Assembly: GCA_964416445.1 (NCBI GenBank)
Contig: CAYQEE010000001.1
Location: 67,676-131,675, forward strand
Reading direction: 5' to 3'
Length of the DNA: 64,000 nucleotides
Source of the DNA: an uncultured Gammaproteobacteria bacterium
Lineage (GTDB): Bacteria; Patescibacteriota; Microgenomatia; Levybacterales; UBA12049
Both the position numbers and the translations under genes were made by a program. The notes beneath the pieces were generated by a model. That model saw only the letters and a list, made by a program, of their open reading frames with translations. It did no database searches and was not told where the DNA came from. This document shows, in pieces, positions 1 through 64,000 of the stretch. How positions within the stretch are numbered: the stretch's first letter is position 1; every line of letters starts with the position of its first letter.

Positions 1-846
1 CAAAAAAATAAACTGCAACGTTCATTAGTTGTTTTTAGTGGAAATCAGAATGCAATTACGACCTTAGTGGAAAATCCTATTCCGCACGCAAGAAATTTAG
101 TAGATAGCGTATTACCTCTTATGAGACGGTATGGTTTTTCTGATCTCAATTTAGATATCGAGTATACTCAAGCAGCTTCAGATGCAGCAAGAACACACTT
201 TGTACAATTTGTAAAAGCGGTGAAAGAAGGAATTACCAAAAAACAAAAAACAACAATTACTGTTGAAATAAGCGCTATTGACGTTGTTGCTAAACACCTT
301 ATTGATGCTGGTGCAGTTGGACGTCTAGTTGATCATCTTGTGATAATGGCCTATGATTATCACTCAACAGATTCACTCGTTACCGGTCCTATCGCTCCTC
401 TCTATGGTGCTGGTACTGTATCCGAGTATGATGTTGCTACTGCTGTTGACAAAACAATTGATAAAGTTCCTTCTCAAAAACTAATCCTTGGCATTCCTCT
501 GTATGGATATGAGTGGGAAACCATTGGAACAGTTCCTCGATCGGCAATTATTCCAAATACTGGTCAAGCAGCAAGTAATCGTCGTGTTGAATTACTCAAA
601 GAATCATGTGCCACTTGTAGTGCTCAATTTGAAAACATTGCCGAGGAACCATATCTTATTTATCTCGACAATGAAACAAATTCCTATCATCAATTTTTTT
701 ATCCCGACATTCGATCAACGCAAGTAAAATTAAACTACGCAGCGAAAATGAATCTTGGAGGAGTTGCTTTATGGGCGTTAGGCTATGAAGGGAAAAACAT
801 TATGAATCCACTAAGTGTTTATAAAAACGACTCAATAAGTTATTGA
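1..846 (+). CDS. Glycoside hydrolase family 18 (chitinase-like) protein, C-terminal part; ORF open to the window start
   Basis: Frame 1 is open from nt 1 with no stop (the ORF track only reports from the internal Met at 67). GH18-like DxxDxDxE catalytic segment (DLNLDIEY), MAYDYH and LGIPLYGYEW blocks typical of GH18. Confidence 0.6.
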   Translation, partial: QKNKLQRSLVVFSGNQNAITTLVENPIPHARNLVDSVLPLMRRYGFSDLNLDIEYTQAASDAARTHFVQFVKAVKEGITKKQKTTITVEISAIDVVAKHLIDAGAVGRLVDHLVIMAYDYHSTDSLVTGPIAPLYGAGTVSEYDVATAVDKTIDKVPSQKLILGIPLYGYEWETIGTVPRSAIIPNTGQAASNRRVELLKESCATCSAQFENIAEEPYLIYLDNETNSYHQFFYPDIRSTQVKLNYAAKMNLGGVALWALGYEGKNIMNPLSVYKNDSISY

Positions 847-1487
847 GAAATGAGGGAGTATTTTTGAGAAGCCGCATTGTATATGAATATATTTCCGAAA
901 GGTACTGGTACAACATTACTCATATTATGAATATCATTAAACGCTGCTGTCACGAAACCAGAAAGAACGGTAATGGTTACACGAGAATTACTTTGATCTA
1001 CTTTTATTGAAGAGACACCATTACTAATTTGTGTGATAAGACTCAATGATTTTACTGAAAATGGTTGTGATGTACTTGTCAGGTTATAGGTAACAGTTCC
1101 GGAATTTTGTGAGACAACGAGAGAAGTTGGAAGTGTTTGAATAAACTGTAACTGCGTATTCGGTTGAATGAGTATACTGCCAACAGTATTGAATAGTATC
1201 GTTGTAGATCCATCTTCTTTTGTATCAATTTCTTCACCTTGTTGAATTTGACGAGGCATTGTAATAACTGCCGGTTCAGTAGCAATCCGTGATTCCCATA
1301 AAACAGTTCCGGAAAGCGTTGAAATATAACCGCTTAATGACTGTAGAGGTGCTTTCTGCAACGAAAACGATGTATACAACTGTGGTTTTTGGATCATGTT
1401 TTTTAAAAGAACGATATGGTTAAAATAGAGTGTACTGATGAATAACCCTATGAGCATGGTAATTAAGAAGGTAACGAATAATTTCAT
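840..1487 (-). CDS. Hypothetical secreted or membrane-anchored protein. N-terminal hydrophobic helix, then a Ser/Thr/Gln-rich region
   Basis: Long ORF. N-terminal TM/signal-anchor MKLFVTFLITMLIGLFISTLYF. Low-complexity S/T-rich extracellular-type composition. No recognisable catalytic motif. Confidence 0.4.
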   Translation of the reverse strand: MKLFVTFLITMLIGLFISTLYFNHIVLLKNMIQKPQLYTSFSLQKAPLQSLSGYISTLSGTVLWESRIATEPAVITMPRQIQQGEEIDTKEDGSTTILFNTVGSILIQPNTQLQFIQTLPTSLVVSQNSGTVTYNLTSTSQPFSVKSLSLITQISNGVSSIKVDQSNSRVTITVLSGFVTAAFNDIHNMSNVVPVPFGNIFIYNAASQKYSLISQ

Positions 1488-1692
1488 AACATGTTCACTA
1501 TCATATTATAATAAAAAATATGCAAAGAGTTTTGAATAGTACTCCTTTGTCTGGAGTAGCCCTTATAATGTGCTACTGAACTGTTATTAACTTTCCTGCG
1601 ACAGAAAAATAATGACCTTCCCTTACAGGCAGCTTTGAAAATTGAAATACAAAATAGCAAAAAATTCTCGCGAGAGCTGGAGTATTAAATAA

Positions 1693-2319
1693 CTACTTTT
1701 TTCTTCCGCTGAAGTTACGATTTTTTTCAATAAAATGAACCAATAAATAATTACCAAATTTATATCGTATAAGAACGACAAGTGATAAATCGAGAATACC
1801 AATATAAAGAGGGAAACCGTATTGGGCGAGCGTCCAAGATTTAATAGTTAGCAGAGTGATGACTGCACTAATCATTCCTAAAAAGTAAATTAAATAGCTT
1901 TCCGTTTCAGGCGCATAAAATGCTTTAACAATGGTTGGCAAGCCAGCGGAAGCATCAGCAAGAATACTAAATAAGATTGCGATATTTGGCGCTTTTGAGA
2001 GATACCATAAAAGTATCCCACAAAAAGAGAGACTTGCGCAAATTAGATCAAATAATCCTAATTTCCAATGAGATTTTTTGTTAATAAACGAAATAAAAAA
2101 TATGAGCAGCGGAATAATTCCTACAGTAAAGGTGAGAAGAGATGTTAAACCTACACCTTGTTTAATTTCTGCAACAAAGGCAACGAAAGGGGCAAAGGAC
2201 CAAAAAAGCCAAGTAACTTTATTTGGTTGTACTTTTCCTGTAATAGTATCTAATATATAACTTAAGCTACCAATAAAAGTTAATATTACTCCAATAATGA
2301 CAAAATACTGATTAATCAT
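1693..2319 (-). CDS. Integral membrane protein of unknown function (about 6 predicted TM helices)
   Basis: 208-aa ORF with six hydrophobic stretches. No recognisable family motif. Confidence 0.45.
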   Translation of the reverse strand: MINQYFVIIGVILTFIGSLSYILDTITGKVQPNKVTWLFWSFAPFVAFVAEIKQGVGLTSLLTFTVGIIPLLIFFISFINKKSHWKLGLFDLICASLSFCGILLWYLSKAPNIAILFSILADASAGLPTIVKAFYAPETESYLIYFLGMISAVITLLTIKSWTLAQYGFPLYIGILDLSLVVLIRYKFGNYLLVHFIEKNRNFSGRKK

Positions 2320-2384
2320 AGAACACTCAGCTCAGTATAATCTACTCATCTTCGCTGTACAAGTAAGGGAGTAATTTATGCTAA

Positions 2385-3368
2385 TTATAAAAGCGGCAAT
2401 ATTTCTTTTCCGTAGTTTGAAATAAAGTCTAGTTGATTAGGACCTGCTGAATGGACAATAATATGCGTAAAGCCGAGATTGGTATATTGTTTTATATACT
2501 GTATATGGTCTTGCGGATTACGGGAAATGCACATGCTTTGTTGAATAGTATCCATTCCTACTGCAGCACCGTTCATTTCAGACATTTTTGGTGTATAAAT
2601 CTTTTGATCGAATAAAGCTGGGATAAAGGTGCCAGCCCAATATTTTTTCATTTCATGTGTCACTGCTTTTATATCTTCAGAAAAAGCAACATTAATTTCG
2701 ATAAGTTTCGGCATCTTGGTAGCATTTTTACCAGCTTCTTCTGCACCTTTAGTAAAGTTTCTTATTATTTGTTTATATACTTCAGGTTTTTGTCCTCCAA
2801 CCGTTATGAGTCCGTCACCATATTCCCCCGCAAAGAAAGCACTTTCAGGAACTAATGACGATATATAAATTGGAATAGAATTTTTAGGCAAAGTAAATAA
2901 CTTTGCTTTTTTGGTTTCATAATATTCTCCTGTAAAAGTGACTTCTTTTCCTGTCAAAAGTTGTCGTATTAGGGTAATTGATTCTTGTAACATAGCTCTT
3001 CTTGTGTTATACCCAGGCCAAATTCCCGTTGCTGCATATTCATTTAATGCTTCACCAGTTCCTGTACATAAATAGAATCTGCCGTTAGCCATATAGGAAA
3101 TTGTAGCTGAAGCTTGAGCAATTATTGAAGGGTGATAACGAATGATGGGGCAGGTAAGCCCTGTTCCTACCATAATGTGCTTAGTTTTTACTGCCGCTGC
3201 CCCCAACCAGCTCCATGTATATGCACAACTTCCTTGCTCTGACCATGGGTGAAAATGATCACTGACATCGATACTGTCAAATCCTACTTTATCTGCAAGT
3301 ATCGCTTGTTCAAGCAAATCATCAGGTTGATATTGTTCTATTCCTGCTTTCCATCCAATGTGTGCCAT
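2385..3368 (-). CDS. fgd: F420-dependent glucose-6-phosphate dehydrogenase family oxidoreductase (LLM/luciferase-like fold)
   Basis: 327 aa. Colinear with mycobacterial Fgd1: GFDSIDVSDHFHPW, LTCPIIRYHPSIIAQA, TGTGEALNE blocks. Adjacent to the cofCDE genes. Confidence 0.75.
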   Translation of the reverse strand: MAHIGWKAGIEQYQPDDLLEQAILADKVGFDSIDVSDHFHPWSEQGSCAYTWSWLGAAAVKTKHIMVGTGLTCPIIRYHPSIIAQASATISYMANGRFYLCTGTGEALNEYAATGIWPGYNTRRAMLQESITLIRQLLTGKEVTFTGEYYETKKAKLFTLPKNSIPIYISSLVPESAFFAGEYGDGLITVGGQKPEVYKQIIRNFTKGAEEAGKNATKMPKLIEINVAFSEDIKAVTHEMKKYWAGTFIPALFDQKIYTPKMSEMNGAAVGMDTIQQSMCISRNPQDHIQYIKQYTNLGFTHIIVHSAGPNQLDFISNYGKEILPLL

Positions 3369-3456
3369 TGCTTAACTATGCAGATTATAGATCAGGGAAA
3401 TGTTAATTTTTCTTAAGAATTTTGATAGAACTAAATTCTGATTAAAAATCCAGAGT

Positions 3457-4326
3457 TTACAATTTTGCTAATTGTGGAATGATTTTTTCGCCAAATATGT
3501 GAAGAGGAGTAATTGCTTCCACATTTCTGATTCCAAAAATAGCATGATCAATACCTAATTCTCGAAGATGTTGTGCTTGCCCAATGATTTCTGCAGGATT
3601 TACGGTTGGTGAGGCAAATACGAGAACGGTCTTTTCTATCTCTCGATAATTTCGTCCAATTTCTTTGCAATGTTGTTGAAGTACCTGTAATTTATGGATA
3701 AGTCCTGGTTCATCATTTGCAAAAAGATTACATGCATTAGCATATTGTGCTACAAGTCGTAATGTTTTCTTCTCACCACCACCACCAATAAGGATTGGAA
3801 TAGTTGGTTTTGCGAGCGGAATTGGATGATTGATCGGTTCGCTAAGATTAAAATGTTTTCCTGAAATTGGTGCTGTATTATCTTGAAACATTTGTTTTGC
3901 AATGATGAGAGTTTCTTCTAATTCCTCAAACCGTTCTTTCAATGAAGGAAAGGGAAAACCAAGTCCTTTCGATTCTTCTTCATTCCAAGCTGCACCAATA
4001 CCGAGTATTGCTCTTCCTTTGCTTAAGACGTCAAGCGTAGTGACTGCTTTCACCAGCAAAGCAGGTTGTCGATAAATAACACCAGTAACCATAGTTCCTA
4101 AGGTTACTTTTTTTGTCTTACCAGCTAAGAAACCGAGGGTAGTATATGCTTCGAGCATCGGTTCTTCTTTCATTCCAACATGAGGTATTTGAAAAAAATG
4201 ATCCATTACCCAGAGACTATTAAACCCGACAGAATCTGCAGTAGTTGCAATTGTTGCAAGCGTATCACTTATTGACTGAGGCTCTTTTGGCCAGGTAAAT
4301 CTGCTAATTTGTAATCCCACTTTCAT
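3457..4326 (-). CDS. LLM-class F420-dependent oxidoreductase
   Basis: 289 aa. Luciferase-like monooxygenase-fold motifs: VGFNSLWVMDHF, YRQPALLVKAVTTLDVLSKGRAILGIGAAW. Located in the F420 island. Confidence 0.7.
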   Translation of the reverse strand: MKVGLQISRFTWPKEPQSISDTLATIATTADSVGFNSLWVMDHFFQIPHVGMKEEPMLEAYTTLGFLAGKTKKVTLGTMVTGVIYRQPALLVKAVTTLDVLSKGRAILGIGAAWNEEESKGLGFPFPSLKERFEELEETLIIAKQMFQDNTAPISGKHFNLSEPINHPIPLAKPTIPILIGGGGEKKTLRLVAQYANACNLFANDEPGLIHKLQVLQQHCKEIGRNYREIEKTVLVFASPTVNPAEIIGQAQHLRELGIDHAIFGIRNVEAITPLHIFGEKIIPQLAKL

Positions 4327-4530
4327 AGATAGTTTTCTTTTTCATTATATAAACCATATGCGATGAATGCAATCGCCCTGTGGATCGGTATTTTTAGGAA
4401 CGCAAATGAGGATTTTCTGGGCTTGTAGTGGCTAAAACGAGCGAAATAGGTGATATAGTTGTATTCATGTCCCACAGATCAATAACGTCTTATAGTTGAA
4501 ATTGGGTAATAAAATCGTTAAGATACAGCT

Positions 4531-6888
4531 ATGCCGACACCTGAACAAGTACAGCAAGCACAAGCGTATTTTTCAACATTACGTAGTTTGAGAACTGCAT
4601 TTCAGTCTCCTCAAGAATATCATCAATTTGTACGTGCACAGCGTTTGACAAACGAACATCAATCAAATCTGTCAATCATGAATTCATTTCGTCGTGGCCG
4701 ATTCGTACCTTCTGAACCTGCTCAGCAATCAGTAACATTTCCCCCAGATCAAGCGGTAAAAAAAAGTGAAGTGTCACTTGCTACATTACATGAGCAAATA
4801 AATAGGGAAAAAATGCAGCAAGCCCAACCAGGAGAATTTACTTGGTCGATGATGGAATGGGAAAGTTATCAAACAGCGATGCAAGAGACAAATGTCCACA
4901 AACGTGAAAAAGCCGTAAAGAAAACCGCGAAAATTGCTGCAGATAATCTCTTTGATCATGTTGACAGAATTGATTTCGCCGTAAGTTTATGGCGATCCTT
5001 TGAACTTGAGCAAGCGGACACGCAAGGTACACAATCATTTACTCAACGTGTAACTCGAGAACTTGCGATAAAAGCAAAAGAACGATGGAGAAATCTTACC
5101 CATGAGCAAATTGCTGAACTTATCAAAATCTATACCTACTCACCACTTGCTCATAAAACCGCACAAACGGTTCTAGCAAGCTATTTCTTGGGTCCTGAAA
5201 ATGAAGTTGAAAAGCAAAAACATGTAACGCAAGACTGGGAGAGAAGTTTGCGGGTTTGGCAAAATACTGCTGACATTTTATATACTTTAGCGCACACCGC
5301 ACTTGATCTCGTTGACGATATGCCGGCATTGAGAAAAGTACTTCGCATGCAAGAGTTTTTGGATAACGATGTAATTCCGATGGGTTCCCGTTTCATGGTT
5401 CACTCGACCATGGGATTAAATTTTTGCACGGAAGGGACTCCCGTACAAAATAAGATACTAAAAACAAGACATATTGCAGAACGCGTTTTTTCTGATTTAG
5501 AAACAATTGCTGGTATTTCTACGAATGAGTATATCCCTCAAGCTATGAAAGTACTAAGTTCTTCTGAGTATCATACACGTCAAGCAGGAATGATTATTAA
5601 TCACGTTGAGAAACGTATTGGGTATGATGAAAGAATAAAACGACGAGAAATGATTACCGCATTATCTGCAGATACGGTTCATGAAACCGGACAATCAAAA
5701 AACTGGTTAGAACAACTCATACACGATCCTACTGATCCATTAGAGAGACGGTATAAACGCGAAATAGGTCAGCAAGTGGTTGCAACAAGCTTAGGGAGAA
5801 AATTGGTACGAGAAAACTACGCCGCAAATAGTAGATCACATCTTGCATGGTATACTCTTCCGATTGAAAACGGATCAACGATGGTAAGTCTTATTATTCC
5901 GAGGTCATTGCTTTCTCAACTCAAAGAAGTTACAAAACAAGCTGTTGCCATTTATATGGAAACAGAACAAGCCCAACAATTTGTCCATGAAGAAAACGAT
6001 ATAGCACCATATCAAATATTTACCCAGACCTTTCAAATACAAAATGAAAAAGTAACGGTATTAGTACGAAAGCTCACGGAGCGGGAAAAAAGACAACATG
6101 AGCTCATGCAACTCCAAGAAATAGCATTTCCACTTATTGAAACTGTTGATGGGAAACCGGTCGCTGAAGCGAATCAAGCATTGGCAAGGGAAATTTATGG
6201 TACCCGACACATCTTCCCCAATGCCAGAGGATATCGAGTCAATTTTATGCAAGATACGCCACTTGGTAAAATGGGCATCGAAAATATTGATTTTATTGAT
6301 GATCCAGAAGGTACTGGAGAAATTGTTGCAATTTTTCCCGTTGGATCAGTGCCATTACGAATAAAAATAGCAAAAAATTTTACGCTTGATTTACAAGGAA
6401 AAACCTTTCCCAATCAGATGTTAAAAGAGTCGGTCCATTTCCTCTTATTAAAATTACTTCAACCAATTATTTGTTCCGATCCAGAAATAGGCGAAATACC
6501 AGAACAAACAGAGGTAACCAGAGTGATAACTGATCGTGTGGGATATCTCCGATATCTTCCTCCGACATGGAGCTATTCTGCGCAAGCAGTGAGCAATTAT
6601 AGGAGAGAACGACATGATGATCTTGAAGTGATGAGCGCGGTCAGGCAAGAAACAGCAAGAGAAAAAGCAAATCAGTATTTGCAAGTAACCGAACAAATTA
6701 TTGAACAACCAAATCCTCAAGCCAAGGCAGCAGTGTTTGAAAGAGCATGGATGAATCACGTTAAATGGGAGCGAAGGAGCCGAGGACAATCTACCTATGT
6801 AAAAGAAATAACTTCTGGGGAAATATTACCACCTTTGGACGTAACAAACATAGTATCTCAAGAAATCTTGTATCTTCAGTTTGTCTAG
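4531..6888 (+). CDS. Large hypothetical soluble protein (785 aa), no recognisable domain
   Basis: Uninterrupted 2.36-kb ORF on the opposite strand to the flanking F420 genes. No TM segments. Q/E/R-rich. Local GC is about 45% by hand count, against 23-30% in the glycan locus. No nucleotide-binding or catalytic motif recognised. Confidence 0.6.
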   Translation: MPTPEQVQQAQAYFSTLRSLRTAFQSPQEYHQFVRAQRLTNEHQSNLSIMNSFRRGRFVPSEPAQQSVTFPPDQAVKKSEVSLATLHEQINREKMQQAQPGEFTWSMMEWESYQTAMQETNVHKREKAVKKTAKIAADNLFDHVDRIDFAVSLWRSFELEQADTQGTQSFTQRVTRELAIKAKERWRNLTHEQIAELIKIYTYSPLAHKTAQTVLASYFLGPENEVEKQKHVTQDWERSLRVWQNTADILYTLAHTALDLVDDMPALRKVLRMQEFLDNDVIPMGSRFMVHSTMGLNFCTEGTPVQNKILKTRHIAERVFSDLETIAGISTNEYIPQAMKVLSSSEYHTRQAGMIINHVEKRIGYDERIKRREMITALSADTVHETGQSKNWLEQLIHDPTDPLERRYKREIGQQVVATSLGRKLVRENYAANSRSHLAWYTLPIENGSTMVSLIIPRSLLSQLKEVTKQAVAIYMETEQAQQFVHEENDIAPYQIFTQTFQIQNEKVTVLVRKLTEREKRQHELMQLQEIAFPLIETVDGKPVAEANQALAREIYGTRHIFPNARGYRVNFMQDTPLGKMGIENIDFIDDPEGTGEIVAIFPVGSVPLRIKIAKNFTLDLQGKTFPNQMLKESVHFLLLKLLQPIICSDPEIGEIPEQTEVTRVITDRVGYLRYLPPTWSYSAQAVSNYRRERHDDLEVMSAVRQETAREKANQYLQVTEQIIEQPNPQAKAAVFERAWMNHVKWERRSRGQSTYVKEITSGEILPPLDVTNIVSQEILYLQFV

Positions 6889-6890
6889 GT

Positions 6891-7511
6891 CTACATTTTC
6901 TCTTCTTTTCCAGAGAAAAAGTTTGGAGCAATGTTAGCAAGTATATCTATATCCACAGGAGTATCAATATCAAATGCAGTAGTCATAGCGGTATAAACTT
7001 GATAGGTTAGTGAGCGCATTGTTGCATAGTGTTTATAGATAGTAAAACTATTATTGCCAAAAAGAAAAGGTACTAATAACGGTGTGTGTGTCAGGAGAAT
7101 ATTCGTACCCGTGCCTTCCTTAGAGGGAGCTAGCACGAGTGAACAAGATTGTGAGAGTTGAATAATATTTTGAATATCTTCTTTTTGTACCAGAGGGAGA
7201 TCGGCGGAAATTATTAAAAGCGGATTAGACTTAGTTTCCTGTACTGCTGCATTATGAAGCGCTTTATTCTGGGTAAAGCTAGTATCTAAGTAATGATGGA
7301 TGCCAAGTTGCTTTTTAAGTCGTATGATAGAAGGATCTGCAGTTACTACTGATATCTGAGATATCTCTTGACACATACTGAGTACCGTAACCACATGCGT
7401 AAACATTTGCAATATAAGCTTTTTCCTATTTGCTTCAGGCAAATAGGCACGCAAGCGACTTTTTCCTTGTGAGAGCGTTTTCACGGGAATTAATGCATGA
7501 CAGTTATTCAT
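6891..7511 (-). CDS. cofC: 2-phospho-L-lactate guanylyltransferase (CofC/FbiD family)
   Basis: 206 aa. N-terminal ALIPVKTLSQGKSRL matches the CofC signature (IPVK...KSRL). MobA-like nucleotidyltransferase size. Immediately upstream of cofD. Confidence 0.75.
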   Translation of the reverse strand: MNNCHALIPVKTLSQGKSRLRAYLPEANRKKLILQMFTHVVTVLSMCQEISQISVVTADPSIIRLKKQLGIHHYLDTSFTQNKALHNAAVQETKSNPLLIISADLPLVQKEDIQNIIQLSQSCSLVLAPSKEGTGTNILLTHTPLLVPFLFGNNSFTIYKHYATMRSLTYQVYTAMTTAFDIDTPVDIDILANIAPNFFSGKEEKM

Positions 7512-7521
7512 GGGGTTTATA

Positions 7522-8454
7522 CTATAGAGAAACTCCAGCTGCTGTTAATGCCATAGCTGCTAACTTTTTTTTCGTGTGAATATCATGCATGATGGTATCC
7601 AAGGTAAAGACCTCCATACCGAGTTTTTCGATAGCCGATTGCAAATAGGCGTCTTGCAAATCAATTATCATACCATTTAAAAAATCTTTATAGTATTGAG
7701 CGACACCGAATGCAGATACCTCAAGATGTTTAAATTTCATGAGTTTGTCAGCAGGACCTTTAATTGGTTTTCCGCTGATGATAGGACTAATAGCAATTTT
7801 TTTACTTTTCGTTTGTAGTAAAGCTTGTTTGATTCCTGGAATAGCGAGAATACTACCGATGCTCACGAGTGGATTACTCGGTGCAATAATGATTGCTTCA
7901 GCAGTTGCAATTGCCTCGAGTATTTCAGGAGCTGCTTTTGCTTGTGCTGAGTGAGGAAAAATGATATCAAGAACAGGGATTTCAGTTCTATATTTAACAA
8001 AATATTCTTCAAAATGTATTATGCCTTGAGGAGTTTTAATATAGGTTTGTGCTATATCGTTACTCATGGGTACGAGTTGAATTTGAAGACCAAATTTTTT
8101 TACTATTTCTCGAGTTGCTTCACTCAGTGTTTTCCCTTGTTTCAAAAGATGTGTTCGATAAATATGTGTGGCTAAATCTTTATCTCCTAATAGGAACCAT
8201 GAGTCGTATCCCAGAAAAGTTAATTGGTTCATTGTGGCGTAGGTATCTTGTTTAATACCCCACCCTTGTTGGGGGTTAACCACTTTCGCAAGGGTGTAGA
8301 CAATAATATCTAAATCAGGCGAGACATGTAAACCGTAGAAATCACGGTCATCACCAGTATTGCCAATGATAAATATTTGTTCTTGTGGTTTAATGCAAAT
8401 TAATCCCTCAAGAAACTTTGCTGCTCCAACCCCTCCAGCTAATACGACAATCAT
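7522..8454 (-). CDS. cofD: 2-phospho-L-lactate transferase (LPPG:FO transferase, CofD)
   Basis: 310 aa. MIVVLAGGVGAAKFLEGL, NTGDDRDFYGLHVSPDLDIIVY and WFLLGDKD blocks characteristic of the CofD/YvcK-like fold. Confidence 0.8.
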   Translation of the reverse strand: MIVVLAGGVGAAKFLEGLICIKPQEQIFIIGNTGDDRDFYGLHVSPDLDIIVYTLAKVVNPQQGWGIKQDTYATMNQLTFLGYDSWFLLGDKDLATHIYRTHLLKQGKTLSEATREIVKKFGLQIQLVPMSNDIAQTYIKTPQGIIHFEEYFVKYRTEIPVLDIIFPHSAQAKAAPEILEAIATAEAIIIAPSNPLVSIGSILAIPGIKQALLQTKSKKIAISPIISGKPIKGPADKLMKFKHLEVSAFGVAQYYKDFLNGMIIDLQDAYLQSAIEKLGMEVFTLDTIMHDIHTKKKLAAMALTAAGVSL

Positions 8455-8472
8455 ATAATTTTTTCTCTTACT

Positions 8473-9228
8473 TTATCGAAACATATCTGATAATGGATCA
8501 CGAAGTAATGAATCAGCATTCTGTGAACTTGCATCATAATGAAATCCTCGGAGAATAGCTACTGGAATATTATCTATTTTACCCATGACTAATTCGGCGG
8601 CTGAAGCTATTTCATCAGCAATGGCGATAACACTTGCATGAAGTTCATAACCTGAGACATCTTGTTTACCTCTAAAATCTAAGAGCGGAGAAATGCCAGA
8701 AGATCCAATTGCAAAGTTTACTTGGCCTTCACGCCATGGACGACCCCATGTATCAGAAATGATCGTAGCAAGCTCAACGTCCCAGCGTTTTTTTAGATCT
8801 TTTCGAAGTGCGTCAGCTGATTTATTCGGACTGGACGGAAGGATTGATACGGTATTGGTTTTCATTATATTTGATGCATCGACACCGGCATTTGCGCAAA
8901 TAAAACCATGATGTGTTTCAGTGATTAAAACGGTACTATTCATGCGAACAATTCGTTTACTCTGTTGCAAAACAACTTCAATAAATCGAGGATCTTTTTG
9001 AGCAGTTTTTGCAATATGTATTGCAAATGCAGATGGAGTAATACTATTCAAATGAATAATTTGCCCTTCTACTTTTGATACGATTTTTTGGGTAACGATT
9101 ACAATATCCTTATTTTTTAGTGAAATACCATTCCCTGTTATCGCAATGCTTATCAATTCAGATAGCGAATCACCTGGAGATATTTCAGGAATATAATGGA
9201 TAGGGAAAATTTCAATCGAATGTTTCAT
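8473..9228 (-). CDS. cofE: Coenzyme F420-0:L-glutamate ligase (CofE, short stand-alone type)
   Basis: 251 aa, the usual CofE size. VIVTQKIVSKVEGQ and ANAGVDASN motifs. No fused nitroreductase domain, unlike actinobacterial FbiB. Confidence 0.75.
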   Translation of the reverse strand: MKHSIEIFPIHYIPEISPGDSLSELISIAITGNGISLKNKDIVIVTQKIVSKVEGQIIHLNSITPSAFAIHIAKTAQKDPRFIEVVLQQSKRIVRMNSTVLITETHHGFICANAGVDASNIMKTNTVSILPSSPNKSADALRKDLKKRWDVELATIISDTWGRPWREGQVNFAIGSSGISPLLDFRGKQDVSGYELHASVIAIADEIASAAELVMGKIDNIPVAILRGFHYDASSQNADSLLRDPLSDMFR

Positions 9229-9242
9229 TTTTGTTTGATAAA

Positions 9243-10229
9243 TTATGCAATTTGCTTTAAGGTAGGAATAACATGCTGACCAATAAATGTAATGAGGTTT
9301 TCTTGATTTATGCTTGTTGTTTGGATGACGACGATATTTGCGTGCAACTGGGTAATTAACGGAGAATAGAGAGAAATGAAATCTTCCTTTGTTGCAATTC
9401 TTGGATATCGAGACAAAATTTGTTCTTTAGGAAGTGAATCTGCTTCTTTTTGCAGTTCTTCAGGATCAATAGCTTTGTCTCTATTTGGTGCTCGAAGTCC
9501 TCTCCAAGGTTGCAGAGCATTCCAAGCTTCATGCTCATCTTGAGCAAAAACACTCCAACGACTCGTTACTATCGTAAATGTATTATTGTTTTTCGATTTT
9601 GCTGAAACTATTGCTGGTTCGATAATATTTCTAAGAGTTTCATCAGGTTCTTTTACACTAGCAATAACACCATTGGCTATTTCTCCAGCAAGTGTTCCCG
9701 ATTTTATACCACCTGCAGCAAGAAATACGGATATAGGATGGAGCGGGGGACTATAAAGTTTTGCGTGGTTTGTTCGATAATAGGTTCCAGAAAAATCTAA
9801 TTTTTCGCCTGCTAATAATCGTGAAATTATTGCTATTGCCTCACGAACTCTTTCTGAACGTTCTTGATATTTGGGAAACGGATATCCGAGAGGAACTTCA
9901 TTAATTGATTCACCTGTTCCTACTCCAAGAGAGAATCTTCCGTGGGACAGTCGATCGATTGTTGCAGCTGCTTGGGCAACAGTTGCAGGATGATAGCGAA
10001 AAAGGGGAGTGATAACTCCTGTTAATAATTGTATTCTCTTTGTTTTTGCAGCAATTGCACCGAGTGTCGCTAATGCATATCCTGCTGAACCAAAATCAGC
10101 TACCCATGGATGAAAATGTTCTGAGATACAGATGCCATCAAATCCAACTGCTTCCGCAAGCTGTGCATGCTTTACCAAAACTTCGGGTTGAAATTGTTCG
10201 TGACCTAAAAAATAATAAATTTGGGACAT
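9243..10229 (-). CDS. F420-dependent glucose-6-phosphate dehydrogenase family oxidoreductase, second paralog
   Basis: 328 aa. GFDGICISEHFHPW, ITPLFRYHPATVAQAAATIDRL, GVGTGESINE. Paralogous to 2385..3368. Confidence 0.75.
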   Translation of the reverse strand: MSQIYYFLGHEQFQPEVLVKHAQLAEAVGFDGICISEHFHPWVADFGSAGYALATLGAIAAKTKRIQLLTGVITPLFRYHPATVAQAAATIDRLSHGRFSLGVGTGESINEVPLGYPFPKYQERSERVREAIAIISRLLAGEKLDFSGTYYRTNHAKLYSPPLHPISVFLAAGGIKSGTLAGEIANGVIASVKEPDETLRNIIEPAIVSAKSKNNNTFTIVTSRWSVFAQDEHEAWNALQPWRGLRAPNRDKAIDPEELQKEADSLPKEQILSRYPRIATKEDFISLYSPLITQLHANIVVIQTTSINQENLITFIGQHVIPTLKQIA

Positions 10230-10308
10230 ACCTTACTAGCAACCTTATGATTATAACACTCTGTGTAAGTAAATAGGATTATTTATGTAAGAACGATGTT
10301 ATAAGATC

Positions 10309-12135
10309 TTAGTGCTGTTTATATAATGGTAAAGAGAATGTAAATACAGATCCTTTACCAACTTCACTTACTACTTGGACATTTCCCTTATGGCGGGAAA
10401 TAATTTCCTTGACTATATACAACCCAATACCAAGTCCCGGATAGGTATCATGACCATTTCCCGTCACTCGATAAAATCGTTCAAATATCCTTGGTAAATG
10501 TTCATGGGGAATTCCTTTGCCGGAATCACGAATACTCACAAGAGCATATTCGTTATTTGTATGGAGTGTGACACAAATTTCAGAATGTGAAGGAGAATAC
10601 TTAATAGCATTTGTGAGTAAGTTAATAAGTACTTGGCTTATCCGTTCTTTATCTGCTGAAACTAAGGACGTAATCGTACCGCTTTTTGTGATCCTATGTT
10701 TTCTTGTGCTAGTTTGCATTAATTCAATTGTTTCGTTAACTAGTTCATTAAGATTAAAATTTTCCTCTCGAAACTCAAGTCTCCCTGTCTGAATTCTCGA
10801 TAAATCTAGTAAATCTATCACTAAGCGAGTAAGTCGATCAATTTGGTTATTCATTTTATGTAAGTAAACCATTGCATTCTTATTATGCGAACGAGAAAAT
10901 TCTTTTTGAAGCAATTCCGTATATACTTTAATACTTGTTAAGGGAGTTTTTAGTTCATGACTTGCCATAGACATAAAGTTGTCTTTGCGCTGCTCTTGTT
11001 CTTTGAGTTTTGTAATATCATGGAGCGCGTTAATAACAAGAATAGGAGATTTTTTTTCATCATATATTGCTGTTGACTTTACGATAACATATCGTACAAT
11101 ACCCGTTTTTTTTTCGCGATAACGTAATGTCACTTGTGGATTTATTTCACCTCGTATAGCTCGTCTTCCTGGTAACTGAGTGTTGGGGAACGTATTTCCT
11201 TTCTCGTCAGTAATTTCATAGCGTTTTAAATAATCAAATAGTGGTGCATCAATCATTTCCTGTACCGTTTGGTATCCAGTAGCATGTGCTGCAGCTAAAT
11301 TTGCGTAGATAATTTTTCCCTGTGTATCTTGTACTGTAATACCATCAGCGATATTTTTTAAGATAATATCCAATTGATTTTTCGAAGCTTGCAACGCTCG
11401 TTCAATATGTTTTCTTTTCGTGATATCAAGTGATACGCCAACAACTCCAATAAACTCACCTTGAGAATTTTTAAGAGGATTATAGTGAGTTTCAAAGATA
11501 ACGTTTCCTAAATTTCCTTCCTCCCAAAATGCTTCACCATGAAGAGCTCGATCTATTTTTTTTATGATTTCCGGATTTTCTCGATTCACTTCTTGATAAG
11601 TTTTTCCGATAATCTCATTTGGCGCGAAATGAATTGCTTCTAAACTTTTTCCTTCTGCAAATGTGAAAACACCTTGAGTATCTATTGCCCAGAAAATGAG
11701 CGGAATACTATCCAAAACTTTTTGAAAATAGACTTCATGAGCAAGTGCTTTCTCTTGTTGCTGTCTGACTGAGGTAATGTCATGTAAATTTACTAGAAAT
11801 CCATTGATTGCAGGGTTATTAAGCTGGTTTACAAGTTTTACTTCAAATAATTTCCATGTTCCTAAGTTATCACTGAAGCGAATAGTAGCTGTTTCTAATA
11901 ATGTCCTAGTTGCTGAAAGAAGAGATGTCTTAAATAGCTTTTGGTCACTGGGAGCAATATAGGAATTTATATTATTACCTATGAATTGATTTGGAGTGTA
12001 TCCTAAAACATCAGAGATTCTCTTATTTGCAAATAAAATTTCCCCTTTTTTGTTAATAAATAAAAAAATATCATTACTTTTTTCATAAATCTTTTGATAA
12101 TCCTGCAGTGAACGCAATGCGTTTCTTTTGGTCAT
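10309..12135 (-). CDS. Sensor histidine kinase with three PAS-like domains (HisKA + HATPase_c). Cytoplasmic, no TM
   Basis: 608 aa. H-box MSMASHELKTPLTSIK. N/G1/G2 boxes NLLTNAIKYSP, IRDSGKGIP, GLGIGLYIVKEIISRHKG. Upstream repeated PAS-like segments. No response-regulator gene adjacent. Confidence 0.85.
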   Translation of the reverse strand: MTKRNALRSLQDYQKIYEKSNDIFLFINKKGEILFANKRISDVLGYTPNQFIGNNINSYIAPSDQKLFKTSLLSATRTLLETATIRFSDNLGTWKLFEVKLVNQLNNPAINGFLVNLHDITSVRQQQEKALAHEVYFQKVLDSIPLIFWAIDTQGVFTFAEGKSLEAIHFAPNEIIGKTYQEVNRENPEIIKKIDRALHGEAFWEEGNLGNVIFETHYNPLKNSQGEFIGVVGVSLDITKRKHIERALQASKNQLDIILKNIADGITVQDTQGKIIYANLAAAHATGYQTVQEMIDAPLFDYLKRYEITDEKGNTFPNTQLPGRRAIRGEINPQVTLRYREKKTGIVRYVIVKSTAIYDEKKSPILVINALHDITKLKEQEQRKDNFMSMASHELKTPLTSIKVYTELLQKEFSRSHNKNAMVYLHKMNNQIDRLTRLVIDLLDLSRIQTGRLEFREENFNLNELVNETIELMQTSTRKHRITKSGTITSLVSADKERISQVLINLLTNAIKYSPSHSEICVTLHTNNEYALVSIRDSGKGIPHEHLPRIFERFYRVTGNGHDTYPGLGIGLYIVKEIISRHKGNVQVVSEVGKGSVFTFSLPLYKQH

Positions 12136-12286
12136 AGTTTACTTACTTTCATCGATATCCATATTTTACCGAATTAATTGTAAGAATAGAGTAAAGGTTG
12201 CTTCACTTAATGAATATTTCCTTCATGAAAATATATTGCTTACTACTTAAAATAAAATTAAAAACTACATAGTATTCCCAATACTT

Positions 12287-12670
12287 ATGCTTATAAGTAT
12301 TCCATACCTTCCCATCTTCAAACAAGTGACTAGTAGTTGCTCTATAAAACATGTTTTAATTAATAAGGACAAATATGCTAGAACAACAAATTTTGCTATT
12401 CAAAAAAATATGAATGGGACAAAAACAATCATACAACAAGTACCCTTTACAGCAAATAATCTAATCAGTTATACCATTGATTTTAATGTCCAAGGGAAAT
12501 CAATCAATGCAAGGGTCTGGAATACGAATAATGGTTCTAAACCTTCAAGCGGGATGATATTAATAACGGATAGCTCACTTACTTTGGCAGGAAATGGTAA
12601 AGTCTGTATATTGACAACGAGCTCTACGAATGCAATTATGCAGTATTTTCAAGCTCAAGCGATTTGCTAA
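12287..12670 (+). CDS. Hypothetical small protein (127 aa), N/T/S-rich; may be non-coding
   Basis: Only sizeable ORF in the 580-bp divergent intergenic region between the histidine kinase and the first glycosyltransferase. No motifs. Composition atypical. Confidence 0.2.
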   Translation: MLISIPYLPIFKQVTSSCSIKHVLINKDKYARTTNFAIQKNMNGTKTIIQQVPFTANNLISYTIDFNVQGKSINARVWNTNNGSKPSSGMILITDSSLTLAGNGKVCILTTSSTNAIMQYFQAQAIC

Positions 12671-12716
12671 TACACTATGCTAGTTTGATAGCGGGAAATA
12701 CATTATAATGATATAA

Positions 12717-13478
12717 ATGTCTCAGCAAACACTTTCAGTTGTTTTAGCAACATTTAATGAAGAAAAAAATCTTCCTGAATGTCTGCAATCAGTAAAAGGA
12801 CTTGCGAACGAAATAGTAGTCGTTGATGGGTCCTCAAGTGACCATACCGTTTCCATTGCCAAAAATTTTGGTGCTCGAGTACAAATAACTAATAATCCTC
12901 CGGTCTTTCATATTAATAAGCAAAAAGCGATTAATATGGCAACGCAAGATTGGATTTTACAATTAGATGCCGATGAGAGGGTAACACCTGCACTGAAACA
13001 AGAAATACACAAGGTTTTAACAAGTAATTCAGACAAAAACGGGTATTGGATACCACGAAAAAATTGGTTTCTCGGACGATATTTAATGAAAGGAGGCGTT
13101 TATCCCGATTATACGTTACGGTTATATAGAAGAGGAAAAGGTTCATTACCGCAAAAGGATGTTCATGAACAAGCAATTGTAGAAGGGGAAGTGGGATATT
13201 TACAACAACCATTAATACATCTTGCAGATCCGGAGTTTAGTCGATATTTAAAACGATTTAAACGATATACAAGTCTCATAGCGACACAGTTGGAAGAAAA
13301 GAAAACAGGAAAAAATCCAGGTACTTTGATAAAATATATGGTAATATTACCAATTTGGTGGTTTTTGAAAGCATACATACGTCATAAAGGTTTTTTCGAT
13401 GGGTGGCAAGGGTTTGTGTTTGCCTTTTTTTCAGCACTTCGATTTCCTGTGTCGTATATAAAGTATTTACAAAAGTAA
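12717..13478 (+). CDS. Glycosyltransferase family 2
   Basis: VVLATFNEEKNLPECLQS ... VVVDGSSSDHT ... LQLDADE (DxD-type) GT-A motifs. TATAAT box 15 nt upstream. Confidence 0.75.
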   Translation: MSQQTLSVVLATFNEEKNLPECLQSVKGLANEIVVVDGSSSDHTVSIAKNFGARVQITNNPPVFHINKQKAINMATQDWILQLDADERVTPALKQEIHKVLTSNSDKNGYWIPRKNWFLGRYLMKGGVYPDYTLRLYRRGKGSLPQKDVHEQAIVEGEVGYLQQPLIHLADPEFSRYLKRFKRYTSLIATQLEEKKTGKNPGTLIKYMVILPIWWFLKAYIRHKGFFDGWQGFVFAFFSALRFPVSYIKYLQK

Positions 13479-13482
13479 TTAT

Positions 13483-14469
13483 ATGAAATTTCTTGTAACA
13501 GGAGGAGCTGGGTACATAGGGAGCTTCATGGTGAAGCGACTTCTCGATGATGGTCACTTGGTAATTGTGGTTGACGATCTTGCACGAGGCATAGCATCAA
13601 ACCTTGATTCTCGTGCTCAATTCTTCCAAGGGAATTTATTAGATAAAAAATTTACCGAGAGTTTATTTACAACTTCATTTAATGGGGTATTCCATTTTGC
13701 GGCATTTATATCGATGGGTGAGTCTATGGAACATCCGCAACGTTATTTTGAGAATAATGTACAAGCATCGTTGAATCTGATAGAAGCTATGAGGAAAAGT
13801 GATTGTAAAAATATTATTTTTTCATCTACTGCTGGAGTTTACGGGAACCCAGTGCAAATACCCATTCCAGAAGATCATCAGAAAAATCCAGAAAATCCAT
13901 ATGGAGAAAGTAAACTTATGGTTGAACGGTTACTTGCATGGTATCAGAAGATTTTCAAAATTAATTATGTTGTACTTCGCTATTTTAATGCCTCAGGTGC
14001 AGCACTTGATGGAAGCATGGGTGAACAACACAATCCTGAAACTCATATAATTCCAAATATTATCAATGCAGCGTTAAATAATAAACCATTTACTTTATAT
14101 GGAGCTGATTACAAAACAAACGATGGTACTTGCGTACGCGATTATATTCATGTTTATGATTTAATTGAGGCGCATGTTTTAGCATTCCAAAAATTACAGC
14201 AAAAGCCTGGTTCATATATATTCAATGTTGGGACAGGAAATGGATATTCAAATAAAGAAGTTGTTGATATGGTTAAAAAAGTATCCAATATCGATTTCCA
14301 AGTTGTTTATGCTCAAAGACGGCCGGGGGATGCTGATACATTAATTGCTAACGTGACCAGAATTCAAGATGCGTTGGGTTTTAAAGCAAAATATTCAGAA
14401 TTGGAATCAATTGTCGAATCTGCGTGGAAATGGCATAAAAATCTCCTTAAACATGTCGAACTGAAATAA
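13483..14469 (+). CDS. galE: UDP-glucose 4-epimerase
   Basis: 328 aa. MKFLVTGGAGYIGSF Rossmann. SSTAGVYG, YGESK (YxxxK). Colinear with GalE over the whole length. Confidence 0.8.
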   Translation: MKFLVTGGAGYIGSFMVKRLLDDGHLVIVVDDLARGIASNLDSRAQFFQGNLLDKKFTESLFTTSFNGVFHFAAFISMGESMEHPQRYFENNVQASLNLIEAMRKSDCKNIIFSSTAGVYGNPVQIPIPEDHQKNPENPYGESKLMVERLLAWYQKIFKINYVVLRYFNASGAALDGSMGEQHNPETHIIPNIINAALNNKPFTLYGADYKTNDGTCVRDYIHVYDLIEAHVLAFQKLQQKPGSYIFNVGTGNGYSNKEVVDMVKKVSNIDFQVVYAQRRPGDADTLIANVTRIQDALGFKAKYSELESIVESAWKWHKNLLKHVELK

Positions 14470-14471
14470 CA

Positions 14472-14490
14472 AAAAGAAGCATTCTTTTTT
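14472..14490 (+). terminator. Weak candidate intrinsic terminator after galE
   Basis: AAAAGAA-GCA-TTCTTTT hairpin (7-bp stem, almost all A-T) followed by a T-rich tract, 3 nt after the galE stop. The stem is weak. Confidence 0.2.
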
Positions 14491-14559
14491 CTTTCTCAAT
14501 TTTTTGGTTCAACAGTAGGTATTGATTAAAAATTTAGCTTTACGATCGAAGGAAAAAAC

Positions 14560-14568
14560 TGGTATAGT
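14560..14568 (+). promoter_or_regulatory. Candidate extended -10 promoter element TGGTATAGT, 13 nt upstream of the ATG at 14582 (near-leaderless transcript)
   Basis: TGnTATAGT matches the sigma70 extended -10 consensus. The same 10-mer recurs before 18168. Confidence 0.35.
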
Positions 14569-14581
14569 AGTATGAGAAAAA

Positions 14582-15640
14582 ATGAATATCGCGCTTGATA
14601 TATCACCGTTAACAACCGGACATTATTTACAGCATCGCGTGAGAGGTACAGGATTTTATACCGAAAATTTAAAAAATGCACTCAAAACTAACTTTCCGGA
14701 AAATTCGTATACCTATTTTTCTCGAGGTGAATCGTTACCAAAAGATATCGATATTGTCCATTATCCTTATTTTGAACCATTTTTTATCACATTACCTTTT
14801 CATAACAACTTTGTTTCAGTTGTCACAATTCATGATTTAACACCGCTTATTTTTCCCGATTATTTTCCATCGGGCTTAAAAGGAAAAGTAAAATGGCAAA
14901 TACAGAAAGGATTATTGAAACATATGGATGCAATTATTACTGACTCGGATGCTTCAAAAAAAGATATTATTAATATTGTTGGTATTGATAAAAAGAAAGT
15001 TCATACAATTTATCTTGCAGCAGGAGACATTTTTCAGCAAATACAAGATGCATCACGTATCAAGAAGATAAAACAGAAATATGCACTCCCGGATAGGTTT
15101 GCGTTATATGTTGGTGATGTTACCTGGAACAAAAATTTACCACGACTTCTCCAAGCAATACAAAAAACATCTATTCCACTGGTATTGGTTGGTAAAGCAT
15201 TAACGGAAACTACCTATGATAAGAAAAATCAATGGAATCAAGATAGACAAGTAGTAGAGCAATTAATAAAACAAAATAACAGAATCCGCATCTTAGGTTT
15301 TGTTGAGAATGATGATTTAGTAACACTTTACAATTCTGCATTATTTTTTATTATGCCAAGTCTTTATGAAGGATTTGGTTTACCCATATTAGAAGCGATG
15401 TGTTGTGGATGCCCCGTAATTACAACACATGAAGGTTCATTAAAAGAAGTTGTTGGAGATGCCGCGTATATCGTCGATGGTTATTCGCTGAATAGTATTG
15501 TAGGTGGGATAATGAAGGTGGCCTCTGATTCATTATTACGAAAGGAATTAGCTGAAAAAGGACAAGCTCGTGCAAAGGAATTTTCGTGGAAAGAAACTGC
15601 AAAAAAGACCGTGCAGGTCTATGCTATGATAAAAAAATAG
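14582..15640 (+). CDS. Glycosyltransferase family 4 (GT-B)
   Basis: C-terminal Glycos_transf_1 signature [24 protein letters not shown]. Confidence 0.75.
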   Translation: MNIALDISPLTTGHYLQHRVRGTGFYTENLKNALKTNFPENSYTYFSRGESLPKDIDIVHYPYFEPFFITLPFHNNFVSVVTIHDLTPLIFPDYFPSGLKGKVKWQIQKGLLKHMDAIITDSDASKKDIINIVGIDKKKVHTIYLAAGDIFQQIQDASRIKKIKQKYALPDRFALYVGDVTWNKNLPRLLQAIQKTSIPLVLVGKALTETTYDKKNQWNQDRQVVEQLIKQNNRIRILGFVENDDLVTLYNSALFFIMPSLYEGFGLPILEAMCCGCPVITTHEGSLKEVVGDAAYIVDGYSLNSIVGGIMKVASDSLLRKELAEKGQARAKEFSWKETAKKTVQVYAMIKK

Positions 15641-15647
15641 TGATTAT

Positions 15648-16442
15648 ATGAAACAGAATGTCATGATCTCTTTAATTATTCCTGCATATAAACAAGAGGG
15701 GACTATTATAAAAGATATAAAGCGGATAAAAAAGATAATGGATGCCATGAAACAACCATATGAAATTATTGTTGTCGTTGATGGTCAAGTAGATAAAACA
15801 TACAAAAATGCAAAAAAAATGGCTTCAAAATCAATAAAAGTTGTAGGTTATCCACATAATCATGGAAAAGGATATGCTGTTCGGTATGGAATTGGTAAAT
15901 CGAAAGGGAAAATTATAGGATTTATTGATGCTGGAATGGATTTGAATCCAATAGGAATACACATTCTCCTTACTGATTTTCAAAAATATAATGCGGATAT
16001 TGTTATTGGAAGTAAACGCCATCCAAAATCAAAAGTGAATTATCCATTTCAGCGAAGGGTAATAAGCTTTCTCTCACAAATATTAATAGGTGCGTTATTT
16101 GGTTTAAATATAACTGATACGCAAGTAGGAATGAAATTTTTTAGAAGAAAAGTTATTGAAGATACCTTACCGAGATTATTAGTGAAACAGTTTGCATTTG
16201 ATATAGAAATACTCGTTGTTGCTTACCATTTAGGATATAAAAAGATTTATGAAGCACCAATTGATTTGCGTTTTAATTTTGACAGAAGTATTGTTTCTCA
16301 AGGCTTGTTGCGTGCTCTTTATTATACCTTGTTGGACACATTAGCAATTTACTATCGCCTCTATATCCAGCATTATTATGATAATAAAAATAAAAGAAAA
16401 TGGAGGTATGATCCTGAACTTAATTTCAAAGTAAATATTTAA
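15648..16442 (+). CDS. Glycosyltransferase family 2 (polyprenol-phosphate sugar synthase-like)
   Basis: ISLIIPAYKQE ... IIVVVDGQVD ... GFIDAGMD GT-A motifs. Confidence 0.65.
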   Translation: MKQNVMISLIIPAYKQEGTIIKDIKRIKKIMDAMKQPYEIIVVVDGQVDKTYKNAKKMASKSIKVVGYPHNHGKGYAVRYGIGKSKGKIIGFIDAGMDLNPIGIHILLTDFQKYNADIVIGSKRHPKSKVNYPFQRRVISFLSQILIGALFGLNITDTQVGMKFFRRKVIEDTLPRLLVKQFAFDIEILVVAYHLGYKKIYEAPIDLRFNFDRSIVSQGLLRALYYTLLDTLAIYYRLYIQHYYDNKNKRKWRYDPELNFKVNI

Positions 16443-16444
16443 TA

Positions 16445-17392
16445 ATGATAGTTGATTTACCTATTAAGAATAAGCGTGTTTTAATAACTGGAATTAACGG
16501 GTTTATCGGAAATTATTTGTCACAGAGACTCTCCAAAGAAGGTGCATTGGTCTATGGTATTTCTGATTCTATTGCAAAAAACAATATTTATAAAATAACC
16601 GTCACCAATTATAATGAACTTGACGAATTTATCAGAAAGGAAAAAATCCACATAATATTCCATCTCGCAGCAAAATCGCTTGTCGAAGATGGGCAATCAG
16701 ACCCATATAAAACGTTTCAAACTAATATTAATGGTACCTTAACTATTTTAGAACTTGCAAGAAAACATGCAATAGAAAAAGTTATTCTTGCATCTACAGC
16801 CCATGTATATGGTGATAATAAGCTTCCGTATCGCGAAGAGTATACTCCAAAACCTTCACGACCATATGAAACTTCAAAAGCATGCGCAGATTTAATTGCA
16901 CAATCATATGCTGATAATTTTTCTTTGCCTGTACTCATTGCTCGTTTTGTCAATATATATGGACCTGGCGATCTTCATTTTACTCGTCTTATCCCAAAAA
17001 CAATCAAAAGTATTATTGAAAATGAACCTCCGAAAATGTGGGGTGTAGGTACAATACGTGATTACTTATACATTGATGATGCTATGGACGCGTTAATCGC
17101 GCTTGCATACTATCCGGTATCGCAAAGCCTTCCAAATCGCTTTTTTAATTTTGGTGTAGGAAATAAGGTTTCGGTTGAAGATATTATTCAAAAACTTATT
17201 AAATTATCAAGGAAGAATATATATATCAATAAAATTAGCCAAACAAGAGCGCAGGAAATATCAGCACAGTATGTATCTTGGGAGAAAGCGAAAACTCTCT
17301 TACATTGGAAGCCAAAATACACATTAGACGAAGGCCTTCAAATTACCTATTCATGGTACGAAGATTATTTTAAGAGAACCATGCATATCTAA
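16445..17392 (+). CDS. NAD-dependent epimerase/dehydratase (extended SDR)
   Basis: VLITGINGFIGNYL Rossmann. ASTAHVYG. YETSK (YxxxK). Confidence 0.7.
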   Translation: MIVDLPIKNKRVLITGINGFIGNYLSQRLSKEGALVYGISDSIAKNNIYKITVTNYNELDEFIRKEKIHIIFHLAAKSLVEDGQSDPYKTFQTNINGTLTILELARKHAIEKVILASTAHVYGDNKLPYREEYTPKPSRPYETSKACADLIAQSYADNFSLPVLIARFVNIYGPGDLHFTRLIPKTIKSIIENEPPKMWGVGTIRDYLYIDDAMDALIALAYYPVSQSLPNRFFNFGVGNKVSVEDIIQKLIKLSRKNIYINKISQTRAQEISAQYVSWEKAKTLLHWKPKYTLDEGLQITYSWYEDYFKRTMHI

Positions 17393-18059
17393 GTAAAGTC
17401 ATAATAATTGGGTATGCATGATGCCACCGAATATTTTTGCCTTCAGCAACAGTCCGGGGATTATAGGAAATAGGGACTTCAATCGGTTTAAAACCTTTTT
17501 TTACCGCTTTTGCTGCAATTTCTGCTTCAATTTCAAAACCATTAGATTTGATAGGAAGTAATGTATTATAGACATTTCTCGTAAAAGCTTTGGATCCAGT
17601 AATAGCATCAGTGGTATTTGATTGAAGTATGAAACTAATAATCTGATCTACAAATACTCCTCCGATATAATAAAGAGACGATGAGTATGCATTCTTGTTA
17701 TTTAACCTGCGAGAACCAAAGACAATCTCTGCTTTTTTATCAAGTATGGGCTGAATGATAACAGGAATATCTTGTGGGTTATATTCTAAATCATCATCCT
17801 GCAAGAATAAAATAGTTCCTGTTGCCGCAGCTAATCCAGTTCTCACAGCTCCGCCTTTGCCAGTATTTTTATTGTGATGCAATAATGTAATACCTTTTAT
17901 TTTTTGCAAAGCGTTATATGTATTATCTGTTGAATAATCATCAACGACAATAATTTCTTTTTTGAGATTGGGAAGTTGGACATCTTGAACTTGTTGGATG
18001 AGTTTGGGAATTCTTGTCTCGCTATTATAGGCTGGAATAATAATTGAAATAGTTTGCAT
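17370..18059 (-). CDS. Glycosyltransferase family 2 (dolichyl/polyprenyl-phosphate sugar synthase-like)
   Basis: ISIIIPAYNSE ... IIVVDDYSTDNT ... FLQDDDLE GT-A/DxD motifs. Confidence 0.75.
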   Translation of the reverse strand: MQTISIIIPAYNSETRIPKLIQQVQDVQLPNLKKEIIVVDDYSTDNTYNALQKIKGITLLHHNKNTGKGGAVRTGLAAATGTILFLQDDDLEYNPQDIPVIIQPILDKKAEIVFGSRRLNNKNAYSSSLYYIGGVFVDQIISFILQSNTTDAITGSKAFTRNVYNTLLPIKSNGFEIEAEIAAKAVKKGFKPIEVPISYNPRTVAEGKNIRWHHAYPIIMTLLRYAWFS

Positions 18060-18130
18060 TAAAATAGATTATAGCAGAGCAATAAAAATAATGTATACTA
18101 GTTTAATTCTCTTCGGAAAATAATAAAAAA

Positions 18131-18139
18131 TGGTATAGT
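18131..18139 (+). promoter_or_regulatory. Candidate extended -10 promoter element TGGTATAGT upstream of the flippase gene
   Basis: Identical TGGTATAGTA 10-mer to the one before 14582. 28 nt upstream of the ATG at 18168. Confidence 0.35.
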
Positions 18140-18167
18140 AAGTAGCATATGCCTTTAAGACGATAAT

Positions 18168-19481
18168 ATGAAACAATCATTATTTTCATTTGCTCAGAAA
18201 ATTCTCAAAATAGAACTTATTAATGGAAGTTTAAACATCATGATTGCTTCCAATCTCAGTAATGCTTTTGCATTTTTTTTTAATATATTTCTGACACGAA
18301 AATTAACTCATGCTGATTATGGAATATATATGTCACTTATCTCGTTTATTGGATTAGTAACGATTCCCTCTCAGTCGATTACCATGCTATTAGTGCAATA
18401 TACGACACAATTTTTCAGCAAAAAGCAAACAAACAAAGCAGCTCGTTTGTATAGTATAAGTTTACGCTATTTAACTTTTTTGAGCTTCATCGTATTTTTA
18501 CTTTTTTTAAGTTTCTCAAAATCATTTGCAAATTTTCTTCATATTCAAACACTAACATTTTTGTGGATTACTGGTATTGTTATATCCTTATCTTTTTTTA
18601 GTATTGTTAATAATGCATTTCTTCAAAGTCTCCTTAAGTTTAATTTTATGGCCTGGATGGGAGTTGCTGCTACTCTCTCGAGAATTCTCGTAGCGACTGT
18701 GTTTTTACTTCTTGGTTTTCAAGTCTTTGGAGTATTATGGGGGGTACTGATAGGTGCAGTCGTTCAGGTATGTCTCAGTTTTTATCCGTTGCGATTTCTT
18801 TTTAAAAGTACTTACGAAAAAATATCACTTTCAAAAAGAGATTTACTATCATATGCTCTATCAGTATCTGTTATAGGTTTTGCGCTCACATCATTTACAT
18901 CAACAGATATTATTTTAGTAAAACATTATTTTAATCCCACCGACGCAGGTTTATATTCAATACTTTCTTTAATTGGAAGAGTTATTTTTTACTTAACTGC
19001 TCCAATTTCAACTGTTCTTTTTCCGCTCATTATTAAAAAATTTCATCAGGGAAGCGATTTTCTAAAAACATTTTATTTGGCTTTAAGTCTTGTTCTCTTG
19101 CCTTCTATGCTGATAACTGGCTTTTATTTTCTTTTTCCAAGATTTACTCTTCTTATTTTTCTCGGAGGAAAGAGTGACGCTCATTTAATTCCTTATGTTG
19201 GATTAATGGGGTTATATTTAAGTATTTTTAGTTTACTTAATGTTACAGTAACTTTTTCTCTATCTCTGAAAAAAATTAAAATAGTATATCCTTTAGTTGT
19301 TGGCGCTGTTGCTCAGATTGTTGCTATTTCATTATTCCATACAAATTTCTTTGAAGTTATTTTTTCATCTTTGCTTATCACCAGTATACTTCTTATTTCC
19401 TTTTTGTTATATTATGGTAAGAATTATGGCTCAGGAAAAGTACAGAAAACACAAGTTCTCCTTAATAACTCTACTTTATAG
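18168..19481 (+). CDS. Polysaccharide biosynthesis protein / oligosaccharide flippase (Wzx-like, MOP superfamily)
   Basis: 437 aa, about 12 hydrophobic helices across the whole length. Position inside a glycan locus. Topology only, no sequence signature. Confidence 0.55.
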   Translation: MKQSLFSFAQKILKIELINGSLNIMIASNLSNAFAFFFNIFLTRKLTHADYGIYMSLISFIGLVTIPSQSITMLLVQYTTQFFSKKQTNKAARLYSISLRYLTFLSFIVFLLFLSFSKSFANFLHIQTLTFLWITGIVISLSFFSIVNNAFLQSLLKFNFMAWMGVAATLSRILVATVFLLLGFQVFGVLWGVLIGAVVQVCLSFYPLRFLFKSTYEKISLSKRDLLSYALSVSVIGFALTSFTSTDIILVKHYFNPTDAGLYSILSLIGRVIFYLTAPISTVLFPLIIKKFHQGSDFLKTFYLALSLVLLPSMLITGFYFLFPRFTLLIFLGGKSDAHLIPYVGLMGLYLSIFSLLNVTVTFSLSLKKIKIVYPLVVGAVAQIVAISLFHTNFFEVIFSSLLITSILLISFLLYYGKNYGSGKVQKTQVLLNNSTL

Positions 19482-19541
19482 ACGAAAATTATTGGAAGCA
19501 CTTACAAACAGAAATACAATCGTGTAACCTACTAAATATTC

Positions 19542-20654
19542 ATGGATATATTAATTCTTAATTGGAAAGATGTTAAAAATCCTGAAGCTGGGGGAGCAGA
19601 AATTATAGCTTTTGAACTTGCAAAGCGCTTGGTAAAAGACGGAAATTCAGTAACGTTTTTCTCTCGAAGTTTTCCCGGTGCTCCATCAGATGAAATGCTT
19701 GATGGTATCAAGATAATAAGAAAGGGAGGTATTGTAAGTGTTTATCTTCATGCATATTTTTATTATAGAAGATTAAGACAAAAACCAGATCGAGTGATCG
19801 AAATGATAAACACCATTTGCTGGTTTACTCCATTCTATATTGCAAAAGATAAGCGATGTGCCTATTTGAATCAGCTTGCTAATGAAGTTTGGTATTATGA
19901 GTTTATTCTTCCATTAGCGGTTTTTGGGTATATTTTTGAGCGAATTGAATATCTTTTTTACAAAACAACACAATTTATCTGTTATTCAAAAAGTACAAAA
20001 GATGATTTAATAGGTTATGGCATTCCGTCGGAAAATATTTTTATCTTTCGGATAGGCATTGACCATAAACGCTATGTCAGTAGTAGTAGCAAAAATAAAG
20101 ACCCTTTATTCATTTTTGTTGCACGTTTAGTACCAATGAAACGAGCAGATTTATGTGTACAAGCAATGCAATATGTTGTTAAAAAATGTCCGGAAGCGCA
20201 GTTAGCGATTATCGGAAGAGGAAAATTAGAGATACCTTTAGAAAAATATGTAAAGAAACATAACCTTTCTGATCAGGTTACCTTTGTAACGAAAAATAAT
20301 TTTTTTATCTCTAAAAATGTAAATGATAGTAAAGTAAAACTTATGCAGAAAGCATGGGCGCTTGTATTACCTTCAATTAAAGAAGGATGGGGGCTTGTCG
20401 TTACTGAGGCTGGGGCATGTGCTACTCCTGCTATTGTTTCAAACGTTACTGGCCTTAAAGATTCAGTTATTGCAAATAAAACTGGTATCATTTTATCTAA
20501 TAGGCCTACTCCCCAAGAATTAGCGAATGCAATGCTTCAACTTATTGAGAATAAGTCATTACGACAGTCGCTTTCAATAAATGCTCATCAATATGCTCAG
20601 GAATTTACTTGGGAAAGAAGTTATCAAGAATTCAAAAGGATAATATTAAGATAA
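19542..20654 (+). CDS. Glycosyltransferase family 4
   Basis: PSIKEGWGLVVTEAGACATPAIVSN C-terminal GT-B motif. Confidence 0.75.
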   Translation: MDILILNWKDVKNPEAGGAEIIAFELAKRLVKDGNSVTFFSRSFPGAPSDEMLDGIKIIRKGGIVSVYLHAYFYYRRLRQKPDRVIEMINTICWFTPFYIAKDKRCAYLNQLANEVWYYEFILPLAVFGYIFERIEYLFYKTTQFICYSKSTKDDLIGYGIPSENIFIFRIGIDHKRYVSSSSKNKDPLFIFVARLVPMKRADLCVQAMQYVVKKCPEAQLAIIGRGKLEIPLEKYVKKHNLSDQVTFVTKNNFFISKNVNDSKVKLMQKAWALVLPSIKEGWGLVVTEAGACATPAIVSNVTGLKDSVIANKTGIILSNRPTPQELANAMLQLIENKSLRQSLSINAHQYAQEFTWERSYQEFKRIILR

Positions 20655-20710
20655 TTATCTGTTATGCGTGTCGGTTTTGATCTACAATTGTATATAAAGG
20701 TAAATAAAAA

Positions 20711-21532
20711 ATGAAAAATCCATTAGTTTCTGTAATTATCTCGACATTTAATAATGAAAAAACATTAGAAAAATGTTTAGAAAGTATTCATAAGCAAACG
20801 TATACACCAGTAGAAATAATTATTGTTGACGAATGGAGTAAAGACAAAACACAAGAAATTGCTAAAAAAAATGGAGCAAAAGTTTATCTTCATGGAAAAG
20901 AAAGAGCAAACAACAGAAATTATGGGATAGGTAAGTCTCAAGGGGATTATTATTTCTTTCTTGATTCCGATATGGAGTTAGAGAAAGATGTTATTCAACA
21001 ATGTGTTGCTCTTTGCGAAAATAAACAAGCTGATGCAATTGTTATTACAGAGAAGTCTATTGGAATCGGATATTGGGCAAAAGTTCGTGGGTTTGAAAGA
21101 ATATATAATAAGGGAAATAATTATGTTGAAGCTGCAAGGTTTTTTAAAAAATCAGTTATTGAGCGTATAGGAGGATATGATCCATCTATTGTTGGTGCAG
21201 AAGATTGGGATTTACAACAAAGGATTCTCACACATGGTTTTGTTGTTGATCGGATTTCCGCATATATCATTCATCATGAAGGGAATATCAATTTAAATAA
21301 ATTACTGCGGAAAAAAATGTACTATGGAAAAGCTTTTCTCTTATACAAAAATCGTTATCCGGAAGCATTTAAAAAATCGGTTATTCGTACGCAACTTTTT
21401 AAACATTGGTTTACTTTTCTCAAACATCCTAAATACGGAGTAGGTGTTTTTGTGCTAAAATTATTAGAAGGTTTAGCTTTGTTTTCCGGAATGCTCATGG
21501 CAAAGTTGGGATATGAACCACCACATTATTAA
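20711..21532 (+). CDS. Glycosyltransferase family 2
   Basis: VSVIISTFNNEKTLEKCLES ... IIIVDEWSKDKT ... FLDSDME. Confidence 0.75.
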   Translation: MKNPLVSVIISTFNNEKTLEKCLESIHKQTYTPVEIIIVDEWSKDKTQEIAKKNGAKVYLHGKERANNRNYGIGKSQGDYYFFLDSDMELEKDVIQQCVALCENKQADAIVITEKSIGIGYWAKVRGFERIYNKGNNYVEAARFFKKSVIERIGGYDPSIVGAEDWDLQQRILTHGFVVDRISAYIIHHEGNINLNKLLRKKMYYGKAFLLYKNRYPEAFKKSVIRTQLFKHWFTFLKHPKYGVGVFVLKLLEGLALFSGMLMAKLGYEPPHY

Positions 21533-22913
21533 AAATACAATGAAAATTAAGAAAAAATTATTTGAAGAAATCAAGAAACAAGATAAACCCATCCATATTG
21601 TTCTTATCGGTACAAAACCAGATATTATTAAACAAGCTCCTTTAATACAAAAATTGAAAGAAAAAGGTCACTATACAGTTGTTGTTCATTCAGGACAGCA
21701 TACCCAATTTAACTTATCGGGTGGAATTGAAGAAGAATTTGGTATTGTTCCTGATGTTAATTTGGGAATCCATGGAAATTTGTTTGAGCAACAATCACAG
21801 ATTATTCAGCGTTTCGGTTCTCTGCTAAGTGAGATAAAGCAATATAATAGAAAAATAATTCCTTATATTTGCGCTGATACAACTACTGCACTCGCGGCAG
21901 GTATCGCGTCTTTTGCAAATTTAATAAGCACGGCTCACGTGGAAGCGGGGTTGCGAACCATGTCGCCTCCAAAAGAGCTTACGTTAAGCCTTCTTGAATC
22001 ATCAACAAATCTTAAACAGTATTTCAAGGATTTACAAAAGAGTTCTTTATGGGAGAAGGGATCCTATGAACCATATCCTGAACAATTTGATACGAGAGCT
22101 GCTGGACCATCTGCAGGAATTCATCTTGCACCTGTTGACTTAAATAGAGAGCATTTGGAAAAAGAAGGATATGATCCAAAACGAATTTTTGTTGTTGGCA
22201 ATCTTGTGAGTGATGCATTACATATTATTCAAGAACGGGTAGAAAAAAGTACAATTTTTGAAAAATTTCCTATACTAGCAAAAGGAGATGCCATACGTTT
22301 TTGTATCCATAGACGGGAAAATATTACATCAATCCAGCGATTTATGGCAATATATGAAGCGATGGAACAACTTATTAAGGAGGGAAGACCAGTTGTTCTC
22401 ATTTCTTTAGGAGCTACCGAAAAAGCGTTCCAGGAATATGGATTAAAAAGTCATGTAAATGAATTAGCAAAAAAATATCCGCACTTTATTTATACACCAG
22501 TTCTTCCCTATTATTCAGATACTATTGCCATTATGCAAAAAAGTGCGTTGGTTGCGACAGATTCAGGAAGTATCCAGGAAGAAACCAATATGCTTGGAAT
22601 TCCTGGAGTTGTTTTGCGGTTTAATACCGACCGACCCGAAGCGATTTATTCAGGCGGTAATGTATTAGCCGCGCCAATGACAAAAGAATCAATACTTAAA
22701 GTTATTCACGCGGTGTTGGAAAATACTGAGCAAATAAAAAGTATGAGGGAATCACCGAAGTTATACGGAAAAAGTGTCGGCGAAGCAATGGTTAACATAA
22801 TTGAAAAAGCAATACAAGAGGACTCTCATTTTAATATTTTTGAATTTATGGAACATGAGAGACTAGGTCTAACAAAAAAACCTTTTTGGAAAAAAGAAAA
22901 AATAGTATGGTAA
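21513..22913 (+). CDS. UDP-N-acetylglucosamine 2-epimerase family protein (Epimerase_2) with internal insertion
   Basis: HVEAGLRT and YPEQFDTRAAG blocks (WecB: HVEAGLRT...PWPEEANR). About 60 aa inserted between them. 466 aa versus about 370 for typical WecB. The true start may be the Met at 21540. Confidence 0.65.
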   Translation: MNHHIIKNTMKIKKKLFEEIKKQDKPIHIVLIGTKPDIIKQAPLIQKLKEKGHYTVVVHSGQHTQFNLSGGIEEEFGIVPDVNLGIHGNLFEQQSQIIQRFGSLLSEIKQYNRKIIPYICADTTTALAAGIASFANLISTAHVEAGLRTMSPPKELTLSLLESSTNLKQYFKDLQKSSLWEKGSYEPYPEQFDTRAAGPSAGIHLAPVDLNREHLEKEGYDPKRIFVVGNLVSDALHIIQERVEKSTIFEKFPILAKGDAIRFCIHRRENITSIQRFMAIYEAMEQLIKEGRPVVLISLGATEKAFQEYGLKSHVNELAKKYPHFIYTPVLPYYSDTIAIMQKSALVATDSGSIQEETNMLGIPGVVLRFNTDRPEAIYSGGNVLAAPMTKESILKVIHAVLENTEQIKSMRESPKLYGKSVGEAMVNIIEKAIQEDSHFNIFEFMEHERLGLTKKPFWKKEKIVW

Positions 22914-23179
22914 GTTAAATATAGGTAAGGTTTTTATAATAGTAACTCTCCTTATCTTTAGTAATGTAATTCACCTCAATAGAAATACCCTTCCAATAGA
23001 TGCCTTTGTTTCAATCACATATAGTACAATACTTATCAATAAGAGTAACTAACAATATATAAGAGAATCAAATCAATACCTGTCGATGATTACACCAAGC
23101 TTGGTGAGTTATTGATGTAAGCTGATCCCAACAAAACGATTGTGATGCAACTGAATGAAGAGCAGTTTAATCACTAACA

Positions 23180-24049
23180 TTACTTTTTGCGTATAAATTT
23201 TATTGCAAAAGGTAATAACACGGCATAGGACAATGGATTCCTTTCTCGACGTATGAGATTATGACTGCTTATCAATCCATAAATAGCTTTCAACCACACA
23301 ATAATTTGCTTATTTTTTACTGATACAAAAAATGATTGCATGAAGAAGACTATGCTAAATGGAATTGCGAGAAACAGCGGGAAATATATCCACGTAATAA
23401 TAAGGAAATTTCTTGTACAATAATAGATAAATCGCGTACTTGTTCTGTTATTAGGTGATTCTCTATGATAAACAATAATATCAGGATAAAACCATATGTT
23501 TATTTTCTTTTGTAATGCTCGTAAGGAAAACTCAGTTTCATGTGCATAGACAAATATCCATGGAGCAAAATATCCAATTTTTTTAAAAACATTTTTATGG
23601 ATCGCAACGCCGCATCCCATAAAATTAAATGTTTTTTTAGGTATTGATTCATCGGTAAGCTTATATACACTTCTCTTATTAGCATAATTGATGACATTGC
23701 ATGATAAGATCATGCAATGTTTGTTAGTTGAAAACGCATGGTGTATTTTTTGTAACGTATTGGGGGAAGGATGTGAATCATCATCCAAAACAAGAATAAT
23801 GTCTCCTCTTGCTTTCTTAAATCCAACATTCCATCCTGAAATTCCTTCATTATTATTTTTGATATAGGTAACTTCGGGAAATTTTTTAGGAAGTAGTTTA
23901 TCTATTCCATCGGTGGATCCATTATCAACAACAATAATCTCATAATTTTTATAATTGCTCTTTCTGATATAATGAATAGACTTTACCACATCATTTTTTC
24001 GGTTATAAGCCAGGATACATATTGAAATAAGATTCGTGTTTTTCTTCAT
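23180..24049 (-). CDS. Glycosyltransferase family 2 with C-terminal TM segments
   Basis: ISICILAYNRKNDVVKS ... IIVVDNGSTDG ... VLDDDS. Confidence 0.75.
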   Translation of the reverse strand: MKKNTNLISICILAYNRKNDVVKSIHYIRKSNYKNYEIIVVDNGSTDGIDKLLPKKFPEVTYIKNNNEGISGWNVGFKKARGDIILVLDDDSHPSPNTLQKIHHAFSTNKHCMILSCNVINYANKRSVYKLTDESIPKKTFNFMGCGVAIHKNVFKKIGYFAPWIFVYAHETEFSLRALQKKINIWFYPDIIVYHRESPNNRTSTRFIYYCTRNFLIITWIYFPLFLAIPFSIVFFMQSFFVSVKNKQIIVWLKAIYGLISSHNLIRRERNPLSYAVLLPFAIKFIRKK

Positions 24050-24059
24050 TGATATCTTG

Positions 24060-25170
24060 TTATTTTTTTTCTAAACGATCAAAAAGATCAAGTGCATTTT
24101 TAAAGGCTTGATCCATATTAAAGTATTTATAATTTGCAAGTCTCCCTACAAAATAAATACCATTTTTTTCAAGTTTTTCTGATTCTTTTCGATACTTTTC
24201 ATAGAGTGCTCTATTTCGAGGATTCGGTACGGGGTAGTATGGTTCACCTTCTGAGGTGCTATATTCTCGTATTATTGTTGTTTGTGGATGTTTTTGACCA
24301 GTCGCGTGTTTAGGTTCATTGATTCTTGTAAAGGAACAATCGTTAGGATAGTTAATCTGCGCTCGGGATTGAAAGTATTCCATATGGAGCGTTTGATATT
24401 CAAAGCGTAACGATCGATATTGTAATTTATCTTTAAACTTATATTCAAAAAATCGATCTATGGGTCCTGTGAAAAAAAAGCTTTTCATACTGGGTGATTT
24501 TCTCTTTAATTTTAAAAAAATCAGTATCTAACCGTATTTCTATATTTGGGTGATTAAGCATATTTTGAAATATTTTTGTATAACCTTCTTTAGGCATAGC
24601 TTGATAGGTATCGGGGAAATAACGATCGTCAAAGGATGTATAGACGGGAATTCGGTTGAGTACTGACGCATCAAGGTCTTGAGGACTAAGATTCCACTGC
24701 TTAATTGTATAATTTTTAAACATTAATTCGTATAACTTTTCTCCTACTCTAGCCTTTGCAGATTCTTCGCTATTTTTAGGGAAAGCTATTTTTTTGGTAT
24801 TTTCCATAAGCCAATCCTTCATTTCTTTTTCGGAGGTAAGATTTATCTTAAAGAGAATATTAACCGTGTTAATATTCACCGGTACGGGTACTTGTATACC
24901 GTGAACACTACTTAATACACGGTGTTCATAAGGATGCCATTGCGTGAATTTCGAAATATATTTCCAAATGGTTACATCATTTGTATGGAAAAAATGAGGA
25001 CCGTATTTGGGAACTAATATACCGGCTGAATCAAGATAATCATAACAATTACCTCCTATGTGGTTTCTTTTTTCAAGGACTAAAATTTTTTTCTTACAAA
25101 TGTTTGCATAGCGTTCTGCTAATGTTGCTCCTGAGATACCTGCACCGACAATAATAATATCAAATTGCAT
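24060..25170 (-). pseudogene. glf: UDP-galactopyranose mutase gene interrupted by a frameshift in a homopolymer (A8 at 24472-24479, T8 on the coding strand)
   Basis: ORFs 24445..25170 (FAD-binding N-terminus IIIVGAGISGATLAERYA ... YGPHFFHTN ... DTYQAMPKEGYTKIFQNML) and 24060..24488 (TGPIDRFFEY ... YRSLRFE ... YPND ... GRLANYKYFNMDQ) are colinear with Glf. Removing one T from the T8 run joins them seamlessly (..YEKLFF-TGPIDRFFEY..). Confidence 0.75.
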
Positions 25171-25226
25171 AATGCTCTTTATTTTACACTATTGTTTTTT
25201 TTAGGAATAGAATCTATTATATTGGA

Positions 25227-25946
25227 ATGGAAGACATTCAGAAAATAAAAAAAATAGCAGATACTATTGATGGATTTTTGAGTCATTCTGAAGAGATGTT
25301 TCTCTATAATACGGCAAATAAAGCAAGTAAGAAAGGTGTTATTGTTGAAATAGGATCATTTAAAGGAAAATCTACCGTTTGGTTATCAAAAGGTTCTCTT
25401 GCGGGAAATAAGGTAAAAATTTATGCAATTGATCCTCATATAAGTAACTTAGAGCATAAAGATAAAAAATCCAGTTTACCTATATTTAAAGAAAATTTAA
25501 AAAAAGCATCAGTAACCGATATGGTACAAACAATTGTTGCGAAAGCTGAAGATGCAGTGAAAAAATGGGATAAACCAATTTCATTTTTATGGATTGATGG
25601 CGATCATCGTTATGAGGGTGTAAAAAAGGATTTTGATCTATGGTCCCCCTTTGTGATAGAAGGTGGGACAATAGCTTTTCATGATTCAACATATGGAGAT
25701 GTGCAGAAGCTTGTTGGAGAAGCTATAGTTAAAAAGGGATTTAAAAATGCTGGTTTAATTGATTCAATATCATATGCAGTAAAATCGAAAGATACATCCT
25801 TTTTTGATTTAATACGGTCAGAAGTTGTTTTTGGAATCAACTTGCTTCATAATCCTATCCGATCATTTATTCCCTTGAATAGAAGAAATAGTTTTAAACA
25901 ATTCCTTTCTAAAACTGGTATACCACTTTATGATTCCTTTTCATAA
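25227..25946 (+). CDS. Class I SAM-dependent methyltransferase (Methyltransf_24/CmcI-like), possible sugar O-methyltransferase
   Basis: VIVEIGSFKGKSTVWL (glycine-rich SAM motif I) and LWIDGDHRYEGVKKD blocks. Confidence 0.5.
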   Translation: MEDIQKIKKIADTIDGFLSHSEEMFLYNTANKASKKGVIVEIGSFKGKSTVWLSKGSLAGNKVKIYAIDPHISNLEHKDKKSSLPIFKENLKKASVTDMVQTIVAKAEDAVKKWDKPISFLWIDGDHRYEGVKKDFDLWSPFVIEGGTIAFHDSTYGDVQKLVGEAIVKKGFKNAGLIDSISYAVKSKDTSFFDLIRSEVVFGINLLHNPIRSFIPLNRRNSFKQFLSKTGIPLYDSFS

Positions 25947-26006
25947 CAGTTAGCTACAACAAGTATTTACAAAGATCACTCTTTTTGTTACGATTGGAAA
26001 AGTTTT

Positions 26007-27068
26007 ATGAAGCAAAAAACTGTCCTTATTACCGGTTCAGCAGGTCTTATCGGTTCAGAAGCTGCAAAGTTTTTTGCTGAACAAGGATTTTCTATTGTCG
26101 GTATAGATAATAATATGCGGCAATATTTCTTTGGTGAAGAAGCAAGTACAACATGGAATAAAAATAAGTTGCAAAAGACGCTCAAAGATAAATATATTCA
26201 TTATAATATTGATATTCGTGATAATAAAAAATTAGAAGAAGTATTTAAGAAACATACCTTTGATCTCATCATTCATACTGCAGCTCAACCCTCTCACGAT
26301 TGGGCAGCGAAAGAACCAATCACTGATTTCAGTGTCAATGCATTGGGTACATTATATATGTTAGAACATTATCGTAAATATGCTCCTGAGGCAGTTTTTA
26401 TTTTTACCTCAACAAATAAAGTTTATGGAGATACTCCCAATACCTTACCGTTAAAAGAATTGAAAACTCGTTATGAATTGCCTCAGGAGCATCATTTCTA
26501 TAATGGTATTGATGAGACAATGAGTATTGATAATACAAAGCATAGTATTTTTGGTGCATCGAAAGTAGCAGCGGATGTGATGGTACAGGAATACGGAAAA
26601 TATTTTGGGTTATCTACAGGAGTTTTTCGAGGTGGTTGTCTTACGGGTCCGTCACATTCTGGCACAAAATTACATGGCTTTTTGGCATATTTAGTGAAAT
26701 GTATTGCTACTGGGACAACGTATACTATTTTCGGATATAAAGGGAAACAGGTGAGAGATAATATTCATGCTGCAGATTTGATAAATGCGTTTTATCTTTT
26801 TTACCAAAAACCAACTTCAGGAGAAGCATACAATATTGGTGGTTCAAGATATTCTAATACGTCAATTTTGGAAGCAATTAGTAAAATTGAATCTATACTC
26901 GGAAAAAAAGCGAACGTTCTTTATAAAGATGAAAATAGGATAGGTGATCATATATGGTATATCTCAGATGTTAGTAAATTCCAAAAACAGTATCCAAAGT
27001 TTAATTTTACCTATAATAACGACAACATAATTGAAGATATCTGCCGCTTTGGACATTTTGATTTATGA
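26007..27068 (+). CDS. NAD-dependent epimerase/dehydratase, CDP-paratose 2-epimerase-like
   Basis: [25 protein letters not shown], YxxxK (FGASKVAAD), GNGKQVRD-like block ([16 protein letters not shown]) shared with RfbE/Tyv-type epimerases. Confidence 0.6.
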
Positions 27069-28009
27069 AAGTTTTCGTTACCGGAGGAGCAGGATTTATT
27101 GGTAGCCACTTTGTTAACACGTTACTCCAAAAAAAAAATGATGTAATTGTTTTCGATAATCTTTCGACAGGAAAAAGCGAATTTTTACCAGAGAAAAATG
27201 ATCATCTAAAATTTGTTCAAGCAGATATTCTGGACTATAGAAATCTTGCAAAAGCAATGCAAGGATGTACTACAATTTATCACTTTGCCGCAAATTCGAA
27301 TGTAAAAAAAGGAACACAAAATACCTACTTAGATTTACAACAGGGAATTATCGGAACGCACAATGTCTTAGAGGCAATGAAGGAAAATAATGTTAAAAAT
27401 ATTATTTTTTCGTCGAGCATGACTGTATATGGTGAGCCCAAAACTAAAACACTTGTTGAAAATTATGGCCCATGTTTACCTATCTCCTTATACGCGGCAG
27501 CGAAGTTAGGCGCTGAAGGATTACTTAGTGCTTATGCATCAATGTTTGGCATCAACGCATGGATTTTTCGTTTTGCTAATGTTATTGGTCCGCGGCTAAC
27601 ACATGGTGTAATTTATGATTTAATTCACAAGCTTTTGAAGAACAAAAATTATCTTGATGTACTCGGTGATGGCACGCAAACAAAACCATATATTTTTATT
27701 GATGACATTATTGCCGCGATACTGTTTACCGTTGACGCTTCATTTGAAAGAGTAAATCTTTATAATATCGGTGTTAGAGATACCATTTCAGTAAAAGATA
27801 TTGTCTCAATTATTTTACAAAAGATGCATTTAAGTCAGACACAAGTTCATTATGCAAAAACAAAATATGGATGGGTAGGGGATATACCACAATGCGACAT
27901 GGATATTTCTAAACTGGCTCAGCTTGGATTCGTTCCAAAATATTCTTCAAAACAAGCAGTTGAAAGAACGGTCGAAGCCTTGCTTAAGGAAGTGGGATAT
28001 GCAGAATGA
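27065..28009 (+). CDS. NAD-dependent epimerase/dehydratase (UDP-sugar 4-epimerase-like)
   Basis: [30 protein letters not shown]. Confidence 0.7.
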
Positions 28010-29178
28010 GACAAGTTACAAAGAAATTACACATTTTACTTCTTTCTTTTATTTTTTCTCCAAATATTGGAGGCGTTGAATCTCATTTAGATGATCTTTG
28101 TAGTGACCTTGCGAAGAAAGGATATCAGATAACCGTTATAACCTATCAACCGCTCTTGGCTAAAGTAAATGCATCATCATATGAAAAAAAAGATCATTTT
28201 GAGATTTATCGTATACCATGGATAAAGTTTAATTTATTTAATCGACTAGAGAAATTGCCGATTTTACAGATGGTTTATTTGGTTCCTGCGATTTTTTTAT
28301 ATACCAGTAATTATTTAATAAAAAAACATAAGGATATTGATGTTATACAAACTCATGGATTTAATATGGCTATTGTAGGTTTTCTATTATCCTCAATTTT
28401 TCATATTCCTTTTACCGTTAACACGCATGTATCTTTTTATTTTAATAAATCATCTCTCTATGCTAAGGTTCTTACCTATATTCTCAATAAAGCTCGGTTT
28501 GTGCTTGTTCTGACAAAAGAATCGCAAGGGCAATTACGGAAGATCGGTGTCAAAAATGAAAAGATACTTGTCTATCATCAATGGATTGATACAAAGCTAT
28601 TTATTCCAAAAGACAGAAAAGTTGTAAGAAAACGATATCATATACCTGAAAGTACATTTATTGTATTGTTTACTGGTAGGTTGATTCCCGCAAAGGGAAT
28701 ACCATTAATCCTTGAAGCTGCACAAAAAGTGAAAAAAAATATTCTATTTGTTATCGTCGGTTCAGGAGAGATGAAAGATGTGATTGCAGAGAAAGAAAAA
28801 AATCTTGCTACACTCCGATTTATTGGTCAAGTGAAAAGAGAAGAACTTCCCTTATTATATTCTGCTGCAGATATTTGCTTGTTTCCCTCACTGCAGGCAA
28901 CAACAACATACGCAGAAGGAATACCGCGAGTTATGATAGAAGCTCTCTCATGTGGAACACCACTTATAGCGACAAAAACAGGAGGTGTCAGTGAGGTTAT
29001 TAATAAAAATGTAGGATTTTTTGTTGCTCCAGATAGTAATGAAATTGTTCAACTTGTTGAATATCTTTCTAACAAGCGATCCATGTTGCAAAATATGAGA
29101 AAAACATGTATTACCTATGCCTTGAAAGAATTCGATAGACAAAAGAATGCAGATATTATTGAGAAAAGTTTCATATGA
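28006..29178 (+). CDS. Glycosyltransferase family 4
   Basis: N-terminal Glyco_trans_4-like region plus C-terminal EGIPRVMIEALSCGTPLIATKTGG. Confidence 0.7.
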   Translation: MRQVTKKLHILLLSFIFSPNIGGVESHLDDLCSDLAKKGYQITVITYQPLLAKVNASSYEKKDHFEIYRIPWIKFNLFNRLEKLPILQMVYLVPAIFLYTSNYLIKKHKDIDVIQTHGFNMAIVGFLLSSIFHIPFTVNTHVSFYFNKSSLYAKVLTYILNKARFVLVLTKESQGQLRKIGVKNEKILVYHQWIDTKLFIPKDRKVVRKRYHIPESTFIVLFTGRLIPAKGIPLILEAAQKVKKNILFVIVGSGEMKDVIAEKEKNLATLRFIGQVKREELPLLYSAADICLFPSLQATTTYAEGIPRVMIEALSCGTPLIATKTGGVSEVINKNVGFFVAPDSNEIVQLVEYLSNKRSMLQNMRKTCITYALKEFDRQKNADIIEKSFI

Positions 29179-30299
29179 AAAAAACATATCGATATCCAAC
29201 AATTATGATTTTGACCTCACTGCAATATGCAAACCACTTGCGTGAATATTTTGTGGAAAATGCAGAGAAAACAATCGCATTTTATGTTTTACCAAGAAGA
29301 GGAACAATTAAAAATTTTGTAGAAGTATATGAAAAAGGAATAAAAAAAGAAACAAAAAAACTTTACTCTCCAAAAAATCTTTTTTTATGGCATATCATGT
29401 TGTATGTACATTATATTACTATTTTGTTTCGTTATACTAAGAAAAAAGAAAAAGTATATTTTATCAATTACTTATTTACCTTATTTTTTTTACAATCACT
29501 TATTAGGTTATTTCGTGACATCAATTTTGTCGCCTGGGTAGGAGATTATTGGCCAATGCATGATCTTTCCATTCGATTTTATATGTTCTTTTTACATTAT
29601 TATCATGACCATGTTAAATATGCATTTTACCAAACAGATAGGATAAATGAAAAAATGAATAAAGGTAAATTACTGGCTACGGAAAATAAAAAAAATATTA
29701 TTCCTGCTATTGATCCCCCTCAAATAGATTATACAAAAAAGATAAAAGGTAGAATTGTCTTGTGCTTTATTGGTGTATTAGTGCCTTGGCAAGGTGTTGA
29801 AGTACTATTACAAGTAGTCGCCAAAAATCCAAAAGTACACTTAAAGCTTATTGGCACAGGCGAGGAAAGCCTAGTAAAAGATTACCTAAATCTTATTACA
29901 AGATATAATATTAAAGATAGGGTTTATTTTCCAAACAAGTTTATCTATGGAAATGAACTGAAAAAGGAAATTGCAGATTCCCACATCGGTATGGCTCTCT
30001 ATACAGTTGATCCCATGAGTGTAACTTATTACGGTGATCCGGCGAAAATAAAACAATACCTTGAATATGGATTGCCTATTATTATGACTGATGCAGCTGA
30101 GGTTGCTCAGTATATAAAAAAATTTGAAGCGGGAATTATTGTAACAAAAGATGTATCATCAGTAAATAATGCTATTGAAAAGATACGGAAAAATTATACT
30201 AAATATTTACATAATTTGGATCATCTGAATCACGCGTTTGATTTTAGGAAATATTATGTTGATAAATTTACTTTTATGGAAAACAAAAATACTTTATGA
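29175..30299 (+). CDS. Putative GT-B glycosyltransferase (C-terminal Glycos_transf_1-like half recognisable)
   Basis: VLVPWQGVEVLL ... LKLIGTGEE ... EYGLPIIMTD resembles a GT-B C-domain. N-terminal half unrecognised. Confidence 0.4.
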   Translation: MKKTYRYPTIMILTSLQYANHLREYFVENAEKTIAFYVLPRRGTIKNFVEVYEKGIKKETKKLYSPKNLFLWHIMLYVHYITILFRYTKKKEKVYFINYLFTLFFLQSLIRLFRDINFVAWVGDYWPMHDLSIRFYMFFLHYYHDHVKYAFYQTDRINEKMNKGKLLATENKKNIIPAIDPPQIDYTKKIKGRIVLCFIGVLVPWQGVEVLLQVVAKNPKVHLKLIGTGEESLVKDYLNLITRYNIKDRVYFPNKFIYGNELKKEIADSHIGMALYTVDPMSVTYYGDPAKIKQYLEYGLPIIMTDAAEVAQYIKKFEAGIIVTKDVSSVNNAIEKIRKNYTKYLHNLDHLNHAFDFRKYYVDKFTFMENKNTL

Positions 30300-31465
30300 A
30301 AATTACTCAAGCAGTTATTTTAGCAGGAGGTAAAGGAACAAGATTACTGCCTTATACTCTAACTGCTCCAAAACCAATGTTACCTATTCATGGTAAACCA
30401 TTCTTAGAATATCTCATAGAGGATCTGAGGGAAAATGGTATTACTGAGATTGTTTTACTTGTTGGATATCTTCATGAGCAAATTGAACGTTATTTTGGAG
30501 ATGGGAGATTATTTAATGTCAAAATATCTTATTCTTATTTGTCGGCTAATGCAAATACAGGAGAAAGAATGATTAACGCATTACCATTGTTAAAAGAAAA
30601 AATTATTTTGCTATATGGGGATAATACTTGGCCGCTTAATTTACCGGAAATACTTGATGTATATATCAAGAAAAAAAAGAAGGTGCTTATGAGCGTGTAT
30701 AATAATAGAGATGCAATAAGAAAAGGAAATGTTCTCGTTGAAGATAATATTGTTTCAATATATGACGTAAATCATCTTCATAATTTCCGGGGAATCAATA
30801 TTGGGTATTTTATTTTTGATACATCAGTTTTGGAAGGATTGCCCAAAGAAAATATTTCTCTTGATGATATTTTGCTTAGTTTAATAAAGAAGAATGATGT
30901 TTCTGCATATATTACCGATTACCCATATTATAGTGTAACTTCGCCAGAAAGATTACCTAAGGTATATGAATATCTACGTGAGAAGAAAGTAGTATTTCTT
31001 GATCGCGATGGCGTTATTAATAAAAAAGCTGCAAAAGCTGAATATATAAATCGTTGGGAAGATTTTCACTTTCTTCCTCAGGTAAAAGAAGCGCTGAAAC
31101 TTTTGCAAAAAAAAGGGTATGAAATATATATTATTTCAAATCAATCGGGTATTGCGCGTGGTATGATGACCAAATTACAACTTTCTGAAATTCATACGAA
31201 TTTACAAAAAGAATTAAAAAATGACGGAGTTATAATAAAAGACATCTATTTTTGTCCACATGGGTGGGATGAGGGATGTTGGTGTAGAAAACCAAATCCA
31301 GGAATGCTTTTCCAAGCTGCGATAGAACATCAAATTAATTTACAAAAAAGCATATTTATTGGTGATGATCCGAGAGATCAGCAAGCAGGTATGGCGGCTG
31401 GAGTTACCACCTATTTAGTTACACAAAAGGAAAATCTTTTTGATATAGTACGTAAGTATTTATGA
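30296..31465 (+). CDS. Bifunctional D-glycero-alpha-D-manno-heptose 1-phosphate guanylyltransferase (HddC-like) plus D,D-heptose 1,7-bisphosphate phosphatase (GmhB, HAD)
   Basis: N-terminal AVILAGGKGTRLLPYTLTAPKPMLPI sugar-1-P nucleotidyltransferase motif. C-terminal HAD motifs VVFLDRDGVINK and CWCRKPNPGML (GmhB signature), GDDPRD. Confidence 0.7.
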   Translation: MKITQAVILAGGKGTRLLPYTLTAPKPMLPIHGKPFLEYLIEDLRENGITEIVLLVGYLHEQIERYFGDGRLFNVKISYSYLSANANTGERMINALPLLKEKIILLYGDNTWPLNLPEILDVYIKKKKKVLMSVYNNRDAIRKGNVLVEDNIVSIYDVNHLHNFRGINIGYFIFDTSVLEGLPKENISLDDILLSLIKKNDVSAYITDYPYYSVTSPERLPKVYEYLREKKVVFLDRDGVINKKAAKAEYINRWEDFHFLPQVKEALKLLQKKGYEIYIISNQSGIARGMMTKLQLSEIHTNLQKELKNDGVIIKDIYFCPHGWDEGCWCRKPNPGMLFQAAIEHQINLQKSIFIGDDPRDQQAGMAAGVTTYLVTQKENLFDIVRKYL

Positions 31466-32439
31466 TTATTTCACGAACGCCAATTAGAATTAGTTTTGTT
31501 GGGGGAGGAAGCGATATAGAAAGTTTTTATACCCATCAAATGGGCGCAGTTATTTCTACGGCAATCAATAAGTATATTTATATTGCCGTAAATGAACAAT
31601 TTGACGGACGTATAATTATCAATTACTCAAAAACAGAAATAGTAAAAGAAATTGCAGCAATAGAAAATAATTTAGTTCGTGAGGGTATGAGAACAACGAG
31701 AATAAAAGGAGGAATTCATATTACATCAATTGCTGATATTCCTGGTGAAGGAACTGGAATGGGCTCTTCTAGTGCGTATATAGTCGGTTTACTTAATGCA
31801 TTATATGCCTATCAAGGAAAACATGTTACTGCGGAAAAGCTTGCTCAAGAGGCATGCAAGATTGAAATAAGTATTTTAAAAAAACCAATTGGAAAGCAGG
31901 ACCAATACATCGCTGCTTACGGTGGTTTTAACTATATACAATTTAAAGAGGATGGAAATGTCTATGTAGATCATATTATTTGTTTACCAGCAACAATACA
32001 AAAATTACAAAAACGGTTGTTACTTTTTTATACTGGGATAACTCGCTCAGCGGATCCGATCCTTTTGCAACAAATTCGGCAAATGAACGATAAAAAGGAG
32101 TATATGAAAAAAATGGTCGGACTTGTTAAAGAACTTCGACATGATCTCAATAATAACAATCTATCCTCCTTTGGAGATATTCTCCATGAAAACTGGCTTC
32201 TTAAGAAAAAACTTGCTGATGGGATAACATCTCAAAAAATTGATGACTGGTATGCATTAGCTCGAGAACAAGGTGCAGAAGGAGGAAAACTATTAGGAGC
32301 AGGGGGAGGTGGCTTCCTCCTTGTGTATGCAAAGGTAAAAGATCATGCTAAAATAAAGTCTGCATTGAAAGATCTCAAACATGTTCCATTTTCTTTTGAA
32401 CAGCAAGGAAGTAAAATAATTTTCTTAGATAATAATTAA
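31462..32439 (+). CDS. hddA: D-glycero-alpha-D-manno-heptose 7-phosphate kinase (GHMP kinase, HddA-like)
   Basis: MIISRTPIRISFVGGGSDIESFY N-terminus and PGEGTGMGSSSA GHMP ATP-binding motif. Confidence 0.75.
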   Translation: MIISRTPIRISFVGGGSDIESFYTHQMGAVISTAINKYIYIAVNEQFDGRIIINYSKTEIVKEIAAIENNLVREGMRTTRIKGGIHITSIADIPGEGTGMGSSSAYIVGLLNALYAYQGKHVTAEKLAQEACKIEISILKKPIGKQDQYIAAYGGFNYIQFKEDGNVYVDHIICLPATIQKLQKRLLLFYTGITRSADPILLQQIRQMNDKKEYMKKMVGLVKELRHDLNNNNLSSFGDILHENWLLKKKLADGITSQKIDDWYALAREQGAEGGKLLGAGGGGFLLVYAKVKDHAKIKSALKDLKHVPFSFEQQGSKIIFLDNN

Positions 32440-32441
32440 TT

Positions 32442-33464
32442 ATGAATATTCTCATCACTGGAGGAGCAGGTTTTATTGGTTCGCAATTAGGTTTTTATCT
32501 TCAATCCAAAGGTCATAATGTGATATTAGTTGATTCTCTAGCATATGGGCATATTGATAATCTTATTGTTAATGGTAAAGCATTTCCTCAGTTTGTTTCT
32601 CTTGATATTCGTGATCCTCAATTAGAAACTCTTATGACCAATGTGGACGTTGTTTTTCATTTAGCTGGTGTTTCATCATTGCCGGAATGTAATTATCATG
32701 TCTATGATGCGTATAGTACGAATACTGCAGGTACAGGTAATGTTTTAGAATCAGCAAGGAGGAAAGGAGTAAAACGGATTATTTTTTCCTCAACTTCCGC
32801 TGTGTATGAAAATAATACTATATTTCCTCTCTCAGAATCTACTAGTGTTAATCCGATATTAATATATTCGTTATCTAAAAAACATAGTGAAGAACTCTGT
32901 ACATCCTATATACAAATGTATGGAATGGATATTTGCATTCTCCGCTTTTTTAATATTTATGGACCGCATATGGATTATTTAAGGCCAAATCCTCCTTTTG
33001 TCAGTTATATTATTAAATGCTTATTGGAAAAAAGTGCTCCGGTCTTACACTCCAATGGTAATCAGAAAAGGGACATGGTCTATGTTGATGATGTCCTCAA
33101 GATGTGTGAAATTGTTATGACACATCCAAATGCAAAAAATGAAATATTTAATGTCGGTTCAGGGAAAGCATATAGTATACAGGAAGTTTTTGACGTTCTC
33201 GATAAAGCATTCGGTACTACGGGAATTAAACCAACATATAGAAGACCTGAAAAAATATGGGATAAGTATCCTGGCATGTTTCAAGGAGCACACCCTATTA
33301 ACAAGGAGTTCATTATAAGGGAAGTAAATAAATATACGCTTGCTTCTATCGAAAAATCCAAAAAAATGCTTGGTTGGGAATCATTAGTTTCATTATCAGA
33401 TGGATTGCAAAAAACAGTGGCATTTGCAAAAAGAGATTATAAAATAAGGGTAAAACATTTATGA
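32442..33464 (+). CDS. NAD-dependent epimerase/dehydratase (possibly a nucleotide-heptose modifying enzyme)
   Basis: [29 protein letters not shown] (YxxxK). Sits inside the heptose gene set. Confidence 0.65.
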   Translation: MNILITGGAGFIGSQLGFYLQSKGHNVILVDSLAYGHIDNLIVNGKAFPQFVSLDIRDPQLETLMTNVDVVFHLAGVSSLPECNYHVYDAYSTNTAGTGNVLESARRKGVKRIIFSSTSAVYENNTIFPLSESTSVNPILIYSLSKKHSEELCTSYIQMYGMDICILRFFNIYGPHMDYLRPNPPFVSYIIKCLLEKSAPVLHSNGNQKRDMVYVDDVLKMCEIVMTHPNAKNEIFNVGSGKAYSIQEVFDVLDKAFGTTGIKPTYRRPEKIWDKYPGMFQGAHPINKEFIIREVNKYTLASIEKSKKMLGWESLVSLSDGLQKTVAFAKRDYKIRVKHL

Positions 33465-34117
33465 AAAAGATAACTAAGAAATTTCATACAATTGGCTTTA
33501 TCGAAGCGTATTTTTCTGAGGTAAAACGTAGTCTTGATTCGCTCGATAAAAAAGCGATTGAATCAGTTGTGGATATGTTGACTGATGCATATAAAAACGA
33601 TAGAAAAGTATTTATTTTAGGTAACGGTGGAAGTGCAAGCACTGCATCTCATATGGCGTGTGATTTAGGTAAAGGTACACTTCAACGGATTTACGATAAT
33701 TCAGAAAAACGTTTTCGCGTTATTTCCCTTACCGATAATGTTGCGGTAATGACCGCTTACGCAAACGACCTTTCATTTGATGCCGTTTTTGTTCAACAAT
33801 TGCGGAATTTAATAGAGAAAGACGATGTCGTTATTGCTATATCTGGGAGTGGAAATAGTAAAAATGTTATTAATGCAATAAAATATGCGAATGCATGTGG
33901 CGCAAGGACAATCGGCTTCTTAGGTTTTAAAACAGGAGGGAAATTAGCGGCATTGGTAAATATTCCCATTATTGTTCAGAGTATTCATTATGGACCAATT
34001 GAAGATATTCATGGAATTCTTAATCACGTTATTGCATCTTGGATTGCAAAAATAAAACATATTCATGATGGAAGAGAACATGAAGACAACCAAAATCAAG
34101 CAGTACCTTTTAAATAA
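33461..34117 (+). CDS. gmhA: Sedoheptulose-7-phosphate isomerase (SIS domain)
   Basis: VFILGNGGSASTASHMACDL SIS motif. About 200-aa size. ISGSGNS second block. Confidence 0.75.
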   Translation: MKKITKKFHTIGFIEAYFSEVKRSLDSLDKKAIESVVDMLTDAYKNDRKVFILGNGGSASTASHMACDLGKGTLQRIYDNSEKRFRVISLTDNVAVMTAYANDLSFDAVFVQQLRNLIEKDDVVIAISGSGNSKNVINAIKYANACGARTIGFLGFKTGGKLAALVNIPIIVQSIHYGPIEDIHGILNHVIASWIAKIKHIHDGREHEDNQNQAVPFK

Positions 34118-34123
34118 CTATAC

Positions 34124-35128
34124 ATGAACAAACAAAAATCTCAATATTTTGATGTTTCTATTCTCATTCCTATGCGGAATGCTTCTTCTACTATTATAGA
34201 AACTTTACAAGGAATAGAAAAACAAACATATCTGTATAAAGAAATAATTATTGTTGATAATGCGTCAACAGATAACTCAGCAGAACTTGTCCGTAACTAT
34301 TCTAAAAGTCACAAAAGCATGCATATACATTTAATAGTAAATGAAAAAAATTTATTTATTGCTAGAAGTTTAGTAATAGGCGTAAAAAACGTAAAGTCAG
34401 ACTATATTATTTTTATTCAATCAGATTGCAGGCTTATTGGTAAAGACGAATTTCAAAAACTTTTAAAACCGTTTACCCAAGATACTTCGGTAGTTGCAAC
34501 CTTCGGAAGAGTTCATCAATCTTTAGTGATCTGGAACCATTATGCTTTTTGGGAACAATTTCTTTTTGCTTACCAAGCAGGAAAAACATCGGTTGGTTTA
34601 GTGGGAAAAATTGACTGTATTAAAAAGGAAGCATATATGAAAATAGGAGGTCATGATGAAGTTTTGTGTGATTGGTATGGAGCAGAGGATGGAGATTTAC
34701 ATATGCGATTATTAAAAATTGGTAAAACGGTTGCAACAGAAGCTTCAATAGAACATCTTCATTATACCTATAAAGATTTTTCATTTAACGATTTACTAAA
34801 GAAAAAAAAGATTATTGCAGGAGCCTATGGAATTATGTTAGGAAGGTATGGATTGAGAAATGAACCATTTGGTATATTTACAATGCTGCTTAAGCCGGCA
34901 CTCGTAGTTGGACTTCTTATTCCACAAACGAGGCTCATTTCTCTTATTCTTATTATTCTTTTTATCATTTTATACTACTGGAGAATGTTTACGACACGTA
35001 ACGTTGTGTCGAATCCTAAAATTATTTTGGTTCCATTTGCATTTATTCTTTTACTATTTTTAGAAACATATTGGACTGCTGAAGGATTTTATCATAGTCT
35101 TATCACACTTCATAAAGTTTCATCATAA
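34124..35128 (+). CDS. Glycosyltransferase family 2 with C-terminal transmembrane helices
   Basis: VSILIPMRNASSTI ... IIIVDNASTDNS GT-A motifs plus two C-terminal hydrophobic helices. Confidence 0.65.
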   Translation: MNKQKSQYFDVSILIPMRNASSTIIETLQGIEKQTYLYKEIIIVDNASTDNSAELVRNYSKSHKSMHIHLIVNEKNLFIARSLVIGVKNVKSDYIIFIQSDCRLIGKDEFQKLLKPFTQDTSVVATFGRVHQSLVIWNHYAFWEQFLFAYQAGKTSVGLVGKIDCIKKEAYMKIGGHDEVLCDWYGAEDGDLHMRLLKIGKTVATEASIEHLHYTYKDFSFNDLLKKKKIIAGAYGIMLGRYGLRNEPFGIFTMLLKPALVVGLLIPQTRLISLILIILFIILYYWRMFTTRNVVSNPKIILVPFAFILLLFLETYWTAEGFYHSLITLHKVSS

Positions 35129-35138
35129 ATATATTTAT

Positions 35139-35480
35139 ATGAATAAGTTAAAAAAATCTTATTATGAATTTGCTTTAAAAAATAAGACATATTTTTTCAC
35201 TGTTTTTTTTATGGGAATCGGAATTGATATTCTTTATTATACATTTCTTTCTGATACACTCTTTTTTTTACTTGTTATATATTGGATTTTACTTATTTTT
35301 TTACTTAACTTAACAAGTAGAGATACGTTCATTATAATATTAGGCATTCTGTTTATATTATTCATTTTTTTCATCTTAGATGTGGGAACATTTCATACAG
35401 AACGGGTTACCACATGGATTTACTTCTTACTGATTATTGGAGTTATACAACAAATAAAGGAACTATTCTACAGGAGATAA
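35139..35480 (+). CDS. Small 3-TM membrane protein, partner of the adjacent giant membrane protein (paralog of 46449..46757)
   Basis: 113 aa. C-terminal RVTTWIYFLLIIGVIQQIKELFYRR aligns with RITLWVYFFIVFGVIQQFFELKKKK of the 102-aa ORF. Confidence 0.5.
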   Translation: MNKLKKSYYEFALKNKTYFFTVFFMGIGIDILYYTFLSDTLFFLLVIYWILLIFLLNLTSRDTFIIILGILFILFIFFILDVGTFHTERVTTWIYFLLIIGVIQQIKELFYRR

Positions 35481-35481
35481 T

Positions 35482-38400
35482 ATGTCGACAAAAAAAATAT
35501 TTGTTTTTATTCTCGTATTTGCTTTAATCATTATTCCATTCTTTTGGTTAAAACCAGGAGAAGTAAATTTGGGGGGTGATTCTTCACGTGGATACCTTTA
35601 TGAACCGTTTGTTTTTATAAAGAACTACGTTTTGTATGGAATCAATGCGTGGAATATTGGAACCGAGTTGGCAGGATATTTCATTATTCCTTTTGCTGCT
35701 TTTCTTGGACTTCTTATGATCTTTGTGAAGACACCTCATAATCTTGTTAATGTATTTAATAGTTTTTCTTTTGTTCTTGCTTTTCTGGCAACATATGGAT
35801 CCATATACGCAATTATTATGGACAATGATATGAGTAAAAAGAAGAATATAGGATTTATTAGAACAGTCAGTATTATCGGAGGATTATTTTATCTTTTCTC
35901 TCCAATTATGACCAATTGGGATAAACCTCTCCTTACTTTTAATCAAGTGTTTCTTGATCCATTGATGTTTTTTCTTATCTATAAGTATGTAATGACAAAA
36001 AAACCCTTTTATGCTCTTTTCGCAATTCTTGGAACATTTATCTTTGCTCCAAATTTTAGTTTTATTGGTGCACCAACCTTCTTTTCATTTTATCCCTTTG
36101 TTTTTTTCATTCTTTTTTTTCTCTGTCTTATAAAAAAGACATCTATACCAATTAAACAATTTGTTTTTTTTATTCTTCTGATGTTAGGTATACATGCCTT
36201 TCAGTTATTACCACAGTTTATTTTATTGAAAAGACCAGATTCAGTATTATCATTACGTGTATTTTCTCAGTCAACATTTAACTATGTAGATTATTTTCAG
36301 AGAATAGCTAATGGTGTTAATGTGACTGATAATTTTTTAGGGTTACCGCAGTTTCCATTGTTATTTGGAGTGTCTTTCTTTGTGTTTCCTTTTATTCTTG
36401 TCTTTGCGTTAATACAAAAAGTAGAAGATAAAGATGATATTTACTTTCGAAAAGTATATATACTTATTTTTTTGTGCTATCTTTTCCTGCTCTATTTCAC
36501 TTCAGCAAAGTTTACCAGTTTGGGGTTTTCCCTATATGAGAATTTGTTTAAAATTCCTGGATTCGGAATGTTTCGTAATTTTACCGGGCAGTTTATGACC
36601 GCCTTTTCTTTTTTCTATTCACTCACTATTGCTACTGGATTGTACATTATTTATAAAAATGTAAAAAAGGTATTTTGTATAAGTATTACGATATTTGTTT
36701 TTCTTATCCTTGTCGTTCGAGGGTGGCCAATCGTAAATGGTAGTATATTATATTTACCAATATTACAGTCAAAGATCTCATCGCCTTTTATTATTCCGCC
36801 TTCATTTGAACATGCATTAACTTATATTTCCCAAATACCGACTGACGCAAAAATACTTGCATTACCGTTAACTGACTTTGGCTATCTCATGGTAGCAGGT
36901 GAAAACGGTGGAATGTATATAGGATCATCCCTTATTGGTCCGCTAACATTGAAACAGGATTTCGGTAATTATAGTGCTATGGGTATTTTAGGTGATTCGT
37001 TTATTCAAGCAATAAAAAGTAACGATATTACTACAATAAAAAATATCCTCGGTGTATTAAATATTCAAGATATTTTTTGGGAAACAAACCCGTTTGTTTA
37101 CGGAACTAATTTCCCTAATTTTCCATATCAATCAACTCAATTATATCTTCCAACGACAGTATCTGCCTATCAATCTTTTATTAATTTGCTTCCTATTACT
37201 CAAAGACATTATTTTGGGAAAACGTTACAAGTAATGCATTTGGATGTTGCAACGGTTCTCCCAAAGATATTCCCATCGGTGAACGTTCTCTACACAAATA
37301 ATCTTTCAGATACAGGGTATCTATTACGGAGAATAGCTGGTCAACCAAATATTGTTTTACCGACACAAAATTTTTTAGAAAATATTTCCTCCCAATCTTT
37401 TCAGGCAGATTTACATGACAATTTTTCGGGACTTTATAATAATTTACAATTTCATTCTGCAATGCCGGAAGTTACGTGGAAACCAGGAAGTATAGTATAT
37501 CCTTTTGTTATCTGGAAAGAAGAACGCTCTCTAAAGAAATTACAGTCGCAGCAAAAAATGGACGTTGCTTATTTATATTTAGCAAAACGAATTGAGGAAC
37601 TAGGTAAATGGACTAATGATATTCCTATACTGCATAAAAAAGTTACATGGCAAGGAACGAGTATAAAACAATTAATACATTGGTCGGAATATAATAGCTG
37701 GGAAGCCTCTTTTGCTCATTATGAATCTAACGCAAATAATATTATTATCGGTATTAAGCAATTTCCTCAAGACGAAATTCTTTCTCAAAAGGAGATAGCA
37801 TTTGAGCAATTTGAACAACACAGAATGCGCTTGCAAACTATTATTTCTGGTTCTGGATTTTCAAGTGAAGACAAAAATTATTTACTACATCAAAGTAATA
37901 TGCTTATTGATACATTAGAAAATAATCTTAAATTAGAGAAAATTGATATCACCGAAAAGCATTATTCGGTAAATCTTCCAAAAGGAGCAGAAGGGAATTA
38001 TGTACTTAATATTTCTCGAATTTCACCTGAGGCAAGTATCTCAGGGTTATTTATTGGAGGATCTCAATACAATTTAATTAATCAACAAAATAACTTAGTC
38101 TCTTCAGAGCAAGTTTTAATGTCTTCGGGTAAGGAAATTCCTATAATACTTACAACACAAAATACAAATCTGATAAACGATACGCAGTGGGAAGGTTTAG
38201 GTTCTGTGAAAAAAACAGATGATTCTGACGTTTTAATTTTTGATAAGTTAGTCGAAAGTATTCCAGCTCAGATGGTAAGACAAATTCCGGTTGTTAATAG
38301 TTCACGACAGTATATTATTTCATTTTTATATAATACCCATAATGTTCCTTTTTCTATAAAGATATTTGACAAGAGGATAAAGAATCAGGGAGAAGTTGAA

Positions 38401-39087
38401 TTTCATGAATATACAACACGACAGCTCATATCGAATGATTGGAAGCTATTTCAGACGGTATTTACTATAGATCCTCAAACATCAGAAGCCTATATGGAAA
38501 TTGAAAGTACCGCTCCTGTAGAACCAAAAGAAATTATGATGAAAAATCTATCAGTAAATGTTATTGAAAATCCGATAGTTACCATACAGAAAATACTACC
38601 TCAACCAGTAGTGGGCCCAACAATAACATTTCAACGTATTAATCCGACAAAATATCATATTTTCGTTAATCATGCGGATACTGCTTATGTTTTGACATTT
38701 CTACAAGCATTTAGCCAAGGCTGGAAATTATATTATAAACCTGCCTCTTCTGGTAAAAATTTCTCGATTATACAATCTTATTTCGGTGGGTCTGTTTCAG
38801 AAGGTGGTCATACGAATACTGCATTTGGTAATGATTTGTTTGAAACTTGGTTTTTACATCCTATTGCTGAAGCAACACATACAACAGGGGACGGTTATGC
38901 AAATTCTTGGATCATCAGTCCAACTGATACCGGTGGAAAACGTGATTATGAACTCATTATAGAATTAAATACACAAAAGTATTTCTACATGAGTATACCA
39001 ATATCTGTAATAGCATTTTTGCTTATTCTCATTTGGTTACTGAGTGATCTTTTTAAAAACAAAATAAAAGTATATGGATCAAAATAA
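35482..39087 (+). CDS. Giant polytopic membrane protein (1201 aa): polytopic N-terminal domain (about 12 TM), about 700-aa extracytoplasmic domain, C-terminal TM anchor. Putative GT-C-type glycosyltransferase/polymerase
   Basis: N-terminal IIPFFWLKPGEVNLGGDSSRGYLYEP motif shared with 44009..46447 and (GGDWPYY) 39774..41789. C-terminal anchor SIPISVIAFLLILIWLL. No soluble-enzyme motifs. Confidence 0.55.
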   Translation: MSTKKIFVFILVFALIIIPFFWLKPGEVNLGGDSSRGYLYEPFVFIKNYVLYGINAWNIGTELAGYFIIPFAAFLGLLMIFVKTPHNLVNVFNSFSFVLAFLATYGSIYAIIMDNDMSKKKNIGFIRTVSIIGGLFYLFSPIMTNWDKPLLTFNQVFLDPLMFFLIYKYVMTKKPFYALFAILGTFIFAPNFSFIGAPTFFSFYPFVFFILFFLCLIKKTSIPIKQFVFFILLMLGIHAFQLLPQFILLKRPDSVLSLRVFSQSTFNYVDYFQRIANGVNVTDNFLGLPQFPLLFGVSFFVFPFILVFALIQKVEDKDDIYFRKVYILIFLCYLFLLYFTSAKFTSLGFSLYENLFKIPGFGMFRNFTGQFMTAFSFFYSLTIATGLYIIYKNVKKVFCISITIFVFLILVVRGWPIVNGSILYLPILQSKISSPFIIPPSFEHALTYISQIPTDAKILALPLTDFGYLMVAGENGGMYIGSSLIGPLTLKQDFGNYSAMGILGDSFIQAIKSNDITTIKNILGVLNIQDIFWETNPFVYGTNFPNFPYQSTQLYLPTTVSAYQSFINLLPITQRHYFGKTLQVMHLDVATVLPKIFPSVNVLYTNNLSDTGYLLRRIAGQPNIVLPTQNFLENISSQSFQADLHDNFSGLYNNLQFHSAMPEVTWKPGSIVYPFVIWKEERSLKKLQSQQKMDVAYLYLAKRIEELGKWTNDIPILHKKVTWQGTSIKQLIHWSEYNSWEASFAHYESNANNIIIGIKQFPQDEILSQKEIAFEQFEQHRMRLQTIISGSGFSSEDKNYLLHQSNMLIDTLENNLKLEKIDITEKHYSVNLPKGAEGNYVLNISRISPEASISGLFIGGSQYNLINQQNNLVSSEQVLMSSGKEIPIILTTQNTNLINDTQWEGLGSVKKTDDSDVLIFDKLVESIPAQMVRQIPVVNSSRQYIISFLYNTHNVPFSIKIFDKRIKNQGEVEFHEYTTRQLISNDWKLFQTVFTIDPQTSEAYMEIESTAPVEPKEIMMKNLSVNVIENPIVTIQKILPQPVVGPTITFQRINPTKYHIFVNHADTAYVLTFLQAFSQGWKLYYKPASSGKNFSIIQSYFGGSVSEGGHTNTAFGNDLFETWFLHPIAEATHTTGDGYANSWIISPTDTGGKRDYELIIELNTQKYFYMSIPISVIAFLLILIWLLSDLFKNKIKVYGSK

Positions 39088-39793
39088 AAATCTAAAGTCT
39101 CATTTTCTAAATAATATTGCATTATTTTATTTTGTGTTTTCTTTAAAAGAATTAAGTCGGGCTTTATGGTCTGATTTTCTTGCTACTCTTTTTTTAAACT
39201 CCGGTAGTGGATTTTTGACCAGTCTTGTAAAAGGGTTTATTGGACACTTTTTGATTAGAAGCATCTATCCGCTTTTTATTGGTAAACGCACAAAACTAGT
39301 GAATATTCATAATATAACCCTAGGGAAAAATGTCCGTATTGCAGATGATGTAACAATTATAGCGTACGGAAAAATCCATATTGGTGATAATGTTATTATT
39401 GGAGAGAAAACAACGATGATTGCTAACGACGAACTTGTTTTAGGAAATAATGTTGTTGTAACAAGAAATTGTTATATTGCCCAATTAGGAGGTCCTATTA
39501 TTATTGATGATTACGTACTTATTGGAGATTTTAGCCGTATACATAGTATTAATCATTCATACAGGGATGACGATATCCCACTACATAAACAACATCATAT
39601 ACGAAATAACATACATATACAGGAGAACGTATGGATTGGATCAGGTGTTATGGTGATTAATAACATAACTATTGGGAAAAGATCAGTGATTGGTGCAAAT
39701 GCAGTTGTTAATAAAAATATTCCACCGTTTGTTGTTGCGGCAGGAGTTCCGGCAAAAGTTATAAAATATATACATGAAAAAAATACTAAATAA
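39074..39793 (+). CDS. Hexapeptide-repeat (left-handed beta-helix) O-acetyltransferase with N-terminal hydrophobic segment
   Basis: Repeated [LIV]G-x-x-x-x hexads: [52 protein letters not shown]-terminus. Confidence 0.7.
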   Translation: MDQNKNLKSHFLNNIALFYFVFSLKELSRALWSDFLATLFLNSGSGFLTSLVKGFIGHFLIRSIYPLFIGKRTKLVNIHNITLGKNVRIADDVTIIAYGKIHIGDNVIIGEKTTMIANDELVLGNNVVVTRNCYIAQLGGPIIIDDYVLIGDFSRIHSINHSYRDDDIPLHKQHHIRNNIHIQENVWIGSGVMVINNITIGKRSVIGANAVVNKNIPPFVVAAGVPAKVIKYIHEKNTK

Positions 39794-41789
39794 ATCTATT
39801 CCTTTTCTTTTTTCTAGCATGTTGTTTCTTGCTATTGTAAAAATATTCTTTCACTGGATTTCACTACCCGAAATTAACGGAGGAGACTGGCCATACTATG
39901 CAAAGGGAATGTTTGAAAAATTTACGCCATTAGCACCGTTATGGACTGCTCAAGGCGGAATTGGGTTAGGTGGTGTTAATGCTGATTTTCCTATATATAG
40001 TTACTTATATTTTACCATTGGGGTTTTTGTCAATATACTTCATTTTACTTGGATTTACGTTTATAAAGTATTTTGGTTTTGGTTACCATTAGTATTTGGG
40101 GCAACAGGAATATCTTATTTATATAGAAGTTGCCAAAAAAAATCTACTTTTTGGGAAACTTCTCTTGCAGTTTTTCTCTACATAGCAAATACATACTTTC
40201 TTATGCTTGCATCTGGTGGTCAGATGGGTATTCTATTAAGTTATAGCGTTGCTCCCTTTGTTGTTGGTACGGTGATTAATTCGCTACGATCTTTTTCTGA
40301 AACAGTATCAATAGTTACTCTCATGAGGAGAGGTTTTTTATTTGGGCTTGTGGTATCGCTAGAAATGCTATTTGATCCTCGAATTACTTATTTAATGATA
40401 GGATTAGTTTTACTTTATATGCTTTTTTCTTTTTTTATAATCCGATCCATTCATATTGCTCATTATATCGGTTATGTAATCATAGGTTTTGCAACTCTTT
40501 TATTGATTCATAGCTACTGGCTATTACCGTTCTATTTTTTTAAATTGCTCGCTATACCGATGGGGATAACAAGTAGTTCAGGTTTTACTTTTTTTAGTTT
40601 TGCGGATTTTTCACATGCCTTATCTTTCTTACATCCAAACTGGCCAGAAAATATTTTTGGAAAAGTTCATTTTTTACAGCCTGAATTTCTTTTGTTTCCA
40701 TTACTTGCTTTTTTGGGACTGCTTGTTGTTAGAAAAATGCAGAAAGAAATAGGATTTGTTTATTTATTTTTTTGTTTCATAGCTCTAATTGGTGTATTTT
40801 TAGCAAAAGGGGTAAACCAACCTTTTGGAGAACTAAATTCATGGCTTTTTAATCATGTTATTGGTTTTAGCTTATTTAGAGATCCGACAAAGTATTATCT
40901 ATTCATTGCGATATCATATGCTGTAATGATTCCTTTATCTTTGAAAACGATGGTAGATTTTGGGATAAAAAGAGACTTTTTCCAATATATTTTCTTTGTT
41001 CTATTGTTAAGTATTATGCTATTTCAGATAAGACAAGCATTACAAGGTAGGTTAAACGGAACCTTTACACAGGTTTCGGTACCGCAGGATTATATTCGAT
41101 TTGGAAATTTCCTTTCTTCCCAACCAAATTTTTTTAGAGTTTTATGGATTCCTCAACAATCTCGTTTCCGATTTGAAGGTGAAAACCATCCCGTGCTTAA
41201 CGTAAATGATATTTTTAATACAACTGATCCCGTAAAAATTGCAAATAAATTACAAAGCGCTTCGGGTAGAAAGCTGGTACAAGATCTGAGTGTGAAGTAT
41301 ATTATCATTCCTTATGATAGTACCGGCGAGATTTTTCTGAATGACAGAAAATATGATAATATAAAACGACAAAATTTTATAAAGAAATTAGATAGTATAT
41401 CGTGGTTACAGAAATTTTCTATAGGTAAGATTATTGTCTACGAAGTTCCACGCTATAATGGTCATTTTGTCTTACCAAACCAAACAAACGTCCCATATAC
41501 GAGGAATTCAAGTTCTGATTATGTAGTGACTATTAACAATATATCCCCTCAATCACTGGTTTTCTCAGAAGCATATCATCCGGGGTGGATTGGAATTGTT
41601 AAAAATAGAGAAATTAGAAGTGTTCAAAATCCTGAGGGATTAAATACATTTAGATTACCTGCAGGAACCTATAAATTTCATATCATTTTTATACCGGAAA
41701 AGTATGAGAAATATTTCTACGCAATTTCATTTATTAGCTTTGTGGGAATAATGATTTTTTTACTAGGGTCTTATAAAAAGAAATTATAA
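39774..41789 (+). CDS. Large polytopic membrane protein (671 aa), third member of the GGD-motif family
   Basis: About 13 N-terminal TM helices. INGGDWPYY after TM1. C-terminal extracytoplasmic domain ending in TM anchor YAISFISFVGIMIFLLGSY. C-terminal Y/GW pattern shared with the other two. Confidence 0.5.
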   Translation: MKKILNKSIPFLFSSMLFLAIVKIFFHWISLPEINGGDWPYYAKGMFEKFTPLAPLWTAQGGIGLGGVNADFPIYSYLYFTIGVFVNILHFTWIYVYKVFWFWLPLVFGATGISYLYRSCQKKSTFWETSLAVFLYIANTYFLMLASGGQMGILLSYSVAPFVVGTVINSLRSFSETVSIVTLMRRGFLFGLVVSLEMLFDPRITYLMIGLVLLYMLFSFFIIRSIHIAHYIGYVIIGFATLLLIHSYWLLPFYFFKLLAIPMGITSSSGFTFFSFADFSHALSFLHPNWPENIFGKVHFLQPEFLLFPLLAFLGLLVVRKMQKEIGFVYLFFCFIALIGVFLAKGVNQPFGELNSWLFNHVIGFSLFRDPTKYYLFIAISYAVMIPLSLKTMVDFGIKRDFFQYIFFVLLLSIMLFQIRQALQGRLNGTFTQVSVPQDYIRFGNFLSSQPNFFRVLWIPQQSRFRFEGENHPVLNVNDIFNTTDPVKIANKLQSASGRKLVQDLSVKYIIIPYDSTGEIFLNDRKYDNIKRQNFIKKLDSISWLQKFSIGKIIVYEVPRYNGHFVLPNQTNVPYTRNSSSDYVVTINNISPQSLVFSEAYHPGWIGIVKNREIRSVQNPEGLNTFRLPAGTYKFHIIFIPEKYEKYFYAISFISFVGIMIFLLGSYKKKL

Positions 41790-43031
41790 TAATCCCATTT
41801 TTTTGAGTGCGTTTGCGTACGTATTTTCCCAGGTATTTTCTTTTGCGAAATTTATCGCCGCTTTACGATATTTTCTGTAGAGGTTTTCATCTTGCAATAG
41901 CTTAATTATTGCATTTGCATATGGTTCAGGCTGATCATTAGTTCTTATTGCACAGCCTTTTTTCTCTGCATCAATCCCTAGAGGAGGAACATGAGTTGTT
42001 ATGACTGGTTGTCCATTGGCAAAATAAAGGCGCATTTTTGTTGCGTCTGCATACCAACGTATAGAACCCGGTATAGCTCGGTAGGGAGCGAGACCAATCT
42101 GGTATTCTTGAGACATTTTTGATAGAAGATTTAAGTTACTGATAAAGCCATGCATATGAACTACTCTCTCCAATTTAAGTTTTTTTATTAACTTTTTTAC
42201 TTTTTCTTCTTCACTGACAAGTCCTGCTCCAAATATGTCAAGTGTTACATCTGGTATTGATTTTCTAACAATTGCTAATGCTTCTACAGCTAAATCAAGT
42301 CCATTTTGCGGTCCAATGGTGCCAGCAAAAAGAAGAGAATTTTTTTTCAATTTATTGATTGGTAGATAAGAAATCTGGAAAGGGAAAAGAGCATTGGGAA
42401 CTTGAATGACCGGTTTTACTTTTTGTGGATTCAGTCCTACGCTAATTCTTGCAGGAAGCATTGCAGGTGAAACATCCCAAATATAATCAGCGTGTGTTGC
42501 ACAAAATCTATCGAGCCAAAGGTAAATAGCATTAAATAGTTTTGACTGGTATCTTGTAGAAGAATAATCGGAAACATAATAAATAACTGTTTTAATTTTT
42601 CCAAGTTTTTTAAAGAATATTCCAGTAATGGTATGGATTGATTCCAGGCCAATAAACAAGTCAATTTTATTTTTTTGTAGCCAAAGAACTTGCGCGACCG
42701 TGAAGATATCGCGGAGCTTAAAAGTTGGTTGTGTTTCTAAGGTATTATGTTTTTCTAATAGTTTTTTTGATGGAAATAGATATTTTGGCTCTTCTCTTTT
42801 TACTAGTTTCCCTTTTTCATAATATTCAATTTTTGGGATAACATCGTCACTACTACCAGGATGCGTACAATCGACTAGAATAATATTTCTTGTTGTCGGT
42901 CCAAAAAATTCAAGCATTGGTTCTATCATGCCATTATTTGGAAGACGCTTTCCATTTTGCCATGCTGAAAATGAGGCAATAAAAACTGATTGAAAGTGAG
43001 GATTAATTATCTGTTTTCTGCTTTTGCCCAT
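41784..43031 (-). CDS. Glycosyltransferase family 4
   Basis: GT-B. C-terminal domain with LFAGTIGPQNGLDLAVEAL ... GQPVITTHVPPLG. Confidence 0.65.
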   Translation of the reverse strand: MGKSRKQIINPHFQSVFIASFSAWQNGKRLPNNGMIEPMLEFFGPTTRNIILVDCTHPGSSDDVIPKIEYYEKGKLVKREEPKYLFPSKKLLEKHNTLETQPTFKLRDIFTVAQVLWLQKNKIDLFIGLESIHTITGIFFKKLGKIKTVIYYVSDYSSTRYQSKLFNAIYLWLDRFCATHADYIWDVSPAMLPARISVGLNPQKVKPVIQVPNALFPFQISYLPINKLKKNSLLFAGTIGPQNGLDLAVEALAIVRKSIPDVTLDIFGAGLVSEEEKVKKLIKKLKLERVVHMHGFISNLNLLSKMSQEYQIGLAPYRAIPGSIRWYADATKMRLYFANGQPVITTHVPPLGIDAEKKGCAIRTNDQPEPYANAIIKLLQDENLYRKYRKAAINFAKENTWENTYANALKKMGLL

Positions 43032-43969
43032 GCAATGGTTTTCTCCAGTCCCATTTGAAGATTGTTATGTGGTTTCCAATTGATCGCATTTTCTAATTTA
43101 GAAATATCTGCCCTCATATGTTTCTGATCTCCTGGTCTAGCAGGAAAATAACTGATTGGATATATTTTCTGGTCTTTTTGTAAAGTATCCATAATAGTAG
43201 ATATGAGATCATGAATTGATTTATCTATACCAAAGCCAAGATTAAATACTTGATCGTATGTTTTTTCATTGTCAATACTATTGACCCAAGCGTCCACAAC
43301 ATCATCAATATAAACAAAATCTCTTGATTGTTGCCCATCACCAAATATTTTAATTGGTTCATTTCGGATGACATTTCCGATAAAGATTCCCATAACTCCT
43401 TGGTATGGATTAGTAAGACTTTGACGTGGACCATAAACATTAAACATTCGGAAAGATGTGACATTGAGTTTGCCAGGTAAGTCATTCCTCAATCCCGTAG
43501 CATGAACGAAACGTTCAGCGGCATATTTTGTTATACCGTAATACGAAATTGGAGCAGCATTATGGGTTTCCTGAACCGGTAGATTTTCTACTGGTCCATA
43601 GACAGTCATTGAACTTGCATAGAGAAGACGAGTAATTTTTGCTTCAACGCATTTCTTCACGATATTAATAGAGCCAATAAAGTTTGCTCGGACATCTGCT
43701 AACGGATCAGTAAAAGAGTTAATAGTTGATGCACATCCAGCAATATGGAACACCACATCGGGGATCTTTTCAAATGCTTTTTCAACATCATCTGAATTTG
43801 CTGTATCTCCTTGAATAAATCTTGCAGAACTTGGAATATTAGTTTTTAAGCCAGTCGAAAGATTGTCAAGTACCGTAACATCATATCCATCGGTAAGAAG
43901 TCTTTCTACCATGTGACTTCCAATAAATCCTGCTCCACCAGTAACTAGAACATGTTTTTTGCTTGCCAT
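43007..43969 (-). CDS. NAD-dependent epimerase/dehydratase (UDP-sugar 4-epimerase-like)
   Basis: [33 protein letters not shown]. Start placed at Met 43969 (MASKKHV) rather than 43990 to avoid a 39-nt divergent overlap. Confidence 0.65.
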   Translation of the reverse strand: MASKKHVLVTGGAGFIGSHMVERLLTDGYDVTVLDNLSTGLKTNIPSSARFIQGDTANSDDVEKAFEKIPDVVFHIAGCASTINSFTDPLADVRANFIGSINIVKKCVEAKITRLLYASSMTVYGPVENLPVQETHNAAPISYYGITKYAAERFVHATGLRNDLPGKLNVTSFRMFNVYGPRQSLTNPYQGVMGIFIGNVIRNEPIKIFGDGQQSRDFVYIDDVVDAWVNSIDNEKTYDQVFNLGFGIDKSIHDLISTIMDTLQKDQKIYPISYFPARPGDQKHMRADISKLENAINWKPHNNLQMGLEKTIAWAKAENR

Positions 43970-44008
43970 GTATGCTACTATTATACACATAAAATATTCT
44001 TTGTGAAG

Positions 44009-46447
44009 ATGCTAAAAAGGATAAATTTCTTTGTTAATTCCCGCTGGTTTATTGTTTTTATATGTTTACTTCTCGCAATAATTCCTTTTTTTTGGTTTAA
44101 ACCCGGGTATATCGATATTGGTGGTGATTCAAGTAGATTATATTTTTATGATCCTATTAATTTCTTAAATAGTTTTGTTCTTAATATTTTTTTACCAGAT
44201 AGTTTAGGAATAAAAAGTGGAAGTTTACATATGCTTCCCTTTATTTCTTTTCTCTCTTTGTTATTTAGTGTAGTTCGTTTCCCTTGGATTCTCAATAATG
44301 TATTTTATAGTATTAGTTTGGTAACCCCTTTTCTTGTTGTTTATGCAATTGTTAAAGAGTTCATTCAAGATTTGTGTGAGGAAAACACTCGACAATACCA
44401 AAATATCAGATATGCCTCTATTGTAGCAGGATTGTTTTATATTTTTATACCAATGTCTTCTGTGGGAGGGTGGGATTTGCCGTTAATCATTCAATCACAA
44501 CGCTTCGTATACCCCTTACTTTTCTGGCTTTTATTGAAATATCTAACAACGTCACGACAAGTTTTTCTCATAATCGCATTGCTTACGAGTTTTTTATTCG
44601 CTCATGATTTTAGTTGGGTGTCAGTTCCTAATGTTCTTGGATTTTTCTCTATCTCTCTTGTGTATTTATTGATATATATAAAATGTATAAAAAAGAAAAA
44701 AATACTAATAAAACCAATAATTTTAGCTTTTTTACTTTTTATTGTTCTCCATGCATTTCATTTACTTCCACTTTTTTTCACAATTTTTGAAAAAAATAGT
44801 GATGTGGGCAATCAACTGTTACAGGGAAGTAGATATTCGGATACTATTCAATATCTAGATAATGTTGCGAGTTATACATCTCATGGATATCAATTTATTG
44901 GTGTAACTCCATTTTCACCTTTTTCTTTCGTTAATATTTCTTTGGTAGTTTTTCCTTTATTGATTATCTTTATGCTCTATAAAAACAAAAATATATTTGT
45001 ACTTATTCCAACAATATTTTTTCTTGTTGTTTATTTTGCAGTTACCGCAAAAATTTCACAATTAGGTTTTTCTTTCTATAAGCTATTTTTTTTATTTCCT
45101 CCGCTAGTAATGTTTCGAGACTTTTATGGAAGATTGTTTGAAATATTTCTATTGTTTTATACTTTGCTAATAGGTTATGCTATGTTTATATTTTTTTCTT
45201 TAACAAAAAGTTATTTGAAGTTTGCAAGCATAATTGCTCTTGCATTTATACTGATTATAAATGCATTGCCATTTCTTTCTGGAAGTATATCAAACAGAAT
45301 TTTGACTCAAGACACCGGAGTAGTTGTAAAGAGTCGTTTGCAGATTGATCCAAATATTGAAAAAATATTGCGATATTTTAGAATGAATCCATCTTCTGCA
45401 AGAAATATCACATTACCTATAGCAGATTTTGATTACCAATTAATAGCAGGTAAAGGGAATGATGGTGTATATTTTGGTCCTTCAATGATTTCTTATCTCT
45501 CCGGAAAAGCTGATCTTGCTTCAAATTTTACGTTAAGACCATTTACTCAAGCACTTTTTAATAGCGTAAAAAATAAAGATTATCTTACTTTTGAAAATAT
45601 CTTTCCAATTTTAAATGTAGGAACAGTACTTCATAATGCAAATCCATATATTTACGAAGTTTTCAGGACATTTCCCTACAATGATGCAAAATTATACATG
45701 CCTCTAACACAAGCAGGGTATTCAGATCTTATTAATAACTTATCATTAAAAAAAATAAATGACTTTGGGAAATTTTATCACTTCTATACCGTTCCTTCTG
45801 CTTTACGCTTACCGATCATTTATCCTGCCAAAAAAGTAATATTTTTAAAACAGTCAACAAAGAGTAATTACGATGAGCGTCAATTTGCTAGTGCTGAATA
45901 CGTATTGAAAAACTTTAGACAAGATAAAAATGATAATGAGCTTCGAAAAGTCTTTTTGAATAATGACATAATGATTTCATCTCTATCCCAGCCGAATATT
46001 TCATTTTCAAAAATTAACAATTCAAAATATATTATAACTGTCGAACATGCATCAGGTCCATATGTATTGGTTTTTTCGCAATCATTTAATACAAATTGGC
46101 AATTATATACGGCAAATCAACAAACGGGAAAAAAAGAGAAAAATATAAAAATTATCCAATCATATTTTAATAACACTATTGTAGAAAGAAAAAATGAAAA
46201 TAAGATAATAGATATGAATATTCTTGAAACAATAGGAAAAACTCCAATCGCAAATACACGACATTATATGGCAAATGTTTTCGCAAATGCTTGGTATATT
46301 GTTCCTACCGATGTTTCTCATAAAACTAACTATACATTAGTTTTAGAGATGACTGATGATAGAATAATGTATGGTGGTATTCTGCTTTCTCTGATTGCAT
46401 TACTAATACTTCTTATTTGGTTAGTAAGAGAGATAAGACATAAATAA
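44009..46447 (+). CDS. Giant polytopic membrane protein (about 812 aa), paralog of 35482..39087
   Basis: IIPFFWFKPGYIDIGGDSSRLYFYDP N-terminal motif and many TM helices. Shorter extracytoplasmic domain. C-terminal anchor GGILLSLIALLILLIWLV. Start chosen at MLKRINFF (44009). The ORF track's longer start is 43952. Confidence 0.55.
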   Translation: MLKRINFFVNSRWFIVFICLLLAIIPFFWFKPGYIDIGGDSSRLYFYDPINFLNSFVLNIFLPDSLGIKSGSLHMLPFISFLSLLFSVVRFPWILNNVFYSISLVTPFLVVYAIVKEFIQDLCEENTRQYQNIRYASIVAGLFYIFIPMSSVGGWDLPLIIQSQRFVYPLLFWLLLKYLTTSRQVFLIIALLTSFLFAHDFSWVSVPNVLGFFSISLVYLLIYIKCIKKKKILIKPIILAFLLFIVLHAFHLLPLFFTIFEKNSDVGNQLLQGSRYSDTIQYLDNVASYTSHGYQFIGVTPFSPFSFVNISLVVFPLLIIFMLYKNKNIFVLIPTIFFLVVYFAVTAKISQLGFSFYKLFFLFPPLVMFRDFYGRLFEIFLLFYTLLIGYAMFIFFSLTKSYLKFASIIALAFILIINALPFLSGSISNRILTQDTGVVVKSRLQIDPNIEKILRYFRMNPSSARNITLPIADFDYQLIAGKGNDGVYFGPSMISYLSGKADLASNFTLRPFTQALFNSVKNKDYLTFENIFPILNVGTVLHNANPYIYEVFRTFPYNDAKLYMPLTQAGYSDLINNLSLKKINDFGKFYHFYTVPSALRLPIIYPAKKVIFLKQSTKSNYDERQFASAEYVLKNFRQDKNDNELRKVFLNNDIMISSLSQPNISFSKINNSKYIITVEHASGPYVLVFSQSFNTNWQLYTANQQTGKKEKNIKIIQSYFNNTIVERKNENKIIDMNILETIGKTPIANTRHYMANVFANAWYIVPTDVSHKTNYTLVLEMTDDRIMYGGILLSLIALLILLIWLVREIRHK

Positions 46448-46448
46448 T

Positions 46449-46757
46449 ATGAGATTATTAAAATATATATTGATATTACTATTTTTCTTCACTCTCTTTT
46501 TTGATCTTCAACATTATGCTAATGATAATGATGTTACGCTGCTGATTATATTGTTACTTGGATTTTTTCTAACTTATATCTATCAATTGGAAAGTAGGGT
46601 AACATTTATTTTTTCAGGATTCCTACTTTTCGTTTTTTGTTGGCAAGTTGTAAATAAAAGTGACCCTATTTTATTAGGAAGAATTACGCTTTGGGTGTAC
46701 TTTTTTATTGTATTTGGAGTTATACAGCAATTTTTTGAATTAAAAAAGAAAAAATGA
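46449..46757 (+). CDS. Small 3-TM membrane protein, paralog of 35139..35480
   Basis: 102 aa. Conserved C-terminal W.YF....GVIQQ..EL motif. Confidence 0.5.
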   Translation: MRLLKYILILLFFFTLFFDLQHYANDNDVTLLIILLLGFFLTYIYQLESRVTFIFSGFLLFVFCWQVVNKSDPILLGRITLWVYFFIVFGVIQQFFELKKKK

Positions 46758-46759
46758 TT

Positions 46760-47833
46760 TTATGCTGCGTATTTTTTTATTTCAGGAGTAATTCCAATCA
46801 ATTTCAAAAAATAATAGTAAAGTATCATAGAAGCAGTATAAAAAGTGAGTAGCCAATGGATCAAATATATAGTTTTTCTTCTTGTTATACTTAAATGGAT
46901 AGAATCTATTATGGGAAGGATAAGAGAAAAGGAATAGGGAATAAACCAGTTTTTTTTTGATCTAGTTGCAGAATACTTTTCCCTTCCTGAGTAGCCTCCT
47001 TTACCCATGGACGTTAAAAAGATATTAAATTTTACTCGAGAAGCAATTTTTTTTAAATATTTTCTCAGTGATTCCGACGAATAATGTATGGTATTATCAT
47101 TTTTTGTAACAGCGAGTAATTTGTTTTGCTTAGTCAGCAAATAAAAAAGATGAGGTAATATATCGGGTGATTGTTTTATTTGCTTGGTATATTTTTTTAG
47201 ATAAGTTAAATCAACCATACATCCTCCAGCCCATAATTCAATAAGAGGTAAATGCTTAATTTTTGAAAAATCAAATATAATACTATTATTATCTTCTTTG
47301 ACTATGATAATATTATATTTTTTTGACATTTCTTTTATCATTTGGTCACTATACTTGCTCTCTCTATAAATAAAATAGGAAAAAGGATCTCCAAATTCAT
47401 TGACATAGTGATTTATTTCAGAATAGAAGGCAGGTGTTTTGTAACCAGATGTCATTACCATTTTTACTCTACTCGAACTTTGAAATGCTTTATACTTAAT
47501 AAAGAAACTCCTCGTATTCTCCAATACCTCATCACTATCAAGAAACATGAGATATTTACCTTTAGCGGTAAGAAATCCTAATTGTTTTGCATAAGTTAAT
47601 TCAATTTTTGAGCTATACAAAAATTTGCATGAATATCTTTTAGCTATTTTTTTCGTGTTATCAGTTGATCCAGCATCTATGACCAATACCTCTATTTTCT
47701 TCGAGGGATAGGTTTGGTTTTTAATAGACTCGAGGGTTTTTGGCAATGTTTTTTCCGAGTTCAAAGTTGCTATAACTACACTAATCAACGGATAATTCAT
47801 AAAATATAAGCTATTACCAATTTCCTTTTCCAA
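46760..47833 (-). CDS. Glycosyltransferase family 2 with C-terminal TM helix
   Basis: ISVVIATLNSEKTLPKTLESI ... VLVIDAGSTDNT ... FLDSDE. Confidence 0.75.
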   Translation of the reverse strand: MEKEIGNSLYFMNYPLISVVIATLNSEKTLPKTLESIKNQTYPSKKIEVLVIDAGSTDNTKKIAKRYSCKFLYSSKIELTYAKQLGFLTAKGKYLMFLDSDEVLENTRSFFIKYKAFQSSSRVKMVMTSGYKTPAFYSEINHYVNEFGDPFSYFIYRESKYSDQMIKEMSKKYNIIIVKEDNNSIIFDFSKIKHLPLIELWAGGCMVDLTYLKKYTKQIKQSPDILPHLFYLLTKQNKLLAVTKNDNTIHYSSESLRKYLKKIASRVKFNIFLTSMGKGGYSGREKYSATRSKKNWFIPYSFSLILPIIDSIHLSITRRKTIYLIHWLLTFYTASMILYYYFLKLIGITPEIKKYAA

Positions 47834-48395
47834 TATCTAATGATTTCTTGTTATATACTATCTTCATGAGTAATAATGTAGAGATAGGAGTAGGTGATGC
47901 AACCATTCCATTTTTTTGGAAGTATCGTTTTCCTGATCTTCCAATAAATGTATGTTTTCTCTTAAGCAAATGAAACCCAAATCGGCTGTAGTAATTACTT
48001 AACCGTTGATCTTCAATTTGTAAATATATTATATTACATCCTGCATTTTTTAAAGTATCCATAGCTTTTCGCATTAAAAGTGTACCAATTCCCTTTCTTT
48101 GTTTGCTTTTTTTTACCCAAAATCCTCCAATACCACCTAAGACAATTGGCGTATTATCAAAAGTAATATTTCTTTTTAACAACGTTAATCCTCCAACAAT
48201 ATTTTTACTTTCAAATGCTAATAAATAAGCAAACCTATCATGTTCACTGCAATACTGTTCATAATGTTTCATTTTTTCTTCTGGTGAATAGAGTATATTG
48301 CTTAATTCATATGTTTCTTTTTTTAATAAAAATGCAATTTGAGCTAAATCAGTGGGTAAAGTAACATATGATTTAATAATAACTTGATTCATCGT
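47814..48395 (-). CDS. GNAT-family N-acetyltransferase
   Basis: Acetyl-CoA binding motif A KQRKGIGTLLMRKAMDTLKNAG. Start moved to Met 48395 (MNQVIIK), abutting the upstream aminotransferase stop. The ORF-track start 48470 would overlap by 73 nt. Confidence 0.65.
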   Translation of the reverse strand, partial: TMNQVIIKSYVTLPTDLAQIAFLLKKETYELSNILYSPEEKMKHYEQYCSEHDRFAYLLAFESKNIVGGLTLLKRNITFDNTPIVLGGIGGFWVKKSKQRKGIGTLLMRKAMDTLKNAGCNIIYLQIEDQRLSNYYSRFGFHLLKRKHTFIGRSGKRYFQKNGMVASPTPISTLLLMKIVYNKKSLDIGKGNW

Positions 48396-48397
48396 GT

Positions 48398-49489
48398 TTA
48401 TTCTTTTAAGAATTTCATTATTGAGGAAGAAATAAAATCTACTTGTTCTAATTCTAAATATGGATGGCAAGGTATTGAAAGTATTTCTTGTACGAATTTT
48501 CTAGAAACATCTAAGTTATCAATCGATTTCTTAAAAAAAGGTTGATCAGGTATAATTAAAGGATAATGAATTGAACTTGGTATCTGCTTTTGAGATAAAA
48601 AAGCTTGTAAATCATTCCTTCTTGTTGTCCTAATGACAAAAAGGTGAAAATTTGAGTTTGTAATAAATGGAGTAATTATTTTAAGAGCAGGATGTTTCAA
48701 ATTTTTTACGTAATTATTTGCAATTGAGATTCTCTTTTGATTTTTTTCGTCTAAAAAAGATAATTTTGTAGTTAAAAAAGCAGCTTGTAATTCATCAAGC
48801 CTACTATTCAAACCCATTCGGGTATGGTGATATTTGCTACTTTGGCCATAATCTCTAATCTCATAACAAATTTTTGCTATATTAACATTATTCGTAACTA
48901 TGGCTCCGCCATCTCCAAAACATCCTAAATTTTTCGTTGGATAAAAGCTAAAACATCCAATATCTCCTAACGTCCCTAATTTTTTATCTTCATAAGTAGA
49001 ACCATGAGCTTGACATGCATCTTCAATTAAATATAGTTTATACTTTTTACAAATGTTTTTAATTTTCTTTAAATTTACGCTGTTTCCATATAGATGCACA
49101 GGCAAAATTGCTTTTGTATTTTTAGTTATAAACTGGGGAATGAGATCCGCATTCATTAAACCATATTCGTTCGTATCAACAAAAATTGGTTTTGCACCGG
49201 TTGCCATAATTGCTAAAGTTGTTGCCACTGCTGAAACGGGAGTCGTTATAACTTCATCACCTTTGCCGATTCCTAATGTCAGCAGTGCGATTTGTAATGC
49301 TTCAAGTCCGTTAGCAACACCTATACAGTAGTTAACCTTGAGATATTGAGCAAATTTTTGCTCGAAGTTTTTTACTTCCTTATTGAGAACATAATTTCCT
49401 GATGATAAAACTTTGTCAAATATTTTTTTAAATTCATTTTTGTGTTGTTTTACCTCACTTTGGAAATCTATAAATTTTATAGGTTTCAT
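48398..49489 (-). CDS. DegT/DnrJ/EryC1/StrS-family PLP-dependent sugar aminotransferase (FdtB/QdtB-like)
   Basis: 363 aa. Colinear with nucleotide-sugar 3- or 4-aminotransferases. Family-typical blocks SFYPTKNLGCFGDGGAIVTN and MGLNSRLDELQAAF. Confidence 0.8.
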   Translation of the reverse strand: MKPIKFIDFQSEVKQHKNEFKKIFDKVLSSGNYVLNKEVKNFEQKFAQYLKVNYCIGVANGLEALQIALLTLGIGKGDEVITTPVSAVATTLAIMATGAKPIFVDTNEYGLMNADLIPQFITKNTKAILPVHLYGNSVNLKKIKNICKKYKLYLIEDACQAHGSTYEDKKLGTLGDIGCFSFYPTKNLGCFGDGGAIVTNNVNIAKICYEIRDYGQSSKYHHTRMGLNSRLDELQAAFLTTKLSFLDEKNQKRISIANNYVKNLKHPALKIITPFITNSNFHLFVIRTTRRNDLQAFLSQKQIPSSIHYPLIIPDQPFFKKSIDNLDVSRKFVQEILSIPCHPYLELEQVDFISSSIMKFLKE

Positions 49490-49899
49490 TTCTTTTTAAT
49501 ATAATACAAGAATTCGTTATAATTACGAATATAATCCTCTGGATCATATGGTTTCGATGCTAGCACTAATAAGATTGTGCTTTTTCGAAAGTTATGCATC
49601 TCATGCCAAATTTTATTATTAATGACAAGTCCTTCTTCCGGTTTATCTAAAATTACTTCCTCTTTTTTCTTTCCATTATTGAGGACAATTCGGATGCTTC
49701 CTTGGATGCAAAAGAGAATTTGTTTTGTTTTTTTATGAGCATGATATCCACGAGGAAGATTTGTTGTTCGTTTAAAAATATAATAAACTCGTTTAATAGG
49801 AAAAGTAATATGATCTGGATTTTGCATAAAGCAGAGATAACATTCATCGAAGATTTTTGGAATAGTGATATATTGGACTAGCTGATCCTTTTTGGTCAT
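49486..49899 (-). CDS. dTDP-4-dehydro-6-deoxyglucose 3,4-ketoisomerase (FdtA/WxcM-like cupin)
   Basis: 137 aa cupin. RGYHAHKKTKQILFCIQGSIRIVL resembles the FdtA His-containing active-site block. Directly upstream of, and overlapping, the aminotransferase. Confidence 0.65.
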   Translation of the reverse strand: MTKKDQLVQYITIPKIFDECYLCFMQNPDHITFPIKRVYYIFKRTTNLPRGYHAHKKTKQILFCIQGSIRIVLNNGKKKEEVILDKPEEGLVINNKIWHEMHNFRKSTILLVLASKPYDPEDYIRNYNEFLYYIKKK

Positions 49900-49987
49900 T
49901 GGAGATGTACAATAAATAAAACCTTTCTTATTATATACTGTTCGTACTTATTTAGCAATGAATAAAGTATAATTTTTACATTTCTAT

Positions 49988-50518
49988 ATGTATAAAATTG
50001 CAAATGTTTTGTATCGCTATACAATGCAACTCGTAGGATATTTACGAGCATGTTTTTGGCGACCATTCTTAAAAAAGATAGGCCTAAGAGTATTTATTAT
50101 GAATGGAGTAAAGATTATGAGTCCGCAGAACGTTGAGATAGGTCATGATGTATTAATAAATAGCAATACAAAAATTGGCGCACAGTGTGGTGTGAAAATA
50201 GGAAATTATGTTTTGATTGGATATAATGTAAATCTTGTTTCAGAAAATCATGCATATTCTAATCCAGAATTACCCATCATGAAACAAGGATTTTATGGTG
50301 GGGCTATTGAAATAAGTGATGATGTATGGATTGGTGCAAACGCCGTGGTATTACCTAACGTCAAAATTGGTAGAGGATCAATAATAGGCGCAAACGCAGT
50401 AGTAACTAAAGACGTTCCAATGTATGCTATCGTAGGAGGAGTTCCCGCAAAAGTAATTAAATATCGTTTTGGTGAAAAAGAAAAGCAAATAGCAAAGCAT
50501 ATTGATTTATCTATTTAA
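49988..50518 (+). CDS. Hexapeptide-repeat acetyltransferase (FdtC/WbbJ-like)
   Basis: [28 protein letters not shown] ... [25 protein letters not shown] ... [12 protein letters not shown]. Confidence 0.7.
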
Positions 50519-51604
50519 CAGGTAATCGACAATAATTTTAGATGGGCTCACCTCAGAATGAATTGGTTTCGACTGATAGTTTTTATAATGTAACAAAAAA
50601 TTTTTTATGATTTCCTTATTACTTTTGCAAAGAACTACATTTTTTTCTAATCCCTCAAATTGTTCAGTATAATCACGTAATATTAAACAAGGTTTACCCA
50701 TTAAATATGCCTCGAGTTGATTGGTGGCACCGTCAGTTGCAATAAATTCCGCATGTTCTAATAAGGTAAGGAAATCTGGGTACGGTAATAGCGGAGTAAT
50801 TTTTATTTTATTCTTCGGAATACTTGTGTTGACTTCTAAGGATTTGATTATTTCAACCGTTAAAGGATGATTAAACAACAAACAATCTAAATTTTGATTA
50901 GCATTATTAATGACAAATTCCAAGATATCTTTTGACCAATTCTTTTTAAAAAGAATATGTTCTTGTCTATGAAGTATTAAAATATAATATTTTTTTGAAG
51001 GGACCTTATAACTTGTAGAACGTTTGTTATTCATTACCCACCAAAAAACTTCAAGCAAAGTATTATATTGAGTATTAATTTTAATTTTCTTTATATGTTT
51101 CAGATTATTCTCAGCCCATGAATTGGGTGGAAACAGAATATCAGCCAATCGAATATTGATATTTCTGCAAATCTCTTCAGGGAATGGTTCCATTAAATTA
51201 GTAGATAGATCTCCAGATTCTATATGGATAAGAGTAAGTCCATAAATTTTAGCTATGATTGCGCCAATAGTAGTTGATACGGGATCTCCGAAAATAATAA
51301 AGTAAGTATTTTTTTTATCTTTACCTTTAAATTCCTTCCGTAACGAAATTAAACTTTTAAAGAAAATTCTTGTAGCCCAAATTAAAAAGTAAATAATTGA
51401 TGATTTATTAACCTTTTCTTTAAATGCGATATCTGGTTTGAAATTACCAATATAACCGGAAAGAGAATCGAAATTGATATGATTTTGTCCAGAGGTTATT
51501 AATTTGAACGGTATTTTTCTTTGTTGTAACTCTTTAAAAATAGGAGATAATTTAATAAATTCTGCAGTAGTACCTATGAAAAAATATATATGTTTTTTGA
51601 ACAT
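50507..51604 (-). CDS. UDP-N-acetylglucosamine 2-epimerase family protein (second Epimerase_2 paralog)
   Basis: HIESGDLS ... [22 protein letters not shown] parallels WecB/NeuC HVEAGLRS ... PFPEEVNR...LADLHF. Confidence 0.55.
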
Positions 51605-51692
51605 TATAAAATTTTATCATAAATATAGTTAGTATATAAATGTCAGAAAAAATTAAATAGTATAATAGCTTTATAAGTGAAAGTTGTAACTA

Positions 51693-52958
51693 ATGAAAAT
51701 GAGTAAAAAATGTAAAAAATTAACTTTAATTCAAATAGTTAGTATAATCTCTTTATTTTCTCTATGTTTTTGGTTTACTTTGATTATTCATTCTTATGCA
51801 AAATCGAGTTGTATAAATACCATTGTGATTACTGGACAAAGTTTAGCTACTGGTGCATTTGGTATTCCAGCACTTACTACAAAACAACCATATGATAACA
51901 TTATGTTAAAAAATAACCAATTAGTTCCATTAGTTGAAAATAATCAGGAAACTATTTCTTCTTCAATGGCCAATACAATTACATCTCTAGAGTCCAATCA
52001 TAACGATCAATTAGAAGTAATATTACATGGTTGGGATGGAGCATATTATAAATTAATTAAAAAAGGGACAAGCACATTTAATCAAAATGTACAAGATATT
52101 CTGGTTTCAAAACAACTTGGCGATGAGATGCACAAACATTTTCAGGTTACTGCGATAAGTATATTACATGGTGAAAGTGATGACTGGTTTGGGTGGGGTA
52201 ATGTATATGAATCGAATCTTAAACAATGGCAAAATGATTATGAAACACTAATTAAAAAAATTACTCATCAAACCACATCTATTCCCATTTTAATTTACCA
52301 ACTAAGCTCTTATTCTGAGTGGAGCTCAATACCAGTAGTGAGTCTTGCCCAACTATCGGCAGCTGAACATAATCCAAATAATATTATATTGGTTTCTCCA
52401 ATGTATTTTTTTACCTACAGAAATGGTCCTCATCTGACAAATAAGAGTTATCGTTGGTTAGGTGAATATTATGGTAAAGTTTATAAACAAGTCGTAATTG
52501 ATCATAAACATTGGATGCCCCTTTATCCAGAATCAATTAATAGATTAGGGAATATTATTCATGTTCATTTTCACGTTCCATCTGGCCAACTTGTTTTCGA
52601 TACAAAAAATGTGCTTAAAGCGAATAATTATGGTTTTGAATTTTATCAAATAGGCGGAAATAATGTAAATATTACCGTAATAAAAATAATAAATTCATCA
52701 ACAGTAGAAATTGTATTAAATTCTGTCCCTACAGGAGTAAATCAACAACTAAGATATGCATATACAGCTAAAAAAGGTGCGCATCCAGGGGCTTTCATTC
52801 CTGGATCATCAAAAGGTAATTTAAGAGATAGTGATAATACTCCTTCTTTGGATAAACAACCATTATATAATTGGTGTGTTACTTTTGATAAACAAATTCA
52901 TAATAGTGATTCCCTTATTTCAAAAATATTATATATGCTCCATTTGCAAATTTTCTAG
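51693..52958 (+). CDS. Secreted or membrane-anchored SASA/DUF303-like carbohydrate esterase (sialate-O-acetylesterase-like)
   Basis: N-terminal signal anchor. ITGQSLATG (compare the GQSN block) and ILHGESDDW (compare the QGESD block) of the sialate O-acetylesterase family. Confidence 0.4.
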   Translation: MKMSKKCKKLTLIQIVSIISLFSLCFWFTLIIHSYAKSSCINTIVITGQSLATGAFGIPALTTKQPYDNIMLKNNQLVPLVENNQETISSSMANTITSLESNHNDQLEVILHGWDGAYYKLIKKGTSTFNQNVQDILVSKQLGDEMHKHFQVTAISILHGESDDWFGWGNVYESNLKQWQNDYETLIKKITHQTTSIPILIYQLSSYSEWSSIPVVSLAQLSAAEHNPNNIILVSPMYFFTYRNGPHLTNKSYRWLGEYYGKVYKQVVIDHKHWMPLYPESINRLGNIIHVHFHVPSGQLVFDTKNVLKANNYGFEFYQIGGNNVNITVIKIINSSTVEIVLNSVPTGVNQQLRYAYTAKKGAHPGAFIPGSSKGNLRDSDNTPSLDKQPLYNWCVTFDKQIHNSDSLISKILYMLHLQIF

Positions 52959-53101
52959 ATTTGTTTTATTAAAATGTGATCATGAGCAGGAAATTCTTAT
53001 ATTGTCCACTACACATATTTGAGTCTAATTTCTTATTTCTTTCAAACTATAGGAAAGTATACAATTTTGAAATACTAAGTAAAAATGGTAGAATACTGCT
53101 T

Positions 53102-54049
53102 ATGATAAGTGCTGTTATTCCTCTTCATAATGAGGAGGAAAATTTGGATATTTTATATCAACGCCTTGTCCCTGCGCTAAAGAAAATAGATAAATCGTAT
53201 GAAATAATTTTTATTGATGATGGATCAATAGATTCTTCTTTAGAGATTCTTAAAAAATTGGCGTTGAAAGATCAATTGGTTCGAATTTACTCTTTCAGAA
53301 AAAATCTGGGGAAATCCGAAGCCTTAACTTTGGGTTTCCAGCAAGCAAAAGGAGACTATATTGTCACTCTTGATGCGGATTTACAGGACAGACCTGAGGA
53401 AATAGAGAAACTTAGTGTAAAAATGGAAGAAGGGTATGATTTAGTTACAGGGTGGAGGAAAAATCGACAAGACGCTCGATTCATGGTACGTGCTTCAAAG
53501 TTATTCAATGGGATGACAAAATGGCTCTGGAAAATAGATATTCATGATTATAACTGCGGTTTGAAATTATATAAAAAAGAACTTGCGAAGTCATTGCATT
53601 TATATGGTGGATTACATCGGTTTATTCCATTGTTGGCATATCAACAAGGGTTTTCAGTATCAGAAGTCCTTATACATCATGATAAAAGACTTCATGGAAA
53701 ATCAAAGTACGGTCCCTCAAAAGTTCTCAAAGATTTACCAGATTTGTTTACTATGATGTTTCTGAGCCTTTTCAGTCAGCGTCCTCTTCACTTCTTCTTT
53801 TTTATTGGAAATTTTTTATCTCTTATCGGAATAATATTTTTAGGATACTTAACGTATCTTCATTATTTTTTACACGAAACCGTTGGTACTCGTCCATTGT
53901 GGTCTGTTGGTATATTGTTTACGTTAGTTGGATTACAAATTACTTTTACAGGACTTTTAGCAGATCTTATTATTCATACGATGAAAGGAACTTTATCTCA
54001 TTCTGATGGAGTACAACAATTCATAAAATTTTCGACAGATAAGAAATGA
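53102..54049 (+). CDS. Polyprenol-phosphate glycosyltransferase (GT2, GtrB/ArnC/DPM1-like) with two C-terminal TM helices
   Basis: MISAVIPLHNEEENL ... IIFIDDGSIDSS ... TLDADLQDRPEEI plus C-terminal helices. Start set at Met 53102. The 42-codon upstream extension in the ORF track (52976) has no GT homology. Confidence 0.7.
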   Translation: MISAVIPLHNEEENLDILYQRLVPALKKIDKSYEIIFIDDGSIDSSLEILKKLALKDQLVRIYSFRKNLGKSEALTLGFQQAKGDYIVTLDADLQDRPEEIEKLSVKMEEGYDLVTGWRKNRQDARFMVRASKLFNGMTKWLWKIDIHDYNCGLKLYKKELAKSLHLYGGLHRFIPLLAYQQGFSVSEVLIHHDKRLHGKSKYGPSKVLKDLPDLFTMMFLSLFSQRPLHFFFFIGNFLSLIGIIFLGYLTYLHYFLHETVGTRPLWSVGILFTLVGLQITFTGLLADLIIHTMKGTLSHSDGVQQFIKFSTDKK

Positions 54050-54279
54050 AACCGCAAGATATTATTTTTTTTCTCTTATTTTTACTGTTTGTCTATAAAA
54101 GGAATTCACGATGGACAACAATTGCAGGAATAGTGTGCTTGCTTATTGCAATGCCTCTTTTTGCAAAATGGATATTTTTTACTGCTGAGCGACTAACTTG
54201 GTACGCAGGAGCATTATTTTGCTTGTCACTGTTCCAACAGCTTTATGAAATCAAAAAAGAGATTAAAAAAACTTCATGA
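54046..54279 (+). CDS. Small membrane protein (77 aa, 2-3 TM), possible GtrA-like accessory/flippase subunit
   Basis: Overlaps the GtrB-like gene stop (ATGA). Hydrophobic. No conserved GtrA motif seen, so function is inferred from position only. Confidence 0.3.
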   Translation: MKPQDIIFFLLFLLFVYKRNSRWTTIAGIVCLLIAMPLFAKWIFFTAERLTWYAGALFCLSLFQQLYEIKKEIKKTS

Positions 54280-55151
54280 CCCAAAAACAAAAAGCTTTAT
54301 TGGTTGTAGCAATTACTGCAATTGTTGGAGGAGGGACCACAGCAGTTACTAAAAAAGGACTAGCAGAAATTCCGCCGTTAAATTATGCATTTCTGCGATT
54401 CTTTTTATCGGCGATCATGATCTTCCCTTTTTTCTTAATATATGAAAAGCATATCTTCCGTGACTTAGGAAAAATATTGGGAATTTCACTCTTTGGTGCA
54501 TTAAATATTTTCTTTTTTATTCTTGGCATATCCAAAACAACTGCTACTATCAGCCAGTTGATTTATGGGGCAATCCCAGTTTTTACAGGTATTATTATGT
54601 ATATTTTTTTAAAAGAAAAACTCACAAGAATGAGAACGGTTGGTATTGTCTTAGGATTTATTGGAGTGATAATTGTACTTTTTTTACCAATTTATTTAAA
54701 AAATGTGCCGTTTGCTGGTAACGTGATAGGTAATATATCTATCCTTACTGCTGTTATTTCTTGGACGCTTTGGCTCATATTATCTAAAAATCTTTTGGTG
54801 ATAAAATCTCCTTTTCTTATAACAAGTTACATGGTCTTTGTCACTGCTATAGTATTGTTTCCTTTTTCGTTCCTAGAAGTACATGGTAATTATACATGGC
54901 TTTTTCGTATTGATCGAATAGAGATTCTATCACTTATGTATGTTTCAGTTATTTCCACTATTGCAACCTTTATCGGGACTCAATATGCTATAAAATATGG
55001 TGGAACAATGCTTGCCTCTACGTTATATTACTTACTTCCGATATCAGCATTTGTTTACGCATTTTTTTTACTTGGAGAAAAACTTAATTATGGAATAGGA
55101 GTAGGAAGTATACTTGTGTTAATAGGTACTTTCTTAGTAACCTTACAGTAA
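54276..55151 (+). CDS. EamA/DMT-family transporter (10 TM)
   Basis: 291 aa. Two repeated 5-TM halves. Typical EamA size and topology. Confidence 0.6.
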   Translation: MTQKQKALLVVAITAIVGGGTTAVTKKGLAEIPPLNYAFLRFFLSAIMIFPFFLIYEKHIFRDLGKILGISLFGALNIFFFILGISKTTATISQLIYGAIPVFTGIIMYIFLKEKLTRMRTVGIVLGFIGVIIVLFLPIYLKNVPFAGNVIGNISILTAVISWTLWLILSKNLLVIKSPFLITSYMVFVTAIVLFPFSFLEVHGNYTWLFRIDRIEILSLMYVSVISTIATFIGTQYAIKYGGTMLASTLYYLLPISAFVYAFFLLGEKLNYGIGVGSILVLIGTFLVTLQ

Positions 55152-55152
55152 T

Positions 55153-55686
55153 ATGAAAATTGGAATTGATATATCTCAGATTAGTTATAAAGGAACAGGA
55201 GTGAGTAATTATCTCCAGCTATTAATTCAAAATCTTTTAACTCAAGATAAAGAAAATGAATATATATTTTTTTATTCGTCTTTACGAAAGAAATTTAGTA
55301 TGTCTGAAGTTTTTGATCAGAAATTTTCGAATGTTCAAGTAAAACAGTTTCGATTTCCACCAGGATTATTAGATTTTCTATGGAATAGGATACATATTTT
55401 CCCGATAGAATGGTTCATAGGAGATATTGATATTTTTATTTCTTCTGATTGGACACAACCTCCAACAAAGAAAGCAAAAAAAATGACAATTCTCTATGAC
55501 CTTATTGTTTACAAATATCCTGCGGAAACGGCAGATCTTATCGTTCGCGTGCAAAAACGACGATTGCGTTGGGTTGCTAAAGAAGCTGATAAAATCATTT
55601 GTATCTCCGAAGCAACAAAAGCCGATGCAATAAATATACTACATATCGATAAAAATCGATTGCAGGTAATTTACCCAGGAATTTGA
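55153..55686 (+). CDS. Stand-alone GT4 N-terminal (Glyco_trans_4) domain: truncated glycosyltransferase or split GT-B half
   Basis: 177 aa. Homologous to the N-domain of the next gene (MKIGIDISQIS.. versus [10 protein letters not shown]..). Ends at VIYPGI exactly where the downstream GT4 continues TYPGIKAK into its catalytic C-domain. Confidence 0.45.
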   Translation: MKIGIDISQISYKGTGVSNYLQLLIQNLLTQDKENEYIFFYSSLRKKFSMSEVFDQKFSNVQVKQFRFPPGLLDFLWNRIHIFPIEWFIGDIDIFISSDWTQPPTKKAKKMTILYDLIVYKYPAETADLIVRVQKRRLRWVAKEADKIICISEATKADAINILHIDKNRLQVIYPGI

Positions 55687-55707
55687 ATGAGTGTATAAAT
55701 TATAGAT

Positions 55708-56844
55708 ATGAAAAAAGTTTCAACAATTATTGGCATCGATGGTAATGAAGCAAATGTTGCGTTACGGGTCGGTATTAGCGAATACGCATTTGAACTTTTG
55801 CAACAATTTTCGATATTGCATTCACCATATACCTTTCAGATATATCTAAAGGAAAAACCTCGTGGTGAATTACCAAAAGAGGACGCACATTGGCATTATA
55901 AAATTGTAAAGCCAAGAAAGTTTTGGACTCAGATTGGATTGCCAATGAGTCTGTATGCTGATGCAAGTCGTCCAGGTATTATTTTTAGCCCTTCACACTA
56001 TGCGCCTCGATTTTCACCTATTCCTACGGCCATTTCAATAATGGACCTTTCCTATATTCATTTTCCGCAATTATTTGCAAAAAAAGATTTGTATCAACTT
56101 ACAAAATGGACTGCGTATTCGGTAGCAAACGCGAAGAAAATATTTACTATTAGTGAAGCAAGTAAAAATGATATAATTAACCATTATAAGGTAGAAGCTG
56201 AAAGAATTGTTGTAACCTATCCGGGTATAAAAGCAAAATCGAATCCTATGGATAAAACGCCTACTTTGGAAGAACTCAAACAACGATATGGCATTGAGGG
56301 AAAATTTATCCTTTTTGTGGGGACGATTCAACCAAGAAAAAATATCGCACGGTTAATAGAAGCGTTTTCCCAAGTACTTAAGAAACATGAGAAAATCTCA
56401 TTAGTTATTGTAGGGAAGAAAGGATGGCTCTATGAGCCTATTTTACAGAAACCGCATGATTTAGGTATTTCGTCGAAAGTAAAATTTCTTGATTTTATTT
56501 CAAATAATGATTTACACGCATTATATCAATACGCATTATGCTATATATTACCAAGTCTCTATGAGGGATTTGGATTGCCAGTACTTGAGGCAATGCAATA
56601 TGGGTGTCCAGTGATTACCAGTAATATAAGCAGTTTACCCGAAGCAGGAGGAGATGCCGCACTGTATGTTAATCCTGAAGATGTGTCGGATATAGCAAAT
56701 AAAATTTTTATGATGGTTGAAAATCAAAAAGTCCGTGAGGAGTACAGAAAAAAAGGATACGAACATATAAAAAAATTCTCTTGGAAAAAAACAGCGCAAC
56801 AAACGCTTGCGGTTTTAGAACAAATGATGAACGAAACTTTATGA
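55708..56844 (+). CDS. Glycosyltransferase family 4
   Basis: [26 protein letters not shown]-terminal motif plus N-terminal GT4 domain. Confidence 0.8.
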
Positions 56845-57434
56845 AAAACAGACTTGGCAAAGAGTTAACAATGGAAGAAGCAATGGATAAAGTAGCAAAC
56901 CGGATACAGAATATTATACTTGAACTTGGTATTTTTTGTATTCACCTCATTGGCAATATTCCTTTTCATCATGTACGACGTTTCTTTTATCGATTAGCTG
57001 GAGTCAAAATAGGAAAAGGTTCGACACTCCATATGGGTATTACATTCTATCAGCCAGAAAATATCCAGATTGGAGAAGATTCAATAATTGGAGAAAATAC
57101 TGTTTTAGATGGCAGAGATAAATTGCATATAGGCGACCATGTTGATATCGCTTCGGAAGTGATGATCTATAATTCACAACATGATGTGAACGATGAGTTC
57201 TTTTCAGCTATTGTTAAACCTGTTATTATACGGGATTATACGTTTATAGGACCTCGTGCAATTATTTTGCCAGGAGTAACGATAGGAAAAGGTGCCATTG
57301 TAGGCGCTGGAGCTGTAGTCACAAAAGATGTTTCTGATTTTGCAATTGTTGGTGGAGTTCCGGCTCAGGTTATCGGAGAAAGAAAATTAAAAGATCCTCG
57401 TTATCGACTAGGTAGAGCTCGTTGGTTCCGTTAA
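56841..57434 (+). CDS. Hexapeptide-repeat acetyltransferase
   Basis: [15 protein letters not shown] ... [17 protein letters not shown] ... [12 protein letters not shown]. Start set at 56841 (ATGA overlap with the upstream stop) instead of 56781. Confidence 0.65.
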
Positions 57435-58321
57435 ATATGAAATTATCAGTTATTAGTCTTAGTTACAACAAAAAAGAAATGACTGTTTCTTATATCGTTT
57501 CATTATATAATGTATACCGAGATTATTTTGAAAAAAATGAAATAGAATTAATCATTGTTGATAACGCTTCTGCAGATGGAGCAGCAAATTTTATTACACA
57601 AGAAGTAGCCGGGCAACATTATCGAAATATTCATATTATTAAAAATGTAACCAATGATGGTTTTGCAAAAGCTTGCAACAAAGGAGCATCACATGCAAAA
57701 GGAGAATTTTTATTATTTCTTAATAATGATTCGTTAATAAAAAGTGAAGGATTTTTAAAAATGGTATCATTCATGCAAGAACATCCTCATGTAGCGGTAA
57801 TGGGAGGAAGAATGAAAAATACAGATGGGTCGCCGCAATTATCAGCATGGAAATTTTATACGTTACCGAATGCACTGATCATGTTATTGGGTATGGAACG
57901 GTTTGGATTATTGCAATCGAGTCCTAACACAATACAAAAAGTTGATTGGGTTACTGGTGGATGTATGATGGTGCAAAGAAAAATATTTAGTACATTAGGA
58001 GGCTTTGATGAACATTTCTTTATGTATATGGAGGATATGGAATTATGTTACCGAGTAACAAAAGCAAAATATGCTATTTATTATTATCCGTTTCTCAATA
58101 TTAATCATATCGGACAAGGGAGTAGTAACCGCTCATTTGCTATCATTAATATTTATAAAGGAATACTTTATTTTTACAAAAAACATATGCCAGCCTGGCA
58201 ATATGGAATAATTAAGGCTATTTTATACTTAAAAGCGAAATTATTAATAATTTTTGGTAAGATAAGTCATCGGACATATTTTTCAAGCACCTATGAACAA
58301 GCTCTTGCAGTTTTTCAATAG
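57422..58321 (+). CDS. Glycosyltransferase family 2 (WbbL-like)
   Basis: [14 protein letters not shown] ... [11 protein letters not shown] ... FLNNDS ... [19 protein letters not shown]. Confidence 0.75.
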
Positions 58322-61300
58322 CTCGGTATTAAAAATCGGAGTTGCACTTTCGCTCCTTTTTATACCACTCTATCCCAAATTACCGAGTATATCGGTTACT
58401 CATACGTGGGTATATATTCGTGCAGAAGATTTTCTCATTGCAATCGTTACTTTTATCTGGATTGTCTTGTTACTCAGGAAAAAAGTAAAACTTCCTTTTC
58501 CTCTTGCGACACCGATTATTTTATATTGGATAGTTGGACTTATTTCCTTATTATTTTCAGTAATTTTTATTGGACCACATTTAGCTAATTTCTTTCCTAA
58601 AATAGCGGCGCTGGAATATCTACGGAGAATAGAGTACATGATTCTCTTTTTTATTGCGATATCTACCGTTAAAAGTGAAAAAGATATTTTGTTTTATTTA
58701 AAGGTTATTTTTGCAACAGTAACGGGGGTTGTTTTATATGGTTTTGGACAACGATGGTATGTGCTTTTATGGCATCAGTTCCCTAAATTTTTTGAAAAGT
58801 ATCCCTTTTGTTTCCCCTCATTTCAAACAGGAAATGAGGAGTTTGCGAAAGGATTAGCATTATGTCTTCCACCAGATGCGCGAATTACTTCAACATTCGG
58901 TGGACATTATGATTTAGCAGCTTATTTAGTTATTATTATTCCTTTACTTTTTGCCGCAGTTTTTATTTTTAAAAATATCTTTGCAAAAATATTTATTCTT
59001 ATCTTATCTATTGCCTCGTTAATGTTGTTAATATTAACTTCTTCTCGAACATCGTTTGTTGCTTATCTTGTTGGGATTTGTTTTATGCTCTTTTTTGCGA
59101 AACAAAAAAAGTATATCCTTCCGGTACTTATTTTTAGTATTATCCTTCTACTCTCCTTTAGTTCCTCAACAGCACAGCGGTTTCTTGAAACCATTCGCTT
59201 TACTTCTGTCGTTACCAATTCACAAGGGCAAGTTGTTGGGGTGACAACCTCAAGTTTACCAACTGATCTTCAAAAGAAAATATCAAAAAATCCTACGGTT
59301 GTTGCTGCACCTCCTCCATCCCAAAATCTTCCCACAGGTTCAAGTTTTATAACGCTACCAGGAAAGCAGATAACAACCCATGTTGCAGTTGTGCAATCGA
59401 ATGCACCCCAAAGTGTGGTCAAGAATCTCAAATATGCCTATGGAGGACAGGAAATATCAACAATTTCAGGAACATTTCTTGTAAAAAAAGCGCTTGTGTA
59501 CGATATTTCTATTACGACTCGTTTTCAAGCAGAGTGGCCTAATGCTTGGAATGCATTTCTTCGTAATCCTTTTTTAGGAAGTGGTTATAGTTCAATCTCG
59601 CTTGCAACTGATGGTGATTACTTCCGTATGCTTGGAGAAACAGGTGCATTCGGTATGGTAACTTTTGCCCTGATTTTTATGTTCTTTGGTACCCTGGTAT
59701 ATGCTGTTGGGCCTGACGCCCCTAAAACAGCACGTTATTTTGCATATGGATTAGCTGGTGGTATTATTGGTTTATTCATCAACGCAAGCCTCATTGACGT
59801 GTTTGAATCCTCAAAAGTAGCGGAATCACTTTGGTTATTGTCTGGTATTGGTATGGGGGGCATGCTTTTATATCAGAGAGAAAAAATCAATTACAAGTTC
59901 TATATGAAAAAAATATTCACTTCAAATATTCTTATTGGAATTTATTTATTTATTCTTACTGGTATAGTATTTTTTCAAACAATTTCTAACTTCTTCGTAG
60001 CTGATGATTTTACCTGGCTTCGTTGGGCAGGAGAGTCAAATATTCAAGATTTGAAAGGTTATTTGCTGAATGCAAGTGGATTTTTTTATAGACCACTAGA
60101 TAAATTTATTATTTTTGCTTTATTTAGCGTTTCTGCATTCCAACCGCAGTCTTATCATATTTTTATTCTGATACTTCATTTTATCACTACTGTTGGAGTT
60201 TACCTGCTTTTGAAGAAAATTTTTGGAGATAAATTATGGGCGTTTTTAGGATCGGTAATGTTCCTTTTATTGCCGATCCACGGGGAGAATATTTATTGGT
60301 TATCAACTATTTCTACAACCCTATCTTCACTCTTTATTGTTTATGCCACTCTTGCATGGCTTATGTTTCGGGAGAAATCTCTCACAGCATATATTTTTTC
60401 TTTACTCCTCAGTATTTTAGCATTTCTTTCTTATGAAATGGCTATAGTGATTCCAGGAATTTTGCTGATTTCAGATTTTTTTCTTGTTAAGCACAAAAAA
60501 ACATGGCGAATGTTTTTGGCCTACATACCAATTCTTTTTATTATTGGTGGCTATTGGTTTGTGAGACATATCTCTCGCGCGGTATCTTTTGGGGGAGATT
60601 ATGCTTACAGTGGTGTTCATTTTATTCCAAATTTTCTCGGTAATTTCTTTGGATATCTTGGCATTGTTATTTTTGGAGAGTATTTTTTCCCGACGTATAC
60701 GGCTTTACGTTCCAATTTGAGAATGTACTCACTTCCCTTTATTATTTTCTTTGCTGTTATTGTGCTACTGATACTAGGACTAGTTATTGGTAAAAAGAAA
60801 TTCGTTCATCGATGGATGCGTGCAAAAGCATTTCGAATGTGGTTATATGGTATTTGTTTTGCTATTGTAGGATTACTACCTTTTATTGGTCTTGGAAATA
60901 TTACTGAACGGTATGTTTATTTTGCATCACTTGGATTTATTATTTCCTTTGTTTCGATTGTCCAATCTATTGCGCAGATTTTTCTTCAACGGGAGAAAAA
61001 AATGATATATATTTTCGTTGGTATTGTCCTGCTTATTATTATTTGGTTTGGATATGATGTCCGTCGTGAATCGCAACAATGGCAACAAGCTGGTGAGATA
61101 ACGATGAGTACCCTCGGGATTTTACGGAACAACTATGCAGATATTCAACCATCAGCACATCTCTATTTTGTGAATGTGCCAATTCGATATCAAAATGCTT
61201 GGGTTTTTCCAACTGGCCTTACTGATGCTTTGTGGTTTATTTACCGAGATTCAAGTCCAAAAATTTATAGCGTCAAAGATGTTTCTACTGCACATAGCCT

Positions 61301-61379
61301 TATGAGTAGTGAACACGCAGTAAGACAATACATCTTTATATTTAATAAACAAGGAAATATAGGAGAAGTACAACAATGA
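58293..61379 (+). CDS. Fusion protein: N-terminal O-antigen ligase/polymerase-like (Wzy_C) polytopic domain plus C-terminal GT-C-like (PMT/ArnT-type) polytopic domain
   Basis: 1028 aa. N-terminal half: multiple TM helices plus a large loop with WPNAWNAFLRNPFLGSGYSS (O-antigen ligase-family loop motif). An internal Met at 59904 begins the second half, with FVADDFTWLRWA (acidic DD motif after TM1, as in GT-C enzymes) and about 12 more TM helices. Confidence 0.5.
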   Translation: MNKLLQFFNSSVLKIGVALSLLFIPLYPKLPSISVTHTWVYIRAEDFLIAIVTFIWIVLLLRKKVKLPFPLATPIILYWIVGLISLLFSVIFIGPHLANFFPKIAALEYLRRIEYMILFFIAISTVKSEKDILFYLKVIFATVTGVVLYGFGQRWYVLLWHQFPKFFEKYPFCFPSFQTGNEEFAKGLALCLPPDARITSTFGGHYDLAAYLVIIIPLLFAAVFIFKNIFAKIFILILSIASLMLLILTSSRTSFVAYLVGICFMLFFAKQKKYILPVLIFSIILLLSFSSSTAQRFLETIRFTSVVTNSQGQVVGVTTSSLPTDLQKKISKNPTVVAAPPPSQNLPTGSSFITLPGKQITTHVAVVQSNAPQSVVKNLKYAYGGQEISTISGTFLVKKALVYDISITTRFQAEWPNAWNAFLRNPFLGSGYSSISLATDGDYFRMLGETGAFGMVTFALIFMFFGTLVYAVGPDAPKTARYFAYGLAGGIIGLFINASLIDVFESSKVAESLWLLSGIGMGGMLLYQREKINYKFYMKKIFTSNILIGIYLFILTGIVFFQTISNFFVADDFTWLRWAGESNIQDLKGYLLNASGFFYRPLDKFIIFALFSVSAFQPQSYHIFILILHFITTVGVYLLLKKIFGDKLWAFLGSVMFLLLPIHGENIYWLSTISTTLSSLFIVYATLAWLMFREKSLTAYIFSLLLSILAFLSYEMAIVIPGILLISDFFLVKHKKTWRMFLAYIPILFIIGGYWFVRHISRAVSFGGDYAYSGVHFIPNFLGNFFGYLGIVIFGEYFFPTYTALRSNLRMYSLPFIIFFAVIVLLILGLVIGKKKFVHRWMRAKAFRMWLYGICFAIVGLLPFIGLGNITERYVYFASLGFIISFVSIVQSIAQIFLQREKKMIYIFVGIVLLIIIWFGYDVRRESQQWQQAGEITMSTLGILRNNYADIQPSAHLYFVNVPIRYQNAWVFPTGLTDALWFIYRDSSPKIYSVKDVSTAHSLMSSEHAVRQYIFIFNKQGNIGEVQQ

Positions 61380-62827
61380 TCGTACTGAGAAAGAAGGAGA
61401 TTATTGTACTTGCTTTAGTTATTGTTTTAGGTTTTATCGTTCGGTTATATCGTTTTTCAAATCCAATTGCCGATTGGCATTCTTGGAGGCAATCAGATAC
61501 CTCCGCAGTATCACGTAATTTTGTACAACATGGATTTGATGTACTTCATCCGCAATATGATGATATTTCTAATGTACAAACAGGTTTTGACAATCCAAAA
61601 GGATACCGATTTGTAGAATTTCCCTTATATAATATTGCACAAGCGGGACTTTTTACCCTCTTCGACCATTTCAATATTGAAGAATGGGGAAGATTCGTAA
61701 CGATTATTTGTTCTCTCTTTTCAAGCGTTTTTATTTTTCTTCTTACAAAACGACATGCGAATACAAGAGCAGCTTTATTTGCAGCAGGTATGTATACTTT
61801 CCTGCCTTATACTATATATTATGGAAGAACTATTTTGCCTGATCCTGCGATGGTTATGGCTATATTAGGTGGTACCTATTTTTTTGATCGTTGGGCCGAA
61901 GCATTTTCCCTGAAACATCGTTATACTTTTTTTTGGTATATTCTCGCAATTCTTTTTATTGCTGCATCAATACTGTTAAAGCCTTATGCATTATTTTTCA
62001 CGTTACCAATTCTTTGGATTGTTTGGAAAAAGTGGGGTCTCAAATTATTTTTACAACCATTTCTATGGGTATTACTTATCGTATCTATTGCGCCACTTGT
62101 ATTCTGGAGAATATGGATGCTTCAATATCCTGAAGGAATTCCCGTTAACGCGTGGCTTTTTAATGGTGGAAACATTCGGTTTACCGGAGCTTATTTTTAC
62201 TGGATATTTGCTGAAAGGATAAGTAAGTTGATACTTGGATATTGGGGTATTTCGCTCCTTGTTCTCGGCCTACTCGCAAGTAATATCAAGAATAAAGGAT
62301 TTTTCTATGCAAGTCTGCTTGGATCTCTCTTGTATGTTGTTATCATTGCACGAGGAAATGTTCAACATGATTATTATCAAATTCTGATCATTCCTAGTTT
62401 AGCTTTTTTCTTTGGGTTAGGTGCTGATTTCCTGCTGTCTCGACAGATCGCGGTATCGATGGTAACGAAAGTAGTCATGCTGAGTCTGTGTATTATTTTT
62501 ACGTTAGCATTTGGATGGTACCAAATTCGTGATTATTTTAATATCAATAATTATGCCATTGTTACTGCAGGACAAGCTGCCAAAGCATTAACTCCTCAAA
62601 ACGCAAAAATTATTGCACCATATAATGGTGATACATCTCTTTTATATCAAACTGATAGAAAAGGCTGGCCAAGTTTTGAAAAGTCATTACCAGAACTAAT
62701 AAAAATGGGTGCTGATTATCTTCTGTTAGTAAATCCTCAGCAAAATGATAGGAATTTAAGTAAAACATATAAATTAGTATCAGGGACAAATGACTATTTG
62801 TTATTTGATCTCCATAAAAAGCCATGA
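61376..62827 (+). CDS. GT-C-family integral membrane glycosyltransferase (PMT/ArnT-like)
   Basis: 483 aa. About 11 TM helices. First extracytoplasmic loop HSWRQSDTSAVSRNF. Typical size and topology for polyprenol-phosphate-sugar dependent GT-C enzymes. Confidence 0.45.
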   Translation: MIVLRKKEIIVLALVIVLGFIVRLYRFSNPIADWHSWRQSDTSAVSRNFVQHGFDVLHPQYDDISNVQTGFDNPKGYRFVEFPLYNIAQAGLFTLFDHFNIEEWGRFVTIICSLFSSVFIFLLTKRHANTRAALFAAGMYTFLPYTIYYGRTILPDPAMVMAILGGTYFFDRWAEAFSLKHRYTFFWYILAILFIAASILLKPYALFFTLPILWIVWKKWGLKLFLQPFLWVLLIVSIAPLVFWRIWMLQYPEGIPVNAWLFNGGNIRFTGAYFYWIFAERISKLILGYWGISLLVLGLLASNIKNKGFFYASLLGSLLYVVIIARGNVQHDYYQILIIPSLAFFFGLGADFLLSRQIAVSMVTKVVMLSLCIIFTLAFGWYQIRDYFNINNYAIVTAGQAAKALTPQNAKIIAPYNGDTSLLYQTDRKGWPSFEKSLPELIKMGADYLLLVNPQQNDRNLSKTYKLVSGTNDYLLFDLHKKP

Positions 62828-64000
62828 GAATTCTGGTTGTTTCATCATATTTACCTTTCCCACTCTATTCGGGGGGACATATTCGACTCTATAATTTACT
62901 GAAGGAACTTTCGGCTTCTCATAAAATAACATTAATTTGCGAAAAGAGAGATTATCAAACAGAGCGAGATAGAAGTGAACTTACGAAATTTTGTGAACAG
63001 GTGATAACCGTACCCAGAAGAAAACAATGGACGGTAAGTAATATTGTAAAAACGATATTTTCCAGGTATCCTTTTTTATTAGTAGGACATACCAGTAAAG
63101 AGTTTAAACAGGAAATTGTTAAAGCGTTAAATAATAAGCGTTTTGATGTAATACATGTGGAAACATTTTACGTATATCAGAATATTCCCAAAACATATCT
63201 ACCAGTTGTGCTTGCAGAACATAATATTGAGTATCTTGTTTATCAGCGATATACAAATATTTCTCCAATATATCTTCGACCCTTTCTCGCGCTTGATGTA
63301 ATGAAGATAAAGCATTGGGAAATGAAGAGTTGGCAGTCAGTCTCAAAACTCATTGCTGTTTCTGATAGAGAAAAAGAAATAATGCATAGGGAAAATGTTA
63401 CCGTTGTGCCAAATGGAGTTGATACGAAACTATATAAACTAAAAAGTACTCTTGCTAAGCAAAGACGAAAGGAGAAACGGATTCTCTTTATAGGGGATTT
63501 TAAATGGATTCAAAATATTCAAGCAGTCGAGCAGATTATTAAAAATATCTGGCCGCTTGTGACAGAAAAATTGTCCCTTGAAAATGAGGAGCATTCGATA
63601 AAATTATGGATTGTTGGAAAGAGAATACCACAGCATTTAAAAGCATTACAAGGCAAAAATATTTTTTTTGATGAAAATGCTCCTGATGAAACATGGAAAA
63701 TATATCACCTTGCTGATATGCTTTTAGCACCTATCACGGTAGGTGGGGGCACCAGTTATAAAATACTTGAATCTATGGCAACCGGTTTACCAGTAATAAC
63801 GACTCCTTTAGGAGTAGAAGGAATTGGGGCAAAGAAAAATCAGGAAGTATTGATTGGTGAAACGTCTCAAGAGATAGCGGATCAAGTGGTCAGGCTGATA
63901 CAAGATAAAATGTTGTATGAAACTATTAGCCAGAATGCACGAAAGCTTATTGAGGAAAAATATGATTGGAAAGTGATTTCAAAAAAATTAGAATATGTCT
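62824..64000 (+). CDS. Glycosyltransferase family 4, 3'-truncated by the window end
   Basis: ORF starting at ATG 62824 (ATGA overlap with the upstream stop) and open to nt 64000. MRILVVSSYLPFPLYSGGHIRLYNLLKEL N-terminus. GT-B C-domain LAPITVGGGTSYKILESMATGLPVITT. Confidence 0.7.
   Translation, partial: MRILVVSSYLPFPLYSGGHIRLYNLLKELSASHKITLICEKRDYQTERDRSELTKFCEQVITVPRRKQWTVSNIVKTIFSRYPFLLVGHTSKEFKQEIVKALNNKRFDVIHVETFYVYQNIPKTYLPVVLAEHNIEYLVYQRYTNISPIYLRPFLALDVMKIKHWEMKSWQSVSKLIAVSDREKEIMHRENVTVVPNGVDTKLYKLKSTLAKQRRKEKRILFIGDFKWIQNIQAVEQIIKNIWPLVTEKLSLENEEHSIKLWIVGKRIPQHLKALQGKNIFFDENAPDETWKIYHLADMLLAPITVGGGTSYKILESMATGLPVITTPLGVEGIGAKKNQEVLIGETSQEIADQVVRLIQDKMLYETISQNARKLIEEKYDWKVISKKLEYV

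Follow-up and report, generated by a model that had tools for sequence, protein, structure and literature searches.

The closest described counterpart of the locus analysed here is the Ktedonobacteria/Thermomicrobium-type cluster of the Chloroflexota, which belongs to the PEP route through dehydro-F420 and in which cofE, cofD and cofC stand in the same order and orientation as in our sequence. Ktedonobacteria also supply the nearest named sequences for all three products (55-61% identity for CofD, 50-56% for CofE and 36-44% for CofC), their CofC has a glycine at the diagnostic position just as ours does, and FO synthase is unlinked in both. However, the Ktedonobacteria carry an FbiE-like gene, whereas in our window (the whole 64-kb stretch of DNA that was analysed) and in its low-GC relatives this gene is missing and the cof genes are bracketed by LLM3 and LLM2, two genes for luciferase-like (LLM) oxidoreductases. 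Host GC also differs, at 33-38% against 46-61% in Ktedonobacteria. It is known that FO diffuses through membranes and is trapped by addition of the phospho-acid, and that FO and F420 genes occur together in most organisms (PMC8498797). We are moderately confident that the window holds a chromosomal, long-resident module for F420 tail assembly and use in a bacterium of the Candidate Phyla Radiation (CPR; Microgenomates, near Levybacteria), with FO most likely imported. For CPR bacteria, an F420 module seems to be essentially undescribed.

The original prediction placed cofC, cofD, a stand-alone cofE and three LLM genes between positions 2385 and 10229, and there we find six enzyme ORFs, all on the minus strand and all above the curated NCBIfam cut-offs in a profile scan. 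The conserved five-gene module begins with LLM3 (9243-10229; Fgd/fHMAD-like family), whose stop codon lies 14 bp ahead of the start of cofE (8473-9228), the gene of the F420-0:gamma-glutamyl ligase; cofD (7522-8454), for the transferase that joins the activated phospho-acid and FO to give F420-0, follows at a spacing of 18 bp with no gene between; cofC (6891-7511) would encode a guanylyltransferase activating 2-phospholactate or PEP; and LLM2 (3457-4326), an F420-dependent oxidoreductase gene of the Rv1855c family, comes last. The Adf-like LLM1 (2385-3368) is additional to the conserved module in this copy. Genes and strand were thus correctly described, but the block is not unbroken: a plus-strand ORF of 785 aa, hyp785 (4531-6888), separates cofC from LLM2 and converges with cofC, the two stop codons being 2 bp apart. 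Outside the conserved module, 79 bp upstream of LLM3 and on the same strand, lies a histidine kinase gene (10309-12135, minus strand; three PAS domains, HisKA and HATPase_c in Pfam), which may be co-transcribed with the module. Of the related module loci, L036 and L089 have no equivalent gene at the same position, and L091 has a different PAS kinase 2.6 kb from the module.

All three tail-assembly proteins clear the cut-offs of their F420 models: CofC with 144.1 bits on TIGR03552 (cut-off 105), CofD with 323.2 on TIGR01819 (257.45) and CofE with 269.5 on TIGR01916 (180.65), alongside 100.7, 157.6 and 240.7 bits on PF01983, PF01933 and PF01996. The 251-aa CofE, as expected, has no FbiB C-terminal nitroreductase domain in the profile scan. 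Among the oxidoreductases, LLM1 scores 273.8 and LLM3 211.8 bits on TIGR03557 (cut-off 210.4, a margin of 1.4 bits for LLM3, which reaches 166 bits on PF00296), and LLM2 scores 290.5 bits on TIGR03560 (cut-off 231.4). Calling LLM1 and LLM3 Fgd-family enzymes holds only loosely, since on the Fgd equivalog TIGR03554 they obtain 241.8 and 184 bits against a cut-off of 420. Could there be no F420 system here at all, the LLM proteins having reverted to FMN and the CofC, CofD and CofE homologues serving another small-molecule pathway? LLM3 is indeed borderline for its family, and with 251.8 and 178.6 bits LLM1 and LLM3 score well on TIGR03885, the 'flavin_revert' model for FMN, but these values are far under its cut-off of 398.7, which places the LLM proteins, as predicted, in F420-dependent rather than FMN-dependent families. 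Moreover, CofD as a YvcK-type protein (38.7 bits, against 323 on the F420 equivalog) and CofE as a folate-type one (63.3 against 269.5) were both rejected, and it is difficult to see why else five F420-family genes should keep a single order. We regard a locus without F420 as very improbable.

The substrate of CofC had been thought beyond what the sequence could tell. In an alignment to 7P97, 2I5E and 6BWG the catalytic and ligand residues Lys11, Asp104, Ser155 and the DxD pair at 181/183 are conserved, and the diagnostic substrate position is Gly152, within the motif FGNNS, where 3-phosphoglycerate enzymes have Ser162 (PMC8764529). Because of this glycine the 3-phosphoglycerate type is excluded and CofC is, as judged from its sequence, of the 2-phospholactate/PEP type, with both of these substrates as candidates; the earlier reservation is thus narrowed and still applies to the choice between the two.

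A Pfam scan of all window ORFs from 120 aa upwards revealed no FO synthase, and the CxxxCxxC motif is missing from all ORFs of 200 aa or more, in line with the original prediction. A scan for radical-SAM ORFs over about 224 kb, made up of the window, its extension and related module loci, likewise gave none, although it does recover CofG/CofH pairs and one FbiC-like ORF in other clusters, and no copy of the module that we examined has a linked FO synthase. Since FO synthase is unlinked to cofD in Ktedonobacteria as well, where the cofE-fbiE-cofD-cofC cluster of some 28 loci has none within 10 kb, missing linkage is weak evidence of absence. Our sequence of this organism covers about 85 kb (the window, extended by about 4.5 kb on its upstream and about 17 kb on its downstream side), whereas a typical CPR genome has about 1 Mb; genes for FO synthase, a separate FbiE, Fno or FDORs might thus lie outside it. 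It is possible, though we are inclined to doubt it, that the host has a complete de novo pathway with cofG/cofH or fbiC elsewhere in the genome, the window showing the tail-assembly part as in Ktedonobacteria. The unlinked FO synthase normal for this cluster type, the usual co-occurrence of FO and F420 genes and the limited view of the genome would all agree with this. On the other side stand the empty radical-SAM scan and what would be expected of the host, since the pathways for riboflavin and aromatic amino acids, the sources of both FO precursors, are usually missing from CPR genomes. Given that no copy has a linked FO synthase and that cofactor biosynthesis is generally sparse in the CPR, import is the most likely source of FO; salvage from neighbours is plausible, and we give it roughly even chances.

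The lineage of the host was approached through gene order. The 3' end of the window and its Logan extension carry 12 genes collinear with GCA_030645455.1, named Candidatus Levybacteria, in the order PMT_2, GT4, GT2, GT4, GT1, ManC, Bac_transf, DUF4012, RecO, GlyRS, MraZ, RsmH, with identities of 70% for GlyRS, 72% for Bac_transf, 56% for ManC and 52% for RsmH. Named matches of GlyRS at 71-74% come from Patescibacteria, Saccharimonadales and Levybacteria. By synteny, one aminoacyl-tRNA synthetase and names given by submitters, we assign the host to the CPR, to Microgenomates near Levybacteria. It is, as predicted, a low-GC organism without Shine-Dalgarno sites: GGAG, GAGG or AGGA lies upstream of 4 of 54 genes, against a background of 10%.

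We find the core module LLM3-cofE-cofD-cofC-LLM2 again in no fewer than four further lineages, distinct in sequence and low in GC (36-38%), with amino-acid identities of 55-72%, and in these the GC of the module equals that of its flanks. Three groups of loci (L036/L098/L100, L089/L090 and L091/L092/L096) have all five genes with their order kept, and a fourth (L179; GC 0.36-0.38 over the four groups) is a 3.6-kb contig that begins at cofE and shows only cofE-cofD-cofC-LLM2. The closest CofD homologues, at 63-66%, are on low-GC contigs with this same module. LLM3 shares 61-66% identity with its positional counterparts in L036, L089 and L091, and LLM2 shares 61-72% with the genes that follow cofC in those loci and L179; homologues of the two are also adjacent, with no cof genes between them, in eight other metagenome loci (17 bp apart in L104). 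About one third of the Ktedonobacteria clusters have a TIGR03557 gene resembling LLM1, 37-39% identical, after cofC. One low-GC carrier is labelled Gammaproteobacteria, probably in error, since an LPVTG sortase substrate is encoded in its flank.

How does this form of the module relate to that of Ktedonobacteria? In neighbour-joining trees from short alignments, Ktedonobacteria CofD is monophyletic in 100 of 100 replicates, and the window sequence groups outside it with L089 and L091 in 82 of 100, L036 not joining the window. With 153 CofD sequences, a Ktedonobacteria clade of 128 excludes the window clade, which comprises six distinct members. For CofE, the four low-GC copies group together in 69 of 100 replicates as sister to Ktedonobacteria. 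Moreover, in each of the 28 informative Ktedonobacteria loci cofE and cofD are separated by a gene for a nitroreductase like the C-terminal part of FbiB (FbiE-like), which was not found in the window or in any low-GC module locus. On these sequence comparisons the low-GC module, lacking this gene for the dehydro-F420 reductase, is sister to the cofE-fbiE-cofD-cofC cluster of Ktedonobacteria and is not nested within it.

This relation bears on the claim, made earlier from hand-counted GC of 38-45% against 23-30%, that the block is a GC-distinct island and by that mark horizontally acquired. We could not reproduce the counts. Positions 2385-10229 have a measured GC of 38.0% and the remaining window one of 32.5%, with single genes ranging from 36.9 to 39.6% inside the block and from 28.0 to 37.3% in the remainder. 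However, the six F420 genes (GC 37.7%, GC3 25.0%) match twelve non-glycan, housekeeping genes that this organism carries just beyond the window (mean GC 36.8%, GC3 26.3%), and it is the glycan locus that is the low-GC outlier. GC3 is 0.250 in the F420 genes against 0.235 +/- 0.026 in the other window genes, the excess lying in codon positions 1 and 2 (GC1 0.50 against 0.42, GC2 0.38 against 0.32), and no tRNA, Rfam match, integrase or bounding or flanking repeat was found around the block. A recently acquired island that came from a donor of higher GC (Chloroflexota or Actinobacteria) and is still compositionally distinct could appeal to the difference of 5.5 points in GC and to the high GC of the Ktedonobacteria relatives. 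But with host-like GC3, no mobility genes, only 36-61% identity to Ktedonobacteria, a sister position in the trees and a module whose GC is ameliorated in several further low-GC lineages, this idea is already largely refuted and we consider it very improbable. Because GC is host-like and the module recurs in at least four other low-GC lineages, the situation is largely the one that the original prediction itself had named as refuting it, the carriers being known as sequence-distinct lineages rather than by taxonomy. Still, with Ktedonobacteria (Chloroflexota) as the nearest outgroup, and since F420 is not known to be a general trait of the CPR, an ancient transfer into the host clade, or inheritance by it, is likely, on the basis of phylogeny and not of composition.

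As a further alternative, a Chloroflexota fragment might have been joined in silico to a CPR contig, during assembly or binning. The source contig is metagenome-derived, and the histidine kinase beside the module has Chloroflexota-like best matches, in a search biased to long proteins. However, both junctions of the block are reproduced in three independent Logan assemblies, whose gene calls give identical products for the block: SRR12266071 (L001/L175) runs from the glycan genes across the whole block to GH18, and contigs of SRR12266072 (L003, L176) and SRR12266074 (L002, L177) each cover one side. Codon-position composition is uniform, and inside the block sits hyp785, a gene of a Microgenomates-specific family. 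We find such an artefact hardly credible. The hyp785 family is small, with 86 representatives of which the sole named members are Candidatus Microgenomates; its product has no match in Pfam, NCBIfam, PHROGs or PADLOC, and comparison of its confident AlphaFold model (pLDDT 83, pTM 0.74) with known folds gave no informative match. It was found in this module copy only, and not in L036, L089, L091, L098, L100 or L179.

The reading that we favour is a resident module, probably supplied with FO from outside, for which we propose the following scheme. CofC would activate a three-carbon phospho-acid, 2-phospholactate or PEP and not 3-phosphoglycerate, with GTP, and CofD would move the activated acid onto the deazaflavin FO, giving F420-0 or dehydro-F420-0. 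Imported FO would be kept inside the cell by the charged group that the two enzymes attach, and the stand-alone CofE would then add gamma-glutamates. Most plausibly, LLM3 and LLM1 would reduce F420 with a sugar, sugar-phosphate or alcohol, and LLM2 would spend the F420H2.

Parts of this scheme have parallels in other known systems. In the archaeal 2-phospho-L-lactate route CofE is stand-alone and a dehydro-F420 reductase is neither needed nor present, as in the window, although some archaeal loci (L031, L037, L051, L062) do have a nitroreductase-fold gene; the source of 2-phospholactate is unknown in any organism (PMC8498797). The window CofC matches that of M. mazei (2I5E) with 50.7 bits, about equal to bacterial homologues, while the archaeal genes of the retrieved loci are less closely related (CofD 42-52%, CofC 30-32%) and archaeal F420 producers, unlike the window, encode CofG/CofH. 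The 3PG-F420 cluster of the symbiont Mycetohabitans (Paraburkholderia) rhizoxinica is likewise a compact cofC-cofD-cofE with stand-alone CofE and no reductase step, and its CofC, 7P97, is the best PDB sequence match of ours (52.4 bits). However, the 3-phosphoglycerate CofC has Ser162/His145 where the window CofC has Gly152/Thr134 (PMC8764529), and Mycetohabitans has no known F420-dependent enzymes (PMC8498797), whereas three accompany our module. The actinobacterial FbiD/FbiA/FbiB/FbiC system has the same tail-assembly chemistry, but the window lacks the FbiB fusion and FbiC, and its CofC matches Mtb FbiD with only 30.7 bits. Finally, LLM1 and LLM3 share the TIM-barrel LLM family with Fgd1, fHMAD and Adf. 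The top solved relatives of LLM3 are Fgd1 (5LXE, 179 bits) and fHMAD (9FP4, 171 bits), and it retains His38, Trp42 and Glu107 but has Asp-Lys in place of the Lys-His pair of Fgd. LLM1 is nearer to the F420-dependent secondary alcohol dehydrogenase Adf (1RHC, 255.5 bits, E 5.6e-75) than to Fgd1 (216), and both proteins keep the catalytic His, Trp and Glu of these enzymes (SDHFHPW/SEHFHPW; GTGE).

The F420 gene block between positions 2385 and 10229 of the window holds seven ORFs, six on the minus strand and one on the plus strand. With the curated NCBIfam cut-offs as the standard of gene identity, all six minus-strand ORFs agree with the calls of the original prediction, each above its cut-off: CofC (6891-7511; TIGR03552, 144.1 bits for a cut-off of 105, and PF01983, 100.7 for 22), CofD (7522-8454; TIGR01819, 323.2 for 257.45), a stand-alone CofE of 251 aa (8473-9228; TIGR01916, 269.5 for 180.65) and three luciferase-like oxidoreductases, LLM1 (2385-3368; TIGR03557, 273.8 for 210.4), LLM2 of the Rv1855c-type subfamily (3457-4326; TIGR03560, 290.5 for 231.4) and LLM3 (9243-10229; TIGR03557, 211.8 for 210.4, a marginal pass). 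CofD scores only 38.7 bits on the YvcK-type paralogue model TIGR01826, against 323.2 on TIGR01819. All six enzymes are members of already described families. The genes are tightly spaced, with gaps of 14 bp from LLM3 to cofE, 18 bp from cofE to cofD and 10 bp from cofD to cofC, and the gene calls of three independent Logan assemblies agree in both protein sequences and gene order. The six genes lie where they had been placed, but a 785-aa ORF that had gone unmentioned, which we call hyp785 (4531-6888, plus strand), sits between cofC and LLM2. A promoter and terminator scan of 2000-12800 gave the same counts as shuffled sequence and is uninformative on operon structure.

Beyond the block, 79 bp upstream of LLM3 and in the same orientation, an ORF (10309-12135, minus strand) encodes a histidine kinase of 608 aa that contains three PAS domains. 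Long PAS kinases make up its best matches, most of them from Ktedonobacteria and other Chloroflexota. These are of little taxonomic use, the search having been made with a concatenated query (HK608, hyp785 and GalE), biased to long proteins, that returned only proteins of at least 946 aa, chiefly under Chloroflexota and Bacteroidota names, and none for hyp785 or GalE. In the related locus L091, another PAS kinase is found together with a response regulator at 2.6 kb from the module.

Is the block a genomic island? It had been called GC-distinct on the basis of hand counts of 38-45%, against 23-30% in the adjacent glycan locus. By measurement the block has a GC content of 38.0% and the remainder of the window one of 32.5%. 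The six F420 genes average 37.7% GC per gene (GC1 0.50, GC2 0.38, GC3 0.250), compared with 32.6% for the other 48 window genes (GC1 0.42, GC2 0.32, GC3 0.235 +/- 0.026), so that the excess lies at the codon positions that are determined by amino acids and not at the silent one. Twelve non-glycan genes of the same organism just outside the window, a housekeeping set that includes GlyRS, RsmH, XseA, RecO, DUF4012 and GH18, average 36.8% GC with a GC3 of 0.263. The apparent island signal is accounted for by amino-acid composition together with the exceptional AT-richness of the glycan locus: the F420 block resembles the rest of the host's DNA, and it is the 50-kb glycan locus that is the AT-rich outlier. 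Moreover, the window contains no tRNA or tmRNA and no Rfam match, none of its scanned ORFs has an integrase or transposase domain, and no direct repeats bound the block, the only repeats being short ones at chance level. With host-like GC3 and total GC and without insertion hallmarks, we reject a recently acquired genomic island, and the claim of a GC-distinct block falls with it.

The glycan locus itself yielded some separate observations. Its UDP-galactopyranose mutase gene (Glf, 24060-25170, minus strand) is split into two overlapping ORFs, one (24445-25170) with the NAD-binding domain and GLF positions 2-87 and the other (24060-24488) with GLF positions 83-203; either the gene is frameshifted or a pseudogene, or the assembly is in error here. 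The genes at 30296-34117 (plus strand), which code for a nucleotidyltransferase-HAD phosphatase fusion, a GHMP kinase, an epimerase and a SIS isomerase, look like a nucleotide-activated heptose pathway within the locus. Five large proteins of 421-1201 aa, all on the plus strand (35482-39087, 39774-41789, 43952-46447, 51693-52958 and 58293-61379), have no Pfam match; on the soil MAG contig L093, a 1021-aa gene positioned as the last of these carries a Wzy_C domain.

Which organism carries the block? The window is almost entirely glycan biosynthesis and has no marker genes, and rRNA and ribosomal protein genes are absent from it and from the reachable flanks. A Logan contig (L084/L086/L087) extends the 3' end through further glycosyltransferases, ManC, Bac_transf, DUF4012, RecO, GlyRS and XseAB, and then MraZ, RsmH and FtsI. 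The named relatives of this GlyRS, at 71-74% identity, belong to Candidatus Saccharimonadales, 'Patescibacteria group' and Candidatus Levybacteria, and an assembly named Candidatus Levybacteria (GCA_030645455.1, contig JAUSNA010000016.1, GC 39%) has 12 genes collinear with the host, at identities that include 70% for GlyRS, 72% for Bac_transf, 56% for ManC, 54% for GT1, 52% for RsmH and 47% for DUF4012. The hyp785 family is small (86 representatives), and its named members come only from Candidatus Microgenomates. From gene order, GlyRS and the hyp785 relatives we conclude that the host is probably a CPR bacterium of the Microgenomates/Levybacteria lineage. The weak or absent Shine-Dalgarno sequences of the original prediction are borne out, the motif being found in 4 of 54 genes for a background of 10%, with no enrichment. 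When the GTDB species representatives were scanned for exact peptides of the window CofD, no relative emerged, which places the source genome outside that collection. Exact-sequence look-ups of two proteins, hyp215 and one of 1028 aa, found no record of either.

Two public labels deserve comment here. Contig L093 (ENA k141_415662, GC 35%) has the same synteny as the Levybacteria-like host while its GlyRS is named 'Candidatus Sulfotelmatobacter sp.' in NCBI, a label that is evidently wrong given this collinearity and GC. A second contig, L036 (CAZJVI010000031.1), labelled 'uncultured Gammaproteobacteria', encodes a protein with an LPVTG sortase signal beside its F420 module, and its label also looks wrong.

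The arrangement LLM3-cofE-cofD-cofC-LLM2 recurs in three further sets of loci at GC 0.36-0.38 (L036/L098/L100, L089/L090 and L091/L092/L096); a 3.6-kb contig in the same GC range that begins at cofE (L179) shows cofE-cofD-cofC-LLM2, and partial copies occur in L095, L097, L099 and L101. These low-GC copies are diverged from that of the window, with identities of 59-66% for LLM3, 47-61% for CofE (53-61% in full copies), 52-66% for CofD, 36-45% for CofC and 61-72% for LLM2. On their contigs the GC of the module equals that of the flanks, and an ORF-against-locus tblastn comparison showed that the host shares no flanking genes with the other carriers of the module. The closest named relatives of CofD are from Ktedonobacteria, at 55-61% identity. 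In a neighbour-joining tree of CofD, Ktedonobacteria are monophyletic in 100 of 100 replicates, and the window sequence groups with those of L089 and L091 in 82 of 100, as sister to Ktedonobacteria; in the CofE tree the four low-GC copies fall together in 69 of 100, next to Ktedonobacteria. When 120 further database sequences are added to the CofD tree, Ktedonobacteria form a clade of 128, and the window clade, with six distinct members, stays outside it. The module is thus no recent import but a sister form of the Chloroflexota cluster that is old and has diverged from it. In the window's copy, hyp785 and LLM1 are lineage-specific additions. The horizontal acquisition proposed at the outset therefore stands in part: a horizontal origin of the module is likely, though an ancient one, and composition gives no sign of transfer.

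The three oxidoreductases are of the F420 type rather than the FMN type, as had been proposed. On the FMN 'flavin_revert' model TIGR03885 (cut-off 398.7), LLM1, LLM3 and LLM2 score 251.8, 178.6 and 28.4 bits, far below the cut-off, so that the concern that they might belong to an FMN-dependent clade does not apply, and they pass the cut-offs of TIGR03557 or TIGR03560. Two of them had been called Fgd-family enzymes. LLM1 and LLM3 do belong to the TIGR03557 family, but at 241.8 and 184 bits both fall below the cut-off of the Fgd equivalog TIGR03554 (420), and neither can be called Fgd. For the residues we used the phosphate and catalytic set of Fgd, Lys198, Lys259-His260 and Arg283: LLM3 retains the Arg, but it has Asp-Lys in place of the Lys-His pair and Glu in place of Lys197. 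The nearest solved relatives of LLM3 are Fgd1 and hydroxymycolate dehydrogenase, with His, Trp and Glu retained, while LLM1 comes closest to Adf, an F420-dependent secondary alcohol dehydrogenase (1RHC, 255 bits), with Fgd1 behind it; LLM2 has no close relative among solved structures. An Fgd assignment is thus not justified for any of the three. Homologues of LLM3 and LLM2 also lie next to each other without intervening cof genes in eight other metagenome loci of GC 0.40-0.59 (L104, L105, L106, L108, L114, L120, L144 and L145; the gap is 17 bp in L104), so that the two LLMs make up a functional unit independent of the cof genes. Separately, a 161-aa PNPOx-like split-barrel protein (PF01243, 53.8 bits) is encoded on contig L176 (9798-10283, minus strand), some 2.1-2.5 kb upstream of window position 1; it could be an F420H2-dependent FDOR-B, but we did not count it as one since it scores below every F420-PPOX cut-off (TIGR03618, 21 bits for 79).

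Which phospho-acid would CofC attach? Aligned to 6BWG and 7P97, the window CofC keeps the metal-binding Asp104 and Asp181/Asp183 (in FDIDTP) and the substrate-binding Lys11 (in IPVK) and Ser155, the latter binding the carboxylate, the M. tuberculosis references being D116, D188, D190, K17 and S166. Mutagenesis has shown that a single position, Ser162 in Mycetohabitans and Gly163 in M. tuberculosis, decides whether CofC uses 3-phosphoglycerate (3-PG); enzymes of the 3-PG type have Ser or Thr where Mrhiz-CofC has S162 (PMC8764529). The window CofC has Gly152 there, in FGNNS, and 55 of 56 CofC homologues from all fetched loci likewise have Gly. By this residue the 3-PG-F420 route is excluded for the window CofC. 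The substrate had been held to be uncallable, which is correct for 2-phospholactate as against PEP, since CofC alone cannot separate the two (PMC8764529), but not for 3-PG.

The comparison with Ktedonobacteria bears further on this choice. Some 28 Ktedonobacteria loci (GC 46-61%) share the gene order cofE, a 215-aa gene, cofD, cofC, with an LLM1-like gene after cofC in about a third. The 215-aa protein has a nitroreductase fold (PF00881, 132 bits), and of the NCBIfam models it best fits TIGR03553, that of the FbiB C-terminal domain (152.6 bits, short of the 249.55 cut-off), making it a candidate FbiE-type dehydro-F420 reductase. Each of the 28 informative Ktedonobacteria loci has this gene, whereas tblastn with its protein gave no match in the window (best E 2.3) or in any low-GC module locus. 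The window CofE, at 251 aa, aligns with the 449-position FbiB model from position 10 to 243 only and thus lacks the nitroreductase domain, as predicted. That no copy of the module has an FbiE or FbiB-C gene argues either against the PEP route or for a reductase that is unlinked or non-orthologous. Could LLM3 replace FbiE? LLM3 homologues do adjoin stand-alone cofE in several high-GC loci without a nitroreductase match, and many other clusters have neither gene, so that there is no clean anticorrelation and we keep the idea only as a low-probability speculation.

The source of FO, the deazaflavin core of F420, is a related question. The prediction that the window has no FO synthase holds: none of its ORFs of at least 120 aa matches Radical_SAM in Pfam, and no ORF of at least 200 aa with a CxxxCxxC motif occurs in about 224 kb comprising the window, its extensions and the low-GC module loci, the scan taking in 12 related loci besides the window. 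As a positive control, the same scan recovers an FbiC-like ORF of 834 aa in one actinobacterial locus, and in Binatia-like and deltaproteobacterial loci it detects CofG and CofH as a pair next to cofD. The main rival to an external supply is that FO is made de novo by a synthase encoded elsewhere in the genome, and since Ktedonobacteria clusters have no linked FO synthase either, non-linkage is weak evidence against it. CPR genomes generally lack most cofactor pathways. FO crosses membranes freely and is trapped after phospho-acid attachment (PMC8498797). Taken with the absence of a synthase from the scanned sequence, these points make import of FO followed by processing by CofC, CofD and CofE the most economical model, to which we would give about an even chance.

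More speculatively, the F420 economy of this Microgenomates-like CPR subclade may depend on its neighbours, with no deazaflavin of its own. FO released by actinobacteria, Chloroflexota or methanogens, perhaps the CPR cells' own hosts, would be taken up, trapped by CofC and CofD and then glutamylated, and the dehydro-F420 reductase of a Ktedonobacteria-type ancestor would have been lost. Loss of the reductase would imply use of 2-phospholactate, use of dehydro-F420 itself, or reduction by one of the two always-linked LLM enzymes. We consider this fuller scheme rather unlikely as a whole. Were it true, the F420 pathway would for the first time be known in a form that salvages the cofactor, and CPR cells would be tied metabolically to their partners; the module may also represent a new pathway variant, one of salvage without the reductase. 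Our literature search found no paper on F420 genomes without cofG/cofH that scavenge FO.

F420 is mostly discussed in connection with methanogens and actinobacteria and, more recently, with Chloroflexota and some Proteobacteria, and CPR bacteria are thought to be fermentative, host-dependent and poor in cofactor biosynthesis. The F420 module is thus a set of known enzyme families in a lineage where it is unexpected. The 2021 F420 reference review makes no mention of Patescibacteria or CPR, and a full-text search found no paper analysing F420 genes of Patescibacteria, CPR, Microgenomates or Levybacteria, the sole precedent found being a passing one-line KEGG-module remark on one OD1 bin (PMC5383146). 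With its three dedicated oxidoreductases, such a conserved module would bring a low-potential hydride carrier to the known redox chemistry of CPR bacteria, and it offers the hypothesis that cofactor precursors are scavenged from partner organisms. It also provides a compact variant of the F420 tail cluster without fbiE and a widely conserved LLM3-LLM2 pair, both relevant to F420 biocatalysis. The nearest described system is the cofE-fbiE-cofD-cofC cluster of Chloroflexota, from which the window module differs in lacking fbiE, in being bracketed by LLM3 and LLM2, and in its host.

Follow-up and report, generated by a model that had tools for sequence, protein, structure and literature searches.

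What are the very large membrane proteins that are encoded side by side in a Patescibacteria genome, and what do the small membrane proteins next to them do? Little of the cell envelope of Patescibacteria (CPR) has been characterised, and only a few of these organisms are in culture. The stretch of DNA analysed here (the window) is 64,000 nucleotides long. An initial annotation, made from the letters of this DNA, described three large proteins, here called L1, L2 and L3, two of them with a small neighbour, and suggested an extracytoplasmic glycan polymerase or transferase system. All five open reading frames are present (Table 1), and in an independent gene call on a public contig 44009-46447 likewise encodes 812 aa and 46449-46757 encodes 102 aa.

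Table 1. Features of the large-protein genes, their small partners and neighbouring genes in the window (F1, L1/L3-type large proteins; F2, L2-type).
Feature	Position	Strand	Description
Membrane-anchored GT2 (GT-A fold)	34124..35128	+	Pfam Glycos_transf_2 1.7e-25; ends 10 nt ahead of small A
Small A	35139..35480	+	113 aa, four hydrophobic segments, L1 partner
L1	35482..39087	+	Long F1 form, 1201 aa
L1 GGD motif	35578-35580		GGDSSRGYLYEP; candidate catalytic Asp33
L1 EL5 motif	36556-36579		PGFGMFRN
L1 GT-C TM module	residues ~1-423		
L1 soluble alpha/beta domain	residues ~439-650		
L1 helical bundle	residues 672-815		
L1 CBM-like beta-sandwiches	residues 824-1036		
L1 C-terminal beta-sandwich	residues 1046-1161		Shared
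L1 TM anchor	residues 1162-1199		
Hexapeptide-repeat (LbH) O-acetyltransferase	39074..39793	+	Pfam Hexapep 1.8e-16
L2	39774..41789	+	F2 form, 671 aa
L2 GGD motif	39885-39887		GGDWPYYAKG; candidate catalytic Asp38
L2 outer-loop motif			GFSLFRD
L2 C-terminal end			YHPGW beta-sandwich and TM anchor; part in common with YfhO
Cytoplasmic GT4 (GT-B fold) glycosyltransferase	41784..43031	-	Pfam Glycos_transf_1 1e-15
NAD-dependent nucleotide-sugar epimerase/dehydratase	43007..43990	-	Pfam Epimerase 2.1e-58
L3	44009..46447	+	Short F1 form, 812 aa
L3 GGD motif	44126-44128		GGDSSRLYFYDP; candidate catalytic Asp40
L3 EL5 motif	45098-45121		PPLVMFRD
L3 layout	residues 424-782, 783-811		11 hydrophobic segments, then soluble domain (424-782) and TM anchor (783-811)
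Small B	46449..46757	+	102 aa, four hydrophobic segments, L3 partner
GT2 glycosyltransferase	46760..47833	-	Pfam Glycos_transf_2 3.6e-20; convergent with small B; generic GT2 PDB matches
ArnC/GtrB-type polyprenyl-phosphate glycosyltransferase	52976..54049	+	Found by PDB phmmer
sm3	54046..54279	+	77 aa, three hydrophobic segments, motif FFTAERLTWYA; overlaps GtrB-type gene
EamA/DMT-superfamily transporter	54276..55151	+	Pfam EamA 2.1e-38; directly after GtrB-type gene and sm3
PMT_2 enzyme	61376-62827		

The three large proteins had been taken for a single paralogous family, and this holds for L1 and L3, which are true paralogues (BLASTP E 6e-78, with a further C-terminal segment at 1e-24), but not for L2. 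The sole BLASTP similarity of L2 to the other two is a 46-residue C-terminal stretch (E 2e-4), which rules it out as a close paralogue; it is a remote homologue, and the homology between its family and F1 is detected only when profile is compared with profile (hhalign 99.8%, E 5.4e-28, 623 columns). The N-terminal block contains about 11 hydrophobic segments rather than the 12 or so TM helices first counted. At the other end, all three proteins do have the proposed TM anchor, a single strongly hydrophobic helix followed by K/R, and the aromatic/GW pattern ahead of it is a W-containing beta-sandwich motif (FSQGW in L1, YHPGW in L2, and FNTNW with ANAW in L3). Of 239 F1 proteins with a match that extends to the end of the profile, none has further TM segments past the anchor. 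A search of 1.84 billion proteins with the F1 profile matched 6,556 representatives of clusters at 50% identity with E<=1e-3; at E<=1e-30 the number is 1,586. No Pfam domain is present in any of 113 listed F1 homologues, and the few of these that bear a name in their source are all called 'hypothetical protein'. A tblastn search of plasmids with L2 gave no match.

The resemblance of the topology to AftD-type GT-C enzymes, also proposed at the outset, is borne out by structure prediction, in which AftD is the top match for both models, with 594 and 670 residues aligned at about 11-12% identity (L1 was modelled without Met1). The N-terminal module falls within the 11-13 TM helices of GT-C enzymes and can be superposed on those that have been solved. 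AftD (mycobacterial arabinofuranosyltransferase D, an enzyme of the cell wall; PDB 6W98/6WBX; Pfam GT-C_AftD, PF11847) and the window proteins have in common the 11-TM GT-C module, a large outer soluble domain, a single re-entry TM helix and cytoplasmic termini, and AftD has an essential acidic residue just after TM1. CBM-type beta-sandwiches like those of AftD are found in the soluble domain of L1, whereas L3 and L2 lack these extra modules. AftD is a single chain of 11 + 1 + 4 = 16 TM helices whose two ends are both in the cytoplasm, whereas the chains of L1-L3 stop after the re-entry helix and have no TM13-16 bundle. The families also differ in distribution, that of the window being found in Patescibacteria and some archaea and not in Actinobacteria.

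At the level of sequence the proteins carry no signature of a characterised family, as had been noted: Pfam and NCBIfam give no match for L1, L3 or either small protein, Pfam gives none for L2, and no window protein passes the curated HMM threshold of any GT-C family. The AftD HMM PF11847 (DUF3367) gives nothing at E<=1 against L1, L2 or L3 and matches none of 36 F1 members and three of 32 F2 members (best 0.0017). AftD was not reached by PDB searches with F1 and F2 profiles, and nothing relevant was found in the PDB with L1 or L2 as single sequences or with the F1, F2 and small-family profiles. YfhO (PF09586) likewise does not match L1, L2 or L3, but it is touched by seven of 32 L2 homologues; six of these were rescanned and scored 23.6-32.8 bits, one exceeding the gathering cut-off of 28.5 bits. 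The matches cover profile positions 732-835 of 835, that is, a C-terminal beta-sandwich and anchor common to YfhO and the L2 family. Confident YfhO or AftD matches combined with GtrA-type small proteins, which would make this an ordinary known system, were looked for and not found. L1, L2 and L3 are distant, unannotated relatives of AftD, in the AftD/YfhO branch of the GT-C glycosyltransferases. The suggestion of an undescribed family holds at the family level; the kind of mechanism is known in outline (PMC8035078), and the scheme in which GT-A and GT-C enzymes work with a small membrane protein is already established (PMC8035078; PMC11127046).

A GGD motif is indeed present right after TM1 in L1, L2 and L3 (the initial annotation lists the three motifs in the order L1, L3, L2). 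Its Asp is invariant in alignments of 36 F1 and 32 F2 sequences and aligns between the two families, which also have the FRD loop in common; among the 36 F1 sequences, the Asp and an Arg after TM1 and the Arg of EL5 are all invariant. F1 and F2 thus both conserve an acidic residue in their first extracytoplasmic loop, as the GT-C superfamily generally does. In AftD, K39 and D41, in the region equivalent to the post-TM1 motif, are essential (bioRxiv 10.1101/2019.12.22.885152). Position and invariance mark the GGD Asp as a candidate catalytic or metal-binding residue. One could also suppose that one or more of L1-L3 are non-catalytic GT-C-fold scaffolds or transport accessories that organise envelope assembly. 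L2 has a weak match to NCBIfam MmpA (E 1.9e-9), a poorly understood protein of Corynebacteriales with homology to AftD's first 11 TM helices, and AftD itself was recently reported to act also in a non-enzymatic partner role, through a complex with TmaT (bioRxiv 10.64898/2026.07.31.741767). However, the MmpA match reaches 36.7 bits against a cut-off of 210, and an EL1 Asp and EL5 Arg that are invariant in F1 and F2 are what active enzymes would show, so we regard a scaffold as very improbable.

The setting among nucleotide-sugar and glycosyltransferase genes is as originally described, and includes a heptose-type nucleotide-sugar pathway and one with FdtA and DegT, along with five epimerases and GT4 and GT2 enzymes. 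From the FdtA, DegT, SIS and GHMP genes, we infer that the locus makes Fuc3NAc/Qui3NAc-type and heptose sugars. Such sugars are typical of S-layer glycoprotein glycans. They would suit large proteins that act, like PMT, TMEM260 or oligosaccharyltransferases, on S-layer, pilin or other surface proteins and not on polysaccharide, and two of the 36 F1 members do have weak TMEM260-like matches (E 0.0011). Nevertheless this is unlikely, as the glycan-elongating AftD is the best match of both models with far more residues aligned, L1 contains CBM-like modules, and the window already has a separate PMT_2 enzyme. Among the neighbours that could supply a lipid-linked donor, the best candidate from its sequence is the enzyme at 52976..54049, which matches ArnC (9hwj, 3.3e-44, residues 43-332 against 9-295) and GtrB (5ekp, 3.5e-32) over nearly its full length and has C-terminal hydrophobic segments at 273-333, as expected of a complete ArnC/GtrB-type protein. 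The GT2 at 34124..35128, with three C-terminal hydrophobic segments at 250-316 and weak PDB matches that include 6yv7 (a membrane GT2) and ArnC, is a further candidate polyprenyl-phosphate sugar synthase. The LbH gene shares 14 nt with L1 and 20 nt with L2, and its product has weak matches, below cut-off, to WcaF/WbbJ-type and other hexapeptide acetyltransferases in NCBIfam.

The small proteins had been described with three TM helices, but four hydrophobic segments were found in each, and their K/R-rich termini suggest that both the N- and the C-terminus lie inside. Small A and small B are homologous (BLASTP E 5e-7). A word-indexed homologue search with small A gave no match, itself included; using jackhmmer on the ORFs of retrieved loci, a family of more than 55 members was assembled, in which the C-terminal motif reported for the two is conserved as TE[KR].A.W...F...G.IQ...E. 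Charged residues in or near the membrane are also conserved: an Asp in segment 1, an SD loop and a Glu-Lys/Arg before segment 4. Pfam has no model for this family, and no consistent Pfam family was found for small A. The format is that of GtrA (about 100-140 aa, three to four TM helices, beside GT-A and GT-C genes), but the resemblance is one of form only, and an assignment to GtrA was rejected: PF04138 gives nothing at E<=1 among 33 members, hhalign of the family against E. coli YfdG gives a probability of 0.1%, and jackhmmer from YfdG finds no GtrA homologue in any of the 72 loci. GacJ (DUF2304) was not found among the Pfam matches of the 33 members either. The protein sm3 is possibly a truncated relative, to judge by its sequence (jackhmmer 5e-11 to 3e-13; core-family HMM 2.7e-5), but it is not counted as a firm member, since of the sm3-like ORFs the window copy alone reaches 2.7e-5 against the core HMM. 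A GT2 gene is similarly paired with sm3 in locus L001, and in L010 and L015 sm3-like ORFs are near a GT2 gene and not adjoining it.

What ties the small proteins to the large ones is gene order. The stop codon of small A lies 1 nt ahead of the L1 start, and small B starts 1 nt past the L3 stop. The inverted order of the two pairs had been remarked upon; it is real, but it is the family's conserved rule and no peculiarity of the window. The full cassette, found in only 26 of 72 loci, has the order F1-small-F1-F2 and consists of two F1 genes, one F2 gene, one or two small partners and a methyl-/acetyltransferase slot, which in the window holds the LbH gene and in many other genomes a SAM methyltransferase. 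It is conserved across ultra-small Patescibacteria, and the family is found in some archaea too. In the window, a GT4 and an epimerase gene are inserted between the cassette halves, and L001 has a like arrangement. Large and small homologues were also checked for co-occurrence in other genomes, and their strict adjacency survives rearrangement: where the cassette is broken (the window, L001, L017, L018, L020 and L022), the small gene stays with the large one. A same-strand small gene lies within 150 nt of 60 of 89 complete F1 genes, mostly overlapping or at most 31 nt away; the other 29 have no adjacent small gene. This adjacency supports the proposal of a dedicated small subunit, which would associate physically with its large neighbour. 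Many cassettes have a single small gene for two F1 genes, which is as compatible with a factor serving both as with a dedicated subunit.

Some small and large proteins occur as fusions. A SAM methyltransferase domain follows the small protein as a C-terminal fusion in L015, L036 and L038, and the large protein in the same way in P0262 and P0350; because it is C-terminally fused to each, the two share a cytoplasmic partner. Two small domains are tandemly duplicated in a single ORF in L058 and L065, and pairs of adjacent small genes also occur. The possibility that the small proteins are the C-terminal TM domain of a GT2 was rejected, as the longer ORFs are methyltransferase fusions or tandem duplications and not GT2 fusions. 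A natural fusion of large and small protein was also sought, with no convincing case: L041 gives only E 6e-5 at its N-terminus, and no F1 protein has TM helices past the anchor.

Analogues, not homologues, of GtrA/GtcA or ArnE/ArnF might be expected to look much like these small proteins, and it could be that they are flippases which, as homo- or heterodimers, move polyprenyl-phosphate sugars outward for the adjacent GT-C enzyme. GtrA-type proteins have three to four TM helices and are thought to act as dimers (PMC8035078), which recalls the size, the four hydrophobic segments, the paired genes and the tandem duplications; the charged residues in or beside the membrane and the lack of GtrA at all 72 loci would agree with this too. 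However, one GtrA-type flippase (CflA, GtcA) normally serves several GT-C enzymes (PMC8035078), whereas in loci with two small genes these belong to separate clades, each tracking its neighbouring large gene. There is no GtrA similarity by HMM or profile, the methyltransferase fusions fit an anchor or subunit better, and the window already encodes a Wzx-like flippase and the EamA transporter, itself an alternative candidate for the lipid-linked sugar flippase. We therefore consider flippase activity of the small proteins rather doubtful, and prefer, as the probable reading, that L1-L3 are diverged GT-C, AftD/YfhO-like membrane glycosyltransferases and that the small protein is a dedicated subunit of the L1/L3-type enzymes.

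In this preferred scheme, the cytoplasmic enzymes of the locus would make nucleotide sugars, and membrane GT2 enzymes (with the one at 52976-54049 a firm candidate and those at 34124 and 46760 possible ones) would load the sugar onto polyprenyl phosphate. The lipid-linked sugar would then be flipped to the outer leaflet, where each GT-C enzyme would move it onto a growing or finished glycan, as a transferase or a polymerase. In the first outer loop the GGD Asp may act in catalysis or metal binding, the donor site would be formed by EL5 with its conserved PGF.MFR sequence, and the soluble beta-sandwich domains, CBM-like in L1, may hold the glycan acceptor. The four-helix small protein would be a dedicated membrane subunit of its L1/L3-type neighbour and not a general flippase. 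Most likely, the cassette builds or decorates a surface glycan.

Several known systems resemble parts of this arrangement. The three-component YfhO/CsbB/GtcA systems, which glycosylate teichoic acids in Firmicutes, follow a like logic, in that a GT-C enzyme anchored by a C-terminal TM helix works with a membrane GT-A enzyme and a small membrane protein, but the small partner in the window is not GtrA/GtcA-like, and the window family has three GT-C genes in one conserved cassette. In streptococci, GacI/GacJ pair a GT-A enzyme with a small 3-TM activator, and the small membrane protein gene beside a membrane GT2 is a likeness, as all three small-type ORFs of the window abut a GT2 gene (34124, 46760, 52976). 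However, the Pfam matches of 33 small-family members include no GacJ-family match, and in other genomes the small gene is mostly flanked by GT-C genes and not by GT2 genes. Membrane GT2 genes do overlap the start of the F1 gene in L033 and L043, and in L010 a GtrB-type gene lies about 65 nt past an F1-small pair. The GT136-type pentofuranose systems, a recently founded GT-C family compared here by description, share a C-terminal CBM, a lipid-linked donor synthase, a dedicated flippase and action after polymerisation, but use a MATE flippase and a phosphoribose-based donor (PMC11127046).

The AftD comparison suggests a more specific role for the small protein. The TM13-16 of AftD form a C-terminal four-helix bundle that is essential and binds acyl carrier protein; in the window family the large protein has 11 + 1 helices, and four more, with both ends inside, come from the gene directly downstream of the short form. 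By analogy, the separate four-helix protein encoded next door might be the split-gene counterpart of that bundle, and the cassette might encode a two-chain AftD-like enzyme, a reading that we hold only tentatively and think somewhat unlikely. If true, the enzyme would be an obligate two-chain one, with a regulatory or cofactor-binding bundle as an exchangeable subunit, methyltransferase-fused in some genomes. In that case the F1-small-F1-F2 cassette would represent an ancient machine for glycan assembly of the AftD type, making a core polymer of the envelope in Patescibacteria and some methanogens, and a bundle equivalent that acts in trans would give insight into a part of a tuberculosis drug-target enzyme that is essential and has yet to be explained. 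If this is instead an ordinary three-component system for side-chain glycosylation, the gain would be the annotation of a large orphan family. The assignment to the AftD/YfhO branch, together with a defined cassette, provides a testable handle on how Patescibacteria build or decorate their surface glycans.

All five open reading frames claimed by the initial annotation, namely the large membrane proteins L1, L2 and L3 and the small partners of L1 (small A) and L3 (small B), are found at the coordinates listed in the table. The plus-strand run from a GT2 gene at 34124 through L2 is tight, with spacers of 10, 1, -14 and -20 nt, and 1 nt separates the L3 stop from the small B start. An identical L3 exists on a public contig, on which the called products are likewise 812 and 102 aa long. 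G+C content is low, ∼0.28–0.40 in 2-kb windows and 0.28–0.35 over the cassette region.

Genes of the cassette and of the glycan locus around it
Feature	Position	Strand	Remark
Small A	35139-35480	+	113 aa
L1	35482-39087	+	1201 aa
Hexapeptide acetyltransferase	39074-39793	+	occupies L1-L2 slot
L2	39774-41789	+	671 aa
GT4 and epimerase pair	between L2 and L3	-	
L3	44009-46447	+	812 aa
Small B	46449-46757	+	102 aa
Heptose-type pathway	glycan locus		SIS isomerase, GHMP kinase, nucleotidyltransferase-HAD fusion
FdtA, DegT, GNAT genes	glycan locus		
Five SDR epimerases/dehydratases	glycan locus		
UDP-GlcNAc 2-epimerases	glycan locus		
GT4s and GT2s	glycan locus		
Wzx-like flippase	glycan locus		
1028-aa polytopic protein	glycan locus		weak EpsG-like region only
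PMT_2 GT-C enzyme	glycan locus		downstream of 1028-aa protein

L1 and L3 are plain paralogues: BLASTP aligns them in two blocks, with 31% identity in the first ∼650 residues (E 6e-78) and 34% in the last ∼160 (E 1e-24), and a ∼370-residue insertion in L1 lies between the blocks. L2 shows no BLASTP similarity to either, except for a 46-residue C-terminal stretch (E 2e-4). Because BLASTP misses this kinship, alignments of 36 L1/L3-type (F1) and 32 L2-type (F2) sequences were built and compared profile to profile, which gave a whole-length match (probability 99.8%, E 5.4e-28, 623 columns). The GGD motif after TM1 and a PGF.MFR[ND] loop are in register, and the Asp of the former is invariant throughout both alignments, making it, from invariance and position alone, a candidate active-site residue. 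All three thus do share one architecture, as claimed, but L2 branched off long ago and is no recent paralogue.

Searches of Pfam and NCBIfam returned no match for L1, L3, small A or small B, and only a far sub-threshold one for L2, to NCBIfam MmpA (36.7 bits; cut-off 210), which is reported to be homologous to the first 11 TM helices of the mycobacterial arabinofuranosyltransferase AftD (bioRxiv 10.64898/2026.07.31.741767). None of the five thus has an above-cut-off match to a characterised family. Scanned one by one, the 36 F1 members gave noise only, while among the 32 F2 members 7 have some match to Pfam YfhO and 3 to GT-C_AftD. When six F2 homologues were rescanned, the YfhO matches (23.6–32.8 bits; cut-off 28.5) were confined to profile positions 732–835 of 835, the final beta-sandwich and C-terminal anchor; the aromatic/GW pattern noted ahead of the last helix is thus real and is the part common to YfhO.

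The N-terminal block had been credited with about 12 TM helices; the hydropathy of L3 shows 11 segments, then a soluble domain and one terminal helix. This agrees with the proposed resemblance to AftD, whose published layout has 11 GT-C TM helices, soluble domains and re-entry via TM12. The 16 helices of AftD comprise these 11 + 1 and a separate, essential four-helix bundle.

Small A and small B are homologous (BLASTP, E 5e-7), and jackhmmer over the ORFs of 71 fetched loci finds >55 stand-alone members of their family. These have four hydrophobic segments, not the three first described, with N- and C-termini rich in K/R. Conserved are an Asp in segment 1, an SD loop, an S..TF motif and the C-terminal motif already noticed, which across the family reads TE[KR].A.W...F..G.IQ..E. 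Members hit no consistent Pfam family. A GtrA-type identity is ruled out: GtrA and GacJ are absent from the Pfam matches of 33 members, the family profile matches E. coli YfdG with a probability of 0.1%, and searching the 72 loci with YfdG as seed turns up no GtrA. The AftD bundle lies in the same chain, whereas here the large protein has 11 + 1 segments and the next gene four, a matching topology. By analogy the small protein might be a split-gene counterpart of that bundle, which we consider unlikely; a small-family profile search of the PDB found no sequence support. In two loci, one of them from a Bathyarchaeia assembly, a single ORF holds two small domains in tandem (L058 12701-13384 and L065 12537-13235; 227 and 232 aa), which suggests that the small protein may work as a dimer.

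With one genome scanned per species, 71 loci were obtained, or 72 sources with the window. Where titles are informative, most loci belong to Levy-, Gottesman-, Woese- and Shapirobacteria, other Patescibacteria and Saccharibacteria. Many "uncultured Gammaproteobacteria" titles seem untrustworthy and were disregarded in assigning taxonomy; such "MAG TPA_asm" records (L005, L009, L011, L014 and many others) have Patescibacteria-like gene content, and the title is probably a placeholder or wrong taxonomy. Outliers with F1-type genes are Methanococcoides (L047), Methanolobus (L069), Bathyarchaeia (L058) and one PVC bacterium (L046), a spread suggesting that the family either is old or has moved between CPR bacteria and archaea. 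L047 carries on one strand a GT2, an F1, an ORF weakly resembling the small family (E between about 1e-4 and 1e-10) and an F2 gene.

A small-family gene is present in 57 of the 72 sources, an F2 gene in 37, and the full order F1-small(s)-F1-F2 in 26. The expected pairing in other genomes is borne out: among the 89 complete F1 genes, 60 are accompanied on their own strand by a small gene no more than 150 nt away, which in most cases overlaps the F1 gene or lies ≤31 nt from it, the overlaps in fetched loci being upper bounds since starts there are those of the longest ORF. Short F1 genes (as L3) have it downstream in 34/57 cases and long ones (as L1) upstream in 20/32; the inverted order of the two pairs is real but reflects this family pattern and is not specific to the window. 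The inverted GT4-epimerase pair splits the cassette both in the window and in L001, its nearest relative, and other genes interrupt it in L017, L018, L020 and L022; in all of these the small gene keeps its place beside its large gene. In a neighbour-joining tree without support values, adjacent small-gene pairs fall into separate clades following the neighbouring large gene.

Both partners also occur fused to a SAM methyltransferase domain, C-terminal to the small domain (L015 2910-4028, L036 12078-13085, L038 12039-13091) or, in other organisms, following the anchor at the C-terminus of the large protein (P0262 and P0350). Stand-alone methyltransferases occupy in-cassette slots in many loci; between L1 and L2 the window has the acetyltransferase instead. 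The mycobacterial aftD locus includes a functionally linked methyltransferase, MtrP (bioRxiv 10.64898/2026.07.31.741767). That the small protein is the flippase of the system seems improbable to us, and a dedicated subunit of its large protein is favoured, because small paralogues track individual large genes, the window has other flippase candidates, and the fusions join both partners to one type of cytoplasmic enzyme.

The setting among nucleotide-sugar and glycosyltransferase genes is confirmed: a single large glycan locus occupies ∼12.7 to 62.8 kb of the window. It includes a full-length ArnC/GtrB-type polyprenyl-phosphate glycosyltransferase (52976-54049, +; E 3e-44 and 3e-32), the first of a tightly packed trio (52976-55151, +) with a 77-aa membrane ORF and an EamA transporter. 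The 77-aa ORF is small-like, with three hydrophobic segments and FFTAERLTWYA; L001 has a similar pairing of GT2 and ∼75-aa ORF, and in L010 and L015 such ORFs lie near a GT2 without adjoining it. The 1028-aa protein, possibly a Wzy-type polymerase, and the PMT_2 enzyme span 58293-62827 (+), and L010 18111-22400 repeats the block of hexapeptide transferase, GT2, large protein and PMT_2. UDP-galactopyranose mutase (24060-25170, -) is split into overlapping N-terminal (24445-25170) and C-terminal (24060-24488) ORFs, a frameshift, pseudogene or sequencing error. A 177-aa ORF (55153-55686, +) with only an N-terminal GT4 domain, possibly a gene fragment, directly precedes a complete GT4 gene (55708-56844). 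Elsewhere in the window, F420-related chemistry is suggested by three luciferase-like monooxygenase genes (2385-3368, 3457-4326, 9243-10229; all -) together with a CofD-type 2-phospho-L-lactate transferase (7522-8454, -); after this group comes a PAS histidine kinase (10309-12135), and a 785-aa ORF (4531-6888, +) has no Pfam match at E≤0.001.

In multi-component transmembrane glycosylation, the polyprenyl-phosphate sugar made by a membrane GT-A is acted on by a small protein or flippase and then transferred on the outside by a GT-C enzyme (PMC8035078; PMC11127046). By analogy, the cassette would be a system of this known kind, and the term "undescribed" fits its large and small families, which lie outside curated models, but not the kind of system. 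What is new is a GT-C family, AftD-like in predicted fold and outside every curated model, a conserved three-enzyme cassette, and a small partner that belongs to no known family.

Follow-up and report, generated by a model that had tools for sequence, protein, structure and literature searches.

A conserved fusion of an O-antigen-ligase-superfamily domain to a GT-C-type module within a surface-sugar operon of uncultured Patescibacteria

Results

The 64,000-nucleotide stretch of DNA analysed here (the window) carries on its + strand a gene (58293..61379, ATG start) for a 1028-residue membrane protein with about 23 predicted TM helices, in which a divergent Wzy_C/O-antigen-ligase-superfamily domain (the N-module) is joined to a GT-C-type module (the C-module). 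This fused protein is genuine and ancient. The ORF is covered to 97-100%, at 46-60% identity, by at least 120 database proteins of 1000-1082 aa, and a relative is encoded in at least 215 species-representative genomes of uncultured Patescibacteria; in the best 80 loci among the relatives in these 215 genomes, identity reaches down to 34%. A search for the same fusion in related genomes found it at full length in 77 of 81 orthologous loci (34-60% identity), which excludes an assembly artefact and, together with the near-complete coverage by database proteins and the number of genomes, places the ORF beyond chance. A comparison of 65 homologues shows M1 to be nearly invariant, and the start of the gene shares 29 nt with the GT2 gene upstream.

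The first-pass annotation of this DNA had described this ORF and a second at 61376-62827 (483 aa), both present in the ORF list, as a Wzy_C/ligase-like N-terminal half, a GT-C C-terminal half and a further GT-C gene. The architecture proved correct on every point tested, but its Pfam support is weaker than was implied, both halves of the 1028-aa protein remaining below threshold. Indeed, every Pfam match to the protein falls short of its curated cut-off (Wzy_C, 18.7 against 31.7 bits; EpsG, 20.2 against 30.1 bits), profile searches against the PDB gave no sequence match, and no single family, which the annotation had named as the alternative to a fusion, covers the full length. The fusion had also been called unusual. 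This holds relative to the literature, where we found no earlier description of a Wzy_C/GT-C fusion and where both parts are known enzyme types; within Microgenomates-type Patescibacteria, however, the fusion is the standard form.

The two modules are connected by a K/R-rich linker predicted to be cytoplasmic (aa 527-544, YQREKINYKFYMKKIFTS; 59871..59924, + strand; 5 K/R in 18 residues), which contains the in-frame internal Met noted previously at 59904, here M538. The homologues have a consensus Leu in this column, and there is no Shine-Dalgarno-like sequence upstream of the M538 ATG. Further on, a copy of TGGTATAGTA (59960..59969, + strand) encodes T556-G-I-V559 in TM1 of the C-module. The window holds three copies of this sequence (14560, 18131 and 59960), where 0.12 would be expected by chance; the annotation had listed the three sites but placed the start of the internal copy at 59959. 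It is found at the equivalent position in 0 of 85 related loci, the internal copy has no common flanks with the two intergenic copies other than an A-rich run, and promoter-like sites in the region are not enriched (67, compared with 61.7 in shuffles). The internal copy is thus most likely, judging from these sequence comparisons, a chance match; it had already been discounted as the driver of a transcript for M538, and since neither M538 nor the TGGTATAGTA copy is conserved, nothing points to an internal start or promoter. These observations bear on the reading that the long ORF is an artefact of a missed stop or frameshift, or that it yields two proteins through a start at M538 or through the TGGTATAGTA copy. 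One related contig (L085) is indeed called as two genes, and the ATG at 59904 is in frame, but the L085 split results from a TAG in place of the invariant E505 codon, within the N-module and away from the domain boundary, and 77 independently assembled orthologues are uninterrupted, which also excludes the missed stop before 59904 that had been considered earlier. With M538 unconserved and lacking a ribosome-binding site, and TGGTATAGTA missing from the 85 related loci, this reading is already contradicted and retains a negligible probability.

The N-module (aa 1-526; 58293..59870, + strand) is assigned as a divergent GT-C_B domain of 12 TM helices. Among 46 family members, 38 give a Pfam Wzy_C match, with profile positions 2-67 and 78-149 aligning in order on either side of an insert of about 100-110 aa. 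This insert (about 110 aa, aa 296-409; 59178..59519, + strand) lies in the Wzy_C outer loop and is modelled at pLDDT <50, and its sequence is conserved, with conserved columns at G312, G316, L322, L326, G349, L355, G393, F395, Y403 and D404; the loop motif quoted in the annotation, AWNAFLRNPFLGSGYSS, corresponds to aa 418-434 (59544-59594). Invariant residues of the module include R252, R296, R410, D404, D440, E449, D502 and E505, and an outer loop carries an invariant C173...C191. Structure searches matched WaaL (7tpg_B, TMt 0.62) only with the full-length model, and FtsW, a weaker match, likewise only when the model included the N-terminal half. An hhalign comparison with the E. coli WaaL family alignment (E 0.0021) pairs R252 with R215 and R296 with R265, all four of which are invariant in their own families, and both Und-PP-binding Arg therefore appear, from this alignment, to be retained. 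A second, weak alignment (E 0.19), in which the register may be off by one, sets T439/D440 opposite H338/N339 and D502 opposite D389. No conserved His occurs in the N-module loop at the aligned ligase-His region; the WaaL-type ligase His thus seems to be missing, with the invariant Asp D440 adjoining the position indicated by the weak alignment.

Like the N-module, WaaL (CAZy GT121, Pfam Wzy_C; 7TPG) has 12 TM helices and, towards the end of the domain, a large outer loop, and the name given by NCBI to relatives of the fusion is 'O-antigen ligase family protein'. Unlike WaaL, the N-module lacks the conserved acceptor-activating His and combines a loop insert of about 110 aa and sub-cut-off Pfam scores with a fused second enzyme. 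Additionally, the Patescibacteria that host the fusion have no LPS, and therefore no lipid A-core acceptor is available. Wzy-type polymerases and SEDS proteins (clan GT-C1) resemble the N-module in fold class and in the lipid-PP-oligosaccharide chemistry predicted here; they combine one or two conserved Arg with an Asp/Glu at the position that is His in ligases, as described for SEDS proteins and inverting polymerases by Meitil et al. (2024, PMC10920833). As the N-module keeps the Arg pair, does not conserve the WaaL His and has D440 adjoining, which is the SEDS/Wzy-type pattern, we favour a polymerase-type reaction on the basis of sequence. In contrast to Wzy-type systems, no Wzx or Wzz partner was found near the locus.

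The C-terminal half (aa 545-1028, including a C-terminal outer domain) was modelled with AF2 at pLDDT 95.3 and pTM 0.94. Its membrane part (aa 545-947; 59925..61133, + strand) is predicted to adopt a GT-C_A fold of about 11 TM helices with the N-terminus inside and the C-terminus outside, followed by an extracytoplasmic alpha/beta domain of about 80 aa (aa 948-1028; 61134..61376, + strand) that shows strands and helices in both models and a conserved NAWVFPxGLxDxLWFIYRD motif (W970, P973, G975, W981 and Y984 conserved). Foldseek searches of this model against the PDB returned STT3, ArnT, ALG12, PglB, Pmt4, DPY19 and AftA, as well as PIG-U, with TMq up to 0.52; WaaL was absent from the matches. 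The motif FVADDFTWLRW (aa 568-578; 59994-60026) holds an acidic pair, D571-D572 (60003..60008, + strand), which closely follows TM1 of the module in its first outer loop and supplies a candidate catalytic base. Across 73 fused and stand-alone sequences, with identity as low as 20%, only two columns are invariant, of which D572 is one, and D571 is conserved at 90% or more; R600, E665, E715 and R873 are nearly invariant in this comparison. The earlier comparison of this DD motif with PMT/ArnT enzymes is borne out by the invariance of D572 and by the GT-C_A structural matches. Sequence and model together identify the C-terminal half as a PMT/ArnT/STT3-type GT-C enzyme whose DD motif contains an invariant Asp. 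In Pfam, fusion family members give weak PMT_2, PTPS_related and EpsG matches, and distant stand-alone relatives exceed the PMT_2 cut-off. The C-terminal half shares with ArnT (GT83), PMT (GT39), PglB/STT3 (GT66) and DPY19 the fold, the acidic residue in outer loop 1, the N-in/C-out topology and a C-terminal outer domain, and differs from these GT-C_A transferases in its marginal sequence similarity, its small outer domain, the lack of a WWDYG motif or a MIR domain, and its covalent link to a Wzy_C module.

A very unlikely alternative is that the C-module has no catalytic activity and serves as a scaffold or as a partner that binds the acceptor, leaving only the N-module and the PMT_2 protein encoded downstream as enzymes. 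On the 1028-aa protein, all Pfam GT-C families stay below their cut-offs, and inactive GT-C paralogues occur in other systems. However, the invariant D572 and near-invariant D571, R600, E665, E715 and R873 form the pattern of an active GT-C_A site, and the module persists as an independent gene (P0128 in locus L083), which lies beside an ABC-2 transporter without an adjacent Wzy_C gene.

In the modelled topology, K/R-rich loops alternate as expected from the model helices and the positive-inside rule, and every conserved polar residue is predicted on the outer membrane face, the conserved residues of the C-module on this face being D571, D572, R600, E665, W669, Y714, E715, D769, N784, R873, Y874 and W930. 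The catalytic faces of both modules are accordingly predicted to lie outside the cytoplasmic membrane.

The fusion gene lies within a conserved surface-sugar operon. Upstream, a block at 55153..58321 on the + strand, assigned by Pfam, comprises a GT4 N-domain-only gene (177 aa, 55153-55686), a GT4 gene (55708-56844), a hexapeptide acetyltransferase gene (56781-57434) and a GT2 gene directly before the fusion (57422-58321), whose order and strand are kept in 58/59, 61/62, 68/70 and 61/73 loci, respectively. Directly 3' of the fusion in 71 of 72 loci is the stand-alone PMT_2-family GT-C gene (61376..62827, + strand, ATG start), whose 483-aa product exceeds the PMT_2 cut-off (44.1 against 26.1 bits), in agreement with its earlier description, and carries HSWRQSDTS at aa 35-43. 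The junction, caacaATGAtcg, has the ATGA overlap of the fusion's TGA stop with this ATG, so that the two genes are translationally coupled; their PMT_2 protein and C-module have no detectable sequence similarity. A GT4 gene (62824..64000, + strand) follows with another ATGA overlap and runs off the window; its homologue is present 3' in 52 of 68 loci and is called GT4 in L001, L087 and L088, three operons that encode a Bac_transf priming enzyme and four to six cytoplasmic GTs.

Further upstream, a GT2 gene with C-terminal TM helices (52976..54049, + strand) encodes a candidate polyprenyl-phosphate monosaccharide synthase that may supply donor to the GT-C_A modules. Over about 290 residues it matches ArnC (3.3e-44), GtrB sll0501 (3.5e-32) and DPMS (1.5e-17) in the PDB, and its best NCBIfam matches are ArnC and PgfS. 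The gene lies within 7 kb upstream of the fusion in 33 of 49 loci, and two loci with the C-module and no PMT_2 gene, L083 and L013, still have a homologue, downstream. It could serve only the PMT_2 protein, or another GT-C-like protein of the region. A Wzx-type flippase, chain-length regulator or final-acceptor ligase was found neither in the window nor within 10 kb in three related loci, and the EamA transporter that neighbours the ArnC/GtrB-like synthase occurs in only 1 of 56 loci.

Discussion

The pairing of a lipid-P-sugar synthase with GT-C transferases recalls GtrA/GtrB/Gtr*, ArnC/ArnT, CsbB/YfhO and the S. mutans PgfS/PgfM1/PgfM2 proteins; the Pgf system also has two GT-C_A modules in one operon, as does the fusion operon. 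Unlike these three-component systems, the locus shows no GtrA-type flippase and has one GT-C module fused to a Wzy_C domain. The top structural matches of the C-module include two users of lipid-PP-oligosaccharides, STT3 and PglB (E 2.7e-5 to 9e-4), and this counts against a C-module that uses a lipid-P-sugar.

The first-pass annotation had proposed that the N-module polymerises a repeat and that an oligosaccharyltransferase- or ArnT-like C-module moves the finished polymer en bloc to protein or lipid. The STT3 and PglB matches and the polymerase-like Asp pattern of the N-module are in line with this, and monoderm Patescibacteria need some non-WaaL route for attaching surface glycans. On the other hand, a WWDYG-type oligosaccharyltransferase motif is absent from 65 fusion family members, the outer domain has only about 80 aa, users of lipid-P-monosaccharides (ArnT, Pmt4, DPY19 and ALG12) match about equally well, the sequence-level affinity of the C-module is to PMT_2, and the operon has a conserved gene for a lipid-P-sugar synthase. 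The proposal is therefore possible, yet improbable, and is not the best-supported reading.

WadA of Brucella and Mesorhizobium (GT121 + GT25), the only bimodular O-antigen-ligase-family enzyme that we found described in the literature, offers a precedent for a ligase-family domain joined to a glycosyltransferase, interpreted as coupled action. By analogy, the final acceptor, whether a surface protein, a lipid anchor or a wall polymer, would receive a single sugar from the C-module, and to this sugar the N-module would ligate the Und-PP-linked glycan. In WadA, the ligase domain is coupled to a transferase for the last core sugar, which is the acceptor, and the outward-facing modules, their strictly conserved fusion and the small outer domain of the C-module, a possible site for acceptor binding, are consistent with such a scheme. 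We consider it doubtful, given that the N-module has no WaaL-type catalytic His, that the stand-alone C-module of L083 has no adjacent Wzy_C gene and neighbours an ABC-2 transporter, and that in WadA the partner domain is a soluble GT25 that uses a nucleotide sugar and modifies the LPS core, whereas the fusion partner is a polytopic GT-C_A module predicted to act outside the membrane.

[quoted passage not shown] From the architecture, folds, conserved residues, synteny and partner enzymes described above, we infer donors, an acceptor, an order of steps and a coupling, as follows. The small Bac_transf phosphoglycosyltransferase of orthologous operons and the GT4/GT2 enzymes would build an Und-PP-linked oligosaccharide in the cytoplasm. 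After flipping, the N-module would use it as donor, either joining the glycan to another repeat (polymerase type) or passing it to a non-LPS acceptor. The ArnC/GtrB-like GT2 of the same operon would make a polyprenyl-phosphate sugar, from which the C-module, with D572 as putative catalytic residue, and the separate PMT_2 protein would each transfer one monosaccharide. In these Patescibacteria, the fusion would thereby physically couple backbone processing to side-chain addition.

Conservation and integrity of the fusion gene

The fusion gene occupies positions 58293-61379 of the forward strand and encodes 1028 aa, and a second forward-strand ORF (61376-62827, 483 aa) is linked to it by an ATGA stop/start overlap, in agreement with the first-pass annotation. 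All motifs quoted there were recovered, namely AWNAFLRNPFLGSGYSS (aa 418-434) and FVADDFTWLRW (aa 568-578) in the fusion and HSWRQSDTS (aa 35-43) in the downstream protein. Comparison of the fusion with 5.8 billion proteins returned 1401 matches, the best 120 of which are 1000-1082 aa long and align with 97-100% query coverage and 46-60% identity; the few named matches carry the title 'O-antigen ligase family protein [Patescibacteria group bacterium]'. The same fusion was also sought in related genomes; with each species represented by a single genome, a relative was identified in 215 genomes. The best 80 of these loci show 34-60% identity, excepting the contig-truncated locus L032, and are titled Levyibacteriota/Levybacteria, Gottesmanbacteria, Woesebacteria or Microgenomates. 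Using tblastn, a full-length fusion was found in 77 of 81 loci, with the others ending at contig edges, which excludes the missed stop codon that had been raised as a possible artefact. We consider the fusion architecture secure, with very little room for doubt.

One orthologue (locus L085) was called as two genes, a 474-aa Wzy_C and a 534-aa GT-C protein. This was rejected as a natural domain split (Rosetta-stone evidence) because an in-frame TAG (L085 positions 2991-2993) takes the place of the codon for invariant E505, inside the N-module (aa 1-526); either the orthologue is a pseudogene or the TAG is a sequencing error. The Patescibacteria-type operon, with identical gene order, occurs in many MAG records that bear the title 'uncultured Gammaproteobacteria bacterium' and in a few titled Methylomirabilota, Eisenbacteria or Lysobacterales; loci L005, L011, L013, L020, L026 and L082 are among these records. 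As the gene order is that of the Patescibacteria operon, these titles of bulk-submitted MAGs appear to be wrong.

The gene contains an in-frame internal Met, M538 (position 59904), and a copy of the candidate promoter motif TGGTATAGTA, found at 14560, 18131 and 59960 (3 observed versus 0.12 expected by chance). The internal copy is present as previously described, with its coordinate corrected by one nucleotide. That the fusion is an artefact, or that translation begins internally, is extremely improbable given the full-length loci, the Leu that the family consensus has at M538, and the lack of a ribosome-binding site before this Met. An internal promoter was likewise dismissed: the motif encodes T556-V559 in a non-conserved helix, occurs at the equivalent position in 0 of 85 related loci, has flanks that do not align with those of the two intergenic copies, and lies in a region with no enrichment of promoter-like sites. 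The intergenic copies (14560-14569 and 18131-18140) are each preceded by an A-rich run and followed closely by ORFs, at 14582 and 18168, and are plausible extended -10 promoter elements. No tRNA or Rfam match was found within the 64-kb window.

The C-module resembles GT-C_A glycosyltransferases

Searching with aa 534-1028 against 1.84 billion cluster representatives identified 12,081 proteins (E<=1e-3), comprising fused forms of ~1000 aa, aligned at approximately residues 530-1020, and stand-alone forms of ~450-550 aa. One relative, P0128, is a complete stand-alone C-module gene (493 aa, 39% identity) on a 72-kb contig; a second candidate, P0126, lies on a 2-kb contig and was set aside as uninformative. 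When 73 fused and stand-alone C-modules with identities down to 20% were aligned, D572 and W930 alone were invariant, while D571, R600, P601, Y621, H622, E665, W669, E715, N784, R873 and Y876 were conserved in at least 90%. From the predicted topology, D571 and D572 lie on the outer side in the first outer loop, 6-7 residues past TM1. D572 is thus placed as the conserved acidic residue of GT-C_A enzymes and, judged from the alignment, is a candidate catalytic residue. An inactive C-module would have to retain this residue across the family, and we regard it as very improbable.

The model of the C-half (pLDDT 95.3, pTM 0.94) matched polytopic GT-C-type proteins without exception among PDB entries at probability >=0.5. 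These Foldseek matches included STT3 (2.7e-5, TMq 0.52), ArnT, ALG12, PglB, Pmt4, DPY19, AftA/AftD/Emb and PIG-U, with a probability of 1.00 for STT3, ArnT, PglB, Pmt4, DPY19 and AftA (TMq 0.35-0.52). The C-module (aa 545-1028) is therefore predicted by modeling to have the GT-C_A fold, and the suggestion of a GT-C-like second domain is borne out by both the fold and the D571/D572 pair in the first outer loop. At the sequence level, the PDB yielded no useful match to the whole family, the C-half family, the N-half or the downstream gene, whether queried by profile or by single sequence.

Pfam was checked for a single family spanning the whole fusion, and separate matches were obtained for the N-half (Wzy_C) and the C-half (PMT_2/PTPS_related/EpsG). 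PMT_2 (PF13231, cut-off 26.1 bits) does not match the fusion itself, and EpsG scores 20.2 bits against a cut-off of 30.1. Among 46 fused members there are weak matches to PTPS_related (4), PMT_2 (4) and EpsG (2), with one relative, P0041, above the PTPS_related cut-off. As three stand-alone relatives exceed the PMT_2 cut-off (P0221, 39.8 bits; P0245, 34.4 bits; P0262, 30.5 bits) and the fusion itself has no PMT_2 match, the C-module belongs to PMT_2 by transitive homology alone.

The GT66 oligosaccharyltransferases STT3, PglB and AglB possess a WWDYG-type motif and a large C-terminal outer domain, whereas the C-module has neither: WW[DE][YWF]G occurs in 0 of 65 members, and the modeled outer domain is small (~80 aa). 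The originally proposed scheme, in which a glycan is polymerized and then transferred en bloc to a protein or lipid acceptor, seems to us quite unlikely. BLASTP detected no similarity between the C-module and the downstream 483-aa protein, ruling them out as recent paralogues. P0128 resides in locus L083 (contig SRR22387955_1785) in the order GT2, P0128, GT4, HAD, ArnC-like GT2 and ABC-2 transporter, with no Wzy_C or PMT_2 gene in the locus; this arrangement suggests that the C-module can also serve an ABC-transporter-dependent pathway.

The N-module is a divergent member of the Wzy_C superfamily

In the N-module, Wzy_C (PF04932) matches aa 238-301 at 18.7 bits, below its gathering cut-off of 31.7, and IctB matches weakly. 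Wzy_C was also matched in 38 of 46 family members at E<=0.01 (best E 9.9e-9), and six relatives scanned singly scored 19.9-28.9 bits, all below the cut-off. In these single scans, profile positions 2-67 align to approximately aa 238-302 and positions 78-149 to approximately aa 405-460. The Wzy_C matches are thus consistent and collinear across the family, though sub-threshold, and the two collinear pieces indicate that the domain is split by an insert of about 100-110 aa. This insert in the Wzy_C outer loop (59178-59519, aa 296-409) is conserved in sequence and modeled at pLDDT <50.

The full-length AF2 model (pLDDT 79.1, pTM 0.78) matched WaaL (7tpg_B, E 4.3e-3, TMt 0.62) as well as FtsW. Both matches were missing when the C-half model was searched alone and are therefore assigned to the N-half, which in the model has the 12 TM helices and large outer loop of the WaaL fold in 7TPG. 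Topology was derived from the model helices and the positive-inside rule. By this approach, the 12-helix N-module would have both termini in the cytoplasm and be followed by a K/R-rich cytoplasmic linker (aa 527-544), and the C-module would have ~11 TM helices preceding an outer alpha/beta domain. The conserved polar residues of both modules would all lie on the outer face, and the invariant C173/C191 pair in an outer loop.

An alignment of the E. coli WaaL family was built, in which R215, R265, R288, H336 and H338 are among the invariant residues. Using hhalign, the N-module aligned with this family over 209 columns at a statistically weak level (E 0.0021, probability 13%), a suggestive pairing of invariant R252 with R215 and invariant R296 with R265. 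In WaaL-type ligases (GT121), two conserved Arg residues bind the Und-PP diphosphate, and the acceptor-activating His is H338 in E. coli and H313 in C. metallidurans. When the post-insert regions were compared separately, the alignment was weak (E 0.19) and collinear, pairing T439/D440 with H338/N339 and D502 with D389. No conserved His was found after the insert; the sole well-conserved His of the N-half is H205 (94%). In clan GT-C1, the position of the ligase His (H338 in E. coli) is occupied by Asp or Glu in SEDS proteins and inverting polymerases (Meitil et al. 2024, PMC10920833). Taken together, the Wzy_C and structural matches, the lack of a conserved His and this rule place the N-module in the Wzy_C/GT-C_B superfamily and not among canonical WaaL proteins, and its chemistry leans towards that of a polymerase rather than a ligase. 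The earlier Wzy_C/O-antigen-ligase assignment holds at the level of the superfamily.

The fusion lies within a conserved glycan operon

From 52976 to the fusion and beyond, genes are tightly packed on the forward strand in the order ArnC/GtrB-like GT2, EamA, 177-aa GT4 N-domain, GT4, hexapeptide acetyltransferase, GT2, fusion, PMT_2 and GT4. Among orthologous loci with enough flank, the PMT_2 neighbor is present in 71/72, the acetyltransferase in 68/70, the GT4 in 61/62, the GT4 N-domain gene in 58/59, the upstream GT2 in 61/73 and the downstream GT4 in 52/68. The downstream 483-aa PMT_2 protein scores above the cut-offs for PMT_2 (44.1 versus 26.1 bits) and PMT (28.3 versus 22.7), supporting its description as a stand-alone GT-C-like protein.

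The ArnC/GtrB-like gene (52976-54049) is found at most 7 kb upstream of the fusion in 33 of 49 loci and is retained in L013 and L083, the two loci that have a C-module and lack the PMT_2 gene. Its product matches ArnC (3.3e-44) and GtrB (3.5e-32) in the PDB over ~290 residues, full length. In NCBIfam it matches ArnC and PgfS best, at scores short of the equivalog cut-offs. With a GT2 domain and C-terminal TM helices, it is predicted to be a polyprenyl-phosphate glycosyltransferase. An EamA-family transporter gene (54276-55151) lies between this gene and the GT4 genes; in only 1 of 56 related loci does it occupy that position, so it does not belong to the conserved operon. By analogy with ArnE/F, its product is a candidate flippase for a lipid-P-sugar. 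The GT4 N-domain-only gene (55153-55686) usually lies just 5' of a full-length GT4 gene. Its retention as a separate gene argues against a broken gene, and its product may form one half of a split GT-B enzyme or serve as an accessory half.

In loci L001, L087 and L088, the operon extends further with GT4-GT2-GT4-GT4-NTP_transferase-Bac_transf, so an Und-PP priming enzyme is supplied. DUF4012 comes next in L001 and L087, and the L088 contig stops short of that point. The 10 kb around the fusion in these three loci showed no Wzx flippase, Wzz or LCP ligase.

Outside the operon, the remainder of the window from 26 kb on is likewise given over to glycan synthesis. A nucleotide-heptose-pathway-like set (30296-34117), comprising an NTP_transferase-HAD phosphatase fusion, GHMP kinase, epimerase and SIS isomerase, has GT4/GT2 genes and epimerases on either side. 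Three polytopic ORFs, at 35482-39087 (1201 aa), 43952-46447 (831 aa) and 39774-41789 (671 aa), have no Pfam match. The first two are paralogous (31% identity over 652 aa, E 2e-77) and share an N-terminal 'FFW[LF]KPG..GGDSSR' and a C-terminal TM anchor. These ORFs may encode further GT-C-like outer-face glycosyltransferases.

A proposed coupling of two activities

We favor, at a probability of about 0.5, a joint reading in which the N-module acts on an Und-PP-oligosaccharide and the C-module and the PMT_2 protein add sugars from lipid-P-sugars. The N-module would handle the Und-PP-linked oligosaccharide, more likely as polymerase than as ligase; the C-module and PMT_2 protein would each use a polyprenyl-P-sugar donor, made by the ArnC/GtrB-like enzyme, and add monosaccharides. 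The operon logic resembles that of three-component glycosylation systems. The bimodular ligase-family enzyme WadA, the only one that we found discussed in the literature, provides a precedent for a 'prime-and-ligate' mechanism; WadA joins GT121 to GT25, whereas Pfam scans of the fusion and of 46 relatives revealed neither GT25 nor a soluble GT domain of another kind. We regard this mechanism as possible but doubtful.

Each module is from a known superfamily; what is new is the covalent union of GT-C_B and GT-C_A, conserved across a whole lineage. The literature was searched for such a fusion and for O-antigen ligases of Patescibacteria, Microgenomates or Levybacteria, with no relevant result. 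The fusion is mechanistically and structurally suggestive, yet it consists of familiar parts, is already generically annotated in databases and comes from uncultured hosts. That annotation, 'O-antigen ligase family protein', covers half of the protein and implies an LPS function not expected in these organisms. Patescibacteria are not known to make LPS, so no lipid A-core acceptor is expected.

Enzymes for Und-PP-glycan processing and for lipid-P-sugar decoration are normally separate proteins, and to our knowledge little is understood of how they are coordinated at the surface of the membrane. That nature has fused the two, and kept the fusion strictly conserved, argues for physical coupling of both activities and provides a defined target for structural work. 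It also marks a conserved surface-glycan operon, of at least a dozen genes, in an uncultured lineage whose lifestyle probably depends on cell-surface interactions and whose envelope chemistry is, as far as we know, essentially unknown. More tentatively, GT-C_B (lipid-PP-oligosaccharide) and GT-C_A (lipid-P-monosaccharide) modules, the two classes into which membrane GT-C enzymes fall by structure, might form one obligatorily coupled machine that polymerizes or ligates and decorates (or primes). If so, acceptor recognition would fall to the conserved ~110-aa insert in the Wzy_C loop and to the small outer domain at the C-terminus, and the fusion would define a lineage-wide, so far uncharacterized surface glycoconjugate of Microgenomates-type Patescibacteria.
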